Positions 1 through 64,000 of a stretch of 64,000 bases of DNA are shown one piece after another. A program made the translations under genes and the position numbers. The first letter of the stretch is position 1. Each line of letters starts with the position of its first letter. The stretch is from NCBI GenBank assembly GCA_902577945.1, contig CACHBB010000002.1, positions 2,043-66,042 on the forward strand. Direction: 5' to 3'. A model generated the notes under the pieces. The model saw nothing but the letters and a program-made list of their open reading frames with translations, made no database searches and was not told the DNA's origin. Source of the stretch: an uncultured Alphaproteobacteria bacterium. Lineage in GTDB: Bacteria; Pseudomonadota; Alphaproteobacteria; HIMB59; GCA-002718135.

Positions 1-194
1 AAATAAGAGATTTGTGCAAATAATAATAATAAATTTCTTATATTAATAAAAAACACTTATATTTCAATAATTTAAATAATTTATTTATACAAAAAATTTT
101 AAAAAAAAAACAATTTTTAATGTTTTATTTATAGCACTTTTAAAATATATGATTTCAATCTTATTGGTAAGGAAACAAACTATAAGGAGTTTTT

Positions 195-959
195 ATGTTA
201 AATAAGACTAGTCTAATAGGTATGATTGCTGCGACTATAGCTTTTATTGCTGTTCCAGCTTTCGCTGCCGATACTTTCTTAGGTGAAGGTGATTTCGTAG
301 GTATTACATTCTGGATAGTTTCTATTGGAATGTGGGCATCTACTATTTTCTTCTTTTATGAAGGAATGAGAGTTTCTGCAAAGTGGAGAACATCAATGGT
401 AGTAGCAGGGTTAATTACTTTTATAGCCGCTGTTCACTACATGTATATGAGAGACTTCTGGGTCGCAACTGGTGAGTCCCCAACAGTATATAGATATATT
501 GATTGGGTACTAACAGTACCTCTACAAATGGTAGAATTCTTCCTAATATTAGTTGCTGCAGGTGCTGCTGTTTCTAGCGGTGCTTTCTGGAGACTTCTAG
601 TTGGTACACTGGTTATGGTAATTGGTGGATATCTAGGAGAAGCAGGTCATATCAATTCAACTCTTGGTTTCGTAATCGGAATGATTGGTTGGGCTGTAAT
701 TATCTGGGAGATTTTCCGAGGAGAAGCAAGTCAAGCTGCAACAACAAAAGAGTCAGTAACTTCTGCATTTAATGCAATGAGACTGATTGTTTTGATAGGT
801 TGGGCTATCTATCCACTTGGATATGTTTTTGGATATATGCTTGGATCAGTTGATGCTGATACATTAAACTGGGTTTATAACCTAGCTGATTTTGTTAATA
901 AAATCTTGTTTGGTTTAATAATCTGGAATGCAGCTGCAAAAGATTCTGCTACAGCATAA
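195..959 (+). CDS. Proteorhodopsin, light-driven proton pump (predicted blue-absorbing, Q105 type)
   Basis: 254 aa with a signal-like N-terminus and 7-TM profile. Helix C motif RYIDWVLTVPLQMVEF carries the D97 acceptor, Q at the 105 tuning site and the E108 donor. Schiff-base lysine lies in DFVNKILFG. AAGGAG RBS at 184-189. Codon usage is richer in G/C than neighbouring genes. Confidence 0.95.
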   Translation: MLNKTSLIGMIAATIAFIAVPAFAADTFLGEGDFVGITFWIVSIGMWASTIFFFYEGMRVSAKWRTSMVVAGLITFIAAVHYMYMRDFWVATGESPTVYRYIDWVLTVPLQMVEFFLILVAAGAAVSSGAFWRLLVGTLVMVIGGYLGEAGHINSTLGFVIGMIGWAVIIWEIFRGEASQAATTKESVTSAFNAMRLIVLIGWAIYPLGYVFGYMLGSVDADTLNWVYNLADFVNKILFGLIIWNAAAKDSATA

Positions 960-981
960 TTATCTAAATTAAATATTTTAT

Positions 982-1010
982 AAAAAACCCTCTTTTAGAG
1001 GGTTTTTTTT
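982..1010 (+). terminator. Rho-independent terminator after proteorhodopsin
   Basis: AAAAAACCCTCT-TTT-AGAGGGTTTTTTTT: a 6-bp GC-containing stem flanked by an A-run and a T-run, so potentially bidirectional. Confidence 0.8.
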
Positions 1011-1055
1011 ATTAATTTATTGACTTAATTTTTTTTAATATGTATTTGGCTCGCG

Positions 1056-1514
1056 ATGAAAACGTTTTCGTTAAAAAAAAATGATATAAACAAAAAATGG
1101 CTACTTATAGATGCCAAAAATGCTGTTCTGGGAAGACTCGCAGTTATATCAGCAAATATACTCAGAGGTAAAAATAAACCCGAATATACACCAAATCAAG
1201 ATTGTGGAGATAACTTAATAATAATAAATTCAGATTTTATACAATTAAAAGGAAAAAAAGCAGATAACAAGATTTATTATAGGCATACTGGTTTTCCAGG
1301 CGGTATAAAAGAAACAACACCTAATAAAATGAAAGATAAAAATAAGTCTGATCAAATTATAAAATTAGCAATTAAAAGAATGATACCATCTGGTCCACTT
1401 GGAAAACAACAACTATCAAATTGCAAAATTTATAGAGACGCAAATCATAAACATGAAGCGCAAAATCCTGAAATAATTGATATCGCTTCTTTAAATAAAA
1501 AAAATATTATTTAG
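1056..1514 (+). CDS. rplM: 50S ribosomal protein L13
   Basis: 152 aa. The N-terminus [17 protein letters not shown] is typical of L13, and the gene sits in the conserved rplM-rpsI pair. Confidence 0.95.
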
Positions 1515-1945
1515 TGATGGAAGAACAAGAAAATAAAACAGATAGCAATTTAGATATTAAGCAAAGGGCATATGCAACTGGAAGAAGAAAAAACTCCATT
1601 GCAAGAGTTTGGTTAAAACAAGGTAATGGAGATATTAAAATTAATGGCAAATCATTAGATAAATATTTTTCCAGACCTGTTTTGCAAATGGTTGTTAATC
1701 AACCTTTAAATGTAATTCAGGCTGAAAACAATTATGAAATTATGGCAACTGTTAAGGGTGGCGGTTTATCAGGTCAAGCAGGTGCAATTAGACATGGAAT
1801 TAGTAAGGCATTAAGTTTATTTGATATTGCAAATAGACCCCCTCTTAAAAAAGTTGGATTTTTAACTAGAGATCCAAGGGTTGTTGAGAGAAAAAAATCT
1901 GGTCTTGCAAAAGCAAGAAGAAGTTATCAATTCTCTAAGAGATAA
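1514..1945 (+). CDS. rpsI: 30S ribosomal protein S9
   Basis: C-terminus [24 protein letters not shown] is the S9 signature. GTG at 1514 overlaps the rplM stop by 1 nt; ATG at 1517 is an alternative start. Confidence 0.95.
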
Positions 1946-1951
1946 ATTTTC

Positions 1952-2980
1952 ATGAAAGATAAGATTAGAGTGGCCGTTTTAGGCTCAACCGGCTATGTTG
2001 GTATGGAGTTAGTAAAAATTCTATCAAATCATTCTTATGTAGATATAAATTTTTTAGGCTCAGAAACTATTAATGGCAGTTATCTAAATAATATTGATAA
2101 TACAAAAGAATACAATCAACTTCCTCTATTAACGTCAAATGATAGTTTTAATCCCGAAGATAGCGATTATGTATTCCTAGCCTTACCACATGCAGTATCT
2201 AATAAATATGTAAAAAAATATTTTAATAAAATAAATATTATAGATTTATCAGCTGACTTTAGATTAGATAATTTTGATCTCTATAAAAAAAGTTATGGCA
2301 ATGAACATGAGTGCATAGATCATTTAGAAGATTTTATTTATGGTCTTGCTGAAATAAATAGAGATAAAATATTAAACTCAAAAAATATAGCAGTACCTGG
2401 ATGTTACCCGACCTCCATTTTATTGCCATTAATACCTTTAATAAAAAATAAATTAATAGATACCAAAAATATAATTATAGATTCTAAATCAGGTTATAGT
2501 GGTGCAGGAAAGAAATTTGATTTCAATAAAATAAAATCAAAAAATGATTATAATTTTTACAATTATAATACAAACAATCACAGACATATTTTGGAAATCA
2601 AACAAGAACTTAATAAACATAACTCAGGTAATGAAGTAAAATTTTCATTTAATCCTCACATTCTTCCTAATTTTAGAGGTATGATTTCTACAATTTATTG
2701 TGATCTCAATAATCGCATTCAAAAAACTGATATTATAAATCTATTCCATGACTTACAACAAATAAATCCTTTTATAAAATTTATTGATAATGATGAAATG
2801 CTTGATTTTTTTTCTATTCAAAATTCTAATTATTGTAAAATTAAAATTTTTGATCATTATAGTGAAGATAAACTGATTATAGTCAGTGCAATAGACAACT
2901 TAATTAAAGGTGCTGCTGGTCAAGCAGTACAATGCTTTAATATATCACTAAATATTGAAGAAACTGTATCTTTAGTATGA
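1952..2980 (+). CDS. argC: N-acetyl-gamma-glutamyl-phosphate reductase
   Basis: 342 aa with an N-terminal Rossmann motif VLGSTGYVG and the active-site PGCYPTS motif. rplM-rpsI-argC synteny is common in Alphaproteobacteria. Confidence 0.9.
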   Translation: MKDKIRVAVLGSTGYVGMELVKILSNHSYVDINFLGSETINGSYLNNIDNTKEYNQLPLLTSNDSFNPEDSDYVFLALPHAVSNKYVKKYFNKINIIDLSADFRLDNFDLYKKSYGNEHECIDHLEDFIYGLAEINRDKILNSKNIAVPGCYPTSILLPLIPLIKNKLIDTKNIIIDSKSGYSGAGKKFDFNKIKSKNDYNFYNYNTNNHRHILEIKQELNKHNSGNEVKFSFNPHILPNFRGMISTIYCDLNNRIQKTDIINLFHDLQQINPFIKFIDNDEMLDFFSIQNSNYCKIKIFDHYSEDKLIIVSAIDNLIKGAAGQAVQCFNISLNIEETVSLV

Positions 2981-3162
2981 GTAAATATTTCACAATTTTC
3001 TTTCTATTTTTTTCTATCATTTCTTGTGGATATCCTGATATTGATAATGTTCCTGATTTTAAAGACACAAAATTAACTGATGAAGAATTATTAGATTATT
3101 GTAGTATTTCTAATACTGATAAAAAAGATATAGATAAATGCATTAATGATTATAAAAGTTAA
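2977..3162 (+). CDS. Small putative lipoprotein (hypothetical)
   Basis: 61 aa with a hydrophobic leader ending in the lipobox-like IISC. ATGA overlap with the argC stop. No recognisable family. Confidence 0.5.
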   Translation: MSKYFTIFFLFFSIISCGYPDIDNVPDFKDTKLTDEELLDYCSISNTDKKDIDKCINDYKS

Positions 3163-3170
3163 ATTTAGTT

Positions 3171-4469
3171 ATGAGTAAACTTAATATTGGTATTGCAGGA
3201 TTAGGAAATGTTGGGTCAGCACTAGTTGAAACAATAGAAGAAAATAAAAATTATTTATTTGATAAAACAAATGTTGAATTGAATATCGTTGGAATATCTG
3301 CAAGAACAAAAAATAAAAAAAGAAATTTTAATATATCAAATTATACTTGGTATGATGACCCAAGAGAAATGTCTAAAAATCATAATTGTAATGTAATTGT
3401 TGAATTAATTGGTGAAGAAAAAGGAATTAGCTATGAAATAATTGAAACAGCATTAAAAAATAAAAAACATGTTGTAACAGGGAATAAAGCTTTAATAGCT
3501 AATCATGGAAAAGAATTATTTGAATTAGCTAATATAAACTCACTAGCTTTATCATATGAAGCTGCTGTTGCGGGCGGTATTCCAATTATAAAAACAATAA
3601 AAAATTCTATTAGTTTAGATAGAATTAACAAAATTTCTGGAATTTTAAATGGAACTACAAATTACATTTTAACCAAAATGCAAGAAGATAATTTATCCTT
3701 TGATGAAGTTCTTAAAATTGCTAAAGACAAAGGATTCACTTCTGATCAGGAATCAAAATTAGATATTGGTGGCTATGATGCAGCGCACAAGTTAACAATA
3801 TTATCAACTCTATGTTTTAAATCAAATTTAAACTTTAATAATAATTATATTGAAGGAATATCAAATATTAAAATTGAAGATATTAATTTTGCTGAAAAAT
3901 TAGGGTATAAGATAAAGTTAATATCTGAAGCCTGCATAATTAAAGGAAAAATTTCAAACTTTACTTCACCAAAATTAGTTTCTATGGATAATCCCTTAGC
4001 AAGTGTTGATAATGCTCTTAATGCGATCAATATTGAAACCATACATCTAGAAAATTTATTTTTAGAAGGTGAAGGAGCAGGGGGGAAGCCAACTGCTAGC
4101 TCTGTCTTATCTGATTTATACGATATATCTCAGAATGAAAAATTTGATAATTTGGGTTTTAAAATTGATAAATTACAAAACTTTGAAAAATATTCGGCAG
4201 AAAATACAATTAATAGTTATTACCTAAGAATAATGACAGAAGACAAACCAGGTGTTCTTTCTTCAATTACAAATTACTTCAGTGATTCTGAAATATCAGT
4301 TAAAAAAATACTTCAGCTACCTGAGATTTCTGAAGCTAATAAGCCGATACCAATCATCATAACGACACACAATATTCAGAAAGAAAAATTAAGTAATGTA
4401 ATTAATAAAATTGAAAGTTTAGAATTTGTAAAAGAAAAAATTACTGTTCTTGCTATTCATGATAATTAA
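3171..4469 (+). CDS. hom: Homoserine dehydrogenase
   Basis: 432 aa with NAD-binding IAGLGNVGS, catalytic-domain motifs (GILNGTTNYIL, DAAHKL) and a C-terminal ACT-like domain. Confidence 0.9.
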   Translation: MSKLNIGIAGLGNVGSALVETIEENKNYLFDKTNVELNIVGISARTKNKKRNFNISNYTWYDDPREMSKNHNCNVIVELIGEEKGISYEIIETALKNKKHVVTGNKALIANHGKELFELANINSLALSYEAAVAGGIPIIKTIKNSISLDRINKISGILNGTTNYILTKMQEDNLSFDEVLKIAKDKGFTSDQESKLDIGGYDAAHKLTILSTLCFKSNLNFNNNYIEGISNIKIEDINFAEKLGYKIKLISEACIIKGKISNFTSPKLVSMDNPLASVDNALNAINIETIHLENLFLEGEGAGGKPTASSVLSDLYDISQNEKFDNLGFKIDKLQNFEKYSAENTINSYYLRIMTEDKPGVLSSITNYFSDSEISVKKILQLPEISEANKPIPIIITTHNIQKEKLSNVINKIESLEFVKEKITVLAIHDN

Positions 4470-4474
4470 TTAAT

Positions 4475-6220
4475 GTGAATATTGAAAAATCATTATCGGA
4501 TAAATATTGGGAAGAAAAGCAAATAGACTTTAAACATATTCAACGCCTTTCCCAAAAAAAATCCATTTCTGAAATTTTTTCAAAACTTCTAATTTCTAGA
4601 GGTGTCTTTAATGAAAATTATGATAATTATATAAATCCTAATCTTTTAAATAACCTTCCTGATCCTTTTGAACTTAAAGACATGAAAAAAGGAATTCAAA
4701 GATGTATTGAGGCTTTAAAAAAGAATGAAAAGATTGGAATAATTGCTGATTATGATGTTGATGGATCTACTTCTGCATCAATTTTATATAGTTTTTTAAA
4801 TAATTATACGAACGATCTTGTTTGTAAAATACCTAATAGATTATCAGAGGGTTATGGTCCAAATGTCAGACTTATGAATGAAATGCTTAATGAAAATATT
4901 ACACTCTTGTTTACACTGGATTGTGGAACATCAGCATTTAACTCAATTGATTTGCCTGATTTCAACACTATTGAGGTTATAGTAATAGATCATCATTTGA
5001 GTGAATTTAAACTTCCCAAAGTCCACTCAGTAATTAATCCAAATAGATTTGATGAAAAAAATAATTATAAAGATTTTGCAGCAGTAGCAGTAACATTTCT
5101 TTTTTTAATGGGATTAAGGAAGCAAATTAGAGAATTAAAATTATTTCCAAACGTAAAAGAACCAAATTTAATGTCATATTTAGATTTAGTTGCGATTGGT
5201 ACTATTTGTGATGTTGTTAATATAAATAATTATAATAGATCAATAGTTACCAAAGGTTTAGAACTCATTAGAAGTCGAAAAAATAAACCAATAACAAAAA
5301 TATTAGATAATTCTAATATAAGTCATGAACCTAGAGCTAAGGATATTGGCTTCATATTAGGTCCACAAATTAATGCCGCTAGTAGGATAGATGATTCATC
5401 ATTATCTTCAAAGCTTCTTATATCAAATGATGATTCTGAAATAGAAACTATTTCTAGAAAATTATTTTTAATTAATGAAAAAAGAAAATTAATAGAGCAA
5501 AATATATTTAATGAAGCTATTGAGCAAATAAAAGATCAAGAAAATAATAAATTTATTATTGTTTATAAAAACAATTGGCATCAAGGTGTTTTGGGTATAG
5601 TTGCAAGTAAAATAGTAGCACTTTACAATAAACCTACATTTGTTATTTCTTTTATTAATAATGTTGGGGTAGGTTCAGGCAGGTCTATAGATCAGATTGA
5701 TATTGGTAGTATTGTTATTGATTTAAAAGCTAATGATTTAATAGAAAAAGGCGGCGGCCATAAAATGGCAATAGGCCTTAAAATGCATAAAAATAAATTA
5801 GAAGAAATAAATGAATTTTTAACTATGAAATTTAATTTATTTGACCCTAAACTTTTTGAAAAAAAAATATTTTATGATAGTGAAATTTCTGTAAATCAAA
5901 TAAATAAAGAATTTTTAAATAATTTAGAGTTATTGGAGCCATATGGCAAAGGTAACGAAGAACCTCTCTTTCTCGTCAAAGATATTTTAATTGACCAGGT
6001 AAAAATTTTAAAAAATAAACATATTTTAATCTTTTTTAAAAATGATCTAGGTGAAAGTATGAAAGGTATATCATTTAATAGCATTGATACAGTAATTGGA
6101 GACTATCTTTTAAATTTTAATAAATTCAAATTTGAGATCTTGTGTTATTTAAAAAAAGATAATTATACAAATAGTCAAATACCACAAATAGTTATCAATG
6201 ATGTAAAAGTAATTAATTAA
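4475..6220 (+). CDS. recJ: Single-stranded-DNA-specific exonuclease RecJ
   Basis: 581 aa with DHH motifs (DYDVDGSTS, VIDHH) and a DHHA1 GGGHKMA motif. GTG start. Confidence 0.9.
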   Translation: MNIEKSLSDKYWEEKQIDFKHIQRLSQKKSISEIFSKLLISRGVFNENYDNYINPNLLNNLPDPFELKDMKKGIQRCIEALKKNEKIGIIADYDVDGSTSASILYSFLNNYTNDLVCKIPNRLSEGYGPNVRLMNEMLNENITLLFTLDCGTSAFNSIDLPDFNTIEVIVIDHHLSEFKLPKVHSVINPNRFDEKNNYKDFAAVAVTFLFLMGLRKQIRELKLFPNVKEPNLMSYLDLVAIGTICDVVNINNYNRSIVTKGLELIRSRKNKPITKILDNSNISHEPRAKDIGFILGPQINAASRIDDSSLSSKLLISNDDSEIETISRKLFLINEKRKLIEQNIFNEAIEQIKDQENNKFIIVYKNNWHQGVLGIVASKIVALYNKPTFVISFINNVGVGSGRSIDQIDIGSIVIDLKANDLIEKGGGHKMAIGLKMHKNKLEEINEFLTMKFNLFDPKLFEKKIFYDSEISVNQINKEFLNNLELLEPYGKGNEEPLFLVKDILIDQVKILKNKHILIFFKNDLGESMKGISFNSIDTVIGDYLLNFNKFKFEILCYLKKDNYTNSQIPQIVINDVKVIN

Positions 6221-6264
6221 ATAATTTGAAAAAAATGCAAATATCAACTATATACCAATCACCT

Positions 6265-6339
6265 GACCCCTTCGTCTATCGGTTAGGACATCAGGTTTTC
6301 ATCCTGAAAAGAGGAGTTCGATTCTCCTAGGGGTCGCCA
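6265..6339 (+). tRNA. tRNA-Glu (anticodon UUC)
   Basis: Hand-folded cloverleaf. Acceptor GACCCCT pairs with AGGGGTC, the anticodon loop is TT-TTC-AT, the T-loop is GTTCGATTC, and CCA is encoded. The 3-prime end abuts the stop codon of the convergent gene at 6340. Confidence 0.9.
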
Positions 6340-7326
6340 TCAAGGCTTTAGTATTATAGATCCAGTAGATTTTCTAGATTGTATCAATTTGTGAGCATCT
6401 GATGCTTGAGATAGATTGAAAGCTTTAAATATATTGGGTTGTATTTCCTTATTTTTAATTTTATTAAAAAGTTTGTTACTGGAAATTTCTAATTCTTTTC
6501 TATTACGAATATAATGCATAAGTGTTGGACGCGTATAGTATAAGCTTTTAGGATTAAATGTACCATGTAAATTAACATTCTCAACCATTCCAGAAGACTG
6601 ACCAAATGAAACCATTAATCCTCTAAAATTTAAGCATTTTAGAGAAATGTCAAATGTATCTTTACCAACACCATCATAAACAACGTTTACTAGATTTTTT
6701 TTAGTTATTATAGATAATTTTTTTACTACGTCTTCATTCTTATAATTTATTGTATATTCACAACCATTTTTTTTTGCTAATTCTGATTTTTCATTACTGC
6801 TAACTGTTCCTATCATTTTCGCATTTAATGAATTTGCCCATTGACAAGCAATTAAACCAACACCTCCAGCAGCAGCATGAAATAAAAATTTCTCATTTTT
6901 TTTTAATTTATACAATCTTTCAAATAAATATTCGACCGTCATGCCTTGTAATAAAATCGAAGCAGCTTCATCATTAGAAATATGTTCAGGAAGTTTAATA
7001 ACTTTATCTGCATCAAAATCTCTAATCTCACAATATGCTCCCAATGGTGGACTAAAAGAATATGCAACTCTGTCTCCAACTTTAATATTATTTACTTCAC
7101 TTCCAACCTCTATAACATTACCAGCTGCTTCTAGACCTAAACAGAAAGGCAATTGTAAAGGAACAGGATAAATCCCCGTCCTATGATATGTGTCAATATA
7201 GTTTAAGCCAATTGAAGTTTGACGTATTCGAACCATTGTTCGAGGTAACTCATTGGGCATAACATAGTTCTCATACTTCAAGACTTCTGGGCCACCTAAT
7301 TTAGATACAACTATTCTTTTAGGCAT
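6340..7326 (-). CDS. qor: NADPH:quinone oxidoreductase (zinc-type alcohol dehydrogenase superfamily)
   Basis: 328 aa MDR-family protein with AAAGGVG nucleotide-binding motif and overall Qor-like layout. Confidence 0.8.
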   Translation of the reverse strand: MPKRIVVSKLGGPEVLKYENYVMPNELPRTMVRIRQTSIGLNYIDTYHRTGIYPVPLQLPFCLGLEAAGNVIEVGSEVNNIKVGDRVAYSFSPPLGAYCEIRDFDADKVIKLPEHISNDEAASILLQGMTVEYLFERLYKLKKNEKFLFHAAAGGVGLIACQWANSLNAKMIGTVSSNEKSELAKKNGCEYTINYKNEDVVKKLSIITKKNLVNVVYDGVGKDTFDISLKCLNFRGLMVSFGQSSGMVENVNLHGTFNPKSLYYTRPTLMHYIRNRKELEISSNKLFNKIKNKEIQPNIFKAFNLSQASDAHKLIQSRKSTGSIILKP

Positions 7327-9262
7327 ATTTTTTCAATTTAATATATATATTTTGATATTCTTTTAGGCAATGTGGATTTATGAGTACTTGCTTATTTTCA
7401 ATTTTTTCTCCATTAATAATTTTTTTAACTAGTAGTTCGACAATTTTCCCACTTCTTGTTTTAGGTATCTCCAAAACAGAAAAAATTTTTTTTGGTATAT
7501 GTTTTGGAGATAATAATTTTTTAATATTTGATATAATTTTATTTTTCACTTCATCTCTTAAATAATTATTTTTATTTAGAACTACAAAAAGAATAACTTC
7601 TGTATCATTACTTATTTGACGTTCAACAGCTAAACATTCTGAAATTTCATTCATATTTTCAAGAACTCTATATAATTCAGCTGTACCAATTCTTACCCCG
7701 CCTGAATTTAATGTTGCATCTGATCTACCGTAAATAATATATCCATTATTAATTGTTTTTTTACAATAATCACCATGACACCAAATATTCTCATAACTTT
7801 TAAAATATGATTCTTTATATTTTTTAAAATTTATATCATTCCAAAAATATAGTGGCTTAGATGGAAAGCTAGATTTACAAACTAATTCTCCTTTTTTATC
7901 AATCAAACTATTACCTTTTTCATCAAAAACATCAACTTCCATACCAAGCCCAGCACATTGTATCTCTCCACTAAAAACATCAAGTGAAGGATTACCTAAG
8001 ACGAAACATGAAACAATATCTGTTCCACCACTTATAGAAGCTAAATGGACATCGGATTTTATACAATCATATACATATTCAAATGATTCATTTACCAAAG
8101 GCGATCCTGTGGAAGCTATGACTTTTAAATTTTCAAGTTTGAATCTTTTTTTAATATTAATTTTCTGATTTTTTAGTAGGTCTATATATTTTGCTCCAGT
8201 TCCAAAAAAACTTAATTTTTCTTTTTCAGCTATTTCAAACAAATATTCAATATTTGGAATAAAAGGAGATCCATCATATAGAACTACAGAAGCATTAGAT
8301 GCTAATGAAGAAACTAACCAATTCCACATCATCCAACCACAGGTTGTAAAATAAAATACTTTATCACCATCTTTTATATTGCAATGTAATTGATGTTCTT
8401 TTTTATGCTGTATTAAAGATCCACCAGCTCCATGAACAATACATTTTGGTACTCCTGTTGTACCACTTGAGTATAGAATATATAAAGGATGATTAAATTC
8501 AAACTTTTCAAATACTTCGTTTCTATTTTTTGATTTTTGAATAGTGTTCCATTCAACATATTTAAAATCAACATCCAAATTTGCCTCTTTTTTTTCGTAC
8601 GGAATAATAATTATCTTTTCGATGCTAGAAATTTTTTTTAAAATTTTTGGCACTACTTCTATTGTATCTATTTTTTTTCTATTGTAGTAGTAATAATCAG
8701 TTACAATTAAAATTTTTGGTTCAATTTGCTTAAATCTATCAATAATAGCGTTTTCTCCAAAATCTGATGAACAAGAGGTCCAAATTGCACCAATTTGTGA
8801 GGTAGCAAGAAAAGATATAACAGTCTCAGGTAAATTTGGTAGAACTGCCGCAATCCTATCAAGTTTCTTAATATTATTTATTTTAAAAAAATATGATAAT
8901 TTAAATACTTTTTTACGCAATTCTTTCCATGAAATTGATCTATAGGAATTGTTTTCTGAATAAAAAATTAAAGCATCTTTATCATCTTTTTTTGATAAAC
9001 AGTTTTCAGCATAATTAATTTTACTATCTTTAAAAAACTTACAATTAATAAAATCATTATCGTGTGAATAACTTTTACCCTTAAGATCACCAATTATTTT
9101 TGTAAACTTCCAAATTGATGTCCAAAATTCCTCTTTGGATTTAATACTCCATTTATGCAAATCAATGTAGGATTCAAATTTATAATTATTTTTTAAAGTA
9201 CTTAAAAAACTTGTTAAGTTATTTGTTTTATTAGGTGAACTCCACAACTTTAAGTTGTGCAT
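7319..9262 (-). CDS. Acetoacetyl-CoA synthetase (acetoacetate-CoA ligase)
   Basis: 647 aa adenylate-forming enzyme with AMP-binding motif YSSGTTGVPK, a C-terminal SGKIVE motif and an N-terminal region typical of acetoacetyl-CoA synthetases. It overlaps qor by 8 nt. Confidence 0.8.
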   Translation of the reverse strand: MHNLKLWSSPNKTNNLTSFLSTLKNNYKFESYIDLHKWSIKSKEEFWTSIWKFTKIIGDLKGKSYSHDNDFINCKFFKDSKINYAENCLSKKDDKDALIFYSENNSYRSISWKELRKKVFKLSYFFKINNIKKLDRIAAVLPNLPETVISFLATSQIGAIWTSCSSDFGENAIIDRFKQIEPKILIVTDYYYYNRKKIDTIEVVPKILKKISSIEKIIIIPYEKKEANLDVDFKYVEWNTIQKSKNRNEVFEKFEFNHPLYILYSSGTTGVPKCIVHGAGGSLIQHKKEHQLHCNIKDGDKVFYFTTCGWMMWNWLVSSLASNASVVLYDGSPFIPNIEYLFEIAEKEKLSFFGTGAKYIDLLKNQKINIKKRFKLENLKVIASTGSPLVNESFEYVYDCIKSDVHLASISGGTDIVSCFVLGNPSLDVFSGEIQCAGLGMEVDVFDEKGNSLIDKKGELVCKSSFPSKPLYFWNDINFKKYKESYFKSYENIWCHGDYCKKTINNGYIIYGRSDATLNSGGVRIGTAELYRVLENMNEISECLAVERQISNDTEVILFVVLNKNNYLRDEVKNKIISNIKKLLSPKHIPKKIFSVLEIPKTRSGKIVELLVKKIINGEKIENKQVLINPHCLKEYQNIYIKLKKYA

Positions 9263-9268
9263 ATTCTA

Positions 9269-9721
9269 TTAGCTCTTTTTGTTATCTTTTACTGATCTTA
9301 CCCTAACAATCACATCAATATTGTGTAAATTTAAGCATGCAGGAATAGAAGGCAAATCTAAATTTACATTATCTGTTGGTATATCGTGAACTTTTCCTTC
9401 ATCTTCAATATATAAATGATAATGCGGTTTATTATTAGTATCGTAAAGTGATTTATTTTTATCAACTACAATTTCTCTTATTAAACCTAAATTAGTAAAT
9501 TGTTTTAAGGTATTGTAAATTGTTGCCATTGAAATCTTACGATCTTCTTTTTTAACTTCATCAAATAAGTTTTCAGCAGATATATGGCGATTACCTTTTT
9601 CAAATAAAATTTTAGCAAGTACTCTTCTTTGTTTTGTTGGAATAATCCCACTTTCTTCTATTTTCTTTAATGCTATATTGTATGCATTAAAAGGGTCATA
9701 TGCTTTATTTGAAATTTTCAT
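9269..9721 (-). CDS. Fur-family transcriptional regulator, Irr-like (no Cys4 zinc site)
   Basis: Winged-helix region ISMATIYNTLKQFTNLGLI is typical of the Fur family. There is only one Cys, no CxxC pairs, and a His-rich PHYHLY segment. I prefer the ATG at 9721 (MKISN); the longest ORF start at 9757 would overlap the divergent gene. Confidence 0.75.
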   Translation of the reverse strand: MKISNKAYDPFNAYNIALKKIEESGIIPTKQRRVLAKILFEKGNRHISAENLFDEVKKEDRKISMATIYNTLKQFTNLGLIREIVVDKNKSLYDTNNKPHYHLYIEDEGKVHDIPTDNVNLDLPSIPACLNLHNIDVIVRVRSVKDNKKS

Positions 9722-9735
9722 AAATAATATACTAT

Positions 9736-10533
9736 ATGGTTTACATTTTTTCGGCAATTTTTCTATATATTTTTTTTGGTTTCCTTCTTTATGTTTTTCA
9801 AAGACGCATACTTTTCAACAAATCTGGACATCCTGGCACACCTAAAGACTATGATTTACATTCAACATCTGAAATACAAATTCATACTGATGATGATATA
9901 AGTCTTTTATCTTGGTTTCATTTAGGAAATAAGAGTCTTCCATTGTTAATTTATTTTCATGGAAATTCATTTCATATAGGAGATAGGGCCTACAGGATTA
10001 AAAGATATGTCGATCAAAATTGGAGCGTTCTTTTAGTCTCGTGGAGAGGTTTTGGAGGAAATAAAGGAAATCCAACTGAAAAAAATCTCTATAAAGATGG
10101 GGAAGCGGTATTAAAATGGATTAAAGAAAAAACAGAGTTTAAATTAGATCAAGTTATTATCTATGGCGAATCTCTTGGATCAGGTGTAGCTGTAGAGCTT
10201 GGAACAAAATACAATTTTTTATCAATAGTTTTAGAGGCACCATTTACATCAATTGAGGATGTAGCTAAAATGAGATACAGAATCTTTCCAGCTAAATACC
10301 TAGTAAAAGACAAATTTGATAATTTTAGTAAAATAGATAGACTAAAATCACCACTTTTAATTATAAGTGGTAAAAAGGATGAAATTGTACCTCATAATCA
10401 TAGTATTAAATTATATGAAAAGGCTAATGTAGAAAAAAAATGTGTTTTTATTGACGAAGCAATACATAATAATTTATACGATTTTGGCATTGAAAAAGAC
10501 GTAATTGAATTTAATTTAAGCTTATGGAAATAG
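9736..10533 (+). CDS. Alpha/beta hydrolase with N-terminal membrane anchor
   Basis: 265 aa with an N-terminal TM helix, nucleophile elbow GESLGSG and a C-terminal D...H consistent with a Ser-Asp-His triad (BEM46-like). Confidence 0.7.
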   Translation: MVYIFSAIFLYIFFGFLLYVFQRRILFNKSGHPGTPKDYDLHSTSEIQIHTDDDISLLSWFHLGNKSLPLLIYFHGNSFHIGDRAYRIKRYVDQNWSVLLVSWRGFGGNKGNPTEKNLYKDGEAVLKWIKEKTEFKLDQVIIYGESLGSGVAVELGTKYNFLSIVLEAPFTSIEDVAKMRYRIFPAKYLVKDKFDNFSKIDRLKSPLLIISGKKDEIVPHNHSIKLYEKANVEKKCVFIDEAIHNNLYDFGIEKDVIEFNLSLWK

Positions 10534-11825
10534 ATTTAACAACTTCATATGTAGGTATATTAAGCCTTATTGTTTTTGTTTTAGCATATGCTGTTGTTAT
10601 GGCTGAAGAATTTAGCCATTTAAGAAAATCTAAACCAGTCATAATATCAGCGGCTCTTATTTGGGCAATCATTGCTTATCATTTTGCTGGCGATAAGGAA
10701 TACGGTCATGAGATAGAACATGCGCTAGAACATAATGTTTTAGAGTTTGCTGAACTGTTTTTATTTTTACTGGTTGCAATGACATACATTAATGCTTTGG
10801 AAGAAAGAAAAGTTTTTGATAATGTTAGATATCAATTAACATCAAGAGGATTTAGTTTCAGACAACTTTTTATATTTACTGGAATAATTACTTTTTTCCT
10901 TTCACCCATTGCCGATAATCTAACAACTGCACTTGTAATGTGCTCTGTAGTAATGGCATGTGGTAAAGGAAATTCAAAATTTATTTCAATTGGTTGTATA
11001 AATATAGTTGTAGCAGCAAATGCTGGAGGAGCTTTCAGCCCATTTGGTGATATTACTACATTGATGGTATGGCAAGCTGGTATTGTAGAATTTTTTACTT
11101 TCTTTAAGATATTTTTCCCATCTGTAATAAATTATATAATTCCAGCAGCTGTAATGTATTTCTTTATACCTAATGAAAAACCAGAAGTAAGTTCAGAAAA
11201 AGTTATTATTAAAAGAGGTGGAAAATTTATAATTTTTTTAGGATTATTCACAATATTTAGTGCAGTTAATTTTCATAATATTCTACACTTGCCGCCTATG
11301 TTAGGAATGATGTTTGGCCTAGGTCTTTTAGGTCTATTTTCTTTTTATTTAAAAATAACATACAATCCATCTAAAGAAGATGAAAAATTTGACTTTTTTA
11401 AAAAAGTATCAAGAGCTGAATGGGATACATTATTATTTTTCTTTGGAGTTATATTAAGTGTAGGTGGATTAGGTTTTATAGGATACCTCACTTTAGTATC
11501 AGAATTTTTATATGTTGGCTTAGGCCCAACAATGGCAAATGCTATTGTTGGAGTGTTGTCAGCTATTGTTGATAATATTCCAGTTATGTTTGCAGTTATT
11601 ACAATGAGACCTGAAATGTCCATAGATCAGTGGTTATTAGTAACCCTGACCACTGGAGTTGGAGGAAGTTTATTATCAATTGGATCTGCAGCTGGTGTAG
11701 CTTTAATGGGACAAGCTAGAGGATATTATACTTTCTTTGGTCATCTTAAATGGACACCTGTTATTTTTTTAGGATATGTAGCTAGTATTTATCTCCATGT
11801 TTTAATGGCTGACTTGCCTTGGTAA
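10524..11825 (+). CDS. NhaD/ArsB-family ion transporter (probable Na+/H+ antiporter NhaD)
   Basis: 433 aa polytopic membrane protein resembling NhaD-type antiporters. It overlaps the upstream hydrolase by 10 nt. Confidence 0.7.
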   Translation: MEIDLTTSYVGILSLIVFVLAYAVVMAEEFSHLRKSKPVIISAALIWAIIAYHFAGDKEYGHEIEHALEHNVLEFAELFLFLLVAMTYINALEERKVFDNVRYQLTSRGFSFRQLFIFTGIITFFLSPIADNLTTALVMCSVVMACGKGNSKFISIGCINIVVAANAGGAFSPFGDITTLMVWQAGIVEFFTFFKIFFPSVINYIIPAAVMYFFIPNEKPEVSSEKVIIKRGGKFIIFLGLFTIFSAVNFHNILHLPPMLGMMFGLGLLGLFSFYLKITYNPSKEDEKFDFFKKVSRAEWDTLLFFFGVILSVGGLGFIGYLTLVSEFLYVGLGPTMANAIVGVLSAIVDNIPVMFAVITMRPEMSIDQWLLVTLTTGVGGSLLSIGSAAGVALMGQARGYYTFFGHLKWTPVIFLGYVASIYLHVLMADLPW

Positions 11826-13384
11826 TTTAAATTATCAATAGCTAAATAAATTATCATACTAAATATTAAAATAACACCTGCAACAAAAGAAGCTTCATTA
11901 AACCTATAAATACTAATCAATTTATAAAGATATGATGGTAAAGTATCAAAATTTTGATCTTTAAAAAATGAAATTATCGTAAAATCACCGAAAGTAATAA
12001 CTGTTGAAAATGCAAAAACAAAAATTATATTTTTTCTTATAAGTGGTAGTAAAATTATAAAATAATTTTTTAAACTAATACGAAAAGTTTGCTGAAAACT
12101 TTCAAAATTTAAAAAAATATTTTTTAGATTATTAAAAAGTATTAATATTGAAAAAGGTATTAAAAAAAGACAATTAATTAAAATTATAACTAAATACTTG
12201 AAAAAATGTAAATATCTTAATTCACCTAATATAATAAAGTAGCCAAGGCTAAAAATAATTGGTGAGATTATTATTATTGATGAACTAATTAAAAAAATAG
12301 ATTGTTGAAAAAATATATTTTTATAATTTATCACTAATATTGATGAAATTATAAAACCAAATATACTGACAATGATTGCTGTAGTAATTGAAATTATTAA
12401 TGAATTAAAAAAAGATTCTAAAAATTTTGCATTAAATAATGTTGTATAATATCCATTATGAATAAAATTATATATTACACAAAAAATTGGTGAAAAGAAA
12501 AAGATTGAAAAAAATATAATTAGTAAAAAATCTATAGTTTTAATTACTTTATAATCTCTTTGAGGATGGATAAAATTAATTTGATCTACATCAAAAAAAT
12601 TTGAACCTTTTAATTTGTAGAAACCAATAAATAAGAAAAATAAACAAATAAATATTTGTAAAAAACTGAGTAAAATTGCCTTGTTAAAATTTAGTTCAAA
12701 AAGTGCATATTGATAAATTGCCACCTCAATTGTTGAGTACATAGGCCCCCCACCTAAAGCCATAACTATTGCAAAACTTAAAAAGCAGAGTGAAAATATT
12801 ATTGAGAAAACAATAAAAAAATTTTGTTTAATATAAGGTAATTCCAATCTAATAAGATTTCCTAAAAATTTAATATTTAGAGATTCAGATATTTCATAAT
12901 ATTTTGATGGAATACTATTTAATGATTGGATAAATAATCTGGTTGCAAATGGAGTATTTAGAAGTGTATGGGCTATTAAAATTGCTTTTATCCCAAAAAT
13001 TGTATCAATGGACAAGTATTCGTACAGATTTAAATATGAGTTATAAAATCCGTTATTTCCGTAGAGCTTAATAACTGCATAAACTATTAAGATTGTTGGA
13101 ATTACAAAACAAAATCCACAAAGAGAAATAATAAATTTAATTATTTTTGAATCCTTATGTCTATTTAATGCTAATGCAAATGGAATAGCTAAAAAACAAC
13201 TTAATATTGCAGAAACAAAAGCTTGATAAACTGAAAAATAAATTAATCGATGCGTATAAGAATTTTGAAAAAAATCAAAAAATAAATTCAAATCATAATT
13301 AACTTTTGAAACAATACCTATGAAAGGTAATATTATTATTAATCCAAAGAAAAATAATACTGAAAAGTTAGATTTGTAATACAA
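11789..13384 (-). CDS. thiP: Thiamine ABC transporter permease (fused double permease)
   Basis: 531 aa with two tandem ABC permease modules, as in E. coli ThiP. It lies directly downstream of thiB. Its 3-prime end overlaps convergent nhaD by 37 nt. Confidence 0.85.
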   Translation of the reverse strand: MYYKSNFSVLFFFGLIIILPFIGIVSKVNYDLNLFFDFFQNSYTHRLIYFSVYQAFVSAILSCFLAIPFALALNRHKDSKIIKFIISLCGFCFVIPTILIVYAVIKLYGNNGFYNSYLNLYEYLSIDTIFGIKAILIAHTLLNTPFATRLFIQSLNSIPSKYYEISESLNIKFLGNLIRLELPYIKQNFFIVFSIIFSLCFLSFAIVMALGGGPMYSTIEVAIYQYALFELNFNKAILLSFLQIFICLFFLFIGFYKLKGSNFFDVDQINFIHPQRDYKVIKTIDFLLIIFFSIFFFSPIFCVIYNFIHNGYYTTLFNAKFLESFFNSLIISITTAIIVSIFGFIISSILVINYKNIFFQQSIFLISSSIIIISPIIFSLGYFIILGELRYLHFFKYLVIILINCLFLIPFSILILFNNLKNIFLNFESFQQTFRISLKNYFIILLPLIRKNIIFVFAFSTVITFGDFTIISFFKDQNFDTLPSYLYKLISIYRFNEASFVAGVILIFSMIIYLAIDNLNYQGKSAIKTWR

Positions 13385-13389
13385 TTTAT

Positions 13390-14373
13390 TTAAGAAGCAT
13401 TAAGCCATTCATCAATCCATTTTTCTTTGTTTATATTAATTTCTTTTGGATCTATTTGAATAATATTAGGTATTTCTAATTTATTAAATGCTTCAGGCAA
13501 ATCTTTAATTGTTGTTACTGGGTACATTATATTTGTAGACGGAATTACTGATTGGAATTCTTCTGACAGCATAAAGTTAAGAAATATATTTGCTAAATCT
13601 TTATTTTTTGAATTATTTAAGATTCCAGCAAATTCAATTGTTATATAATTTCCTTCTTCAAAGGTTGTTGCGCGAATATCATATCTGTCTTCAAACATAA
13701 TATGAGCTGCAGGAGATGTAGTATAACTTAATACCATGTCTGCTTCTCCCGCCATAAAAAAATTATAGTATGCATCCGTCCAACCTTTTGTAACAGAAAT
13801 AATTTTTTTATTTAATTTTTTCCATTCAGCAGCAGCTTTATCTCCATATATGGCTTTCATCCAAGTTAATAATCCTAATCCTGGGGTAGAGGTTCTTGGG
13901 TCTTGAATTACAATTCTAGCATTAGTAGAATTAATTAACTCATCCATAGATTTTGGTGGTGATTCTAAACTTGCCTCATTATATACAAAAGAAAAGTAGC
14001 CAAAATTATATGGAACAAATTTATTACTTTCCCATTCTAATGGTAAATTCATAAGAGAGTTAATATTGTTAATATTATGAGTTGTGAAAAGCTCAGATTT
14101 ATCTGCTAGGTCAAATAAATTCATATCAAGACCTAAAACTATATCTGCCTTAGAGGTATCACCTTCTAAAATTACTTTATTTAATAATGTTGCCGCACTG
14201 TCTACTGCGATAAAATTAATATCTGTATTATATTTTTCTTCAAATTTTTTTTCAATAATAGGTCCCGGGCCCCATTCAGAAACAAAAGAGTCATAGGTAT
14301 ATATAGTTAGTTTATCAGCATAGATTGAAAAAGAGATTGATAGGGTAGTAAAAAAAATTAAAATTATTTTCAT
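13390..14373 (-). CDS. thiB: Thiamine/TPP-binding periplasmic protein
   Basis: 327 aa. From memory it is colinear with E. coli TbpA (YTYDSF..WGPGP, DPRTSTPGLGLL, VLSYTTSPA motifs). It has a signal peptide and is preceded by a TPP riboswitch. Confidence 0.9.
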   Translation of the reverse strand: MKIILIFFTTLSISFSIYADKLTIYTYDSFVSEWGPGPIIEKKFEEKYNTDINFIAVDSAATLLNKVILEGDTSKADIVLGLDMNLFDLADKSELFTTHNINNINSLMNLPLEWESNKFVPYNFGYFSFVYNEASLESPPKSMDELINSTNARIVIQDPRTSTPGLGLLTWMKAIYGDKAAAEWKKLNKKIISVTKGWTDAYYNFFMAGEADMVLSYTTSPAAHIMFEDRYDIRATTFEEGNYITIEFAGILNNSKNKDLANIFLNFMLSEEFQSVIPSTNIMYPVTTIKDLPEAFNKLEIPNIIQIDPKEININKEKWIDEWLNAS

Positions 14374-14375
14374 AT

Positions 14376-14456
14376 TTCCTCCGCTGGCATTATCCAGATC
14401 AGGTTAAAAGGGTATAAATCTCAGCATTTAAGCACCCCTAATATTGTTATAATAAA
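14376..14456 (-). promoter_or_regulatory. TPP (THI-box) riboswitch in the thiB leader
   Basis: The minus strand reads TTAGGGGTGCTTAAATGCTGAGATTTATACCCTTTTAACCTGATCTGGATAATGCCAGCGGAGGAAATATG. This contains the conserved GGGGUGC, CUGAGA, ACCC and AACCUGAUCUGGAUAAUGCCAGCG elements. The GGAGG SD follows the aptamer directly, 5 nt before the ATG. Confidence 0.92.
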
Positions 14457-14522
14457 TATTATTAAGAAAACAAACATAAAAGAATTGTTTTTAATCAATA
14501 TATCAATATAAGAAATTTTTTT

Positions 14523-14599
14523 CGGGGAGTAGCGCAGCCTGGTAGCGCACCTGGTTTGGGACCAGGGGGTCGAAGGTTCGAATCCTTTCTCCCCGACCA
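14523..14599 (+). tRNA. tRNA-Pro (anticodon UGG)
   Basis: CGGGGAG acceptor pairs with CTCCCCG, the anticodon stem is CCTGG/CCAGG with loop TT-TGG-GA, the T-loop is GGTTCGAATCC, and CCA is encoded. Confidence 0.9.
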
Positions 14600-14655
14600 T
14601 GCTTAATTCTTGCCTATTTTTTGTTAATTTTAAAACTATATAAAGAAATTATAGA

Positions 14656-16266
14656 ATGATTAGATCTACAATCGGACAATTTGCTAACTCTCTTGGATTA
14701 AACAAAGATCAATATATTCCCAAAGAAGGCGCATCTTTTTCACTTTTTAAAATAGAAATTCTTTCTGGATTAACAGTTGCTATAGCATTAGTTCCAGAAG
14801 CTATTGCTTTTGCATTTGTTGCCGGTGTTGCTCCATTATCTGGATTGTACGCTGCCTTTATAGTAGGTTTGGTTACGGCATTCATTGGAGGTAGGCCAGG
14901 AATGATTTCAGGAGCTACAGGAGCATTAGCTGTTGTAATGGTATCTTTAGTTGCTGAACATGGGACTCAGTATCTTTTTGCTACAGTTGTACTTATGGGA
15001 ATATTACAATTGTTAGCTGGTATTTTCAAATTAGGTAAATTCATGAGAATGGTGCCACAACCTGTTATGTTAGGTTTTGTAAATGGTTTAGCGATTGTAA
15101 TTGGATTATCACAATTACATCAATTTCAAATTATTAATTTTGATGGCTCTTTTACATGGATGTCTGGAGAAGTTTTAACTTATTCATTAGTACTTGTTTT
15201 TTTAACTATGTTAATAATTTGGTATCTTCCAAGGGTAACTAAAATAATTCCATCTACTTTAGCTGCGATACTTTTAGTGACATCTCTTGTATTAGTATTA
15301 GATTTACCCGTTCCTCGTGTTGGAGATTTAGCAAGTGTTGCAGGAGGATTACCTAAATTTTCAATACCAACTGTTCCACTTAATTTTGAAACCTTCACTA
15401 TTATTTTTCCTTATGCTGTAATTCTAGCTGCCATTGGTTTAATTGAAAGTTTATTGACATTAAATTTAGTTGGTGAACTAACAAACAAAAAAGGTGGAAC
15501 AAGTCAAGAGTGTTTAGCTCAAGGGTTTGCAAATAGTATTACCGGTTTTTTTGGCGGCATGGGTGGCTGTGCAATGATTGGTCAGTCCATGATTAATGTT
15601 AAATCTGGAGGTAGAACAAGAATAGCAGGTATAGCAGCTGCGTTATTTCTTCTGATTTTCATTCTATATACTTCTAATTTAATAGAACTAATACCAATAG
15701 CTTCTCTAGTTGGTGTGATGTTTATGGTTGTTATTGGAACTTTTGCATGGAACTCACTAAAATTATTATTTTATGTTCCTAAATCAGATGCTTTAGTTAT
15801 AATCTTAGTAACTATAATAACTGTTTTAGAAGATTTAGCAGTTGCAGTTGTGGCTGGGGTAATAATAAATGCTTTAGTATTTGCATGGAAATCTGCATCA
15901 AGAATTAGAGCAATTGAAAGACAATCTAAAACTGAGAAAGGAGCTAAAGTTTATGAAATTGAAGGCCCACTATTTTTTAGTTCAACAAACAGTTTTCTTG
16001 AAATATTTAAACCAAATGAAGATCCTGATCTAGTAATAATTGATTTTGCAAATTCAAAAGTAATTGATCAATCAGCATTAAAAGCAATAGAAGATATAGC
16101 AGAGAGATACTCAAAAATAGGAAAAAAAGTTAAATTAAGACATTTGACAAAAGATTGCCATCGGTTGCTTAGAAGAACAGGTCAGCTAATAGTTGATAGT
16201 GACGATGATCCTGATTATGGCATTGCTGTAGATTATGGAGTAAAATTAGGTATATTTGGAAAGTAA
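14656..16266 (+). CDS. SulP-family anion transporter with C-terminal STAS domain
   Basis: 536 aa with a polytopic SulP core (LSGLTVAIALVPEAIAFA, GGRPGMISGATGA) and a C-terminal STAS-like domain. Substrate cannot be read from the sequence. Confidence 0.85.
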   Translation: MIRSTIGQFANSLGLNKDQYIPKEGASFSLFKIEILSGLTVAIALVPEAIAFAFVAGVAPLSGLYAAFIVGLVTAFIGGRPGMISGATGALAVVMVSLVAEHGTQYLFATVVLMGILQLLAGIFKLGKFMRMVPQPVMLGFVNGLAIVIGLSQLHQFQIINFDGSFTWMSGEVLTYSLVLVFLTMLIIWYLPRVTKIIPSTLAAILLVTSLVLVLDLPVPRVGDLASVAGGLPKFSIPTVPLNFETFTIIFPYAVILAAIGLIESLLTLNLVGELTNKKGGTSQECLAQGFANSITGFFGGMGGCAMIGQSMINVKSGGRTRIAGIAAALFLLIFILYTSNLIELIPIASLVGVMFMVVIGTFAWNSLKLLFYVPKSDALVIILVTIITVLEDLAVAVVAGVIINALVFAWKSASRIRAIERQSKTEKGAKVYEIEGPLFFSSTNSFLEIFKPNEDPDLVIIDFANSKVIDQSALKAIEDIAERYSKIGKKVKLRHLTKDCHRLLRRTGQLIVDSDDDPDYGIAVDYGVKLGIFGK

Positions 16267-16326
16267 CTTTGTTGTTATATATATTTACAAATTCTAATCG
16301 TACAATACTTTAATATAGATTTAAAA

Positions 16327-17040
16327 ATGAAAATTGAGCAATATCATAAAATGGCTCTTGAACAGAATTATCACTGGTGGTTTGAAGGTAGAAAGAAAAT
16401 TATTAATACATTCATAAAAAAATTTTCAATTCACAAAAGTTCAAAAATACTAGATATTGGAGCTGGCACAGGATCAAATATCAATATTTTAAATAAATAT
16501 GGAAAATTAGAAATTTTAGAACCAAATGATGTCGCAATAAATTATTTACAGAAAAAAAATCCAACACTAAAAATTACAAAAGGGAAATGTCCTGAAGATT
16601 TAAATTTTAAAGATAAATTTGATTTAATTTGTCTTTTTGACGTTCTTGAACATATAGAAAATGATGCTCAAACAATTAATAAATTACATTATCTATTAAA
16701 TGCAGGTGGTAGAATTTTTATAACAGTTCCTTCATATAAATTTTTATGGACTAAGCATGATGAAGAAATGAAACATTTTAGAAGATATTCTAAAAAACAA
16801 TTAAAAAAATTGTTTATAAATAATTTTTCATTGGAGTATTTAACTCATTTTAATACTATTCTTTTCCCTGCTGCTTTAATTGATAGATTAATAAAAAAAA
16901 TAATATATTTAAAATCTAAAAATAAAAATTCTTTTTTGAATTATATTTTTTATAAAATATTTAGTATTGAAAGTTTTTTATTAAAATTTATCAATTTTCC
17001 ATTTGGCCTTTCAATGTTAATAGTGGTTAAAAAAAAATAA
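16327..17040 (+). CDS. Class I SAM-dependent methyltransferase
   Basis: 237 aa with SAM motif I ILDIGAGTGSN and post-I/II motifs (DLICLFDVLEHI, GGRIFITVP). Confidence 0.75.
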   Translation: MKIEQYHKMALEQNYHWWFEGRKKIINTFIKKFSIHKSSKILDIGAGTGSNINILNKYGKLEILEPNDVAINYLQKKNPTLKITKGKCPEDLNFKDKFDLICLFDVLEHIENDAQTINKLHYLLNAGGRIFITVPSYKFLWTKHDEEMKHFRRYSKKQLKKLFINNFSLEYLTHFNTILFPAALIDRLIKKIIYLKSKNKNSFLNYIFYKIFSIESFLLKFINFPFGLSMLIVVKKK

Positions 17041-17186
17041 TCACTTATTTTATTAAATCAACGAATACTAATTGATTAGTAAAAGTCCTTTTTATCTAGT
17101 ATTTAGACGATTTTATCACTTATACATAAAATAAATATTATTTTATAAGTAATTAATTTATTATATAGTTGTACTTTTTTAAAATT

Positions 17187-18119
17187 ATGAAAAAGAAGTT
17201 AATATCTGTTATCATTCCTATATTTAATGAATATCATACAATATCAATATTTATTAATAAGTTATCTAAAATTATTTCCTCAATAAAAAAATATAATTTT
17301 GAAATAATTTTTATTAATGACGGAAGTAGTGACAAAAGTCTTGATCTTCTTTTAAATTTAAAAAAAAAATTTAAAAATATTGTTATTATAGACTTTTCTA
17401 GAAATTTTGGAAAAGAATCGGCTCTCACTGCCGGAATTGATTTATCAAAAGGTCAAGCCGTAATACCAATTGATGTAGATCTACAAGATCCTCCTGAATT
17501 AATAACAAAGATGATTAAAAAGTGGGAAACCGGATCTTTAATTGTTGCTGCTAAAAGAATTAATAGGAAAAATGATAATTTTTTTAAAAGAAATTCAGCT
17601 AATTTTTTCTATTATTTGATGAACCTTTTAAGCAATGTGAATATATCTAAGAATGTCGGTGATTTTAGAATTATGGATAGAGTTGTTGTCGATGATATAA
17701 AAAAACTTAATGAAAAAAACAGATTTATGAAAGGTTTATTTGCTTGGCCAGGTTATAATATTGAATATATTGAATATAAAAGGGAAAGAAGAGTTGCAGG
17801 AAGTACAAAGTTTAATTTTTTCAAACTAACAAGACTAGCTATTGAAGGATTAACATCTTTTAGTACAGCTCCTTTAAAAATAATATCTTTATTTGGTTTT
17901 TTTGGAATTATATGTTCTTTTGTTTTATCGCTAATTATAATTTATCAAAGATTATTTACTGAATACTTAGTAAGTGGATATGCTTTTTTAGCTATAATAA
18001 TTTTATTTTTTGGAAGTGTTCAAATATTTTTCTTTGGAATTGTAGGCGAATATATTGGAAAAATTTATTTTGAAGTTAAAAATAGACCCCATTATTTAAT
18101 TAAAAAAATATACAAATAG
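17187..18119 (+). CDS. Family 2 glycosyltransferase, polyprenyl-phosphate sugar transferase type (GtrB/ArnC-like)
   Basis: N-terminal GT-A fold (SVIIPIFNE, NDGSSD, DVDLQDPP) plus two C-terminal TM helices. I prefer the ATG at 17187 over the TTG at 17169 in the ORF track. Confidence 0.8.
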   Translation: MKKKLISVIIPIFNEYHTISIFINKLSKIISSIKKYNFEIIFINDGSSDKSLDLLLNLKKKFKNIVIIDFSRNFGKESALTAGIDLSKGQAVIPIDVDLQDPPELITKMIKKWETGSLIVAAKRINRKNDNFFKRNSANFFYYLMNLLSNVNISKNVGDFRIMDRVVVDDIKKLNEKNRFMKGLFAWPGYNIEYIEYKRERRVAGSTKFNFFKLTRLAIEGLTSFSTAPLKIISLFGFFGIICSFVLSLIIIYQRLFTEYLVSGYAFLAIIILFFGSVQIFFFGIVGEYIGKIYFEVKNRPHYLIKKIYK

Positions 18120-18128
18120 AAATAAAAG

Positions 18129-18575
18129 TTATAATTTTCCATTTATTGTATATTTTAAAATCTTTACCACTTCTTCTACATTTTTAGTTACAGCATGTGA
18201 TGCAGCATCTATTTCCTTAAGAGCATGTTGATGTTCTTCATTGTGCATAATAATTAATGATTTATTAAGAGCTGCTGCGTATCCAGCATCAAATGCAGCA
18301 TTCCATTGTTTATATTTTTCACCAAAGCGGACTATCACAATATCAGATTTTTCAATTGCTGTTCGAGTTCTGATTGCATTAATTTTAGCACTTTTATTGT
18401 CATGCCAAAATTTGTTATTTTCGCTTCCAAGTATATTTACTCCTACATCATCTGACAATTCATGATCTGTGGTAGGACTTGAAAATTTAATTTCTAAGTT
18501 TTCATCTTTGCATTTTTCAATTATTTCATTTCTCCAATCTGTATGTATCTCACCTGATAAATAAACTTTAAGCAT
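18129..18575 (-). CDS. YtoQ-family protein (nucleoside 2-deoxyribosyltransferase-like fold)
   Basis: 148 aa. The N-terminus VYLSGEIHTDWR and overall length match my recollection of the YtoQ family. Confidence 0.6.
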   Translation of the reverse strand: MLKVYLSGEIHTDWRNEIIEKCKDENLEIKFSSPTTDHELSDDVGVNILGSENNKFWHDNKSAKINAIRTRTAIEKSDIVIVRFGEKYKQWNAAFDAGYAAALNKSLIIMHNEEHQHALKEIDAASHAVTKNVEEVVKILKYTINGKL

Positions 18576-18577
18576 TT

Positions 18578-19351
18578 TTAATTAGCTAAATAAGCGCTAG
18601 TTAATACAGGAAAACTAGTAAAACCAAACTTTTTAGATTTTTCTGCAATTTTAATTTGATTTTGCCAGTCTTTTATATGTTGTTCTTCTATTCCCTGACT
18701 CATGGCAAACTTTGCAAGCATATTTTCATAAAATATTGCTGGAGAATTTTCATCTCTATTTGTTATTAAATATGATAAATTTTCTGATTTAATATTTTGA
18801 TAGCCCAAATTTGATAACTTGCCGACTAGATCTAAAGGCAGCATCTGATGAAAGCAATGTGCTCTAAATGCTTCATGAATAATATCATTTAATTTTTTTT
18901 CTGGTCCATAAAATCTAAAGTAATCCCAGAGAATTGATACATTTACAAATTTTGAATTTTTTTTTGAAATTCTCTTAAGTTCTATTAAAGATTCATCAAC
19001 ATCTTCTATATATTCTAATGTTTGTGTAGATGTGACTTTATCACAAAAATTGTCATCAATATTAATCTTATCAGCGGTGCAACATATTAGTTTAATATTA
19101 TTCAAATCTTTACAGCGATTATTAGCAGCATCAAGTTGATCTTTACTTGGATCTATTCCAATTGATTTCCCATTTTTACCAACGCTTAAAGCAATCTCTT
19201 GTACTAAATGGCCACCTCCGCAACCAATGTCAATTACATTTTGTCCAATTTCAATGTTTAGTGAATTCATTATTGAGAGTCGACGAGAAACGCCTGCATA
19301 ACCATTAGCAATTTTTTGTTGTATTATACTTAACTCATTATCAAACTTCAT
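18578..19351 (-). CDS. Class I SAM-dependent methyltransferase (type 11)
   Basis: 257 aa with SAM motif VIDIGCGGGH. Substrate unknown. Confidence 0.7.
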   Translation of the reverse strand: MKFDNELSIIQQKIANGYAGVSRRLSIMNSLNIEIGQNVIDIGCGGGHLVQEIALSVGKNGKSIGIDPSKDQLDAANNRCKDLNNIKLICCTADKINIDDNFCDKVTSTQTLEYIEDVDESLIELKRISKKNSKFVNVSILWDYFRFYGPEKKLNDIIHEAFRAHCFHQMLPLDLVGKLSNLGYQNIKSENLSYLITNRDENSPAIFYENMLAKFAMSQGIEEQHIKDWQNQIKIAEKSKKFGFTSFPVLTSAYLAN

Positions 19352-19401
19352 AATAATAATTAACTTTCTTAGATATTTATTCTAATATAAATTTAATTAT
19401 T

Positions 19402-19812
19402 ATGGAATATTTATATACAAAAATATTTATTTTATCCTCAGTCTCATCATTATTGACAGTATTATTTATTAATACAAGATATTATAATATTTTTAAAAAA
19501 TTTTCTAAAAATAAAAAAATTCTTATTAATTTACTATCTTATTTTATTTCGTTTTGCCTTTTAACAGTATTTAATTACCAAACGTCAACTTTGGGTTTAT
19601 CTTCATTGGTAATTTTTAATGCAGCAATTATTACAATTATATTTTTTGAATTAGCAATATTTCTAGAAAAGACATTCTGGGATGATTTTCTTGGTAATTC
19701 TCTTCCTAGATCAATTAATTTATTAATTAGCTTTGTGGTCATGATGAATTTTGGTTACTTTACTTTAATGTTTTACATAAAGGTATTAGGCATTAATTAT
19801 TTTATATCATGA
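19402..19812 (+). CDS. Hypothetical integral membrane protein
   Basis: 136 aa with about four hydrophobic segments. ATGA overlap with the ade start suggests co-translation. No recognisable family. Confidence 0.45.
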   Translation: MEYLYTKIFILSSVSSLLTVLFINTRYYNIFKKFSKNKKILINLLSYFISFCLLTVFNYQTSTLGLSSLVIFNAAIITIIFFELAIFLEKTFWDDFLGNSLPRSINLLISFVVMMNFGYFTLMFYIKVLGINYFIS

Positions 19813-21617
19813 TAACTAGATTTTCTGTACCTAATCTTCATGAAGTTACAATACATTTAACTAATGTTGTTAATGGTAAATCAAAACCTGATCAAATTTT
19901 AACTAATGCAAAAATCTTATCAACTTATACTGATACTATATTAGAAAATAAAGAAGTATGGATTTCAAAGGGCCGCATTGCTTGCATCAAAAATGTAAAT
20001 GATCATAAAAGTATATTTAATGGAAATGATATTTCTGTATTTGATGTTGAAAAAAATATTTTGGCACCTGGTCTGATAGATCCTCATATGCATATTGAAA
20101 GTAGTATGATTACTGGATGTGCTTATGCTGAGGCTGCCTTATTAAATGGCACAACAACAATTTTTTGTGACTCTCACGAAATTGGAAATGTATTAGATAC
20201 AGATGGTATTGAATGGATGCTTGAAGATTGTAGACAAGCTCCTTTATCAATATTTTTAACTTTACCTAGCACTATACCGGCTACTAATGATTTATTAGAA
20301 ACTGCAGGGGGGGACTTAACTGCAACTAAGACAGCTTCTTTATATGATAAATGGCCTGAAATTTTGGGTTTAGGAGAAAAAATGGATTTTGTTTCAGTAT
20401 GTAATGGCGACAAAAGATCTCATAGTATTATTTCTGAAACTTTAAAACGAAATATTCCTGTTAGTGGTCATGTATTTGGTAGAGAATTTGTTGCCGCTTA
20501 TGCGGCAAGTGGAGTTACAGATACACATGAAGCTGAAGAAAAACTATTCACCAATGATTTGCTTAACGCGGGATTATGGATTTTTTTAAGAGGTGGAAAT
20601 CCACAAACACCGTGGAATAGTATTAAAGAAGCGATTAAAGTATTAACAGAAAGTAAAGTTAGTTCAAAGCGTATATGTGTATGTACTGACGATAGGGATG
20701 CTGATGATTTGTACAATTTTGGATTGGATTGGGTTGTAAGACAAGCCCATGAATTAGGGTTAGAAAAAACAACATCTTGGTCAATGGGATCTTTGCATCC
20801 TGCTACAAGGTATAACATAGATAGAGATTATGGAGCCCTTGGACATAGTAGAAGGGCTGACATAGTAATGTTGGATGATAGTCTTAATGTTTATAATACT
20901 TGGTTAGGTGGGGAATTAGTTGTTAAAAATAATAAAATTACTTCAGCTCTTGAACAACAATTAGAACATAAGAGATATAAATATCCTGATAGAGCTTATA
21001 ATACTGTTACATTACCAAATGAAATAAAATTAATTCCAGATATCCCTAATAAAGAAAATTTAAAAGTTAATGTTATTAAAACTGAACTACCTGGTATCAT
21101 GACAACAAGAGAAACTATAAATAGTAAAAAAGTCATTACTAATTGGAAAGCTTTTTTACTAGATAACAATTTGTGTCATGTATGTGTTGTAGAAAGACAC
21201 GGGAAAAATGGTGAATATGCTCATGGATTTTTAAAGAATTTTAATCTTAAACAGGGTGCTGTAGCAAGTTCAGTTGGACATGATGCTCACAACATAATTG
21301 TTGCTGGCATGAATGAAAGAGATATGAAATTTGCATTAGATATAATGAGAGAGACACAAGGCGGAATAGTTATTGTTAATAATGGTACTGTAATTGCAAA
21401 AGTTGAATTACCAATTGCCGGTTTACTCTCTGATAAAAGAGCAAATGTTGTTGCTGAAGAAAATAAAATATTAAAAGATAAGTGGATAAATGCTGGCTGT
21501 ACTCTTCCTTACATGGGCTTTAATTTATTACCTTTATCAGTAATTCCAAATTTCAGAATCACAAATAAAGGTTTAGTTGATGTAAACACAATGAAACTTA
21601 TTCCTTTATTTGAGTAA
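19809..21617 (+). CDS. ade: Adenine deaminase
   Basis: 602 aa amidohydrolase with APGLIDPHMHIESSM, CDSHEI and C-terminal SVGHDAHNIIV and LPIAGLLS motifs, colinear with E. coli Ade. Confidence 0.9.
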   Translation: MITRFSVPNLHEVTIHLTNVVNGKSKPDQILTNAKILSTYTDTILENKEVWISKGRIACIKNVNDHKSIFNGNDISVFDVEKNILAPGLIDPHMHIESSMITGCAYAEAALLNGTTTIFCDSHEIGNVLDTDGIEWMLEDCRQAPLSIFLTLPSTIPATNDLLETAGGDLTATKTASLYDKWPEILGLGEKMDFVSVCNGDKRSHSIISETLKRNIPVSGHVFGREFVAAYAASGVTDTHEAEEKLFTNDLLNAGLWIFLRGGNPQTPWNSIKEAIKVLTESKVSSKRICVCTDDRDADDLYNFGLDWVVRQAHELGLEKTTSWSMGSLHPATRYNIDRDYGALGHSRRADIVMLDDSLNVYNTWLGGELVVKNNKITSALEQQLEHKRYKYPDRAYNTVTLPNEIKLIPDIPNKENLKVNVIKTELPGIMTTRETINSKKVITNWKAFLLDNNLCHVCVVERHGKNGEYAHGFLKNFNLKQGAVASSVGHDAHNIIVAGMNERDMKFALDIMRETQGGIVIVNNGTVIAKVELPIAGLLSDKRANVVAEENKILKDKWINAGCTLPYMGFNLLPLSVIPNFRITNKGLVDVNTMKLIPLFE

Positions 21618-21674
21618 TTTATATTGAATTAATATTTTCATATTTTGTAAATATGATAATAATTTATTTTCTAG

Positions 21675-22373
21675 ATGCAAAAAGTTCTCTTTATATTACA
21701 TCAAAAAACATCAGTTCCTGGAGATATTGGTAACAAATTTGTAGATAGGAATTATCATATTGAAATATGCAGACCTCCTCTTGGAGATGATTTACCAACA
21801 AACTTAATCAATTACTCGGCTATTGTAGTTTTTGGAGCACCAGGAAGTATAAATGATGATGATGAATTTATTCAAAAAGAGATTAATTGGCTAAAAAAAG
21901 TTATTGAGTCTAAAGTTCCTTTTCTTGGAATATGTTTTGGAGCTCAACTTTTAGCTAAATATCTTGGATCAGAAGTTAAAACTAATTCTAGAGGTATATC
22001 AGAGATTGGATTTTATAAAATAAAGCCAACAGAAATTGGTAAAGAATTGTTTAAGTTGCAAGATACATTTTATCAATTTCATTCTGAAGGTTTTGAACTT
22101 CCAACTGGTTGTGAATTATTAGCTAGAGGAGACCTGTTTAATAACCAAGCTTTCAGATATAAAAATTGCTATGCACTACAATTTCATCCAGAAGTAAATT
22201 TTATAGTACATCTTAGATGGATTTTTTTAATTTTATTAAAAAATCCAAGAAAATTATTTGTAAGTGGAGCTCAAAATTTATTCATTCAATTTTTTTTGAG
22301 GTTTAAATACAATAAGTCAATTTCAAATTGGCTTGATAATTTTATAGATCAATATCTTTTAAAGGAAAGTTAA
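21675..22373 (+). CDS. Class I glutamine amidotransferase-like protein
   Basis: 232 aa with nucleophile motif GICFGAQLL and His-Glu motif QFHPE. Confidence 0.75.
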   Translation: MQKVLFILHQKTSVPGDIGNKFVDRNYHIEICRPPLGDDLPTNLINYSAIVVFGAPGSINDDDEFIQKEINWLKKVIESKVPFLGICFGAQLLAKYLGSEVKTNSRGISEIGFYKIKPTEIGKELFKLQDTFYQFHSEGFELPTGCELLARGDLFNNQAFRYKNCYALQFHPEVNFIVHLRWIFLILLKNPRKLFVSGAQNLFIQFFLRFKYNKSISNWLDNFIDQYLLKES

Positions 22374-22375
22374 AA

Positions 22376-23143
22376 ATGATTTTGTTTAAAGTTAATCAAT
22401 TATTTTACTCACCTGTAAAATCTTTATCTTTTTCATCTGTTAAAAAACTAGAAATTTTAGATAATATAGGAATAAAATTTGATAGAAATTTTGCATTTAC
22501 TAGAGATTTAGACGATGCAAAAATTAATTATATTCTAAATAATCCATTAAAAAGACAAATTGGTAATTTTCTTTCACTAAAACATTTTCCTGAACTAAAT
22601 CAATATAATTTTGATTTAAAAAATAATATTTTGGAATTAAAAAAAAATAATAATATTATTTTAAATACTAATATTAAAAATAAATCCGAAGTAGGCATTT
22701 TATGTAAAAAATTAGAGGAATTAATTCCAAAAGTAAAAAAAATAAAATTAATAAGAGATGCAATCAATCCCTTTTTTGATACTATGCCATCAAAAACAAT
22801 ATCTTTAATAAATATTAATAGTATTAAAGACTTTGAAAGAAAATTATCTAAGAAAGTTGAATTTCAAAGATTTAGGGGTAATATCTATGTAGATGGGCTA
22901 AATGCTTGGGATGAAAGAAATTTAGTAAATTCGACATTAATTATTAATAATGTCAAATTTAAAGTAATTAAAGAAATACCAAGGTGTTCAGCGACAAATA
23001 TAAAACCAAATTCCAACAAATATGATCTATCAGTTCCAATATCCTTAAAACAATTTTATAACCATATTAATTTAGGAATATATTTATTGCCTCTAAATAA
23101 TGGTAATATTAATTTAGATGACGATATTTTAATTGATGACTAA
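22376..23143 (+). CDS. MOSC domain-containing protein
   Basis: 255 aa with an N-terminal beta-barrel motif (YSPVKS..DRNFAF) and a MOSC core RFRGNIYVDG...PRCSATN carrying the conserved Cys. No ferredoxin domain. Confidence 0.75.
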   Translation: MILFKVNQLFYSPVKSLSFSSVKKLEILDNIGIKFDRNFAFTRDLDDAKINYILNNPLKRQIGNFLSLKHFPELNQYNFDLKNNILELKKNNNIILNTNIKNKSEVGILCKKLEELIPKVKKIKLIRDAINPFFDTMPSKTISLININSIKDFERKLSKKVEFQRFRGNIYVDGLNAWDERNLVNSTLIINNVKFKVIKEIPRCSATNIKPNSNKYDLSVPISLKQFYNHINLGIYLLPLNNGNINLDDDILIDD

Positions 23144-24260
23144 ATTTATTAATAAACACTCAGAAAAAATTATAGGTTATTTTTTTATACTGCCAGCAGT
23201 ATTAATTATCAGCTTGTTTGGATTATTCCCTGTATTTTTTGGAATGTATATGAGTGTTCATAAATGGAAAGTTTTTAAAGGTCGTTTTTTGGGTTTAGAA
23301 AATTATAATAAAATATTAGGTGATATCCCTGCCTTTTGTTTTTTTATTCTTGGTTTACTTCTTTTAATACTAAGTTACTGGATGTGGAGTGAATTAAAAG
23401 ATAAATTTAAAAATAAAATACTAATCATTTTTTTATCATTTTTAGTACTAACTTTAGGAATTTTATTAATTAACGTAAATTGGAATAAAATGCTTATTTC
23501 AGGTGATGATGATTACTTATATTCATTAATTTATACATTGTATTATTCTTTTTTTACTATAATTTTTGAAGTTGGACTTGGTTTAATTATTGCATATGCT
23601 TTATATCAAAGATTAGCAGGCAAGCAATTCTTTCAAATGATCTTGTTATTTCCTTATATAACTCCCGCAGTTATGGGAGCTGCAGTATTTTTTTTAATTT
23701 TTGGAAAAGCTGAAAATTCATTTTTGAATCAATTTATTGGTTTGTTTGGTATCGATCCACAGCTTTGGTTATTTGATAAAAGACCAATTACTGAAGTTTT
23801 ATTTGGTATAAAGATTGAAGGTTTATTTGCAGGTCCTAGTTTAGCTCTAATGTCATCAATCCTATATGGTATTTGGTCATATACTGGTTATTATGCAATA
23901 ATTCTTTTAGCTGGTCTTTCAATAATACCATCAGATTTATATGAGGCAGCTAAAGCTGAAGGTGCTAGTAGATGGCAAACTTTTACAAAAATTACAATAC
24001 CTTTATTAATGCCGATAATATTTTTTTTGATGTTAACTGGTTTTATAAATACTTTTCAGGCATTTAATAGTATTTTTGTTATGCAAACATCATCTGCAGG
24101 TGACTCGATGGATGTAGTAACAATTGAAATATTTGATCATTTTTGGGGACGTGTAAAATATGGTTATGCAGCTGCAGAAGGCGTTATATTATTTATTATA
24201 TTGAATGTTTTAGCAATTTCACAATATGTAATTTTTAGAAAACGACTTAGTTATGACTAA
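23133..24260 (+). CDS. ABC transporter permease, CUT1 (sugar-type) family, with extra N-terminal TM insertion
   Basis: 375 aa with MalF/UgpA-like topology and an EAA-loop-like sequence DLYEAAKAEGASRWQTFTKITIPL. It overlaps the MOSC gene by 11 nt. Confidence 0.85.
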   Translation: MMTKFINKHSEKIIGYFFILPAVLIISLFGLFPVFFGMYMSVHKWKVFKGRFLGLENYNKILGDIPAFCFFILGLLLLILSYWMWSELKDKFKNKILIIFLSFLVLTLGILLINVNWNKMLISGDDDYLYSLIYTLYYSFFTIIFEVGLGLIIAYALYQRLAGKQFFQMILLFPYITPAVMGAAVFFLIFGKAENSFLNQFIGLFGIDPQLWLFDKRPITEVLFGIKIEGLFAGPSLALMSSILYGIWSYTGYYAIILLAGLSIIPSDLYEAAKAEGASRWQTFTKITIPLLMPIIFFLMLTGFINTFQAFNSIFVMQTSSAGDSMDVVTIEIFDHFWGRVKYGYAAAEGVILFIILNVLAISQYVIFRKRLSYD

Positions 24261-25098
24261 AATATTTAATTCAGAAACAAGAATACCTTATTTAATTTTA
24301 TTAATTGTTTTTACTGTTTCTATTTATCCTTTCTTTTATATGATTAGCACTTCTTTAATGACTGCGGGTGAAGCATCTAATCAATATTTTCTTCCAAAAA
24401 AACTAATGTTTGAAAATTATTATGAAGTTTGGACCTCAAATAGATTTCAACGCTATACACTGAATAGTTTAATTATTAGCTCAATAACAGTCTTAGGTGT
24501 ATTGATTACTTCTATACCAGCTGCTTATTCTTTTGCTAAAATTAATTTTCCATTCAAAAATATCATATTCTATCTTTTGTTATTATCATTAATGATACCA
24601 GAAATAATTACCTTACTACCTCATCTTTTAATCATTAGAGGTGAGATAATACCTTTACCGTTTGGACCTTCTTGGATGAATACATTACAAGGTCTTACTA
24701 TTCCATTTATGGGAAATATTTTTGTCATTTTTCTATTAAGACAATATTTTAAAAAAATTCCAAATGAACTTTGGGACGCAGCTAGATTAGATGGCTCATC
24801 TCATCTTAATTTTCTATTGAAAGTTGTTATTCCAATGAGTAAGCCAATTATAGTTACCGTATCATTATTTACTTTTATAATTGCATGGAATAGCTTTGCT
24901 TGGCCTTTATTAATATTAACTAGAGATGACTGGTATCCAGTTACAGTATCTATCTATAGTTTTGTTAGGGAAGTAGGTCCTAATTTTAATCTGTTAATGG
25001 CTGCTTGTTTAATTGCAATTTCCCCAATTTTGTTGTTATATTTTTTTACTCAGAAGTTATTCATAGAAAGTATATCTAATTTTGGCTTAAAAGAATAA
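24253..25098 (+). CDS. ABC transporter permease, CUT1 (sugar-type) family
   Basis: 281 aa, MalG/UgpE-like, with EAA loop ELWDAARLDGSSHLNFLLKVVIPM. It overlaps the upstream permease by 8 nt. Confidence 0.85.
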   Translation: MTKIFNSETRIPYLILLIVFTVSIYPFFYMISTSLMTAGEASNQYFLPKKLMFENYYEVWTSNRFQRYTLNSLIISSITVLGVLITSIPAAYSFAKINFPFKNIIFYLLLLSLMIPEIITLLPHLLIIRGEIIPLPFGPSWMNTLQGLTIPFMGNIFVIFLLRQYFKKIPNELWDAARLDGSSHLNFLLKVVIPMSKPIIVTVSLFTFIIAWNSFAWPLLILTRDDWYPVTVSIYSFVREVGPNFNLLMAACLIAISPILLLYFFTQKLFIESISNFGLKE

Positions 25099-25166
25099 AA
25101 TTGTATTAATTTTGTAACAAAATTTTAATTTAAGCATTATATTAAATTTTTTTATGTGAGGTGATT

Positions 25167-26501
25167 ATGATTTTTTTTAAATATTTTTTAAATATACTTA
25201 TTGCTTCAATTTTTTTTATCTCTTCTAAATCAATTGCTATAACTGCTCAAGATATTGAAAATGCTGATCCTTCAGGTCAAACTGTAGAATTCTGGGTTCA
25301 ATATTCTGACGAAAGATTAGATGCAATGATGGCAAGAGCAGAAAGATTTGAAGTTGAAACAGGAATTAAAGTTAACGTTGTACATAAGGGTCATTATGGT
25401 AAAGTTCAATCAGCCATGATGTCAGCTGCTGGAACAAAAGATATTGCTGATGTTGCTAGAGGTTATGGTAATGCTGCTGCAGATATGTATCTAATTGGGG
25501 CATCAATAGATCAATCTATACTAGCAAACAGTAAAAAATGGGGTGTAACAAAAGATGATATTAATGATTGGGGTGCAAACTGGACAGTAGGATATTCTCC
25601 ATATTTTGATGGTAATCCAAAGTTGTTACATGAAGTTGGTAAATCAATTGAAATTCTCTATTACAATGCTGATTGGTTAAAGGAATTAGGATTAGACGAA
25701 CCAAAAACACCTGCTGACTTTGCTGAAGCTGCATGTGCTGCAACTAATCAAGACTTTAGTGGCAAAATGGGAGATGATGTTCCAAGTTATGGTTACGAAA
25801 TTGATACTGATGCAAGTAACTTTGCCGCTTGGGTATTTGCTCATGGTGGTGATGTCTTTGATTATAATAGCGGTCAATATATTTATAATGGTCCAAAAGC
25901 TATTGAAGCAATGGAATTCATTCAAGGTATGGCAAATAAAGGTTGTGCTATAGTTGCCAGAGGTAAGTATACTGATCAACAATATCTTGGACAAGGATCA
26001 GTTTTATTCGCAGCAGGTTCTACTTCAGGTATTACTTATTTTGAAAAATCTATAGCAGAAGGTTATAATGGTAATTGGGATGTTGCTCCAATTTCATACA
26101 CTACTAGTAAGCCAGTACTTAATCTTTATGGCGGTGGGTTAATTATGGGTAATACAGGTGATGCCAATAGAATGGTAGCAGCGTATCAGTGGATGAAATA
26201 TATTTCTAATACTGAAAATTCTGCTGTATGGTCCACGGAAAGCGGATATGGTTTTGTGAGAACATCATCAGCTAATCATCCATTAATTGCTGAAAAAAGA
26301 GCTGAACTAGCTCAATATGACAAATCCTTAGGAATGGTTCAATATGGCAAAGGTGAACCATCAGTTCCAGGATATTATTCAGTCAGAGGTGAAGTTGAAA
26401 AGGCTTATGCAGCTATAATTAATGGTGATGATATAATGTCTACATTAAATCAGCTCAACGATGACGCAAATGCTATACTAGCCGATGCTACAGCAGAATA
26501 A
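25167..26501 (+). CDS. ABC transporter periplasmic substrate-binding protein (family 1, sugar/organic solute type)
   Basis: About 444 aa with a signal peptide and a family 1 SBP layout. The GAGGTG SD is correctly spaced for the ATG at 25167; the track start at GTG 25161 lies inside the SD. Codon usage looks shaped by high expression. Confidence 0.85.
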   Translation: MIFFKYFLNILIASIFFISSKSIAITAQDIENADPSGQTVEFWVQYSDERLDAMMARAERFEVETGIKVNVVHKGHYGKVQSAMMSAAGTKDIADVARGYGNAAADMYLIGASIDQSILANSKKWGVTKDDINDWGANWTVGYSPYFDGNPKLLHEVGKSIEILYYNADWLKELGLDEPKTPADFAEAACAATNQDFSGKMGDDVPSYGYEIDTDASNFAAWVFAHGGDVFDYNSGQYIYNGPKAIEAMEFIQGMANKGCAIVARGKYTDQQYLGQGSVLFAAGSTSGITYFEKSIAEGYNGNWDVAPISYTTSKPVLNLYGGGLIMGNTGDANRMVAAYQWMKYISNTENSAVWSTESGYGFVRTSSANHPLIAEKRAELAQYDKSLGMVQYGKGEPSVPGYYSVRGEVEKAYAAIINGDDIMSTLNQLNDDANAILADATAE

Positions 26502-26523
26502 TTTATAATTTAAATTTTAAATA

Positions 26524-26547
26524 GGGTGGTTTATACCACCCTTTTTT
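26524..26547 (+). terminator. Rho-independent terminator after the SBP gene
   Basis: GGGTGG-TTTATA-CCACCC followed by TTTTTT. The next ATG (26548) follows the last T directly. Confidence 0.8.
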
Positions 26548-27111
26548 ATGATAATTGTTTGCTCTTTAAATGATTTAACTAACGTATGTGAAAGCGTTAA
26601 GCCAAAATTTGTTATTTCCGTAATTGATCCGGGATATGCTCCTGAAACTCCTAAAGGTGTAATGCATCATTTAAAACTAGGATTTGATGATATTGTAAAA
26701 ATTAGTCCAGAAAATAAAATTTTTAGACTCAATACAGATAATATACCCCAAACATTACCAGCAGAAAATCATGTAGACTCAATAATTGATTTTACAAATT
26801 ACTATAATGATGACGAAAATATAGTAATTCATTGCTGGTGTGGTGTTTCAAGATCTATGGCTACAGCTACTTATCTTTTATGCAGAAATAATACATTAAC
26901 AATTGAAACTAATATTAAATATATTCGAAAAATTGCTCCCCATGCTAATCCTAATAAATTATTAATTAAATTATTTGAAAATAAATTAAATGTTAAAAAT
27001 GAGATTAGTGCTTCATTTGAGAAATATCCTTATACTAAAACATATGATTGTTCTTCAAATTTTGCACCTGTTACTTTATTTGATATAAAAGAAATGAAAA
27101 AAACTATATGA
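26548..27111 (+). CDS. Predicted protein tyrosine/dual-specificity phosphatase (COG5350-like)
   Basis: 187 aa with the CX5R active-site loop HCWCGVSRS and an N-terminus MIIVCSL typical of this small alphaproteobacterial family. Confidence 0.65.
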   Translation: MIIVCSLNDLTNVCESVKPKFVISVIDPGYAPETPKGVMHHLKLGFDDIVKISPENKIFRLNTDNIPQTLPAENHVDSIIDFTNYYNDDENIVIHCWCGVSRSMATATYLLCRNNTLTIETNIKYIRKIAPHANPNKLLIKLFENKLNVKNEISASFEKYPYTKTYDCSSNFAPVTLFDIKEMKKTI

Positions 27112-27623
27112 AAGAATATGTAAGAACTATATCTGATTACCCTGTTAAAGGTATACAGTTTAGAGATATAACAACACTTCTTCAAGACGCTGGACATTTT
27201 AAACAAGTAATAGATGATATGACCATGCCATGGAAAAATAAGAAAATAGATGCAGTTCTTAGCATTGAATCTAGAGGATTTATTATGGCAGGAGCTATTG
27301 CTTATTTCTTAAATGCTGCCTTTATCCCTTTAAGAAAACCTCATAAACTACCTTTTGAAACATATAAAGTTTCATACGACCTAGAATATGGTTCAACCGA
27401 AATGCACATTCATACTGATGCCTTAAATGGACATAATGATTTATTAATAATAGATGATCTTCTTGCAACAGGTGGAACAGCTTTAGCTGCTGTTGAATTA
27501 ATTGAAAATTTCAAAAATAAAAATATTGTTGGTGCAGGATTTATAATTAATCTACCAGATCTTAATGGAGAAAAAAAATTAAAAGATACAGGAATTAATA
27601 TTCATTCATTGATGGAGTTTTAA
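27108..27623 (+). CDS. apt: Adenine phosphoribosyltransferase
   Basis: 171 aa with the PRPP-binding motif LLIIDDLLATGGT and the typical Apt N-terminus (IRTISDYPVKGIQFRDIT). Confidence 0.92.
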   Translation: MKEYVRTISDYPVKGIQFRDITTLLQDAGHFKQVIDDMTMPWKNKKIDAVLSIESRGFIMAGAIAYFLNAAFIPLRKPHKLPFETYKVSYDLEYGSTEMHIHTDALNGHNDLLIIDDLLATGGTALAAVELIENFKNKNIVGAGFIINLPDLNGEKKLKDTGINIHSLMEF

Positions 27624-28763
27624 ATGAGAAATGCAGTTATAGTAGGTTTTAAACGATCACCTTTTACAATGGCAAGAAAAGGTGAAATGGCTGAAGTTAG
27701 GCCAGAAGATATATTATCACAAACTATAAATAGTTTAATTAATGAAACAAAAATAAATAAAAATGATATTGAAGACATAATTACTGGTTGTGCATATCCC
27801 GAAGGTGCTCAAGGTAATAATATCGCAAAAATTGTATCATTTATGACTAATATGCCTGAACATGTTGCTGGTATGACAGTTAATAGATGGTGTGGTTCGT
27901 CTATGCAAGCCATTCATGATGCTGCTGGGGCAATTGCAATTAATTCCGGAAATGTTTTTATTTGTTGCGGTGTAGAAAGTATGACTTTTATTCCAATGAA
28001 TGGATTAACTTATGATCCTCATCCTGAATTAAATAAAGAAAACCCAAATGTATATATGTCTATGGGTTTAACTGCCGAAAATGTTGCTAAAAAATTTAAT
28101 ATTTCTAGAAAAGATCAACAAGAATTTGCAATTAATAGTCATAAAAAAGCAAATCAAGCTAGAGAGTCAAATAATTTTAATGATGAGATTGTCAGCATTA
28201 ATCATAGAAATTTAAAAATTAATGAAGATGGTGGAATAAGACCAAACACAACTCAGGAAATTTTAGATGGTCTTAAATTAGTTTTTGATGAAAATGGAAC
28301 AGTAACTGCTGGTACGGCCTCTCCTTTAACAGATGGTGCATCAGCTGTTCTCGTTTGTGAAGAAGAATATGCAAAAAAAAATAATCTAGATATTTTAGCT
28401 AGAATTAAATCAACTGCAGTTGTTGGTTGCCCGCCAGAATTAATGGGCCTTGGACCAATTAATGCTTCAAAAAAAGCATTACACAGGGCTGGTTTATCAA
28501 TAGAGGATATAGATATAGTTGAGCTAAATGAAGCTTTTGCCTCTCAATCACTTGCATGTATAAGAGAACTTAATATGAATGAAAATAAAGTTAATATTCA
28601 TGGTGGAGCTATAGCTTTAGGACATCCTTTGGGGGCAACAGGTTCAAGAATTACTGGTAAAACTGCATCATTACTTAAAATTCATGATAAAAAATATGGA
28701 TTAGCGACACAATGTATTGGATTAGGCCAGGGTATTGCAACTGTTTTAGAAAACATTAATTAA
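27624..28763 (+). CDS. Acetyl-CoA C-acyltransferase / 3-ketoacyl-CoA thiolase
   Basis: 379 aa with thiolase motifs NRWCGSSMQA (active Cys), NEAFA and GGAIALGHPLGATG...CIGLGQG. Confidence 0.9.
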   Translation: MRNAVIVGFKRSPFTMARKGEMAEVRPEDILSQTINSLINETKINKNDIEDIITGCAYPEGAQGNNIAKIVSFMTNMPEHVAGMTVNRWCGSSMQAIHDAAGAIAINSGNVFICCGVESMTFIPMNGLTYDPHPELNKENPNVYMSMGLTAENVAKKFNISRKDQQEFAINSHKKANQARESNNFNDEIVSINHRNLKINEDGGIRPNTTQEILDGLKLVFDENGTVTAGTASPLTDGASAVLVCEEEYAKKNNLDILARIKSTAVVGCPPELMGLGPINASKKALHRAGLSIEDIDIVELNEAFASQSLACIRELNMNENKVNIHGGAIALGHPLGATGSRITGKTASLLKIHDKKYGLATQCIGLGQGIATVLENIN

Positions 28764-28768
28764 TAGAT

Positions 28769-30544
28769 ATGCAAATTTATAAAACACCTCTAAAAGAATT
28801 TAAATTTCTTATCGAAGATTTCCTGAAATTAAATGAAACAGAATTCTTAAAAAATCAAGAATTAGAAACATCAGACCTTATGTTAATTCTCGATGAAGCA
28901 GCAAAGTTATGTGAGGAAACTTTATTACCATTAAATCAAAGTGGAGATAGTGAAGGTTGTAAGTTTGATAATGGAAATGTTACTACTCCTAAAGGTTTTA
29001 AGGATGCCTTCAAACTTTTTGCTGAAAATGGATGGCAAGGGTTAAAAGTTAAGGAAGAATTTGGTGGACAAAATTTACCTTATATCATGAACATGTTGCT
29101 AGATGAAATGATTAGCTCAACTAATATGTCATTTGGTCTTTATTCAGGTTTAACAGCTAACGCAATTGATGCAATTGAAAAAAGTGGAAGTAATGAACTA
29201 AAAAAGACTTATTTACCAAATTTAGCTAGTGGTAAATGGACTGGAACAATGAACTTAACAGAACCCCAATGTGGAACTGATCTTGGTTTAAGTAAAACAA
29301 TGGCGATACCTAATGAAGATGGTAGTTATAGTCTCACTGGAACCAAAATTTTTATTACTTGTGGCGAACATGATATTAGTGAAAATATAATTCATTTAGT
29401 TTTAGCTAGAACACCTGATGCTCCTCCAGGAATTAAAGGAATAAGTCTATTTCTAGTACCTAAATTTTTACCAAATGCAAACAACGTTTATGATGTTAGA
29501 AATGGTGTCGAGTGTGGTTCTATAGAAAAAAAAATGGGAATTCATGCCAGCCCAACATGTGTAATGCATTATAATCATGCCAAAGGCTGGCTAGTAGGAG
29601 ATATTAATAAAGGAATGAAAGCAATGTTCATAATGATGAATGGAGCAAGACTATTTGTTGGTATCCAAGGACTTGGATTATCAGAAACTGCTTTTCAATC
29701 ATCACTTTATTATTCAAAGGAGAGATTACAGGGAAAGTTATCAGCTAGTAATAACATTGCAGATCCAATTCTTGTACATCCTGAAATTCGTAAGAATTTA
29801 TTATACATAAAGTCTATTAATGAAGCTGTGAGAGGTTTAACATTATTGACAGGAAATTATTTTGACATAATTGAAAATTCAAAAAATGAACAAGAAAAAA
29901 TTCAAGCTGAAAACTTTATTGCTTTAATGACACCTATAATTAAGTCATATGCATCAGATAAGTCTGTTGAAAATACGAATAGAGCAATGCAAATATATGG
30001 AGGCCATGGTTTTATTACAGATCATGGTATGGAACAACTTGTAAGAGATGCAAGAATTACAACAATTTATGAGGGCACTAATGGTATTCAAGCCCTGGAT
30101 TTAATTGGAAGAAAATTAAATATTAATAATGGAATATTATTTAAAGAATTTATTGAATTAATTGATAGCGATATAGATAGATTTAATCAAAATCATGCAA
30201 TGACTAAGTATTTAAAGCTATATTTACCTTCATATGAAAATTTTAAGAACGCACTTAGTTTTATTAAATCTTTAAATGATGAAAAAGAAATTAATTCACA
30301 TGCAGTGGAGTTTTTAAATTTATCATCATTAATATCATTAGGTTTCGTTTGGTTAAGATTTATTGAAATATCTTTAGACAAATTAAAAGCAAGTAAAGAT
30401 GAATTTTATAATTCTAAAATTGAGACTGGTAATTTCTTTTTAACAAAATTGCTAGTAGAAACTCAAATGTTGTATGATAATATTAAATCTGGAGGTAAAT
30501 ATTACAATGACTATAAAGATAACTATTTTGAAACTGCGATATAA
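28769..30544 (+). CDS. Long-type acyl-CoA dehydrogenase
   Basis: 591 aa with the ACAD fold (TEPQCGTDL, YGGHGF, IYEGTNGIQ) and an additional C-terminal domain. Confidence 0.85.
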   Translation: MQIYKTPLKEFKFLIEDFLKLNETEFLKNQELETSDLMLILDEAAKLCEETLLPLNQSGDSEGCKFDNGNVTTPKGFKDAFKLFAENGWQGLKVKEEFGGQNLPYIMNMLLDEMISSTNMSFGLYSGLTANAIDAIEKSGSNELKKTYLPNLASGKWTGTMNLTEPQCGTDLGLSKTMAIPNEDGSYSLTGTKIFITCGEHDISENIIHLVLARTPDAPPGIKGISLFLVPKFLPNANNVYDVRNGVECGSIEKKMGIHASPTCVMHYNHAKGWLVGDINKGMKAMFIMMNGARLFVGIQGLGLSETAFQSSLYYSKERLQGKLSASNNIADPILVHPEIRKNLLYIKSINEAVRGLTLLTGNYFDIIENSKNEQEKIQAENFIALMTPIIKSYASDKSVENTNRAMQIYGGHGFITDHGMEQLVRDARITTIYEGTNGIQALDLIGRKLNINNGILFKEFIELIDSDIDRFNQNHAMTKYLKLYLPSYENFKNALSFIKSLNDEKEINSHAVEFLNLSSLISLGFVWLRFIEISLDKLKASKDEFYNSKIETGNFFLTKLLVETQMLYDNIKSGGKYYNDYKDNYFETAI

Positions 30545-30849
30545 TGACTATAAAAATTTATAAACCATCAAAAACTTCAATGCAGTCAGGTTTTAAAAAA
30601 ACAAAAATGTGGTTAGCAGAATACATTTCTGAAGTAGAAAAAGTAAAAGACACCTTAATGGGATGGAACAGCTCTCTTGATACAAAATCTCAAATTAAAC
30701 TTTTTTTTGATACTAAAGAACAGGCTATTGAATGGGCAAAAAAAAATAATTACCAATATTTTGTAGAAGAACCAAAACAAAGAAAAATAAAACCCAAAAA
30801 TTACGCATCAAATTTTGATATAAATCGAAAAGAACCCTGGACTCATTGA
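30544..30849 (+). CDS. ETC complex I subunit family protein (NDUFS4 / 18-kDa homologue)
   Basis: 101 aa. IKIYKPSKTSMQSG...LMGWNSS.DT...F.TKEQAIEWAKKN matches the alphaproteobacterial NDUFS4-like family. It overlaps the ACAD stop by 1 nt. Confidence 0.8.
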   Translation: MTIKIYKPSKTSMQSGFKKTKMWLAEYISEVEKVKDTLMGWNSSLDTKSQIKLFFDTKEQAIEWAKKNNYQYFVEEPKQRKIKPKNYASNFDINRKEPWTH

Positions 30850-30896
30850 CTTTAAATTCTTCCATTATTTTTTAGTCTATGTTAAATGCCATTTAA

Positions 30897-30972
30897 GCGC
30901 CCGTAGCTCAGTGGATAGAGCAACCGCCTTCTAAGCGGTAGGTCAAATGTTCGAATCATTTCGGGCGCGCCA
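30897..30972 (+). tRNA. tRNA-Arg (anticodon UCU)
   Basis: GCGCCCG acceptor pairs with CGGGCGC, the D-arm is TAGCTCAGTGGATAGAGCA, the anticodon loop is CT-TCT-AA, and CCA is encoded. It closely resembles E. coli argU. Confidence 0.9.
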
Positions 30973-30992
30973 ATTAATTTGGAGATTTAATT

Positions 30993-31334
30993 ATGTTATA
31001 TAATTTGAAATGTCATTGTGGGGCTGTTGAGCTAAAAGTTGAAACAGACCTTAAAACTATTAAACAATGCAATTGTTCAATTTGTATTAGAAAAAATGCG
31101 AAAATGTGTATGGTTTCTAAAGATTCAGTTCAGATAATTAAAGGTAAGGAATATCTTAACTCCTATAAATTTAATACCAAAATTGCAGAACATTTTTTTT
31201 GTAAAACTTGTGGAATATATACTCATCATCACAGAAGAAGCGATCCAAATGGTGCTGCTATAAATATTGGATGTATTGATGATATTAATCCCTTTGATTA
31301 TGAAGCTGAATTTATTGATATGAAAAGTAAATAA
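30993..31334 (+). CDS. GFA-family protein (glutathione-dependent formaldehyde-activating / CENP-V-like zinc protein)
   Basis: 113 aa with the Cys pattern CHCG...CNCSIC...CKTCG typical of the GFA family. Confidence 0.75.
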   Translation: MLYNLKCHCGAVELKVETDLKTIKQCNCSICIRKNAKMCMVSKDSVQIIKGKEYLNSYKFNTKIAEHFFCKTCGIYTHHHRRSDPNGAAINIGCIDDINPFDYEAEFIDMKSK

Positions 31335-31337
31335 TTT

Positions 31338-32327
31338 ATGTCCTTGGAATTTTTAATTTCAAAAATTCAAAAAAATAATTTTTTATTAATTGGCAGGGCT
31401 GGTGTCGATATTTATCCTGATCCACCTGGGACTAAAACTGAAAAGGCAAATAATTATGTGAGTCATCTTGGCGGTTCATCAGCAAATATGGGTGTTCAAT
31501 TAACTAAATATGGTGGATTATGTTCTTTACTGACAAGAGTATCTAATGATGCATTAGGTAAATTTGCTTTAAACCAATTAGATCATTATGGAGTAAGGAG
31601 AAATTTAATTAAATTAGAGGATAATGAATCTAGAATATCACTTGCTATCGTTGAATCAACTGTAGAAGATCATCAATCAATAATCTACAGGCATAAAGCT
31701 GCTGATTTGTTTTTAAATAAAACTGATATTGAAAACTCTAATATTCAAAACTATCAATGCATAATAATTACAGGAACTTCTCTTGCAGCTGAACCATCTA
31801 GAAGTGCAGTATTATATGCTTTGGAAATAGCAAAAGAAAAAAACATACCAGTAATTATGGATATAGACTATAGACCTTATACATGGGAGTCAGCGGACAA
31901 AGCAAAAAAAATTTACAATCTTGCTGGCAATTACTGTTCCGGAATAATTGGCAACGATGATGAATTTGCTGTGCTTTCAGGCAGTTATGAAGGTGGATTA
32001 AATTATGCAAAAAAAAAATCAATTAATTGTGATTTGGTAATTTATAAAATGGGTGAAAAAGGCTCAATAACTTTTGCAAATAATGAGGAAATCGAAATGG
32101 GAATTTTCCAAGTCAAACCTCTTAAACCTACTGGTGCAGGTGATGCTTTTATGGGCTCATTAATTGGAGCTCTTCTAAAAAATTATGATCTTCAAAAAGC
32201 TATAGAAATTGGTTCTGCTGCTGCTGCAATCGTTGTAACTAGAGTAGGATGTGCTCCAGCAATGCCAGATATGAATGAAGTATTAGATTTTATGAAAATT
32301 AACAGTATTAACAAAGGAGATACATAA
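31338..32327 (+). CDS. iolC: PfkB-family sugar kinase, IolC-like (5-dehydro-2-deoxygluconokinase family)
   Basis: 329 aa with an N-terminus LLIGRAGVDIYPDP...GGSSANM like IolC and C-terminal PfkB motifs (TGAGDAF, GSAAAAIVV). The family call is firm; the substrate is inferred. Confidence 0.75.
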   Translation: MSLEFLISKIQKNNFLLIGRAGVDIYPDPPGTKTEKANNYVSHLGGSSANMGVQLTKYGGLCSLLTRVSNDALGKFALNQLDHYGVRRNLIKLEDNESRISLAIVESTVEDHQSIIYRHKAADLFLNKTDIENSNIQNYQCIIITGTSLAAEPSRSAVLYALEIAKEKNIPVIMDIDYRPYTWESADKAKKIYNLAGNYCSGIIGNDDEFAVLSGSYEGGLNYAKKKSINCDLVIYKMGEKGSITFANNEEIEMGIFQVKPLKPTGAGDAFMGSLIGALLKNYDLQKAIEIGSAAAAIVVTRVGCAPAMPDMNEVLDFMKINSINKGDT

Positions 32328-33166
32328 TGCATATACCGCCGTTTGATAATCAAAATAATCCTATTGTAGATATGGATGATAAACATGTTCCTCTTAATTA
32401 TTTTAATATAGTTAAATTAAATAAAGACCAAAGTTTTGAATATGTAACCCCTGGTTATGAAACTTGTATTGTTCCCGCAACAGGAACTATAGATATTAAT
32501 ATCGAAGGCTATGAAGTTAAAAATTTAGGCACAAGAATAGTTGATGTGTGGGATGGGGAACCAGAGGGCGTATATGTACCATCTGGTACAAAAGCATCTT
32601 TTGTTGCTCTTAAGGACTCTGAAATATTTATAGCAGGTGCAAAATTTGATAAAACATTTGAACCATTTGCCGTAAGAGTTAATGAAATTGATATGGTTCA
32701 ATATGGATCAGATGATACAAAAACACATAGAAAAATTAAACATATTCTTGGCACGAAACATCATGATAAAGTAGGAAGGCTTCTTTGTAATGAATTATAT
32801 ACAGTAGGACAAGGTGGCTGGTCAGGTTTTCCCCCTCATAAACATGATACTGACAGACTTCCAGATGAAACACGCCATGATGAAACATACAACTATCGGT
32901 TTCGTCCTAATAACGGATTTGGTTTTCAATTATTTCAACAAGTTGATGACAAGGTTGGAAAAGCAGAACATATAATTGATGGATCAACAATTGCAATTCG
33001 CACAGGTTATCATCCTTGTGTTGTAGCACCGGGTTATGAAATGTATTATTTTACTATTTTAGGCGGACTATCACAGAGATCTCTAGTGCAATATTTTCAG
33101 CCTGATCATGCTTATCAAGTAGAGACTATACCCGGGATAAAAGATATGATTGCAAAATATAAATAA
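32327..33166 (+). CDS. iolB: KduI/IolB-family isomerase (5-deoxy-glucuronate isomerase-like)
   Basis: 279 aa. GGWSGFPPHKHDTD...ETYNYRF resembles the IolB metal-binding cupin motif. It overlaps iolC by 1 nt. Confidence 0.75.
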   Translation: MHIPPFDNQNNPIVDMDDKHVPLNYFNIVKLNKDQSFEYVTPGYETCIVPATGTIDINIEGYEVKNLGTRIVDVWDGEPEGVYVPSGTKASFVALKDSEIFIAGAKFDKTFEPFAVRVNEIDMVQYGSDDTKTHRKIKHILGTKHHDKVGRLLCNELYTVGQGGWSGFPPHKHDTDRLPDETRHDETYNYRFRPNNGFGFQLFQQVDDKVGKAEHIIDGSTIAIRTGYHPCVVAPGYEMYYFTILGGLSQRSLVQYFQPDHAYQVETIPGIKDMIAKYK

Positions 33167-34008
33167 TGACAGCAGTTAATTTAAAAACCATACTTAAGAA
33201 AGCGAATAAATATAACTATGCTGTAGCTGGATTAGTTGTAATTACTTGGGAAGATGCCTTAGCGTATACTGAGGCAGCAGATGAAACAGGTATTCCAATT
33301 ATTCTTCAAGCAGGACCATCATGTAGAGCATTCACTCCCATATCTATATTAGGTAAAATGTTTAGGCACCTTGCAGCTCAAACTAAAACTCCTGTATGTT
33401 GCCATCTCGATCATGGTTTTTCTTATAGAGAATGCAAAGAAGGAATCGATAGTGGTTTTACATCTGTAATGTTTGATGGTTCTAAAATGCCTTTGAAAAA
33501 AAATATCAGTATTAGCTCTAAAATTTCTCATATTGCACACAAATATAATATATCTGTTGAAGGTGAAATTGGAGAAGTTGGATATTTTAAGGGTAAAAAC
33601 TCTATAGGAACTGATATATCTGAAGCAAAAACTTATGCCTCTAAGAGTAAAGTTGATGCAATGGCTATCTCGGTTGGGAATACACACCTACAAACATCTA
33701 AAGTCGCTAAAATTGATTATAACAAAATTTTAGATATTCAAAAAATAACTAAATTACCTTTAGTACTTCATGGAAGTAGCGGAATATCAAATGGTATAAG
33801 AAAAAAAATAGCTACTAAAACGAATGTTGCCAAATTTAATATAGGAACAGAATTAAGAATAATTGGATGCAAAACATTGAGAGAAAGCTACAATAAAAAT
33901 ATTAAAAATTTTGATAAAATAAGTATTATTAAACCATCAATTAAAGAATTAAAAAAGGCTACCATCAGTGTGATTAAAAATATAGGTCCTAAAATTGTCA
34001 AAAAATAA
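33166..34008 (+). CDS. Class II ketose-(bis)phosphate aldolase, FBA/IolJ/tagatose-bisphosphate aldolase family
   Basis: 280 aa with motifs CHLDHG, GFTSVMFDGS, VEGEIGEVG, ISVGNTH, PLVLHGSSG and KFNIGTEL. It overlaps iolB by 1 nt. Confidence 0.8.
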   Translation: MTAVNLKTILKKANKYNYAVAGLVVITWEDALAYTEAADETGIPIILQAGPSCRAFTPISILGKMFRHLAAQTKTPVCCHLDHGFSYRECKEGIDSGFTSVMFDGSKMPLKKNISISSKISHIAHKYNISVEGEIGEVGYFKGKNSIGTDISEAKTYASKSKVDAMAISVGNTHLQTSKVAKIDYNKILDIQKITKLPLVLHGSSGISNGIRKKIATKTNVAKFNIGTELRIIGCKTLRESYNKNIKNFDKISIIKPSIKELKKATISVIKNIGPKIVKK

Positions 34009-34885
34009 ACTAGCTTTTATTGGTGGAAGCGGAATATATAATTTAGATATACTCACAGATATAAAAGAGCATAATCTACAATCTGCTTTTGGAAATCCTT
34101 CAAGTAAAATTATTGAAGGAAAAATTAATGATAATATAATATACTTTCTATCAAGACATGGTTCAGGTCATCGTCTATCACCATCTGAAATTAATTATAG
34201 AGCAAATATAGATTGTTTTAAGCAACTTGAAGTAACTGACATCATTTCATTATCTGCTGTTGGTTCATTAAGAGATGAACTTGATCCAGAAACTTTTGTT
34301 ATTGTAGATCAGTTTATAGATAGAACAATTAATAGAAAGAAAACTTTCTTTGAAAATGGTATTGTTGCTCATGTACCAATGGCTCAGCCAACATCTAAAG
34401 TTTTAATGGATCTTTCAAAAAACATATTAGAAGATCTAAAAATCAAACATGTATATGGCGGAACATATCTAGCTATGGAAGGTCCACAATTTTCAAGTAA
34501 AGCAGAGTCTTTATTGTACAGAAGTTGGAATTGTGATGTAATAGGCATGACAAATATGCCAGAAGCAAAATTAGCAAGAGAGGCTGAAATTAGATATGCT
34601 TCAATTTCAATGGTAACAGATTATGACTCATGGAGTTTAGAACATGATGATGTTGATTTACAAATGCTTTTAGATACTATGCATAAAAATGTTGAGAAAT
34701 CTAAAAAGTTTATTGAGAATTTTTCCAATAGATATTTTGCCGATTTAGATTTTAAACTTGATAATACATCAAAAATACTCGATACATCAATTATCACACA
34801 ACCTAGTAATTGGGATAAGAATGCTGCTGAAAAACTATCCAATATTTTAAAAAGATTTATAAAAGAAAATAATGTTAGTAAATGA
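33995..34885 (+). CDS. mtnP: S-methyl-5-thioadenosine phosphorylase
   Basis: 296 aa with AFIGGSGIY, SRHG.GH and GMTNMPEAKLAREAEIRYA motifs typical of MTAP. TTG start, overlapping the aldolase 3-prime end by 14 nt. Confidence 0.88.
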   Translation: MSKNKLAFIGGSGIYNLDILTDIKEHNLQSAFGNPSSKIIEGKINDNIIYFLSRHGSGHRLSPSEINYRANIDCFKQLEVTDIISLSAVGSLRDELDPETFVIVDQFIDRTINRKKTFFENGIVAHVPMAQPTSKVLMDLSKNILEDLKIKHVYGGTYLAMEGPQFSSKAESLLYRSWNCDVIGMTNMPEAKLAREAEIRYASISMVTDYDSWSLEHDDVDLQMLLDTMHKNVEKSKKFIENFSNRYFADLDFKLDNTSKILDTSIITQPSNWDKNAAEKLSNILKRFIKENNVSK

Positions 34886-35948
34886 TAAACACTTAACAAC
34901 TATTTGGTACGAAGAGAAAATTGATAAAGTTAAGATTATAGATCAACGTTTAATTCCATTTGAGTTAAAAATTATAGAATTAAATACTGTTGATGAAGTT
35001 TGCTATGCAATAAAAGAAATGCAGGTAAGGGGGGCACCATTGATAGGTGTAACTGCAGCATATGGTATGTATATAGCTTCCAAAGAAAATGCTAACATAG
35101 AATTTTTAGAGAATGCATCAAAAAGAATTAATGCAACAAGGCCCACAGCAGTAAATTTGTCATGGGCTCTTAGTGAAGTAATGAATAAAATTGCTGACTT
35201 GAAAGTAGAACAAACTTCAAAAAAAATTCTGGAGATAGCAAATCAAATAAGACAGGATGATATTGATAATTGTAAAAAAATTGGTGAATATGGATATGAA
35301 TTAATTAAAAAAATATATGAAATAAAAAATAAACCTATAAATATTTTAACACATTGTAATGCGGGTTGGTTGGCTACAGTCGACTGGGGTACCGCTTTAG
35401 CACCAGTATTTTTTGCTCACAAGAAAAATATACCATTACATGTATGGGTAGATGAAACAAGGCCTAGAAATCAAGGATTTAGTCTAACTTCTTGGGAGCT
35501 TATTAATGAAAAAATTCCTAATTCTTTAATAGTAGATAATGTTGGTGGACATTTGATGCAACAAAATAAAATAGATATTTGTATAACTGGCACAGATAGA
35601 ACATCTTCTAATGGAGATGTTTGTAATAAAATAGGTACTTATCTTAAAGCTCTTGCGGCTTATGATAACAATATTCCATTTTATGTTTCAGCACCTATTT
35701 CTAGTATAGATTTTAAAATTGAAAATGGCGTCAGGGATATACCAATAGAAGAGAGAGATAGTAAAGAAGTATCACATATTACTGGTTTAGATGAAAATAA
35801 TAAATTAAAAACAGTTAAGATAGTTCCTGAGGGATCTTATTGCGCTAATTTTGCATTTGATGTTACTCCTGCTAAATATATTACTAAATTAATTACTGAA
35901 AAGGGAATTATTGGTGCAAATTATAAATCTATTAGTAGTTTAAAGTAA
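34872..35948 (+). CDS. mtnA: Methylthioribose-1-phosphate isomerase (eIF-2B alpha/beta/delta-like)
   Basis: 358 aa with MQVRGAPLIGVTAAYG, THCNAG, GTDR and CNKIGTY motifs. It overlaps mtnP by 14 nt. It could equally act on 5-deoxyribose-1-phosphate. Confidence 0.88.
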   Translation: MLVNDKHLTTIWYEEKIDKVKIIDQRLIPFELKIIELNTVDEVCYAIKEMQVRGAPLIGVTAAYGMYIASKENANIEFLENASKRINATRPTAVNLSWALSEVMNKIADLKVEQTSKKILEIANQIRQDDIDNCKKIGEYGYELIKKIYEIKNKPINILTHCNAGWLATVDWGTALAPVFFAHKKNIPLHVWVDETRPRNQGFSLTSWELINEKIPNSLIVDNVGGHLMQQNKIDICITGTDRTSSNGDVCNKIGTYLKALAAYDNNIPFYVSAPISSIDFKIENGVRDIPIEERDSKEVSHITGLDENNKLKTVKIVPEGSYCANFAFDVTPAKYITKLITEKGIIGANYKSISSLK

Positions 35949-35949
35949 A

Positions 35950-36366
35950 ATGTTGTTAAAAATTTTAGATAAATTAGGGCGAAAAAAAGTTGTGTTGGAT
36001 AGAGGCCCGTCTCATCCTGAATTTCATAAAGCTAAACCATGGATGGAAAGATATTATTTATTATTTAGAAAAAGACCTAAATGGTTTCCATTTAATATTC
36101 TAATTCATAGAATGTTAGATGATGACCATGGAGAAGGAGCACATAATCATTTATGTCCATATATAACAATTATATTAAAAGGCGGATATTGGGAAACAAC
36201 TTCTAAAGGCAAATTTTGGAGAGCTCCTGGATACATTGGATTTCGTACTGCAGATCATATGCATAGAGTTGATCTTGAGCCCGGTAAAAATACAATGACT
36301 TTATTTATTCCTGGACCTTTTGGTTTAAGAAAAAATAATAGAGCTGGTTATAAAGAAAAATTTTAA
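35950..36366 (+). CDS. Conserved hypothetical His-rich small protein
   Basis: 138 aa starting 1 nt after the mtnA stop. Motifs YYLLFRKRPKWFPFNILIHRMLDDDHGEGAHNH...IILKGGYWE and DHMHRV resemble an uncharacterised family I recall (LH.F..SD.DR.LHDHPW...IL.GGY.E). This comes from memory only. Confidence 0.45.
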   Translation: MLLKILDKLGRKKVVLDRGPSHPEFHKAKPWMERYYLLFRKRPKWFPFNILIHRMLDDDHGEGAHNHLCPYITIILKGGYWETTSKGKFWRAPGYIGFRTADHMHRVDLEPGKNTMTLFIPGPFGLRKNNRAGYKEKF

Positions 36367-36370
36367 TATT

Positions 36371-37102
36371 TTAAATTGCATCAAATATTAATTTAAGGCC
36401 ACTCACAAACAATAAAATATAAATAATATTAAAAAATAGTTTTTCTGAAATAAATTTTTGAATATAAAAACCTATAACAACACTTATTGCAGCAAGTGGA
36501 AATAATAAAAGAGAAATTTTCAAATTTGAAGGAGCTAGTAAATTAAAATAATAGTATGGAAAAATTTTTACAAAATTAATAATAAAAAAAGTCATTGTCA
36601 TTGTCCCAAGATATGTCAACTTGTCTAACTTAAGAGGTAGAATATAAAAATTTATAGGTGGATTACCGGCATGTATTAAAAAACTAGTATAACCTGCAGC
36701 ACCAGACCAAAATATACCTTTAGATTTAGTGGGATTTAATAATGAATTATTTTTTTGATACATTGAAATTAATACAAATAATATCGAAATGATTCCTACT
36801 AAAAGTCTTATTTGATTTTCCGATGTATATTGAAAAGTAATGCTTCCAATAATTATACCAATTATAGATGATGGAATTATTATTTTAAGTAATTTCAAAT
36901 TCCATTTATTCCAATATAAGTATAAGGCTATAACATCCATTACAAGTAATAATGGCAAGAGAATACCAGCTGCTTTTAGAGGACTCATTGCAAAAGACAT
37001 AATTGGTACTGCTAACATTGATATTGGACCTGGAAAACCTCCTTTAGATAATCCAAAAACAATAACGCCAAAAGCTGCAAAAAAAAGAAAATAAAAATCC
37101 AT
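36371..37102 (-). CDS. TauE/SafE-family (DUF81) anion exporter
   Basis: 243 aa, about 7-8 TM, glycine-rich TauE-like helices. Its start codon shares 1 nt with the metC stop. Confidence 0.75.
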   Translation of the reverse strand: MDFYFLFFAAFGVIVFGLSKGGFPGPISMLAVPIMSFAMSPLKAAGILLPLLLVMDVIALYLYWNKWNLKLLKIIIPSSIIGIIIGSITFQYTSENQIRLLVGIISILFVLISMYQKNNSLLNPTKSKGIFWSGAAGYTSFLIHAGNPPINFYILPLKLDKLTYLGTMTMTFFIINFVKIFPYYYFNLLAPSNLKISLLLFPLAAISVVIGFYIQKFISEKLFFNIIYILLFVSGLKLIFDAI

Positions 37103-38262
37103 TAAGATAAAATTTTTAGTGCATCGTTAATATCTTTTAATTGATCTTCTCTATCTTCTAATCCACAATACAATCTAATAAGTGTTCCATTTAATTTATC
37201 TTTAAATTTTCTTTTAATCAAAGGTGGAAAAGTTATTAAGCTGTCGTATCCACCCCAACTATAACCAAGTTTAAAAACTCTCAATTTCTTATAAAATTCT
37301 TCTAGTTTTGTATTTGAATATTTTTTCTTTAAAATAAATGCGAACAAACCAGAACTACCTGTAAAGTCTCTTTTCCAAATTAAGTGGTTAGTTGTATGTT
37401 CAAGAGCGGGATGAAATACATCTTTAACTAATTTATGTTTTAATAAATTTTTTGCTAAATATAATGCATTTTTTTCTATTTCTTTCATTCTAAGTTCTAG
37501 AGTAGGTATACCTCTTAATGCTAAATAGACTTCTTCAGAACCAGGACATATACCTAAAGTTTTAGCAGTCACTCTAATTTTACGACTGTAATTTTTATCT
37601 GAAGAAACAAAGCCAATTAAAACATCAGAATGTCCATTAATATATTTGGTTCCAGCATCAATTATTATATTTATTCCAAGTTTAATTGGATTACAAAATA
37701 AAGGAGATGCCCATGTATTATCCATTACTGTGGGTATTTTGTATTTTTTTGCAATACTAGTTATAAATGGTATATCAATAATATCAAAAGTGGCTGTTCC
37801 AGGAGACTCTAAATAAATAAGTTTAGTTTTTTTATTTATTAATTTTTCAAAATTTTTTATATTATGAATAGAATGAAAATATTTAATAGATATGCCGAAT
37901 TGTTTTAAAATATTTTCACAAAACGTTCTAGTTGGACTGTAAACACTATCATTAATTAAAACCTCATCACCTTTTTTTAATAGAGCAAAAAATGGAATAA
38001 TTATTGAAGCTAAACCTGAAGGCGAAAGCACAGTATCATTACAATTGTATAAATCACTTATTGAATCTTCTAATTGTTTATGAAATGGATTTTTATTTAT
38101 TCCATAATATGTTTTTCTATCGTCTGCATTTTTAACATCATTCAAGTAATCTTTAAAATTACTGAATATCATTGTTGATCCTTTGTAAGTTCCAGGATTA
38201 ATAAATCCTTTTTGTTTAATTGGATTTCTCCCTAACTTTGTTAATCTTGTTTTTCTTTTCAT
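37102..38262 (-). CDS. metC: Cystathionine beta-lyase-like PLP enzyme (Cys/Met metabolism family)
   Basis: 386 aa with an N-terminus TRLTKLGR typical of MetC, the PLP-lysine region TKYINGHSDVLIG and a C-terminal GLEDREDQL motif. Confidence 0.8.
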   Translation of the reverse strand: MKRKTRLTKLGRNPIKQKGFINPGTYKGSTMIFSNFKDYLNDVKNADDRKTYYGINKNPFHKQLEDSISDLYNCNDTVLSPSGLASIIIPFFALLKKGDEVLINDSVYSPTRTFCENILKQFGISIKYFHSIHNIKNFEKLINKKTKLIYLESPGTATFDIIDIPFITSIAKKYKIPTVMDNTWASPLFCNPIKLGINIIIDAGTKYINGHSDVLIGFVSSDKNYSRKIRVTAKTLGICPGSEEVYLALRGIPTLELRMKEIEKNALYLAKNLLKHKLVKDVFHPALEHTTNHLIWKRDFTGSSGLFAFILKKKYSNTKLEEFYKKLRVFKLGYSWGGYDSLITFPPLIKRKFKDKLNGTLIRLYCGLEDREDQLKDINDALKILS

Positions 38263-38421
38263 TAGTATACTACATATAGTTAATAAAATATTTATCTATA
38301 CAACTTATAGATTGTATCAAAAATGCATAAATCTATCATTTGGATTAACTTATTAATTTGGTATAGGGAAGCAATCTTTGAAAAAAGATATTTAAATAAT
38401 TATTTAAACGGAGAAAATAAT

Positions 38422-39426
38422 ATGAAAAAACTATTATCTATCTTTGCAGTTGCTGCATTTGCTTTCTCAGCAAATGCTGGAACTCTTGATGATGTAAAAA
38501 ATAGAGGTTTTCTAAAATGTGGAGTAACAACTGGTCTTGCTGGTTTTGCTGCTCCAGATGATAGCGGTGAATGGGCTGGTCTAGATGCAGATATGTGTCG
38601 TGCAGTTGCTGTAGCTGTTTTTGGAGACCGTTCAAAAGTAGAATTTATTACTACTACAGGTAAATCTCGTTTCCCAACATTAGCTTCAGGTGAAGTTGAT
38701 ATGTTAGCGAGAAATACAACTTGGACAATTAGCCGTGATGTTAATCTTGGTTTTGAGTTCGTAGGTGTAAACTTCTACGATGGACAAGGTTTCATGGTTC
38801 CATCTGCTCTTGGTGTATCAAGTGCAACTGAGCTTGATGGTGCTACTGTATGTATCCAAACTGGTACCACTACAGAGTTAAACCTTGCTGACTTCTTTAG
38901 ATTAAATGGAATTAGCTACGAAGCACTTCCAATTGAAACTAATGATGAAGGTAAAGAAAACTTATTTGCTGGAAGATGTGATGTATACACAACTGATGCT
39001 TCAGGCCTTTCTTCTACAAGAGCTGCTGCATCTAATCCAAATAAATGGAAAGTATTACCAGAAATTATTTCAAAAGAACCACTTGGTCCTCTAGTAAGAC
39101 ACGGTGATCACCAATGGGGTGACGTAGTTCGTTGGTCTTTAAATGCAATGATTATTGCAGAGGAACTTGGTGTAACTTCTGAAAACGTTGATGCTCAAAT
39201 GAGCTCTAATGTTCCTGAAGTACTAAGACTTCTTGGTGTTGAAGGTAATTATGGAGAAATGCTTGAGCTAAGTAATGATTGGGCTTACCAAATTATTAAA
39301 CAAATTGGTAACTACTCTGAATCATATGAAGCAAACGTTGGTCCAGACACACCTCTAGAAATTGCAAGAGGTTTAAATGCTCTATGGACTCAAGGTGGTA
39401 TTTTATACGCACCTCCATTCAGATAA
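38422..39426 (+). CDS. aapJ: General L-amino acid ABC transporter periplasmic binding protein
   Basis: Signal peptide MKKLLSIFAVAAFAFSANA with GGAG upstream, so I prefer the ATG at 38422; the track start at 38323 adds 33 implausible residues. AapJ/YhdW-like throughout, with strongly biased codons including CGT Arg. Confidence 0.9.
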   Translation: MKKLLSIFAVAAFAFSANAGTLDDVKNRGFLKCGVTTGLAGFAAPDDSGEWAGLDADMCRAVAVAVFGDRSKVEFITTTGKSRFPTLASGEVDMLARNTTWTISRDVNLGFEFVGVNFYDGQGFMVPSALGVSSATELDGATVCIQTGTTTELNLADFFRLNGISYEALPIETNDEGKENLFAGRCDVYTTDASGLSSTRAAASNPNKWKVLPEIISKEPLGPLVRHGDHQWGDVVRWSLNAMIIAEELGVTSENVDAQMSSNVPEVLRLLGVEGNYGEMLELSNDWAYQIIKQIGNYSESYEANVGPDTPLEIARGLNALWTQGGILYAPPFR

Positions 39427-39446
39427 ATCTTAATTAAATTTAATAC

Positions 39447-39474
39447 GGGGGGTTTTAAACCCCCCATTTTTTTT
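39447..39474 (+). terminator. Intra-operon hairpin/terminator between aapJ and aapQ
   Basis: GGGGGG-TTTTAAA-CCCCCC followed by ATTTTTTTT. It sits between the binding-protein gene and the permease genes. Confidence 0.8.
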
Positions 39475-39487
39475 GTATAAACAAGTG

Positions 39488-40651
39488 ATGAGATCTAACA
39501 TAGGGTTCTTTTCTGATGAGAAATTTAGATCCATTTTTTTTCAAACTTTAGTTGTAGGCTTATTTGCTTTAGGTTTATTTTTTGTAATTAGCACAACTTC
39601 TTACAATTTAGAGAAAAGAAATATAGCAACTGGTTGGAGTTTTTTAAATAACCCAGCAGGTTTTGATATAAGTTTTTCTCCATTTCTAGAATTTAAATCA
39701 ACTGATACTCATCTTAAAGTTTATTTTGTTGGAGTTTTAAATACTCTTTTAGTTTCTGTTACGGGTTGTATAGCTGCAACATTGTTAGGTTTTATATTAG
39801 GTATAGTAAGGCTGTCTTCAAACTGGTTATTGAGCCGACTAGTTTATATTTACGTTGAATTTTCAAGAAATGTTCCTTTGCTTCTTCAAATTATTTTATG
39901 GTATAGTATTTTAATACAACTGCCTCGTGTAAAACAATCACTTCAGATACTTGATGTATTTTATATCTCTAATAGAGGATTGTATTCTCCAAGACCAATA
40001 TTTGAAAGTGGATTTTCATATGTATTAATAGCAATTGTATTGGCTCTAATTTCGAGTTTCTTAATAAATAGATGGGCAAAAAAAAGACAAGATACTACTG
40101 GACAACAATTCCCAATATTTTCTAGCTCTATAGGATTAATATTTGTTATCCCATTAATTTTATTTTTTATTCTAGGTTCACCAATGTCTTTTGAGCATCC
40201 AGAAATGAAAGGTTTTAATTTTAAAGGTGGATTGGTTATTAGACCTGAGTTTATTGCAATGTTTTTAGCTCTATCTATTTATACAGCAGCCTTCATTTCA
40301 GAAATCGTTAGAGCTGGAATTATGTCAGTATCAAAAGGACAAAGAGAAGCTTCTGCTGCTATAGGTTTAAAACAAACTTGGATTATGAGACTAATCATTA
40401 TCCCTCAAGCTCTTAGAGTCATTGTTCCTCCATTAACAAGTCAATATCTAAACTTAACTAAAAATTCTTCATTAGGAATTGCCGTTGGTTATGCAGACCT
40501 TGTTCATGGTTTTGGAGGAATAAGTTTAAATCAAACTGGTCAAGCTATTGAATGTATGGCAATTGTTATGGCAACTTATTTATCAATTAGTCTCACAATA
40601 TCTTTCTTTATGAACATTTATAACAGAAGCATACAATTTAAGGAAAAGTAA
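39488..40651 (+). CDS. aapQ: General L-amino acid ABC transporter permease
   Basis: About 387 aa, AapQ/YhdX-like polar amino-acid permease (EIVRAGI...G). I prefer the ATG at 39488; the TTG at 39473 lies in the terminator T-tract. Confidence 0.88.
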   Translation: MRSNIGFFSDEKFRSIFFQTLVVGLFALGLFFVISTTSYNLEKRNIATGWSFLNNPAGFDISFSPFLEFKSTDTHLKVYFVGVLNTLLVSVTGCIAATLLGFILGIVRLSSNWLLSRLVYIYVEFSRNVPLLLQIILWYSILIQLPRVKQSLQILDVFYISNRGLYSPRPIFESGFSYVLIAIVLALISSFLINRWAKKRQDTTGQQFPIFSSSIGLIFVIPLILFFILGSPMSFEHPEMKGFNFKGGLVIRPEFIAMFLALSIYTAAFISEIVRAGIMSVSKGQREASAAIGLKQTWIMRLIIIPQALRVIVPPLTSQYLNLTKNSSLGIAVGYADLVHGFGGISLNQTGQAIECMAIVMATYLSISLTISFFMNIYNRSIQFKEK

Positions 40652-41784
40652 TGAATGAAATGAATGAAGTAAGAAAACCTCCCGTAGCAACAACAGGTAT
40701 TATTGGTTGGTTGCGATTGAACTTATTTTTCAATTGGACAAACTCTCTAATAACTTTATTTGTTATTTATTGTTTATATCAGTTTATTCCTTGGATTTTA
40801 GATTGGACAATATTTTCAGCTGATTTTAAATATAATTATCTTGGTGAACAAATAACAAATCAAGAGATGTGTTCACGAAATTTAGATCCTGAAAATGGTG
40901 GAGCTTGCTGGGCTGTTATATATGTAAGATTTTATCAATTTATTTATGGTTTTTATCCAAAGGTTGAAGTTTGGAGAGTCAATGTCGCTTATGTAATGTT
41001 GGCATTAGCACTTTTACCACTTTTGTACGCTAAACTCCCTTATAGAAAGTATTTCTTATATTTTACATATATTTTTCCTGTTATCGCTTATTTCTTACTT
41101 AATGGCGGATTGGGCTTTACTGAAGTCTCTACTAATAAATGGGGAGGTCTTCTGGTTACACTTGTTTTGGGTTGTACGGGAATAGCTTTAGCTTTTCCTA
41201 TTGGAATTATGCTGGCATTAGGTCGAAGATCTAAATTACCTGTTATAAGCATGATGTGCACATTGTTTATTGAATTTATAAGAGGAGTACCTCTGATAAC
41301 TTTATTATTTTTTGGAATGGTCATGCTTCCTTTATTTTTACCTGAAGGAATAGATATGGATGGTTTGGTAAGAGTTCTTGTAGCTGTTACATTATTTCAA
41401 TCAGCTTACATGGCAGAGGTTATAAGAGGAGGGCTGCAAGCAATACCTCCTGGTCAATATGAAGCCGCTAAATCACTTGGCATGTCTTATTGGAGAATGA
41501 ATTTATTAATTATTCTTCCTCAAGCTATAAGAATTTCTATACCTCCTATTGTAAATACCTCTATTGGTTTGTTTAAAGACACAACATTGGTTATTATTGT
41601 AGGAATATTAGATTTATTAGGTATTGGAAGGGGTACTTTAGCTGATACGAATTGGTTAGGTTTATCATATGAAATTTACTTTTTCGTTAGTTTAGTGTTT
41701 TTTATATTCACATTTGGAATGTCTAGATACAGTTTGTATTTGGAAAAGAAATTAAAAACAGGTATTAATATGGGGGCTGATTAA
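40651..41784 (+). CDS. aapM: General L-amino acid ABC transporter permease
   Basis: 377 aa, AapM/YhdY-like ([23 protein letters not shown]). It overlaps aapQ by 1 nt. Confidence 0.88.
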
Positions 41785-41785
41785 A

Positions 41786-42529
41786 ATGAGTGAAGAATCT
41801 ATAATTTCATTAAAAAATGTTAACAAGTGGTTTGGCGATTTCCATGTTTTGCAAGATGTAAATCTTGAAGTTAAAAAGAAAGAAAGAATTGTGGTTTGTG
41901 GTCCTTCTGGCTCAGGAAAGTCTACAATGATCAGATGTATTAATAGGTTGGAAGAACACCAAGAAGGTTCAATCGTTGTTGATGGAATTGAGTTAACAGG
42001 TAATTTAAAAAACATTGATAATGTTAGAAAAGAAGTTGGAATGGTATTTCAACAATTTAACTTATTTCCTCATTTATCTGTAAAAGAAAATATAACTTTG
42101 GCTCCAATTTGGGTAAAAAAAATGCCTAAAGCTGAAGCTGAAGAGCTTGCAATGAGGCAGCTAGAAATAGTAAAAATTCCTGAACAGGCCAACAAGTACC
42201 CTGGTCAATTATCTGGAGGTCAACAACAAAGAGTAGCAATTGCTAGATCTCTTGCAATGAACCCTAATATAATGCTTTTTGATGAACCAACTTCAGCATT
42301 AGATCCTGAAATGATTAAAGAAGTTTTAGACGTTATGGTAGATTTAGCAAATGGTGGAATGACAATGATTGTTGTTACTCATGAAATGGGTTTTGCTAAA
42401 ACGGTTGCTGATAGAATGGTGTTTATGGATGAAGGTAAGATTGTTGAGGAAGCTAGCCCAGATAAGTTTTTCAATAATCCTGATAGTGATCGTACAAAAT
42501 TATTTTTAAGTCAAATTCTTCATCAGTAA
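41786..42529 (+). CDS. aapP: General L-amino acid ABC transporter ATP-binding protein
   Basis: 247 aa with Walker [10 protein letters not shown], signature LSGGQQQR, Walker [12 protein letters not shown] and H-loop VTHEM. Confidence 0.93.
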
Positions 42530-42530
42530 T

Positions 42531-43232
42531 TTAAGAAGATAATAGTAAATTCACTCTTCTATTCATTTTACCTTTATTTTCTATTTTACCAATTTTAATT
42601 TTACCAATTTCAGATGTTGAGTTTACATGTGTACCACCACAAGGTTGTAGATCAACATTACCAATTCTAATTAATCTTATTTTACCATCTACTTCGGGAG
42701 GCCTGACAGACATAGTTCTAACAAGTTCGGGTTTTTCTTTTAGTATACTACTCTCAATTATTTCACTTGTAACTGTATGGTTATCACCTATTAATAAATT
42801 TATTTTTTCTTCCAATTCATCTTTATTTATTAGTTTATCTGGGTCATTAAAATCTAATCGGCTTTTTTCATAACCAATCTGACCACCAGTTACTCCCAAA
42901 GGAATTATTGAGCATAATAAGTGTAGAGCTGTATGCATTTTCATATGTTTGTATCTTAAATCCCAATTTATTTTTCCAATTATGTTATTATTCTCTTCAA
43001 GATCTTTGATATCGTCCACAATATTTATAATCCTATTATTTTCCTTAATAGTATCTAAAACTTTTATTTTACCACCTACAGTTTCAATTTCTCCTTTATC
43101 TCCAGGTTGACCCCCACTTTTTGCATAAAATGCTGTTTGATCTAACTCAATATGTTTATCTTCTTTTACAATTCCTTTAATTTTTGCTCTAAATTCTTTA
43201 ATATATGCATCATTTTCAAATAATTTTGTCAT
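42531..43232 (-). CDS. AlaX-type alanyl-tRNA editing protein (Thr/Ala-tRNA synthetase second additional domain)
   Basis: 233 aa with zinc motif HTALHLL...CGGTHV and an N-terminus DAYIKEF...DQTAFYAKSGGQPGD. Confidence 0.8.
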   Translation of the reverse strand: MTKLFENDAYIKEFRAKIKGIVKEDKHIELDQTAFYAKSGGQPGDKGEIETVGGKIKVLDTIKENNRIINIVDDIKDLEENNNIIGKINWDLRYKHMKMHTALHLLCSIIPLGVTGGQIGYEKSRLDFNDPDKLINKDELEEKINLLIGDNHTVTSEIIESSILKEKPELVRTMSVRPPEVDGKIRLIRIGNVDLQPCGGTHVNSTSEIGKIKIGKIENKGKMNRRVNLLLSS

Positions 43233-43294
43233 AGTGTTTTTTAACAGTATTTTAAAAATATTATATTGACTTTTTTATCATTCTGAATAAATTA

Positions 43295-43309
43295 GAACAA
43301 AAGTAGAAC
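43295..43309. promoter_or_regulatory. Alphaproteobacterial LexA (SOS) box upstream of umuD
   Basis: GAAC-AAAAGTA-GAAC is an exact direct-repeat GAAC-N7-GAAC, the complement of GTTC-N7-GTTC. It lies 63 nt upstream of the umuD ATG. Confidence 0.75.
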
Positions 43310-43371
43310 AAATAATTCTATAAATAATATAATTATTATTTATCAATTATTTAAAAATTTTTTTTAATATT

Positions 43372-43809
43372 ATGTCTAAAAAAATAGAAAATTTAATATT
43401 TAAAGCTGAATCCAAGGTAGATCTAATAACACCTTATTTTTTGGATACAGTATCTGCAGGTTTCCCATCTCCAGCTACTGATTACATGGAAAACAAACTC
43501 GATCTTAATGAATATTTGGTTCAACGTCCAACAGCAACGTATATCGTTAAAGCTAATGGCCCTTCCATGGCTGATGCAGGTATATTATCAGGTGATTTAC
43601 TTATTGTTGATAGAAGTGTTACGCCTCGTAATGATAATATTGTTATAGCTTCAATCTTTGGTGACCTAACAGTTAAAAAATTAAAAAAGAAAGATCGGTC
43701 ATTATTCTTAATTTCTGCCAATAGTGAGTATCCTAGTATTCAAGTTAAAGAAGAAATGGAGTGTTTTATATGGGGGGTAGTGACATATGTCATACACAAA
43801 ACTACTTAA
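43372..43809 (+). CDS. umuD: Translesion polymerase V accessory subunit UmuD (S24 LexA-like peptidase)
   Basis: 145 aa with an Ala-Gly cleavage-site candidate (VSAGFPSPA), catalytic Ser in GPSM and Lys in TVKKL. Confidence 0.88.
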   Translation: MSKKIENLIFKAESKVDLITPYFLDTVSAGFPSPATDYMENKLDLNEYLVQRPTATYIVKANGPSMADAGILSGDLLIVDRSVTPRNDNIVIASIFGDLTVKKLKKKDRSLFLISANSEYPSIQVKEEMECFIWGVVTYVIHKTT

Positions 43810-45091
43810 TAGAAATCATAGCTCAATAAATCAGTCTATAGCATTGATAGATTGCAATAATTTTTATGCGTCATGTGAAAGAATATTTAACCCAAAACTT
43901 ATAGGCAAACCAATTGTTGTACTTTCCAATAATGATGGTTGTATTATTGCACGCTCAAAAGAAGCAAAAAAATTAGGCATAAAAATGGGTGAACCTTATT
44001 TTAAAGCAAAAAATATTATTGAAAAAAATGATGTTAAAGTTTTTTCATCTAATTATTCTTTGTATGGTGATATTTCACAGAGGGTAATGGAGACTTTATC
44101 AAGTTTTTCTTCAGAGGTAGAAATCTATTCCATAGATGAAGCATTTCTTGGTTTAAATGGTTTTGAGAACTATGAGTTAAACACTTATTGCAGACACATT
44201 AGGCAAACAATTAAGAAGTGGGTTGGCATTCCAGTTAGTATTGGAGTGGGGTCAACAAAAACACTATCTAAAATAGCCAATCACTTAGCAAAACAGAAAT
44301 CAGATTACAAAGGTGTGTGCATATTGCAAAATAAAATAGAAATAAAAAGAGGTTTAGAATCAACGTCAATAGAGGATGTTTGGGGTATTGGTAGGCGTTT
44401 ATCTATTTTTCTTAAAAAATATAATATTAATACAGCTTACCATTTTTCTCAGATGGATAGAGGGTGGATTAGAAAAAATATGGGTGTAGTTGGAGAAAAA
44501 ACTTATTTAGAATTAAGTGGAGTATCATGTTTAGATCTTGATTTAGTGCCAAGTGATAAAAAAAGTTGCTGTGTTTCAAGATCATTTAGCAGTCCGATAG
44601 AAAAGTTATTTGATCTAGAGGAATCTATTTCAACATATGGATCTAAGGTTTCTGAAAAGATACGCGAGGAGGGGTTAGTAGCGGAGTCAATGAATGTTTT
44701 TGTATTAACTAATCACTTCAATAGAAGAGAAAGACAGTACTCTAATTCAATAAAACTTAATTTACCTTTTCCAACAAATAACAGTATTAAAATTGTTAAA
44801 AGAGCTCTTGAAGGAATTAGAAAAATTTATCGTCCTGGATACCGCTATAAAAAAGCAGGAATTATATTATCTGGTCTTAGCAGACATAATACTACAAAAG
44901 GTTTACTTGATTATGATCGTGATATTTCTGATAAGATGATGCAGACTATTGATACAATTAATTCTAGATACGGATCCTCTACATTGAAAATTGCCTCAGA
45001 AGGCATAGAAAAAGCATGGAAGATGAAAAGAGAGAATGTGTCTCCATGCTATACAACAAGATTTGAAGAGTTAGCTAGGGTAAAATCTTAA
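43787..45091 (+). CDS. umuC: Y-family DNA polymerase V catalytic subunit UmuC
   Basis: 434 aa. IALIDCNNFYASCERIFNP, SIDEAFL and SIGVGSTKTLSK are Y-family motifs. It overlaps umuD by 23 nt. Confidence 0.9.
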   Translation: MSYTKLLNRNHSSINQSIALIDCNNFYASCERIFNPKLIGKPIVVLSNNDGCIIARSKEAKKLGIKMGEPYFKAKNIIEKNDVKVFSSNYSLYGDISQRVMETLSSFSSEVEIYSIDEAFLGLNGFENYELNTYCRHIRQTIKKWVGIPVSIGVGSTKTLSKIANHLAKQKSDYKGVCILQNKIEIKRGLESTSIEDVWGIGRRLSIFLKKYNINTAYHFSQMDRGWIRKNMGVVGEKTYLELSGVSCLDLDLVPSDKKSCCVSRSFSSPIEKLFDLEESISTYGSKVSEKIREEGLVAESMNVFVLTNHFNRRERQYSNSIKLNLPFPTNNSIKIVKRALEGIRKIYRPGYRYKKAGIILSGLSRHNTTKGLLDYDRDISDKMMQTIDTINSRYGSSTLKIASEGIEKAWKMKRENVSPCYTTRFEELARVKS

Positions 45092-45438
45092 TCTAAATTA
45101 CAATTACTCATATCAAAAGATTTGCTAGATAGATACTTAACACGTTCCTCTAGTTTTCTTTTATTAACTTTTTTATATCTCGTATAAGGACCTTTTTTCA
45201 TATCAAGATTTTCTTCATTTATGGATAAAAAAAGACAAGTATGATTGTAGATTAGTTCATCTGGAGACTCATCTGTTATAGCACCTTCACCTCGGTTATA
45301 AGATCCCCAAAGGTCAAATTTATCTTCATCTGTTAAATATAATCCAAATTGAGAGTATTCTTTTGAAAATGAAGAAAGCGAAAACAAAAGAGTTATTGAA
45401 AATAGAAAAGGCAAAATTAGTATTTTTTTTGTCATCAA
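45088..45438 (-). CDS. Hypothetical secreted protein
   Basis: 116 aa with a signal peptide (KKILILPFLFSITLLFSLSSFS). No recognisable family. It overlaps the convergent umuC by 4 nt. Confidence 0.45.
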   Translation of the reverse strand: MMTKKILILPFLFSITLLFSLSSFSKEYSQFGLYLTDEDKFDLWGSYNRGEGAITDESPDELIYNHTCLFLSINEENLDMKKGPYTRYKKVNKRKLEERVKYLSSKSFDMSNCNLD

Positions 45439-45493
45439 ATTAATATTATTAGTAAATCAAGAAAATACAATGTTAAAAGTAAATAGTTTAAAT

Positions 45494-45568
45494 TGGCTCC
45501 CCGGGCCGGGCTCGAACCAGCGACCGATCGGTTAACAGCCGATTGCTCTACCACTGAGCTACCGAGGA
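45494..45568 (-). tRNA. tRNA-Asn (anticodon GUU)
   Basis: The reverse complement is TCCTCGGTAGCTCAGTGGTAGAGCAATCGGCTGTTAACCGATCGGTCGCTGGTTCGAGCCCGGCCCGGGGAGCCA. The anticodon loop is CT-GTT-AA and the acceptor has one G-U pair. Confidence 0.88.
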
Positions 45569-45615
45569 ACACAATTCTGTTGATAATAAAAAAAAATCAA
45601 AAAACAAGAAAAAAT

Positions 45616-45689
45616 TGGAGGCTCGGAGCGGAATCGAACCGCTGTGCAAGGCTTTGCAGGCCCCTACATCACCACTCTGCCACCGAGCC
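45616..45689 (-). tRNA. tRNA-Cys (anticodon GCA)
   Basis: The reverse complement is GGCTCGGTGGCAGAGTGGTGATGTAGGGGCCTGCAAAGCCTTGCACAGCGGTTCGATTCCGCTCCGAGCCTCCA. The anticodon loop is CT-GCA-AA. Confidence 0.85.
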
Positions 45690-45814
45690 TAAAAAAATTC
45701 ACAATTATCACTATATATTTTCTAGTCAATTAATGAAAAAAAAATCCTAAAGATTAATAATATAATTTAAATAATTGATATAATAACAGGTTTATATAAA
45801 GCATCTTTAAAGAA

Positions 45815-46474
45815 ATGAGTGAAACATTTGAAATTGCTAGAAAAAATATGGTCATTAATCAATTGAGACCAAATAAAATAAATGAAGATAACATTCTGCA
45901 GATATTTGAAAATACTCCTAAAGAAAACTACCTAGATGAAAGTTTAAGCAAAAATTGTTATATTGATAAGAATTTAGATATTGTTGATAAAAGAGGGTAT
46001 TTAAAAAATTTACATTTAGCTCAAATTATAAAATATTCTGAAATTTCTAATAATGATAAAGTATTACATTTGGGTGGTTTAACAGGATACTTTTCAACTC
46101 TGCTAAGCTCTCTTTGTAAAGAGCTTTTGGTAGTAGAGGAAAATAAATATTTATTTAACTTGTTAGAACAAAATATAATTAATAGTAATTCTTCTAATAT
46201 TAACTTATTTAACAAAAAGTTGTTAAATGGCTTATCTATAAAATCACCGTATGATTTAATTATTATTGATGGCCCTATGTATCAGATAACAGAAAATATA
46301 AAACAACAGCTTGTAAAGAATGCTGGTAGATTGATATATATAAAAAAAATAGATGATAATTTAGCAAAAGCTTATAAAATCATTAGAAATGAAGATTTAT
46401 ATTCATCTGAGTACTTATTTGATGTAATGACTACTTATCAAATTCAAAACAAAATAGAGGATTTTAATTTTTAA
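45815..46474 (+). CDS. Protein-L-isoaspartate O-methyltransferase-family protein (divergent paralogue)
   Basis: 219 aa. The N-terminus ARKNMVINQLRPN matches the Pcm-like family found next to tolC in Alphaproteobacteria. The SAM motif is degenerate (VLHLGGLTGY). Confidence 0.65.
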   Translation: MSETFEIARKNMVINQLRPNKINEDNILQIFENTPKENYLDESLSKNCYIDKNLDIVDKRGYLKNLHLAQIIKYSEISNNDKVLHLGGLTGYFSTLLSSLCKELLVVEENKYLFNLLEQNIINSNSSNINLFNKKLLNGLSIKSPYDLIIIDGPMYQITENIKQQLVKNAGRLIYIKKIDDNLAKAYKIIRNEDLYSSEYLFDVMTTYQIQNKIEDFNF

Positions 46475-47761
46475 ATGAGAATGATACTTTTTATTTTAAT
46501 ATTTTTTTCATGCCAATCATTGTTTGCATTATCAATTGATGATTCTGTAAAAAGTACAATTGCTAACAATTTAAAGGTTAAGATTGCCTTTGAAAAACTT
46601 AATGAAAGTAAAGAAACAATTGAAGCAGCTATAGGAAAAAAACTTCCAACTGTTACAGGTACAATATCAGGGACATATATTAATAACGATACAACATCTG
46701 CAGCTGGTGTATCAACAACACCAGAAACTTTTACAGATAAGTATAAAATTAGCATTACTCAAAATATATACGATGGTGGTGAAAAAAATTTAGAAATTGA
46801 AAGATCAAAACTTATTTATGAAAATGCAGTAATAAATTTTTATAAAACAGTTCAAGATTTGTCCTTATCAGCGGTAGAAGGTTATTTAACTGTTATAAAT
46901 TATGATAAATCATTAGAGGCATCAAAAAAGAATTTTGATTCAGTTTCTAGATTTTTAGAAGAAGTAAAATTGAAATATGATTTAGGATCCGCAACTATAA
47001 CTGAACTAAAAAATGCTGAGAGTGCTTTTTCAATTGCAAAAACAAATCTGTTTTCAGCACAACAAAACTATAAAGTAAGTTTAAAAACATTTAAATCAAT
47101 TGTTGGAAAGGAAGCTATAAATTTAGAAGATTATATAGATATAGATAATGATTTAAATTTTGAAAATATATTATCTAATGTATATAAAAATAATTTTAAT
47201 ATTTTAATTGCTCAAAATAATGTTAAAATTAAAGAAATTGAACTCTCAAAAGAAAAAAGTTCTAACAAACCTAGTTTAGATATAACAGCATCTTCAGAAT
47301 ATTCTGATGGTTCACGAATAGATGATGGCACCGAAAATGCCAATGCTTCAATAGGATTAACTTTAACAATTCCTATATTTCAACAAAATATAGATAAATC
47401 AGATATAAGGAAAATTAATTCTCAAATTTTACAATCTGAAATTGAAGTTGATGACCTAAAAGAAAGTTTAAATATTGAACTATCTAATTATTTTAAAAAT
47501 TATTTAATTAGTAAGTCAAGCTTAAATACATCTTTACTAACCTTAGAATATGCCAATACACTTCTTCAAAGTACTCAGGAGGAATATAATCTTGGCACAA
47601 AATCTATAACTGATCTAATAGAAGCTGAAACTAACCTATTAAACGTAAATGTTGAGTACTTTAATGCAAATAAAAACTATTTAATCAATTATTTTAATTT
47701 ATTAGCTTTAGATGGATCATTAATCAATTTATTTGAAGAATATCTTCCTAGTTATAATTAG
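46475..47761 (+). CDS. tolC: TolC-family outer membrane efflux protein
   Basis: 428 aa with a signal peptide and two repeated OEP halves rich in coiled-coil segments. The position matches the conserved alphaproteobacterial neighbourhood. Confidence 0.85.
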   Translation: MRMILFILIFFSCQSLFALSIDDSVKSTIANNLKVKIAFEKLNESKETIEAAIGKKLPTVTGTISGTYINNDTTSAAGVSTTPETFTDKYKISITQNIYDGGEKNLEIERSKLIYENAVINFYKTVQDLSLSAVEGYLTVINYDKSLEASKKNFDSVSRFLEEVKLKYDLGSATITELKNAESAFSIAKTNLFSAQQNYKVSLKTFKSIVGKEAINLEDYIDIDNDLNFENILSNVYKNNFNILIAQNNVKIKEIELSKEKSSNKPSLDITASSEYSDGSRIDDGTENANASIGLTLTIPIFQQNIDKSDIRKINSQILQSEIEVDDLKESLNIELSNYFKNYLISKSSLNTSLLTLEYANTLLQSTQEEYNLGTKSITDLIEAETNLLNVNVEYFNANKNYLINYFNLLALDGSLINLFEEYLPSYN

Positions 47762-47798
47762 AGTTTTATTAATTTAATTAAACATTTATAATAGTGAT

Positions 47799-48083
47799 AT
47801 GAACACAAAAAATTCAATCAATGAATCCTTAGAAATTATACGTAGAGCACTTGAAGAAGATAAAAATTCCACAAATAAAGATATATCCTCAAATATTTTA
47901 ATTCTTAACCAAAAAGTTAATAGCGATGGTACAATAAAACTACTTCAAAAAGAAGATGATATTAATAATGAAATTAATGATATTATAGACCAAAAACTTT
48001 CTTATCTTATAGAAAATAAAATTGAAAAAATTCTTGATGAGAAAATTCCAAAATTATTAAAAAATTATTTCGATTCAAAATAG
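47799..48083 (+). CDS. DUF2497 / PopZ-like small protein
   Basis: 94 aa. The N-terminal SLEIIRRALEEDK resembles the PopZ motif MEEILASIRRIISEDD. The C-terminal helical segment is KIEKILDEKIPKLLKNYF. The gene sits between tolC and valS, as popZ does in other Alphaproteobacteria. Confidence 0.6.
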   Translation: MNTKNSINESLEIIRRALEEDKNSTNKDISSNILILNQKVNSDGTIKLLQKEDDINNEINDIIDQKLSYLIENKIEKILDEKIPKLLKNYFDSK

Positions 48084-48088
48084 TAACT

Positions 48089-50716
48089 ATGCAGCTAGAT
48101 AAATTTTTTGATTTTTTAAAAGATGAAAAATATCTATATTCGCAATGGGAGGAATCAAATTGTTTTAAACCAAAAAAAGGGGGTGAGCCTTATTCTATAA
48201 TGATGCCTCCACCTAATGTAACAGGTAGCTTACATATGGGCCATGCTTTAACCTTCACAATTCAAGATATATTAATCAGATACCATAGAATGAAAGGTAT
48301 GGAAGTATTGTGGCAAGCAGGGACAGATCATGCAGGAATTGCTACTCAGATGGTGGTTGAAAGAAAATTAAGTGCATCAAACCTAGATCGACGATCTCTA
48401 GGTAGAGAAAAGTTTATTGAAAAAGTATGGGAATGGAAAAAAGAGTCAGGTGGGCAGATAAGTAATCAATTAAGAAGACTTGGTGCTTCTGCAGATTGGT
48501 CAAGAGAAAGATTTACTATGGATGAAGGTCTTTCAAATGCTGTTAAGAAAGTTTTTGTAAATTTATTTAATGATGGAATTATTTATAAAGATAAGAGATT
48601 GGTTAACTGGGATCCAAAACTTTTAACTGCAATTTCTGATCTAGAAGTAGAACAAAGAGATACTGAAGGAAGTTTATGGCATATCAAATACCCTATAGAT
48701 GAAAATCATCATATAATAGTTGCAACAACTAGACCTGAGACGATGTTGGGAGATACTGCAGTCGCCGTACATCCAGATGATGAAAAATATAAAAATTTAG
48801 TTGGCGAATTTTGTAACTTACCTCTTTCAAATAAAAAAATTCCAATCATTGCTGATGAATATGCAGATCCTGAAAAAGGTTCTGGTGCTGTGAAAATTAC
48901 CCCTGCACATGACTTTAATGATTTTGAAGTAGGAAAAAGACATGATTTAGAATTTATCAATATCTTTGATGAAAATGCTAAACTCAATTCAAATGTGCCT
49001 GAAGAATATCAAAATTTAGATCGATTTGATGCAAGAAAACTAATTTTAAAAAAATTAAATGAAATGAATTTATTAGTTAAGGAAGAAAAACAGCAAATGG
49101 TCATCCCTTATGGCGATAGATCTGGTGTCGTAATAGAGCCATGGCTAACGGATCAATGGTTTTGTGATGCAAAAAAATTATCTGTAGATCCAATATCAGC
49201 TGTTAAAGATAATATTTCTAAATTTATTCCTAAACAATGGGAGAACACTTTTTTCAATTGGATGGAAAACATTCAACCATGGTGTATTTCAAGACAGTTA
49301 TGGTGGGGGCATCAAATTCCTGCATGGTACGGTCCAGATAATAAATATTTTGTTAGCGAAAATTTAGAAGAAGCACAAAATCAAGCAAAAGAATTTTATG
49401 GAAAGAATGTTGAACTTAAACAAGATGAAGACGTTCTAGATACCTGGTTTTCTTCTGCTCTATGGACATTTTCTACTTTAGATTGGCCAAAGAAAACATA
49501 TGAACTAGATAAGTTTTACCCCGGTAATGTCTTGGTTACTGGTTTTGATATCATATTTTTTTGGGTTGCACGCATGATGATGATGGGATCTTATTTTATG
49601 AAGGAAACTCCATTTAAAGATATTTATATTCATCCCTTAATTCGTGATGAAAAAGGACAAAAAATGTCTAAATCAAAAGGGAACATAATTGATCCATTAG
49701 ATCTATTAGATAAATATGGTGCTGATACATTAAGATTTACATTAACAGCACTTTTAAATCCTGGACGAGATGTAAAATTATCTGAAGCTAGAGTTAAAGG
49801 ATATAAATCATTTACAAATAAAATTTGGAATGCAGGAAAATTTTTACAAATGAATAATTCAATTTTTAAAGATGATATTTCAATAGATACAATATTTTTT
49901 GATGCAAACAAATGGATTATAAAAGAATTGAATGATTTGAATTCTCAACTTGATCAATTAACTAAAAAGTATTTGTTTCATGAAATAGCCAATAAGATTT
50001 ATCATTTCGTATGGCACTCTTATTGTGATTGGTACATTGAAATTATTAAACAAAATTTTGATAATGAAAAATTTGCTGATGAAATTAAAAAAGTATCTGG
50101 ATGGACATTTATTCAAGTTTTAAAGATTATACATCCCATTATGCCATTTATTAGTGAAAAATTATGGAGATCTTTAGTTGATAATAAGTCATATTTAATG
50201 AATCAGGTTTATCAAAATTATTCAACAAATAATTCTTTTAATATCTCTAAAAAAAACTTCGAAATATTTATTGAATTTATAACATCTATAAGAAATTTGA
50301 GATCAGAACTAAATATACCCTATAAACAATTAATTAATATTTCAATAGAAGCAAAAAATGAAGAACTTAATAATTTTCTTCTTGTTCACAAAAATGAAAT
50401 AAGTAATTTTTTAAAAACTCAAAATATAAGTTTTGATAAAATTCAACCAAATAAGAATTCAGCTTTAATTGTATTAACATCATTATCGGTTTTGATACCT
50501 CTGGATGGTATTATTGACTCTGAAGTTGAACTAAAAAAATTAAATAAGAAAAAACAAGTTGAGCAAGAAAAATTTAATAAAGTTAATGATAATTTAAATA
50601 ATGATAACTTTATGAATAAAGCATCTGAAGAAATTATTAATAAATTTAAAAATGAAGCAAATATTTATAAATCTTCTATTGAAAAAATTGAACAAATAAT
50701 AAATACTATCAAATAG
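48089..50716 (+). CDS. valS: Valyl-tRNA synthetase
   Basis: 875 aa with class I HIGH ([11 protein letters not shown]) and KMSKS motifs, an editing domain and a C-terminal coiled coil. Confidence 0.95.
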
Positions 50717-50717
50717 A

Positions 50718-52448
50718 ATGGAAGATAAAGGATCAAATAGAAAATCTAATCTGCCTAGCAGATATGTTAGTGTAGGACCTAAAAGTGCACCTCATAGATC
50801 GTATTATTACGCTATGGGTTTGAAAGAACATGAAATATATCAACCTTTTGTTGGTGTTGTTAGTACTTGGAATGAATCAGCTCCTTGTAATATTACTCTT
50901 CAAGATCAAGCACAACACGTGAAGACAGGCGTTAAAAATGCTGGGGGAACACCAAGAGAATTTACAACTATAACGGTTACAGATGGAATAGCAATGGGCC
51001 ATGAGGCAATGAAATCTTCTCTTATTAGCAGAGAGGTTATTGCAGATTCAATTGAATTATCTGTGAGAGGTCACTGTTATGATGCAATAGTTGGGCTTGC
51101 TGGATGTGATAAATCTTTGCCAGGTTTAATGATGGCTATGGTTAGATTAAATGTACCATCTGTATTCATTTATGGAGGTTCAATCTTGCCAGGAAAATAC
51201 AAAGGTAGAGATGTGACAGTTATAGATGTTTTTGAAGCAGTGGGAAAACATGCTGCTGGAACTATCTCAGATCAAGATTTAAAAGATATTGAACAAGTTG
51301 CCTGTCCATCCGCTGGATCATGTGGTGGGCAATTTACAGCGAATACAATGGCATGTATTTCAGAAGCAGTTGGTTTAGCTCTAACAAATTCAGCAATGCC
51401 ACCAGCAGTTAATACTGAAGAAAGACAAAGTTACGGTGAAAAGAGCGGTAAAGCTATTATGAATTTATTAGAAAAAAATATAAGACCAAGAGATATAGTA
51501 ACTATTGATTCATTAGTTAATGCTGCAAGAGTAGTTGCAGCCACTGGAGGTTCAACAAATGCAGCTCTTCATCTTCCTGCAATCGCCAATGAAGCAGGTT
51601 TAAAATTCACATTAAGAGACGTTGTAGAAATTTATAATTCAACTCCTTATATTGGAGATATGCAACCTGGTGGAAAGTATGTCGCTAAAGATTTATATGA
51701 TGTTGGAGGCGTACCGATTGTAATAAAATCTCTATTAGATGGAGGTTATATTAATGGGGACTGTCTAACCGTTACAGGAAAAACAATAGCTGAAAATCAT
51801 AAAGAAGTAATATTTCCTAGTAATCAAGATGTAGTTTACAAATGTGAAAATCCTATTAGCAAAAATAGCTCAGTTGTTGGATTATGGGGTAATTTAGCTC
51901 CTGATGGATGCATATCAAAAATAGCTGGTTTAAAAAATTTAACCTTTAAAGGAAAAGCTAAGTGTTTTGATTCAGAAGAAGATGCATTAACTGCAGTTTT
52001 AAAAAATGAAATCAAAGCAGGAGATGCAGTAATAATTAGATATGAGGGTCCTAAAGGAGGACCTGGTATGCGTGAAATGCTTTCAACTACTGGTGCAATA
52101 TATGGACAAGGATTAGGTGAAACTGTTGCTTTAATTACGGATGGAAGATTTTCGGGTGGAACCAGAGGTTTTTGTATTGGACATGTAGGTCCAGAAGCAG
52201 CTGTAGGAGGTATGATTGGTTTACTTAAAGATGGAGATGAAATTATAATTGATGCAGTTAAAGGCGAAATTAATGTTACACTTTCAGATGATGAAATAGA
52301 AAAGAGAAAAAAAGATTGGAAGCCAAGAAAAACTAATCATAATTCTGGATCTATATGGAAATATTCACAAACTGTTGGTCCTGCTTACGAAGGTGCTGTT
52401 ACTCAACCAGGAGCAAAAAACGAAACGCATACATACGCTGATATTTAA
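50718..52448 (+). CDS. ilvD: Dihydroxy-acid dehydratase
   Basis: 576 aa with IlvD/Edd motifs ([34 protein letters not shown]). Confidence 0.95.
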
Positions 52449-52450
52449 TA

Positions 52451-53236
52451 TTAATTAACTAATTCAATTGTAACTGGTGTGTGATCAGAAGCCTTTTCCC
52501 AGCCTCTTGGTTCACGATTAACATTAACTGATTTGATCAAATCAGTTATTTCAGGTGTAGTAAGAAAATGATCAATTCTAAGACCGTTACCTTTTTGCCA
52601 ATTTCCACCTCTATAACCCCAAAAAGTCCAATTTGTATTTCCATCAACAAAGTATTTAACTGTATCGACAAAACCTAAATTTAAAAGATTTCTAAATTTT
52701 TCTCTTGTCAAGGGGTGAGCACATGCATCATTTTTAAAATTTTCAGGTGAATAAACATCTTCGTCATTCGGAATAACATTAAAGTCACCACCTATTATCA
52801 TTGGCGTTTTTTTATCTATAAGATTTTTAATATATTTATTGAAATGACTCATCCATATTAATTTATAGTCAAATTTATCAGTTTCTATTGGATTTCCATT
52901 AGGTAAATAAATATTAATTAATTTAATTTTATTTTTTATATTGCCTAAGCTTATTTCTGTTTCAATAAATCTTGAGTTCTCATCTTTATAATCTGGTATT
53001 TTAATATTAGATATATTCAAGTTTTTTTTAGAAATTAACGCAACCCCATTCCATGCTTTTTGACCATTTACATAGCTATTATATTTAATATTTTTAATTG
53101 CTTCATGTGGAAAAGAGTCATTAGTGCATTTTAATTCCTGAATTAAATAAATATCTGATTGATCTTCTTTTATAAATTTAATTAGATGGTCTATTCGAGC
53201 ATTTATTGAATTAACATTCCAAGTTGTAATCTTCAT
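52451..53236 (-). CDS. xthA: Exodeoxyribonuclease III
   Basis: 261 aa EEP-family nuclease (MKITTWNVNS, QELK, GDFNV, SDHTPV). Confidence 0.92.
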   Translation of the reverse strand: MKITTWNVNSINARIDHLIKFIKEDQSDIYLIQELKCTNDSFPHEAIKNIKYNSYVNGQKAWNGVALISKKNLNISNIKIPDYKDENSRFIETEISLGNIKNKIKLINIYLPNGNPIETDKFDYKLIWMSHFNKYIKNLIDKKTPMIIGGDFNVIPNDEDVYSPENFKNDACAHPLTREKFRNLLNLGFVDTVKYFVDGNTNWTFWGYRGGNWQKGNGLRIDHFLTTPEITDLIKSVNVNREPRGWEKASDHTPVTIELVN

Positions 53237-53563
53237 TTATATTGAAAATGAAGTACCACATCCACAAGAAGAAGAAGCTTGTGGGTTTGAAATTTTGAAA
53301 GATGAACCAATTAATTCATTTACATAGTCAATTTTAGATCCTTTTATTAAGTCAATAGAGGTTTTATCAATCAAAACCTTTACTTTTTTATATTCAAATA
53401 TCAAATCATCATCATTTACATTTTCTGAAAAATCAAATTTATATTGAAACCCTGCACATCCTCCACCAAGTACTGTTATTCTGAAGTATTGAGAATTTTC
53501 AGAAATTAGGATTTTACCAATATGATTTTGTGCACTTTCTGTAATTTCTATATTATTTTCCAT
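53237..53563 (-). CDS. erpA: Iron-sulfur cluster insertion protein (A-type carrier)
   Basis: 108 aa HesB/IscA family with the C-terminal CGCGTSF motif and an upstream Cys in GGGCAGF. Confidence 0.88.
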   Translation of the reverse strand: MENNIEITESAQNHIGKILISENSQYFRITVLGGGCAGFQYKFDFSENVNDDDLIFEYKKVKVLIDKTSIDLIKGSKIDYVNELIGSSFKISNPQASSSCGCGTSFSI

Positions 53564-53614
53564 ATATTTAAGTATTCTTTATAATTAATAAACAATTATA
53601 ATATATAATTATAC

Positions 53615-54730
53615 ATGTTTAAACATTTAGCTGCAAATCCTGATAATTCAAAAGGTAGATTATATAATGAAAATGATATTGATCTTAGAAATCCTTTTGA
53701 AAGAGACAGAGCAAGAGTAATTCATTCAAATTCATTTAGAAAATTAAAATATAAAACTCAAGTTTTTATAGAAAGTGAAAGTGATTATTTTAGAACCAGA
53801 TTAACTCACTCTTTAGAGGTGGCTCAAATTTCAAGATCTATATGTAGATTATTACATTTAAATGAAGATCTTGGGGAAACTGTTGCATTATCTCATGATT
53901 TAGGGCATCCTCCTTTTGGTCATAGTGGTGAAGACGCATTAAATGAGTTAATGCAAAATTTTGGAGAATTTGATCATAATGATCAAACATTAAGAATTTT
54001 AACATCAGTAGAAAAAAGACATCCTTATTTTGATGGTTTAAATTTAACATGGGAGAGTCTTGAAGGTATTGTAAAACATAATGGCATATTTGAAAAAAAC
54101 TTATCTTATCATTTGAATAATTATAATCAAAAACATGATTTAAAATTAGCTTCTCAACCACTTCTAGAATCTCAAATTGCAAGTATTTCTGATGATATTG
54201 CATACAATAATCATGACATTGAAGATGCTATTAGGGCAAATTTAATTAATTTAGATGAACTTTCAGAGATAATATTTTTTAAAAATATTATATTAGAATT
54301 GCAAGATCAATATAAAAATATCTCTGATAAACAATTGCTCTATCAAGTTTTAAGAAATTCTATGTCAAAAATGATTAATGATATTTTTAATAGTACTACA
54401 ATGAATTTAAATAAAAAAAATATATCAATTAATTATATCCAAAATCATAAAAGTTATCTTGTAACTTATTCAAACGATATGTTAAAAAACTGTAATTCTA
54501 TAAAAGAATTTTTAAATATATATGTCTATAATCATGAAAAACTTTTAGATAAAAAAAATTATTCAAAAAATGTTGTTCAAAAATTGTTTTTATACTTTAA
54601 GAATAATAATGATAAATTACCTAATGATTGGTTGGTTCAAAATATAGAAATAGAAAGACTTATTTGTGATTATATATCCGGTATGACAGATAGATTTGCT
54701 TTGAATTTGTATAAGGACATTTATGAATAA
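53615..54730 (+). CDS. dgt: dGTP triphosphohydrolase-like HD-domain protein
   Basis: 371 aa with RDRARVIHSNSFRKLKYKTQVF and the HD motif THSLEVAQISR...SHDLGHPPFGH. Confidence 0.88.
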   Translation: MFKHLAANPDNSKGRLYNENDIDLRNPFERDRARVIHSNSFRKLKYKTQVFIESESDYFRTRLTHSLEVAQISRSICRLLHLNEDLGETVALSHDLGHPPFGHSGEDALNELMQNFGEFDHNDQTLRILTSVEKRHPYFDGLNLTWESLEGIVKHNGIFEKNLSYHLNNYNQKHDLKLASQPLLESQIASISDDIAYNNHDIEDAIRANLINLDELSEIIFFKNIILELQDQYKNISDKQLLYQVLRNSMSKMINDIFNSTTMNLNKKNISINYIQNHKSYLVTYSNDMLKNCNSIKEFLNIYVYNHEKLLDKKNYSKNVVQKLFLYFKNNNDKLPNDWLVQNIEIERLICDYISGMTDRFALNLYKDIYE

Positions 54731-56456
54731 CTATATTCAAGAGTTACTCAGTTTTTTTTATAATTTTTCTGATGAACTTAGTTCAAATAATATAATTTCT
54801 AAAATTAATAAAAATCAAATAAGTATCGATTATCTATCAGACAATAAAAAGGGAGATGTAGCTTCAAATTTTTACTTAATAATAAAAAGGAAAATAATTG
54901 ATAAAAATTATGATTTTATTTCCCATTTAAATGAAAAAATTATTAAGATTGATTTTATTAAAAATTTTGAACTATCTAAAAATGGTTTTATAAATATTAA
55001 TCTTAGTGAAAATTTTATTTCAAGATCATTAATTAATATTTATAAAAAAAATTTTCTTAATGATATCAATTTTGGAAATAATAAAAAAATTAATATAGAA
55101 TTTGTATCTGCTAATCCGACGGGGCCTATTCATGTTGCTCATTTAAGAGGTGCAATTTTTGGTGATGTTTTAAGCTCTCTATATCAAAAAACTGGTCATG
55201 AAGTAGTAAGAGAATATTATGTAAATGATGCTGGTTCTCAAATAACTAAATTATCTAATTCTCTTTACAAAAGATATCTGGAATTTTTAAATAAAAAAAT
55301 TGAAATTTTAGATGATGAATATCCTGGAGAATATTTAATTGATATTGCTAGAAATATTTACAAAAGTGATAAGGATTTATGGCTACACAAAGATAAAAAA
55401 GAAAGAGAAAATTATTTTAAAAAATTTGCAGTAGATCATTTATTAGATAAAATTAAATCAGATCTAAAGCTAATTAATGTTAATTTTGATATATTTACTC
55501 GTGAAACTGAGATTGAAAATAGTAATGTTATAAAAAAATTATTTGCAATATTAGAAAATAAAGATTTAATTTATCAGGGTGTACTTCCAAAGCCTAAAAC
55601 TGATGATTTAGAATGGGAGCCTAGAAATCAACTTTTATTTCGTTCTTCTAGATTGATTGATGATCAAGATAGAGCCTTTAAAAAATCTAATGGTGAATGG
55701 ACATATTTTGCAAATGATGCTGCTTATCATTTTAATAAGTATCAAAGAAAATTTGATAAACTTATCAATATATGGGGATCAGATCACATAGGTTACATTG
55801 CTAGAATGAAGTCAATATTAAAAGCAATTCAGGATAAAGATAATTTTTTTGAAGTTCTTACATGTCAAATAGTTAGTTTAATCCAAGATAAAAAGAAGAT
55901 TAAAATGTCTAAAAGAGAGGGAAAGTTCATTACCTTAACAGATGTATTTAATAAAGTTGGTAAAGATCCAATTAGATACTATATGATTTCTAAAAAAAAT
56001 GAAACTGCAATAGATTTTGATTTAGATGAAGTTGTAAAAAAAAATAAAGATAATAAAGTTTTTTATTGTCAATATGCTTATGCAAGGGCTTCTTCAGTTA
56101 TAAGCAAGGCAAAAAATTTAAAATTGTTTGATGAAAAATCTTTTGATATTAAAGATTTTAATAAAAATTTAACTAAAGAAGAACTTGATATCATAAAATT
56201 AATGATTTCATATCCTTATTTGATTTATCAGTCATCATTTAATAATGAGCCACATAGACTAATAAATTATTTAGAATTGTTATGTTCCTCTTTTCACTCA
56301 GTATGGAATAAAGGTAAAGATAATGAATCATTAAGATTTATAGATGAAAATAATATTAATCACACAAAATATAAACTATTCTGGATAGAATGTTTTAGAA
56401 TCATATTAAAAGATATTTTTTCAATAATTGATATTAATACACCAGAATCTATGTAA
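54723..56456 (+). CDS. argS: Arginyl-tRNA synthetase
   Basis: 577 aa with HIGH-like SANPTGPIHVAH and the MSKREGK variant of KMSKS. It overlaps dgt by 8 nt. Confidence 0.93.
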   Translation: MNNYIQELLSFFYNFSDELSSNNIISKINKNQISIDYLSDNKKGDVASNFYLIIKRKIIDKNYDFISHLNEKIIKIDFIKNFELSKNGFININLSENFISRSLINIYKKNFLNDINFGNNKKINIEFVSANPTGPIHVAHLRGAIFGDVLSSLYQKTGHEVVREYYVNDAGSQITKLSNSLYKRYLEFLNKKIEILDDEYPGEYLIDIARNIYKSDKDLWLHKDKKERENYFKKFAVDHLLDKIKSDLKLINVNFDIFTRETEIENSNVIKKLFAILENKDLIYQGVLPKPKTDDLEWEPRNQLLFRSSRLIDDQDRAFKKSNGEWTYFANDAAYHFNKYQRKFDKLINIWGSDHIGYIARMKSILKAIQDKDNFFEVLTCQIVSLIQDKKKIKMSKREGKFITLTDVFNKVGKDPIRYYMISKKNETAIDFDLDEVVKKNKDNKVFYCQYAYARASSVISKAKNLKLFDEKSFDIKDFNKNLTKEELDIIKLMISYPYLIYQSSFNNEPHRLINYLELLCSSFHSVWNKGKDNESLRFIDENNINHTKYKLFWIECFRIILKDIFSIIDINTPESM

Positions 56457-56974
56457 TGAAAAAAAATCTTTTTTTATCAAAAAATACAAATAAAATTTAT
56501 TTAATCACTATATATATATTAATACTAATTATATTGATATATTTTATTTCTTTTTATATTTATAGTAACAAAAAATATTTTATTATTAAAAATAGTTCAA
56601 TTAATAATTTTTATATAATTCCTGAAGATAAAGAAGGGGAGAAAGTTAAATTTGTTAATAAAAAAAGTATTAATAATTTAATAATTGATAACCAAAAAAA
56701 AAATAATTTTCAAAATTTTAATTCCTCAGGCTATACTATCCAAATTTATAGTGACATTAATTATGAAAATGTTGAAATATTTGCCAATAATTTAATTAAT
56801 CGTAAATCTGAAATAATAAATAATGATCAATTATTTTTAATCTCGTTATATTCTGACATTGGTATTGATTATTTCTTAACATATAAAAATTTTGACTCAA
56901 AAATTGACGCGATGTCATATTGTCAAAATTTAAGTTTTATAGATGAATGTCTTATTCTAAATATTCAGAATTAA
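56456..56974 (+). CDS. Membrane-anchored SPOR-like domain protein
   Basis: 172 aa with an N-terminal TM helix and a C-terminal ~75 aa stretch (GYTIQIYSDINYENVEIFANNL...) showing a SPOR-like alternating pattern. A SPOR protein sits after argS in many Alphaproteobacteria. Confidence 0.55.
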   Translation: MKKNLFLSKNTNKIYLITIYILILIILIYFISFYIYSNKKYFIIKNSSINNFYIIPEDKEGEKVKFVNKKSINNLIIDNQKKNNFQNFNSSGYTIQIYSDINYENVEIFANNLINRKSEIINNDQLFLISLYSDIGIDYFLTYKNFDSKIDAMSYCQNLSFIDECLILNIQN

Positions 56975-57015
56975 TAATTTTTTGAGAATCTCAACTTGAT
57001 TGATATAGTAATAAA

Positions 57016-57777
57016 ATGTTAGATTTATTAGATTCTGAAGAGAAATATAACAAATTTCATCTATTGTTAGAAAACTTTGAAGGTCCAATAGATTTACTTC
57101 TAGTATTAGCACGCACCCAGAAAGTTGACTTATCTGAAATTTCTATTGCAGAACTTGCAGATCAATATATTAAATTTATAAATCAATACCGCAATATACA
57201 TATTGAAATCGCTGCTGATTACCTTGTCATGGCTGCGTGGTTAACTTATCTTAAATCAAGACTTTTACTTCCAAAGGAAGATAAAACTGAAGAGCATTCA
57301 GCAGAAGATTTGGAGAAAGCACTTAGGTATCAATTGCAAAGACTCGAGTCATTTCAAAGAATTTCTAAAATTTTGTATTCACGTCCAATTATAAATAGAG
57401 ATATATTTTATGGTGGATCATCAGAGGGACTAAAAGTTAAATATAAAATTCATTATACAGCCAATTTATTTGATCTACTAAAATCATATAGTCAAATTTT
57501 GAAATCTAAAGAAGAAATTAAAAATTTAACTATTGAATACAGTGAATTATTTTCTGTAGATCAGGCTATTAAAAGAATGCGTGATATATTTGGTAATATT
57601 CACGAGTGGACAAATCTTCTTAATATTATTCCTAACTTATTAAAAAATAATAGAGTTATTAATAAATCTTTAATATCATCTAATTTTGTTGCATCATTAG
57701 AGTTATCAAAAAATGGATTTATCGAAGTAAAACAAGAAGAAAATTTTGGAAACATATATATTAAATTAAAAAATTAA
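57016..57777 (+). CDS. scpA: Segregation and condensation protein A
   Basis: 253 aa. LENFEGPIDLLLVLARTQKVDLSEISIAELADQY is the ScpA N-terminal signature. Confidence 0.9.
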   Translation: MLDLLDSEEKYNKFHLLLENFEGPIDLLLVLARTQKVDLSEISIAELADQYIKFINQYRNIHIEIAADYLVMAAWLTYLKSRLLLPKEDKTEEHSAEDLEKALRYQLQRLESFQRISKILYSRPIINRDIFYGGSSEGLKVKYKIHYTANLFDLLKSYSQILKSKEEIKNLTIEYSELFSVDQAIKRMRDIFGNIHEWTNLLNIIPNLLKNNRVINKSLISSNFVASLELSKNGFIEVKQEENFGNIYIKLKN

Positions 57778-58409
57778 TGGAAAATAAAGATATTAAAATA
57801 TTAGAAGCTATTCTTTTCGCCTCTGGCGAACCAGTAGAAGAAGATGATTTAAAAGATAAAATAAATGATAAAAAAAACTTATCAAACTACTTAACTATGA
57901 TTCAAGATTTTTATCAAAATAGGGGAATCAATTTGATAAAAACAGGACACAAATGGTCCTTTCGAACTTCAACTGATTTAATTGATGAATTAACTATTTT
58001 TAAAAATCAAAAAAGAAAATTATCAAGAGCAGCCCTTGAAACTCTATCTATCATAGCCTATCAGCAACCTATTACCAGATCTGAAATTGAAAATATACGA
58101 GGTGTTCAAATGGGTAGGGGGTCAATTGACCATCTTATGGAAATAGGCTGGATTAAACCTTCTGGAAGAAAAAATATTCCTGGAAAACCAACTTTATGGA
58201 CTACCACCGAAAAGTTTATCGAGCATTTTGGTTTAAAAGATTTAAGTGATCTGCCTAATAAAGATGAATTAAAGGCAAGTGGATTTTTAGATAAAAGAGC
58301 AGCTATAGCAACTATTAGTGATTTAGCAAAAAATGATGGAATTAATGAAGATGATGTAATCGATAACAACGAGAATGATAATCTTGATGATTTTATTCCA
58401 AATAATTAA
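57777..58409 (+). CDS. scpB: Segregation and condensation protein B
   Basis: 210 aa with LEAILFASGEPV and LETLSIIAYQQPITRSEIE.IRGV motifs. It overlaps scpA by 1 nt. Confidence 0.9.
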   Translation: MENKDIKILEAILFASGEPVEEDDLKDKINDKKNLSNYLTMIQDFYQNRGINLIKTGHKWSFRTSTDLIDELTIFKNQKRKLSRAALETLSIIAYQQPITRSEIENIRGVQMGRGSIDHLMEIGWIKPSGRKNIPGKPTLWTTTEKFIEHFGLKDLSDLPNKDELKASGFLDKRAAIATISDLAKNDGINEDDVIDNNENDNLDDFIPNN

Positions 58410-58553
58410 ATAAAGTTAAAATCTGATATATAACTCTATTTCCGATGTTTTTTATTACTATTTCAAACATAAAAAAATTATGTTTATCTCTAAATAATTA
58501 GTTTTTTCCTATTATTTCTTGTTTTTTTCTTTTAGTTTCCTTATAAGCAGTTC

Positions 58554-58739
58554 ATGACACCTAGTATCTGGCAACTTTTAATAGTTCTTGTTATTGTTCT
58601 ACTTTTATTTGGTAGAGGTAAAATTCCTCAATTAATGGGCGATATGGCAAAAGGCATTAAATCTTTTAAACGTGGAATGAATGATGAGGAAAAAAAAGAA
58701 GATAAAAATTTAGAGAATAAGAACGACGAAGAAAAATAA
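58554..58739 (+). CDS. tatA: Twin-arginine translocase subunit TatA/E
   Basis: 61 aa with an N-terminal TM helix followed by [17 protein letters not shown], the amphipathic-helix signature. Confidence 0.9.
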
Positions 58740-58744
58740 GTCCA

Positions 58745-59068
58745 ATGTTTACTTTTGGTTGGGGTGAGATTTTTCTTATTGTTATAATTGTGGTTGTCGT
58801 TATTGGTCCAAAAGATCTTCCAAAATTTATAAAACAAATTGGGTTATTAACTAAAAATATAAAAAAAGTATCATCAGATTTTAAATCCTCTCTTAATGAA
58901 TTAGCAGATGAAGCAGAAATTAAAGAAATAGCTAATTCTGTTAAAGAGGTTAAGAAAATAAAAGATGGAATTAACATAAAAAAAAATTTTGAAAATGAAA
59001 TTAATACTGTGAAAGAAACGGTTAAAATTGCTGAAAATGAAATTTCAGATATTGATAAAAAAAATTAA
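58745..59068 (+). CDS. tatB: Twin-arginine translocase subunit TatB
   Basis: 107 aa. MFTFGWGEIFLIVIIVVVVIGPKDLP is TatB-like, and the gene lies between tatA and tatC. Confidence 0.85.
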   Translation: MFTFGWGEIFLIVIIVVVVIGPKDLPKFIKQIGLLTKNIKKVSSDFKSSLNELADEAEIKEIANSVKEVKKIKDGINIKKNFENEINTVKETVKIAENEISDIDKKN

Positions 59069-59073
59069 ATTAA

Positions 59074-59832
59074 ATGCCTGAAGAAAAATTTGAAGAAATG
59101 TCATTAATTGGACATCTAACTGAACTTAGAAAAAGATTGCTTTGGAGCTTTATTTATATTTTAATAATTTTCGTAATTTGCTTTTATTTTGCTGATGAGT
59201 TATTTTCATTTCTTGCATACCCACTTGTCAGTCTATTAGATACTGAAAATGGACAAGGTTTTATTTATACAGCACTACAAGAGGCTTTTTTTACAGAATT
59301 AAAAATTGCTTTTTTCTTTGCTTTATTTTTTGCCTTTCCTTTGATAGCTATACAAATTTGGAGGTTTATAGCTCCAGGATTATACAAAAACGAGAAAAGA
59401 GCTTTTCTTCCATACTTAATTGCTACACCATTACTTTTCTTTGCGGGAGGTTCAATGGTATATTATATAATTTCACCAATCGCATGGTCTTTTTTTCTTT
59501 CTTACCAAAATATGGGTTCATCTGGAGTACCAATAAGATTAGAAGCGAAAATGGGAGAATATCTATCTTTAATGATGAGATTTATTTTTGCATTCGGTTT
59601 AGCCTTTCAATTACCAGTAGTTTTATCCCTAATGGCGAGAGTTGGAATGGTAACACATGAATCATTAAAAAAATTTAGAAAGTATGCAATTGTTATAGCA
59701 TTTTTAGCAGCAGCGTTTTTAACACCACCTGATCCTTTTAGTCAAATCAGTTTAGCATTACCAATTATTATTTTATATGAAATCTCAATATATATTGCTA
59801 AATTAATTCAAAAAAAGAAAGATACTAAATAA
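59074..59832 (+). CDS. tatC: Twin-arginine translocase subunit TatC
   Basis: 252 aa, 6 TM, with the N-terminal signature MSLIGHLTELRKRLL and the motif FLTPPDPFSQ. Confidence 0.93.
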   Translation: MPEEKFEEMSLIGHLTELRKRLLWSFIYILIIFVICFYFADELFSFLAYPLVSLLDTENGQGFIYTALQEAFFTELKIAFFFALFFAFPLIAIQIWRFIAPGLYKNEKRAFLPYLIATPLLFFAGGSMVYYIISPIAWSFFLSYQNMGSSGVPIRLEAKMGEYLSLMMRFIFAFGLAFQLPVVLSLMARVGMVTHESLKKFRKYAIVIAFLAAAFLTPPDPFSQISLALPIIILYEISIYIAKLIQKKKDTK

Positions 59833-61091
59833 TGCACAATATTAATTATATCAGAGAAAATCCAACTGAATTTGATAATGCAATGAAATTGAGGGGTGAG
59901 AAATCAATATCTACTAAAATTTTAGAAATTGATAAAGTTAAAAGAGAAACTCAAACTGTACTTCAAAATATTTTGTCAGAGCGTAATAAACTCTCTAAAG
60001 AAATTGGAAATTTAAAAAGTAAAAATAAAGATGCTAATGAACAAATCAGCAAGGTTGAAGAGTTAAAAATAAAAATTAATTCTTTAAAAGAATTAGAAAA
60101 TATTAAAGAAAATGAATTAAATTCTATTTTAATTAGATTGCCAAATATACCACATAAATCTGTGCCAAATGGAAAAGATGAAAGTGATAATTTACTTTAT
60201 AGGGAATGGGGATCAAAACCAGAATTTAGTTTCAGCCCAAAGCTTCACTATGAAATAGGAGAAAATATTGGTCTTATTAATTTTGAATACGCAACAAAAT
60301 TATCAGGTTCTAGATTTGTGACATTAAAAAATCAAATATCAAAACTAGAAAGGTCAATTTCAAATTTTATGCTAGACAAACATACTGAAGAAAACGGTTA
60401 TGTTGAGTATAGTGTACCATTTTTGGTAAAAAAAGAATCATTATTTGGTACAGGACAGCTTCCTAAATTTGGAGAAGATTTGTTTACTGCGGGTGATGAT
60501 CATTGGTTAATACCTACAGCCGAAGTTCCACTTACTAACTTAGTAAGAAATGAAATTTTGAATATTAACCAACTTCCTATGAGATCAACATCTTATACAC
60601 CATGTTTTAGATCTGAAGCTGGAGCAGCTGGCAAAGATACTAGAGGCATGTTAAGACAACATCAGTTTACAAAAGTAGAATTAGTATCTGTAGTAGAGCC
60701 TCACCAATCTGACGATGAATTAGAGCGCATGCTTACATGTGCAGAAAGTATTCTTAAAGATTTAAATATTCATTATAGAGTAATGACACTATGTAATGGT
60801 GATATGGGTTTTTCAGCTAAGAAAACATATGATATTGAAGTTTGGTTACCTGGTGAGGGCAAGTATAGAGAAATATCAAGTTGCTCCAATTGCGGTGATT
60901 TTCAAGCAAGAAGAATGAATGCTAGATATAAAAATGAAGACAAAAATTTTTTTGTTCATACCCTAAATGGTTCGGGATTGGCAGTTGGTAGAACCCTGAT
61001 CGCAATTTTAGAAAATTACCAAATGGAAGATGGAAATGTAGAAATTCCAGAAGTATTAATAAAATATTTTAATAACAAAACACTATTATAG
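59832..61091 (+). CDS. serS: Seryl-tRNA synthetase
   Basis: 419 aa with an N-terminal coiled coil and class II motifs (FRSEAGAAGKDTRGMLRQHQF, GSGLAVGRT). Confidence 0.95.
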   Translation: MHNINYIRENPTEFDNAMKLRGEKSISTKILEIDKVKRETQTVLQNILSERNKLSKEIGNLKSKNKDANEQISKVEELKIKINSLKELENIKENELNSILIRLPNIPHKSVPNGKDESDNLLYREWGSKPEFSFSPKLHYEIGENIGLINFEYATKLSGSRFVTLKNQISKLERSISNFMLDKHTEENGYVEYSVPFLVKKESLFGTGQLPKFGEDLFTAGDDHWLIPTAEVPLTNLVRNEILNINQLPMRSTSYTPCFRSEAGAAGKDTRGMLRQHQFTKVELVSVVEPHQSDDELERMLTCAESILKDLNIHYRVMTLCNGDMGFSAKKTYDIEVWLPGEGKYREISSCSNCGDFQARRMNARYKNEDKNFFVHTLNGSGLAVGRTLIAILENYQMEDGNVEIPEVLIKYFNNKTLL

Positions 61092-61717
61092 TGCTTGATG
61101 TTAGAAAAATAAGATTAATTTTAGAATTAAGAGAGTCTGGTATTGTTAATTCTGAAGTTTTATCAGCATTAGAGATTATACCGAGAGAAAAGTTTATTCC
61201 TGAAAATTATAGAAATCAAGCTTATGAAAATATTGCATTACCTATTGGTGATGGTCAAACAATAAGTCAACCCTATGTAGTTGCAAAAATGACTGAGTTG
61301 TTAGAAGTTAATAACAATCATAAAGTTTTAGAAATTGGCACTGGTAGTGGTTATCAATGTGCAATTTTATCTAAACTTGCTAGAAGAATTTATACAATTG
61401 AAAGAATAAAAAATCTTCATGAAAAATCGTCTAAAATATTTGATGAACTTCAACTTACTAACATTGTATCTAAGTATGAAGATGGTAATAATGGATGGGT
61501 TGAGCAAATACCGTTTGATAGAATAATATTTACTGCTGCTACAGAAAGTATATCCAGTAGAATATTTTCTCATATTAAAGAGGATGGAATAATAGTTTGT
61601 CCAATAATAAAAGATAATAAACAAGTTATTATTAAGTATAAGAGAAAAAATAATAAATTAATTTTTGAAGAATTTGATGATGTTTTATTTGTACCTAATA
61701 TTAAAGGAACAAATTAA
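61091..61717 (+). CDS. pcm: Protein-L-isoaspartate O-methyltransferase
   Basis: 208 aa with TISQPYVVAKM and the canonical SAM motif VLEIGTGSGYQCAILS. The GTG start shares 1 nt with the serS stop. Confidence 0.88.
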   Translation: MLDVRKIRLILELRESGIVNSEVLSALEIIPREKFIPENYRNQAYENIALPIGDGQTISQPYVVAKMTELLEVNNNHKVLEIGTGSGYQCAILSKLARRIYTIERIKNLHEKSSKIFDELQLTNIVSKYEDGNNGWVEQIPFDRIIFTAATESISSRIFSHIKEDGIIVCPIIKDNKQVIIKYKRKNNKLIFEEFDDVLFVPNIKGTN

Positions 61718-63075
61718 TCTTTAATTAACTTTTTAATCTTATTCAAAGAGTAAGTATAATATAATATACCTATTATCCAATGTATACTAGTCAAACCTAT
61801 AAACATATAAATATAATCTTCTTTTATAAAATTATTGATTATACTTACAATGATTATTGGCGTTAATACGAATCTCAGAATGGCCATATACATTACTATT
61901 ATAGCCATCTTTAATCCTTGAAAAGTTGCATTAGGTATAAAGAAAAGTGGAAAAGCTGGAAAACCAAATGCCCAAATTTTTAAATATATAGAACCATAAA
62001 ATATAACTTCTTTATCATCAGTAAATAATTTCATTGATAATTCTGCTGAAAAAAATAAAAAAAATGCAACAATAGTTAAAATTATTACTCCTGTTTTGAT
62101 TGCTTTTTTATAAGTCTCTAATATTCTTTTTGTTTTACCTGCACCAAAATTTTGACCTACAATAGAAGTAACAGCTGTACTCAAACCTAATAAAGGTAAA
62201 AATAATAATTGTTCATATCTTCCAGCAGAGGCAAAACCAGCAATAGCATCATTACCGTAAAAACTTACAAAAAATAATAATATATAAGACCCTAATGCAA
62301 TCATCATAAGGCCTATAGAAGCAGGAACCCCTTGAATTGAAATTTCAGTAATATATTTAAATTTTGGAAGAAGATATTTATTATTAAATGAATTATAAAT
62401 TTCAGTTTTTGATATTTTATATAATAAATATAAAAAACCTATAAACTGAGATAAAATAGTTGCAATTGCAATACCTGTTATTCCTAATGGATTGAAAATT
62501 TTATATCCAAAAAATGTCCCCGATATCAAAATTGGATTTAAAGCTATATTTAAAAAAAAACTAAATATTAAAACGTTTCTATAGCTTCTTGTATCACCTA
62601 ATGCAGCTAAACATGAATTTGAGACCATTAACAATAAAATAATAACTGAACCTAAATAAATAATATTCATATAATCGCTTGATAATTTTAATGTTTCTTG
62701 ATTTTCGTTAATAGACTCTAAAATTGATGGGCCAAAAGTAATGCCAAAAATTGAAATTATAATACCGACAAATATAGCTATGCCTAATGATTGACAAAAA
62801 ATTTTACTTGCCTTACTGATTTTTTTTTCACCAATTGAATTTGCTACAATACTTGTGGTTGCGATACTCAAACCTATTCCTAAAGCTATTATAATGAAAT
62901 AAATTGGAAATGTTTGACCAATAGCAGCAAGAGCTATTTCAGAAATCATTCTTCCTGCAAATATTGCATCAACTAATGAATATAGATTTTGAAAAATTGT
63001 TCCTATTGATGAAGGTAGAGCTATTCGCCAAAAAAGCTTATAAATATCATCATCTATTAAATTAATATTTTTCAT
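61714..63075 (-). CDS. MATE-family multidrug/sodium efflux transporter
   Basis: 453 aa, 12 TM, with a MATE-like N-terminus (LFWRIALPSSIGTIFQNLYSLVDAIFAG). It overlaps the convergent pcm by 4 nt. Confidence 0.85.
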   Translation of the reverse strand: MKNINLIDDDIYKLFWRIALPSSIGTIFQNLYSLVDAIFAGRMISEIALAAIGQTFPIYFIIIALGIGLSIATTSIVANSIGEKKISKASKIFCQSLGIAIFVGIIISIFGITFGPSILESINENQETLKLSSDYMNIIYLGSVIILLLMVSNSCLAALGDTRSYRNVLIFSFFLNIALNPILISGTFFGYKIFNPLGITGIAIATILSQFIGFLYLLYKISKTEIYNSFNNKYLLPKFKYITEISIQGVPASIGLMMIALGSYILLFFVSFYGNDAIAGFASAGRYEQLLFLPLLGLSTAVTSIVGQNFGAGKTKRILETYKKAIKTGVIILTIVAFFLFFSAELSMKLFTDDKEVIFYGSIYLKIWAFGFPAFPLFFIPNATFQGLKMAIIVMYMAILRFVLTPIIIVSIINNFIKEDYIYMFIGLTSIHWIIGILYYTYSLNKIKKLIKD

Positions 63076-63080
63076 TTTTT

Positions 63081-63908
63081 TTATAAATATCTTACTTTAG
63101 GATTATATACATCATCATTTTGCTTTAAATAAAAATGCAATTCTTTTGATAAAGCTTTTAAATCTCTTAATATTATTTTTTCTTTGAAATTAATAATTAA
63201 AAGACCACTGCCTTTCATTCCCATTTCTTCTTTATTTGATTTTATAGGTAATTCTAAATTAATCATTTTACCTATTCCTTTTTTTCTCAAATTTTCTATA
63301 AATCTATCATTATCTTCGAAACTTAAAATTGGATACCAAATTAAAATTTTTGATTTTTCATATTTTTCTATATTATCTATAAAGTTATTAATTTTTATAT
63401 AGTCATCTTTAATTTCATATGATGGATCAATTAAAATAAAATACGATCTATCATTTCTTAATTTTTTCTCAATAAATTCAAATCCATCAGTATTAATATT
63501 TTTAATATTGGTAAATTTTTTTAAATTTTTTTTTAGACTATCAAATTCATTATTATGTAACTCACAGAAATATAACTTATCATTGTTATCAGATATATTT
63601 GAAATTATAGAAGGTGAACCAGGATAAAAATTATTCTTTTTCGATATAGTTTTAATTATACTTAAATAATTCTTTATTAATTTGTTGTCGCCAGTGTATT
63701 TTTCTATTTTCTTAATACCATATTTATATTCTTTATTTTTCTCCATATATTTTGAAATATACTTGTATAACCCATTGCCTGAATGAGTATCGATGTAACT
63801 AATTGATTTATTATGTTTTTTTACCAATATATATAGATATATTAGTACAATATGTTTTAATACATCTGCATGGTTCCCAGCATGAAATCCGTGTTTATAG
63901 CTTAGCAT
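63081..63908 (-). CDS. rlmJ: 23S rRNA (adenine2030-N6)-methyltransferase
   Basis: 275 aa. The N-terminus MLSYKHGFHAGNHADVLKH and the IDPSYE motif are characteristic of RlmJ (DUF519). Confidence 0.85.
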   Translation of the reverse strand: MLSYKHGFHAGNHADVLKHIVLIYLYILVKKHNKSISYIDTHSGNGLYKYISKYMEKNKEYKYGIKKIEKYTGDNKLIKNYLSIIKTISKKNNFYPGSPSIISNISDNNDKLYFCELHNNEFDSLKKNLKKFTNIKNINTDGFEFIEKKLRNDRSYFILIDPSYEIKDDYIKINNFIDNIEKYEKSKILIWYPILSFEDNDRFIENLRKKGIGKMINLELPIKSNKEEMGMKGSGLLIINFKEKIILRDLKALSKELHFYLKQNDDVYNPKVRYL

Positions 63909-64000
63909 AAATTTATAAAATATTGCTTGAAATTAATTACTTATTAGTTATTTAATGAAATTAATTAATCAATATTTATATTATATATACGATAAAATTA

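Follow-up and report, generated by a model that had tools for sequence, protein, structure and literature searches.

The lower branch of inositol catabolism in Bacillus subtilis involves IolB, IolC and IolJ, and proteins of the same three families are encoded in the window, as we call the whole stretch of 64,000 nucleotides analysed here. Many Alphaproteobacteria have a kinase-only IolC together with a separate FBA-family aldolase, and the gene order of the window is also that of inositol clusters from about 60 marine alphaproteobacterial and Granulosicoccaceae genomes. Compared with these clusters, the triad of the window lacks IolD, IolE, IolG, a transporter and a regulator, and its aldolase has drifted at 24% of the invariant sites.

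The DHAP shunt for 5′-deoxynucleosides consists of MtnP (or MtnN plus MtnK), MtnA and Ald2 in Rhodospirillum rubrum and ExPEC E. coli, and of DrdK, DrdI and DrdA in Bacillus thuringiensis. As in the shunt, MtnP and MtnA are encoded side by side in the window, and sister lineages add a class II FucA-type aldolase domain after mtnA; unlike the shunt, the window is missing the aldolase step. The aldolase of the relatives also differs from stand-alone Ald2 in being fused to a short-chain dehydrogenase (NF006192, RhaD-aldolase/ADH-like). This fusion falls within the bifunctional rhamnulose-1-phosphate aldolase/short-chain dehydrogenase family (TIGR02632/PRK08324), but it adjoins mtnA or mtnP instead of standing in a rhamnose setting, and the window is without it. 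The last protein of the block, of 138 aa, resembles metal-dependent single-domain cupins (cupin-type phosphoglucose isomerase, TM1459, thiol dioxygenases) in its cupin fold and His-rich putative metal site, a likeness at the level of fold only (TM ~0.5, 14-18% identity) that does not amount to family membership.

Gene content and packing of the block

Six ORFs occupy 31338-36366 of the plus strand (Table 1). Direct re-reading of all coordinates and junctions bore out the sequence-only reading of six same-strand genes with almost no spacing, and its family calls were likewise correct (PfkB/IolC_N, KduI/IolB, class II F_bP_aldolase, PNP_UDP_1/MTAP and IF-2B/MtnA, with the last ORF assigned to no family). 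The junctions measure, in order, -1, -1, -14, -14 and +1 nt: iolC and iolB share one nucleotide (TAATG, at 32327), as do iolB and the aldolase gene (at 33166), the aldolase/mtnP and mtnP/mtnA overlaps are 14 nt each, and a single spacer base (35949) separates the mtnA stop from the 138-aa ORF. Such tight spacing is not special, because the gap is ≤1 nt in 50% of the 42 other same-strand neighbour pairs of the window and ≤6 nt in 71% of them (median 1.5 nt), the window being ~95% coding. The TTG start of mtnP given in the same reading was upheld, since no other in-frame start lies between the conserved LAFIGGSG motif and a stop codon upstream of it, and the two closest relatives also have TTG and a sister contig GTG at this place; other lineages have ATG with a 4-nt overlap.

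Table 1. Positions of the block, its flanking features and apt in the window.
Feature	Position	Strand	Evidence
Adenine phosphoribosyltransferase (apt)	27108..27623	+	PF00156 gene at syntenic position in L001, L002
tRNA-Arg (anticodon TCT)	30897..30972	+	Rfam RF00005, 72.8 bits; ARAGORN
GFA-family (glutathione-dependent formaldehyde-activating-like) protein, 113 aa	30993..31334	+	PF04828, 53 bits
IolC-type kinase, kinase domain only; 5-dehydro-2-deoxygluconokinase ortholog	31338..32327	+	TIGR04382
IolB-type cupin isomerase; 5-deoxy-glucuronate isomerase ortholog	32327..33166	+	PF04962, 250 bits
Class II FBA-family aldolase, IolJ role (DKGP aldolase type)	33166..34008	+	PF01116, 229 bits
MtnP-type 5′-methylthioadenosine phosphorylase, TTG start	33995..34885	+	NF006492, TIGR01694
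MtnA, S-methyl-5-thioribose-1-phosphate isomerase	34872..35948	+	TIGR00512, 412 bits (cutoff 279)
Junction without insert; relatives have a ~675-aa Aldolase_II (FucA/Ald2-type)/short-chain dehydrogenase fusion	35948..35950	+	Locus comparison
Single-domain cupin, 138 aa	35950..36366	+	Invariant H60, H65, H67, C69, E82, H105
TauE/SafE-family permease and cystathionine beta-lyase-like gene	36371..38262	-	PF01925, PF01053

The upstream edge of the block is a 143-nt gap holding tRNA-Arg. Between this tRNA and iolC lies the GFA-family gene, which ends 3 nt upstream of iolC, is found at the same position in 19 SAR11-type loci and has a dN/dS of 0.04-0.07; the transcription unit probably starts with it, one gene earlier than the block, and the genes of the block are probably co-transcribed. 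On the other side, the convergent permease/lyase-like pair is syntenic in every SAR11-type locus that reaches that far and forms the conserved downstream limit of the variable region. The genome is marine, streamlined and low in GC; from its GC content, gene packing and nearest relatives we infer an alphaproteobacterial lineage of SAR11 type.

Variation among related loci

The block was compared with about 140 related loci. Three arrangements occupy the stretch from the aldolase to the cupin in SAR11-type loci: mtnP-mtnA alone (the window and two relatives), mtnP-mtnA with a FucA-type aldolase/dehydrogenase fusion (most loci), or only a 176-aa nucleosidase (9 loci). A 5′-deoxynucleoside-cleaving gene directly follows the aldolase in all triad-bearing SAR11-type loci except L023, which has the triad without mtn genes; this pattern may have a functional basis beyond synteny, and it counts against viewing the block as a mosaic. 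L089 (mtnP-mtnA-AldII/SDR-cupin) and L105 have the mtn module but no triad, and neither mtnP, mtnA nor the cupin lies within 10 kb of the triad in any of the 60 non-SAR11 loci. Judged from these loci, the triad, the mtn module and the cupin are separable, independent modules. The six-gene adjacency, whose conservation the sequence-only reading had made a point of, is accordingly not conserved, the triad being found without the mtn module, the mtn module without the triad, and the cupin without either.

The iolC-iolB-aldolase triad

By sequence comparison, about 60 other marine bacteria have an orthologous triad, which stands there within full inositol clusters. In all 60 non-SAR11 loci the order is iolC-iolB-aldolase, and these loci hold IolD (50/60; TIGR04377 790, cutoff 715), IolE-like, Gfo/Idh/MocA, LacI and sugar ABC genes. 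Profile-HMM placement of the three Iol-like proteins, suggested earlier, succeeded for IolC, which passes TIGR04382 (302.6 bits, cutoff 300), is 42-53% identical to orthologs adjoining IolD in non-SAR11 inositol clusters and keeps 68 of 72 invariant sites. IolB and the aldolase scored below their cutoffs, as their orthologs do. IolB reaches 162 for TIGR04378 (cutoff 205), with an ortholog inside a complete inositol cluster reaching only 147; the aldolase is under every NCBIfam FBA/TBA cutoff, and the Roseobacter CCS2 proteins of a complete inositol cluster, its aldolase ortholog included, show the same sub-cutoff scoring as the window triad. IolB shares 72-76% identity with the 60 non-SAR11 orthologs along its whole length and keeps 137 of 143 invariant sites (96%), with a dN/dS of 0.04-0.05. 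In the aldolase, the metal-site motifs D82/H83, H174 and H202 are present and 68 of 89 invariant sites are kept; that the other 21, Phe234 among them, have changed counts against a mosaic.

The sequence-only reading had found no iolG, iolE or iolD in the window, and tblastn returned no match to them in the 64 kb; nor did IolD, IolE, IolG, a transporter or a regulator accompany the triad in the window or within 10 kb of it in 22 SAR11-type loci. The triad is for this reason without a visible 5-deoxyglucuronate source. It is yet under strong purifying selection (dN/dS 0.04-0.15), another observation that a mosaic does not readily accommodate.

The mtnP-mtnA pair and the loss of an aldolase fusion

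MtnP falls short of the cutoffs of NF006492 (381.7 bits, cutoff 437) and TIGR01694 (268.3 bits, cutoff 274.85), matching at full length. In relatives, the Aldolase_II/SDR fusion (NF006192 799 bits, cutoff 639) was seen in L001, L002, L009, L014, L016, L017, L020 and many metagenome contigs, directly 3′ of mtnA in SAR11-like contigs with visible upstream sequence and preceded in some relatives by an Fe-ADH_2 gene. It also adjoins mtnA or mtnP in the unrelated higher-GC contigs L129, L133, L137 and L162, and it belongs to the mtn module. The assignment of mtnP-mtnA to a DHAP-type shunt is supported.

The window itself gave no tblastn match to the fusion, and none of 40 further ORFs scanned against Pfam fell into an ALDH, Aldolase_II or MtnB/C/D/K-type family, in agreement with the earlier statement that mtnB, mtnC, mtnD, mtnK and a FucA-like aldolase are absent from it. 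The FucA-type aldolase sought in that reading does exist in the mtn module of most SAR11-type relatives; in the tree, the fusion-less lineage of the window is nested inside fusion-bearing lineages, which indicates that the dedicated aldolase was lost here. After this loss, purifying selection on mtnP and mtnA persists (dN/dS 0.11-0.17) with no enzyme consuming the MtnA product visible in the window, a circumstance that also counts against a mosaic.

The 138-aa cupin

No sequence match to the 138-aa protein was found in Pfam, NCBIfam or PDB. It matches PHROG 4786 'cysteine dioxygenase' (E = 1.2e-23), and its AF2 model (pLDDT 85) gave Foldseek matches to cupin phosphoglucose isomerases and Mn cupins. 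Homologs of 72-75% identity elsewhere follow a BamB-like gene without the triad or the mtn module, and we take the protein to be a free-standing metal cupin whose role is neither related nor specific to the cluster.

Discussion

The sequence-only reading proposed an undescribed shunt variant, one operon whose FBA-family aldolase would take in both SAM by-products and a 5-deoxy sugar acid, and the separability of the modules speaks against this proposal. Confined to this lineage, it would have the IolJ-type aldolase cleave the MtnA product after loss of the FucA-type enzyme and so serve both routes, possibly once an epimerisation at C3 has given the product the xylulose configuration of DKGP, and this we consider distinctly unlikely. 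DKGP and a 3-epimerised methylthio- or deoxy-pentulose-1-phosphate do have a common 1-phospho-2-keto-(3S,4R)-diol-5-CH2X skeleton, and the otherwise invariant G27 and G235 of the aldolase are changed in lineages a and b2, as is Phe234 (to Gly or Ala) in lineages a, b1 and b2, all with mtnP-mtnA directly after the aldolase. The Phe234 change, however, is present in b1 and b2, which still have the fusion, and so does not track its loss; the dN/dS of the aldolase is ordinary, its relatives with solved structures are all FBP, TBP or ketose-bisphosphate aldolases or YdjI, and no epimerase was identified, the cupin not being tied to the cluster. The stereochemical caveat attached to the proposal was sound: class II aldolases of the FBA family make and cleave 3S compounds, and substrates derived from ribulose have the 3R configuration. 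A shared aldolase is not supported, because the modules are independent across loci and the dedicated aldolase was lost here; in its favour, mtnP and mtnA are kept under purifying selection without the fusion and no other consumer of the MtnA product is visible in 64 kb.

It is very improbable that the SAR11 triad has given up 5-deoxyglucuronate for free 5-deoxyribose or methylthioribose, supplied by the nucleosidase variant or by seawater and passed from isomerase to kinase to aldolase in analogy to FucI/FucK/FucA. The nine loci in which a nucleosidase-type gene, which would free the sugar, stands alone between aldolase and cupin fit such a route, as do the lack of iolD/E/G near the triad, the common OHC-(CHOH)3-CH2-X skeleton of the substrates and three SAR11-specific changes at invariant IolC sites (N119H, D201S and T254K) that L023 does not have. 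The identity of IolB to inositol-cluster orthologs and its retention of invariant sites nevertheless argue for unchanged specificity, ribo and xylo substrates differ at C3 in front of a 3S-specific aldolase family, sister-clade IolB-like genes offer no precedent, and published support for such a route was not found. Purine salvage is an unlikely main function of mtnP-mtnA, which would then free adenine from MTA, 5′-deoxyadenosine and other adenosine-type nucleosides and detoxify them; the sugar phosphate would lose its phosphate and leave the cell, or be dealt with by non-specific enzymes, and an aldolase would not be needed. Consistent with this are apt, adenine deaminase and a YtoQ-type nucleoside enzyme in the same window, the nucleosidase that alone suffices in many SAR11-type genomes, an adenine-deaminase-type amidohydrolase-like protein two genes upstream of mtnP in L105 (read from the sequence and not from a family scan), and the broad-nucleoside-range MTAP enzymes discussed for marine bacteria (bioRxiv 10.1101/2024.02.09.579562). 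MtnA would be dispensable under purine salvage, yet it is intact and under the selection given above.

We favour, with reasonable though not high confidence, the reading of the block as a mosaic of three independent pieces side by side and not as one new single-aldolase pathway. In the mosaic, the triad would be the lower branch of inositol catabolism: IolB would convert 5-deoxy-D-glucuronate to 5-dehydro-2-deoxy-D-gluconate, IolC would phosphorylate the latter, and the IolJ-type FBA-family aldolase would cleave the phosphate ester to DHAP and malonate semialdehyde, steps that we infer because the triad is orthologous to that of complete inositol clusters. The mtnP-mtnA pair would be the front end of a 5′-deoxynucleoside (MTA/5′-deoxyadenosine) DHAP shunt with (methylthio/deoxy)ribulose-1-phosphate as the MtnA product. 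SAR11 is reported to possess mmsA (malonate-semialdehyde dehydrogenase) and, as a source of MTA, speE (PMC8437039). Adenine freed by MtnP is likely used by adenine phosphoribosyltransferase, whose ORF is 82-88% identical across 19 SAR11-type loci, with adenine deaminase as another possible user. In sister lineages, the FucA-type aldolase-dehydrogenase fusion after mtnA would complete the shunt; with the fusion lost in the lineage of the window, the last step would be encoded elsewhere or be carried out by some other enzyme. The 138-aa metal cupin would be the third piece, independent of both routes, and co-transcription here would be an outcome of genome packing and not of a common pathway.

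Gene identities and architecture of the block

The six ORFs that the sequence-only reading had proposed were all found exactly where it placed them, and Pfam and NCBIfam assignments agree with the identities that it gave (Table). Its junctions also held when the sequence was read: TAATG joins iolC to iolB and iolB to the aldolase gene (1-nt overlaps), the aldolase/mtnP and mtnP/mtnA pairs each overlap by 14 nt, and between the mtnA stop and the 138-aa ORF lies a single spacer base. The TTG start of mtnP is upheld: no other in-frame start precedes the conserved LAFIGGSG motif. TTG is likewise used by the two closest relatives and GTG by one sister contig, and in more distant lineages mtnP starts at ATG with a 4-nt ATGA overlap.

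A GFA-family gene, itself preceded by a tRNA-Arg gene, ends 3 nt before iolC, so the block probably comprises seven genes. A single six-gene transcript is compatible with the gene overlaps and with the absence of any terminator-like site from 26.5 to 38.4 kb; promoter- and terminator-like sites were no more numerous than in shuffled sequence, and the scan is uninformative. A search for riboswitches or other regulatory RNAs upstream of the cluster returned only the tRNA-Arg. The tight spacing was considered as a sign of functional coupling and rejected as such, since the window (GC ~29%, coding ~95%) is equally tight elsewhere: among 42 other same-strand neighbour pairs, half of the gaps are at most 1 nt and 71% at most 6 nt, which makes such spacing the norm of this genome. 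Because genes are packed so tightly, the iolC-iolB-aldolase triad, mtnP-mtnA and the small ORF are all predicted to be co-transcribed, probably as one unit.

Table. Locations and assignments of features in the window and in comparison loci (L numbers); dN/dS is for the window gene against L004 and L005.
Feature	Location (strand)	Assignment	dN/dS
iolC	31338-32327 (+)	PfkB (Pfam); TIGR04382 IolC_N 302.6 bits, above cutoff 300, full length	0.11-0.15
iolB	32327-33166 (+)	KduI/IolB (Pfam); IolB TIGR04378 162 bits, below cutoff 205	0.04-0.05
Aldolase	33166-34008 (+)	class II F_bP_aldolase, PF01116 229 bits; below every NCBIfam FBA/TBA cutoff	0.07-0.09
mtnP	33995-34885 (+)	PNP_UDP_1; MTAP TIGR01694 268.3 (cutoff 274.85); NF006492 381.7 (cutoff 437); full-length match	0.11-0.17
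mtnA	34872-35948 (+)	IF-2B; MtnA TIGR00512 412 bits, above cutoff 279	0.12-0.17
138-aa cupin ORF	35950-36366 (+)	no Pfam or NCBIfam family	0.09-0.11
Fusion directly after mtnA	L001:13624-15651; L009:13127-15136; L002:14976-17000	Aldolase_II/SDR; NF006192 799 bits, cutoff 639	
176-aa nucleosidase-type protein	L006:11185-11715	PNP_UDP_1; NF004168 82 bits, below cutoff 129	
PhyH-family gene	L048:8133-9008	phytanoyl-CoA dioxygenase-like	
Sugar cluster	L023:1-13400		
601-aa protein	L105:407-2212	adenine-deaminase-like by eye	
Cupin homolog	L167:10001-10432		
Bacteriorhodopsin-family gene	195-959	proteorhodopsin-type	
531-aa ORF	11789-13384 (-)	no Pfam match at E <= 1e-5	
Solute-binding protein gene	13390-14373 (-)		
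TPP riboswitch	14360-14449 (-)	68 bits	
Adenine/purine salvage genes	18129-21617; 27108-27623		
136-aa ORF	19402-19812 (+)	no Pfam match at E <= 1e-5	
Translesion pair	43372-45091	Peptidase_S24 (LexA/UmuD-like); UmuC/impB	
172-aa ORF	56456-56974 (+)	no Pfam match at E <= 1e-5	

The triad probably belongs with inositol catabolism

A search of species-representative genomes that took the IolB-like protein as query yielded 80 loci, about 60 of them from non-SAR11 marine bacteria (Roseobacter-group genera, Roseibium/Labrenzia, Hoeflea, Aurantimonas and Granulosicoccaceae among them). The window IolB is 72-76% identical to these orthologs over its full length (residues 1-279), the window IolC is 42-53% identical to the kinase encoded between iolD and iolB in 60 loci, and the order iolC-iolB-aldolase recurs in all of the ~60 non-SAR11 loci. 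Clustering of their flanking ORFs and annotation of representatives placed IolD directly upstream of the triad in 50 loci (TIGR04377 score 790, cutoff 715), accompanied by an IolE-like TIM barrel, two or three Gfo/Idh/MocA dehydrogenases, a LacI regulator and a sugar ABC transporter, a neighbourhood that shows a canonical inositol cluster. Neither mtnP, mtnA nor the small ORF lies within 10 kb of the triad in any of the ~60. A PhyH-family gene stands between iolD and iolC in Roseobacter sp. CCS2 (L048) and eight further loci.

The low NCBIfam scores of the window proteins might be read as neofunctionalisation. We rejected this reading because the Roseobacter sp. CCS2 orthologs from a complete cluster reach only 299, 147 and 223 bits (IolC, IolB and aldolase) with the same models, which makes the low scores a trait of the clade. 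Among positions at least 97% invariant across triad orthologs, the SAR11-type proteins keep 137 of 143 in IolB, 68 of 72 in IolC and 68 of 89 in the aldolase. Orthology to inositol clusters and these retained sites argue that the triad is the lower inositol branch, with a predicted IolC that is a kinase only, an IolB and an FBA-family aldolase of IolJ type; in a published survey (PMC9430895) the inositol pathway is accompanied by a separate FBA-family aldolase. The aldolase has the class II FBA fold with metal-site motifs D82/H83, H174 and H202, and by positional orthology it is a putative 6-phospho-5-dehydro-2-deoxy-D-gluconate (DKGP) aldolase.

The upper pathway is missing from the neighbourhood: IolG, IolE and IolD have no match in the 64-kb window, and iolD, iolE and iolG are absent within 10 kb in 22 SAR11-type loci. 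IolB-like proteins of a sister clade (from Bosea, a verrucomicrobium and a MAG) were discarded as a precedent: they are stand-alone isomerases whose neighbours are transporters or glycoside hydrolases, and none is partnered by a kinase, an aldolase or mtn genes. In L023, a locus that is SAR11-like by GC (30%), the triad sits in a different sugar cluster without mtn genes and with no IolD within 10 kb; this cluster may feed the lower inositol branch by another route. It holds two binding proteins and an ABC transporter, a Gfo/Idh/MocA dehydrogenase, two xylose-isomerase-like TIM barrels, a Gig2-like (PF07350) dioxygenase, a glyoxalase and an HpcH/HpaI aldolase.

A variable cassette between the aldolase and the cupin

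The SAR11-type loci are low in GC and share an upstream flank (apt, thiolase, acyl-CoA dehydrogenase, NDUFS4) and a downstream one (TauE, metC-like); what lies between the aldolase and cupin genes takes four forms. Variant a, in the window, L004 and L005, has mtnP-mtnA; variant b (six loci) adds a ~675-aa Aldolase_II/SDR fusion, its aldolase half of FucA/Ald2 type; variant c (L006, L008, L010, L011, L012, L015, L019, L021 and L022) has only a 176-aa nucleosidase-type PNP_UDP_1 protein, which appears to be an alternative means of 5'-deoxynucleoside cleavage at the same site; and variant d (L002 and L003) carries mtnP-mtnA, Fe-ADH_2 and the fusion, with DUF1330 after the cupin. The locus thus shows a polymorphic cassette site beside an orphan lower-inositol triad.

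When metagenomes were scanned for the fusion, it stood directly after mtnA in low-GC contigs with a visible upstream region, and usually before the cupin where the downstream region is visible. L089 runs from NDUFS4 to mtnP-mtnA-fusion-cupin without the triad, and other genes occupy the triad's place in L105; four unrelated higher-GC contigs (L129, L133, L137 and L162) also carry a fusion homolog beside mtnA or mtnP. Since the fusion accompanies mtnA or mtnP whether or not the triad is present, mtnP-mtnA-fusion is a self-sufficient DHAP-type shunt set. The fusion looks like a recurrent form of the shunt in which the aldolase is joined to an aldehyde-converting enzyme; no description of it beside mtnA was found in the literature searched. 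The six-gene adjacency is accordingly no conserved unit, the triad and the mtn module each occurring alone.

Derived loss of the fusion, and selection on the remaining genes

In a neighbour-joining tree of MtnA and MtnP, the fusion-less window, L004 and L005 form one lineage nested among fusion-bearing ones, with L090 as its sister and L091 and L099 next, and this topology points to a derived loss of the fusion in the window arrangement. No remnant of it was found in the window, which also lacks a FucA/Ald2-type class II aldolase for methylthioribulose-1-phosphate (MTRu-1-P) or 5-deoxyribulose-1-phosphate. Every gene tested is under purifying selection (Table), MtnP and MtnA being only slightly more relaxed than in fusion-bearing lineages (dN/dS 0.07-0.11 at similar dS).

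Within the aldolase, residues 27, 78, 204, 234, 235 and 251 stand out. Phe234, invariant in 57 inositol-cluster orthologs, is Gly in the window lineage and Ala in two other lineages with mtnP-mtnA directly downstream, and remains Phe in L023 and in the variants with the nucleosidase or with Fe-ADH; its change does not track fusion loss, because it also occurs in lineages that keep the fusion. Two changes, V78C and G204S (HGGSG to HGSSG), are fixed throughout the SAR11-type variants a-d and not in L023. These substitutions may reflect either phylogeny or pocket remodelling.

The 138-aa protein is a predicted cupin

The 138-aa ORF has no sequence match in Pfam, NCBIfam or the PDB, and matches PHROG 4786, annotated as cysteine dioxygenase (E = 1.2e-23). 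Its AlphaFold (AF2) model is a confident cupin barrel (pLDDT 85, pTM 0.76) that Foldseek relates with probability 1.0 to many cupins. The similarity is one of fold only (TM ~0.5); among the matches are cupin-type phosphoglucose isomerases, the TM1459 Mn cupin, quercetinase, KdgF and DddQ. The modelled beta-barrel and a conserved His cluster (H60, H65, H67, C69, E82 and H105 are invariant) assign the protein to the cupin superfamily.

The cupin is present in every SAR11-type cassette variant; homologs 72-75% identical follow a BamB-like (PQQ_2) gene among housekeeping genes, without iol or mtn genes. The family is widespread with at least two genomic homes, and is therefore not dedicated to either module. 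Such homologs were seen in other SAR11-type contigs (L167 and L171-L176), with YjbQ following in L167. A role as MtnD/acireductone dioxygenase was rejected, there being no such enzyme among the top fold matches and the cupin occurring without iol or mtn genes; a role as pathway epimerase was rejected as unsupported on the same occurrence.

Salvage genes and other features of the window

Also present in the window are apt and genes for adenine deaminase and a YtoQ-type nucleoside enzyme, which fit a role of MtnP in adenine salvage. Genes for adenine and purine salvage are clustered in the vicinity of mtn genes, and the YtoQ-type gene is nucleoside 2-deoxyribosyltransferase-like; in L105 a 601-aa protein, adenine-deaminase-like by eye, is encoded two genes before mtnP. 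SAR11 reportedly possesses speE, which supplies methylthioadenosine (MTA), and mmsA, whose product would process malonate semialdehyde further (PMC8437039). The literature searched gave no description of the inositol triad in SAR11 and nothing specific on a SAR11 DHAP shunt or MTA salvage, and Candidatus Pelagibacter is not among the entries listed in an iol-gene survey.

Elsewhere in the window, the TPP riboswitch directly upstream of the solute-binding protein gene suggests that the latter is part of a thiamine or thiamine-precursor transporter. A Peptidase_S24 gene and the UmuC/impB-family polymerase gene that it overlaps make up an SOS-type translesion pair in a genome that is otherwise streamlined, and the proteorhodopsin-type gene at the window start is consistent with a SAR11-type photoheterotroph.

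Discussion

The evidence best supports a mosaic reading of the locus, in which an orphan lower-inositol triad adjoins a DHAP-shunt front end (mtnP-mtnA) that has lost its aldolase/dehydrogenase, with an unrelated cupin as the third piece. The sequence-only reading had instead proposed that one aldolase serves both routes, a pathway that the comparison does not support, the modules being separable and sister lineages owning a dedicated FucA-type aldolase. For the window lineage itself we consider a shared aldolase improbable. The missing iolD, iolE and iolG in the window and 22 related loci would suit it, as would the lack of any other consumer of MtnA's product in the window, continued selection on mtnA, and the change of several otherwise invariant aldolase sites, with Gly or Ala replacing Phe234 in lineages a, b1 and b2. 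Against this, the triad and the mtn module occur independently, and IolB shows very strong conservation when compared with true inositol clusters. The FBA family of aldolases is specific for the 3S configuration, whereas ribulose-derived substrates are 3R; the solved relatives of the window aldolase are all FBP, TBP or ketose-bisphosphate aldolases, or YdjI.

It is likewise unlikely that orphan inositol-type enzymes were recruited to the salvage of SAM by-products in the fusion-less lineage, in either of two versions. The IolJ-type aldolase would cleave a C3-epimerised methylthio- or deoxy-pentulose-1-phosphate, or the isomerase-kinase-aldolase triad would process free 5-deoxyribose or methylthioribose. 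Recruitment, if true, would place a DHAP shunt on the opposite aldolase family to all known shunts.

Taken as a mosaic, the locus is a new instance of known modules. It leaves two gaps for isolates, namely the source of the triad's substrate and the fate of the MtnA product after loss of the aldolase, and a one-aldolase pathway is probably not the answer. In the surface ocean SAR11 bacteria are the dominant group. They are unable to reduce sulfate and subsist on small dissolved metabolites, and the way in which they discard or reuse MTA and 5'-deoxyadenosine matters for the cycling of sulfur and carbon in the sea.
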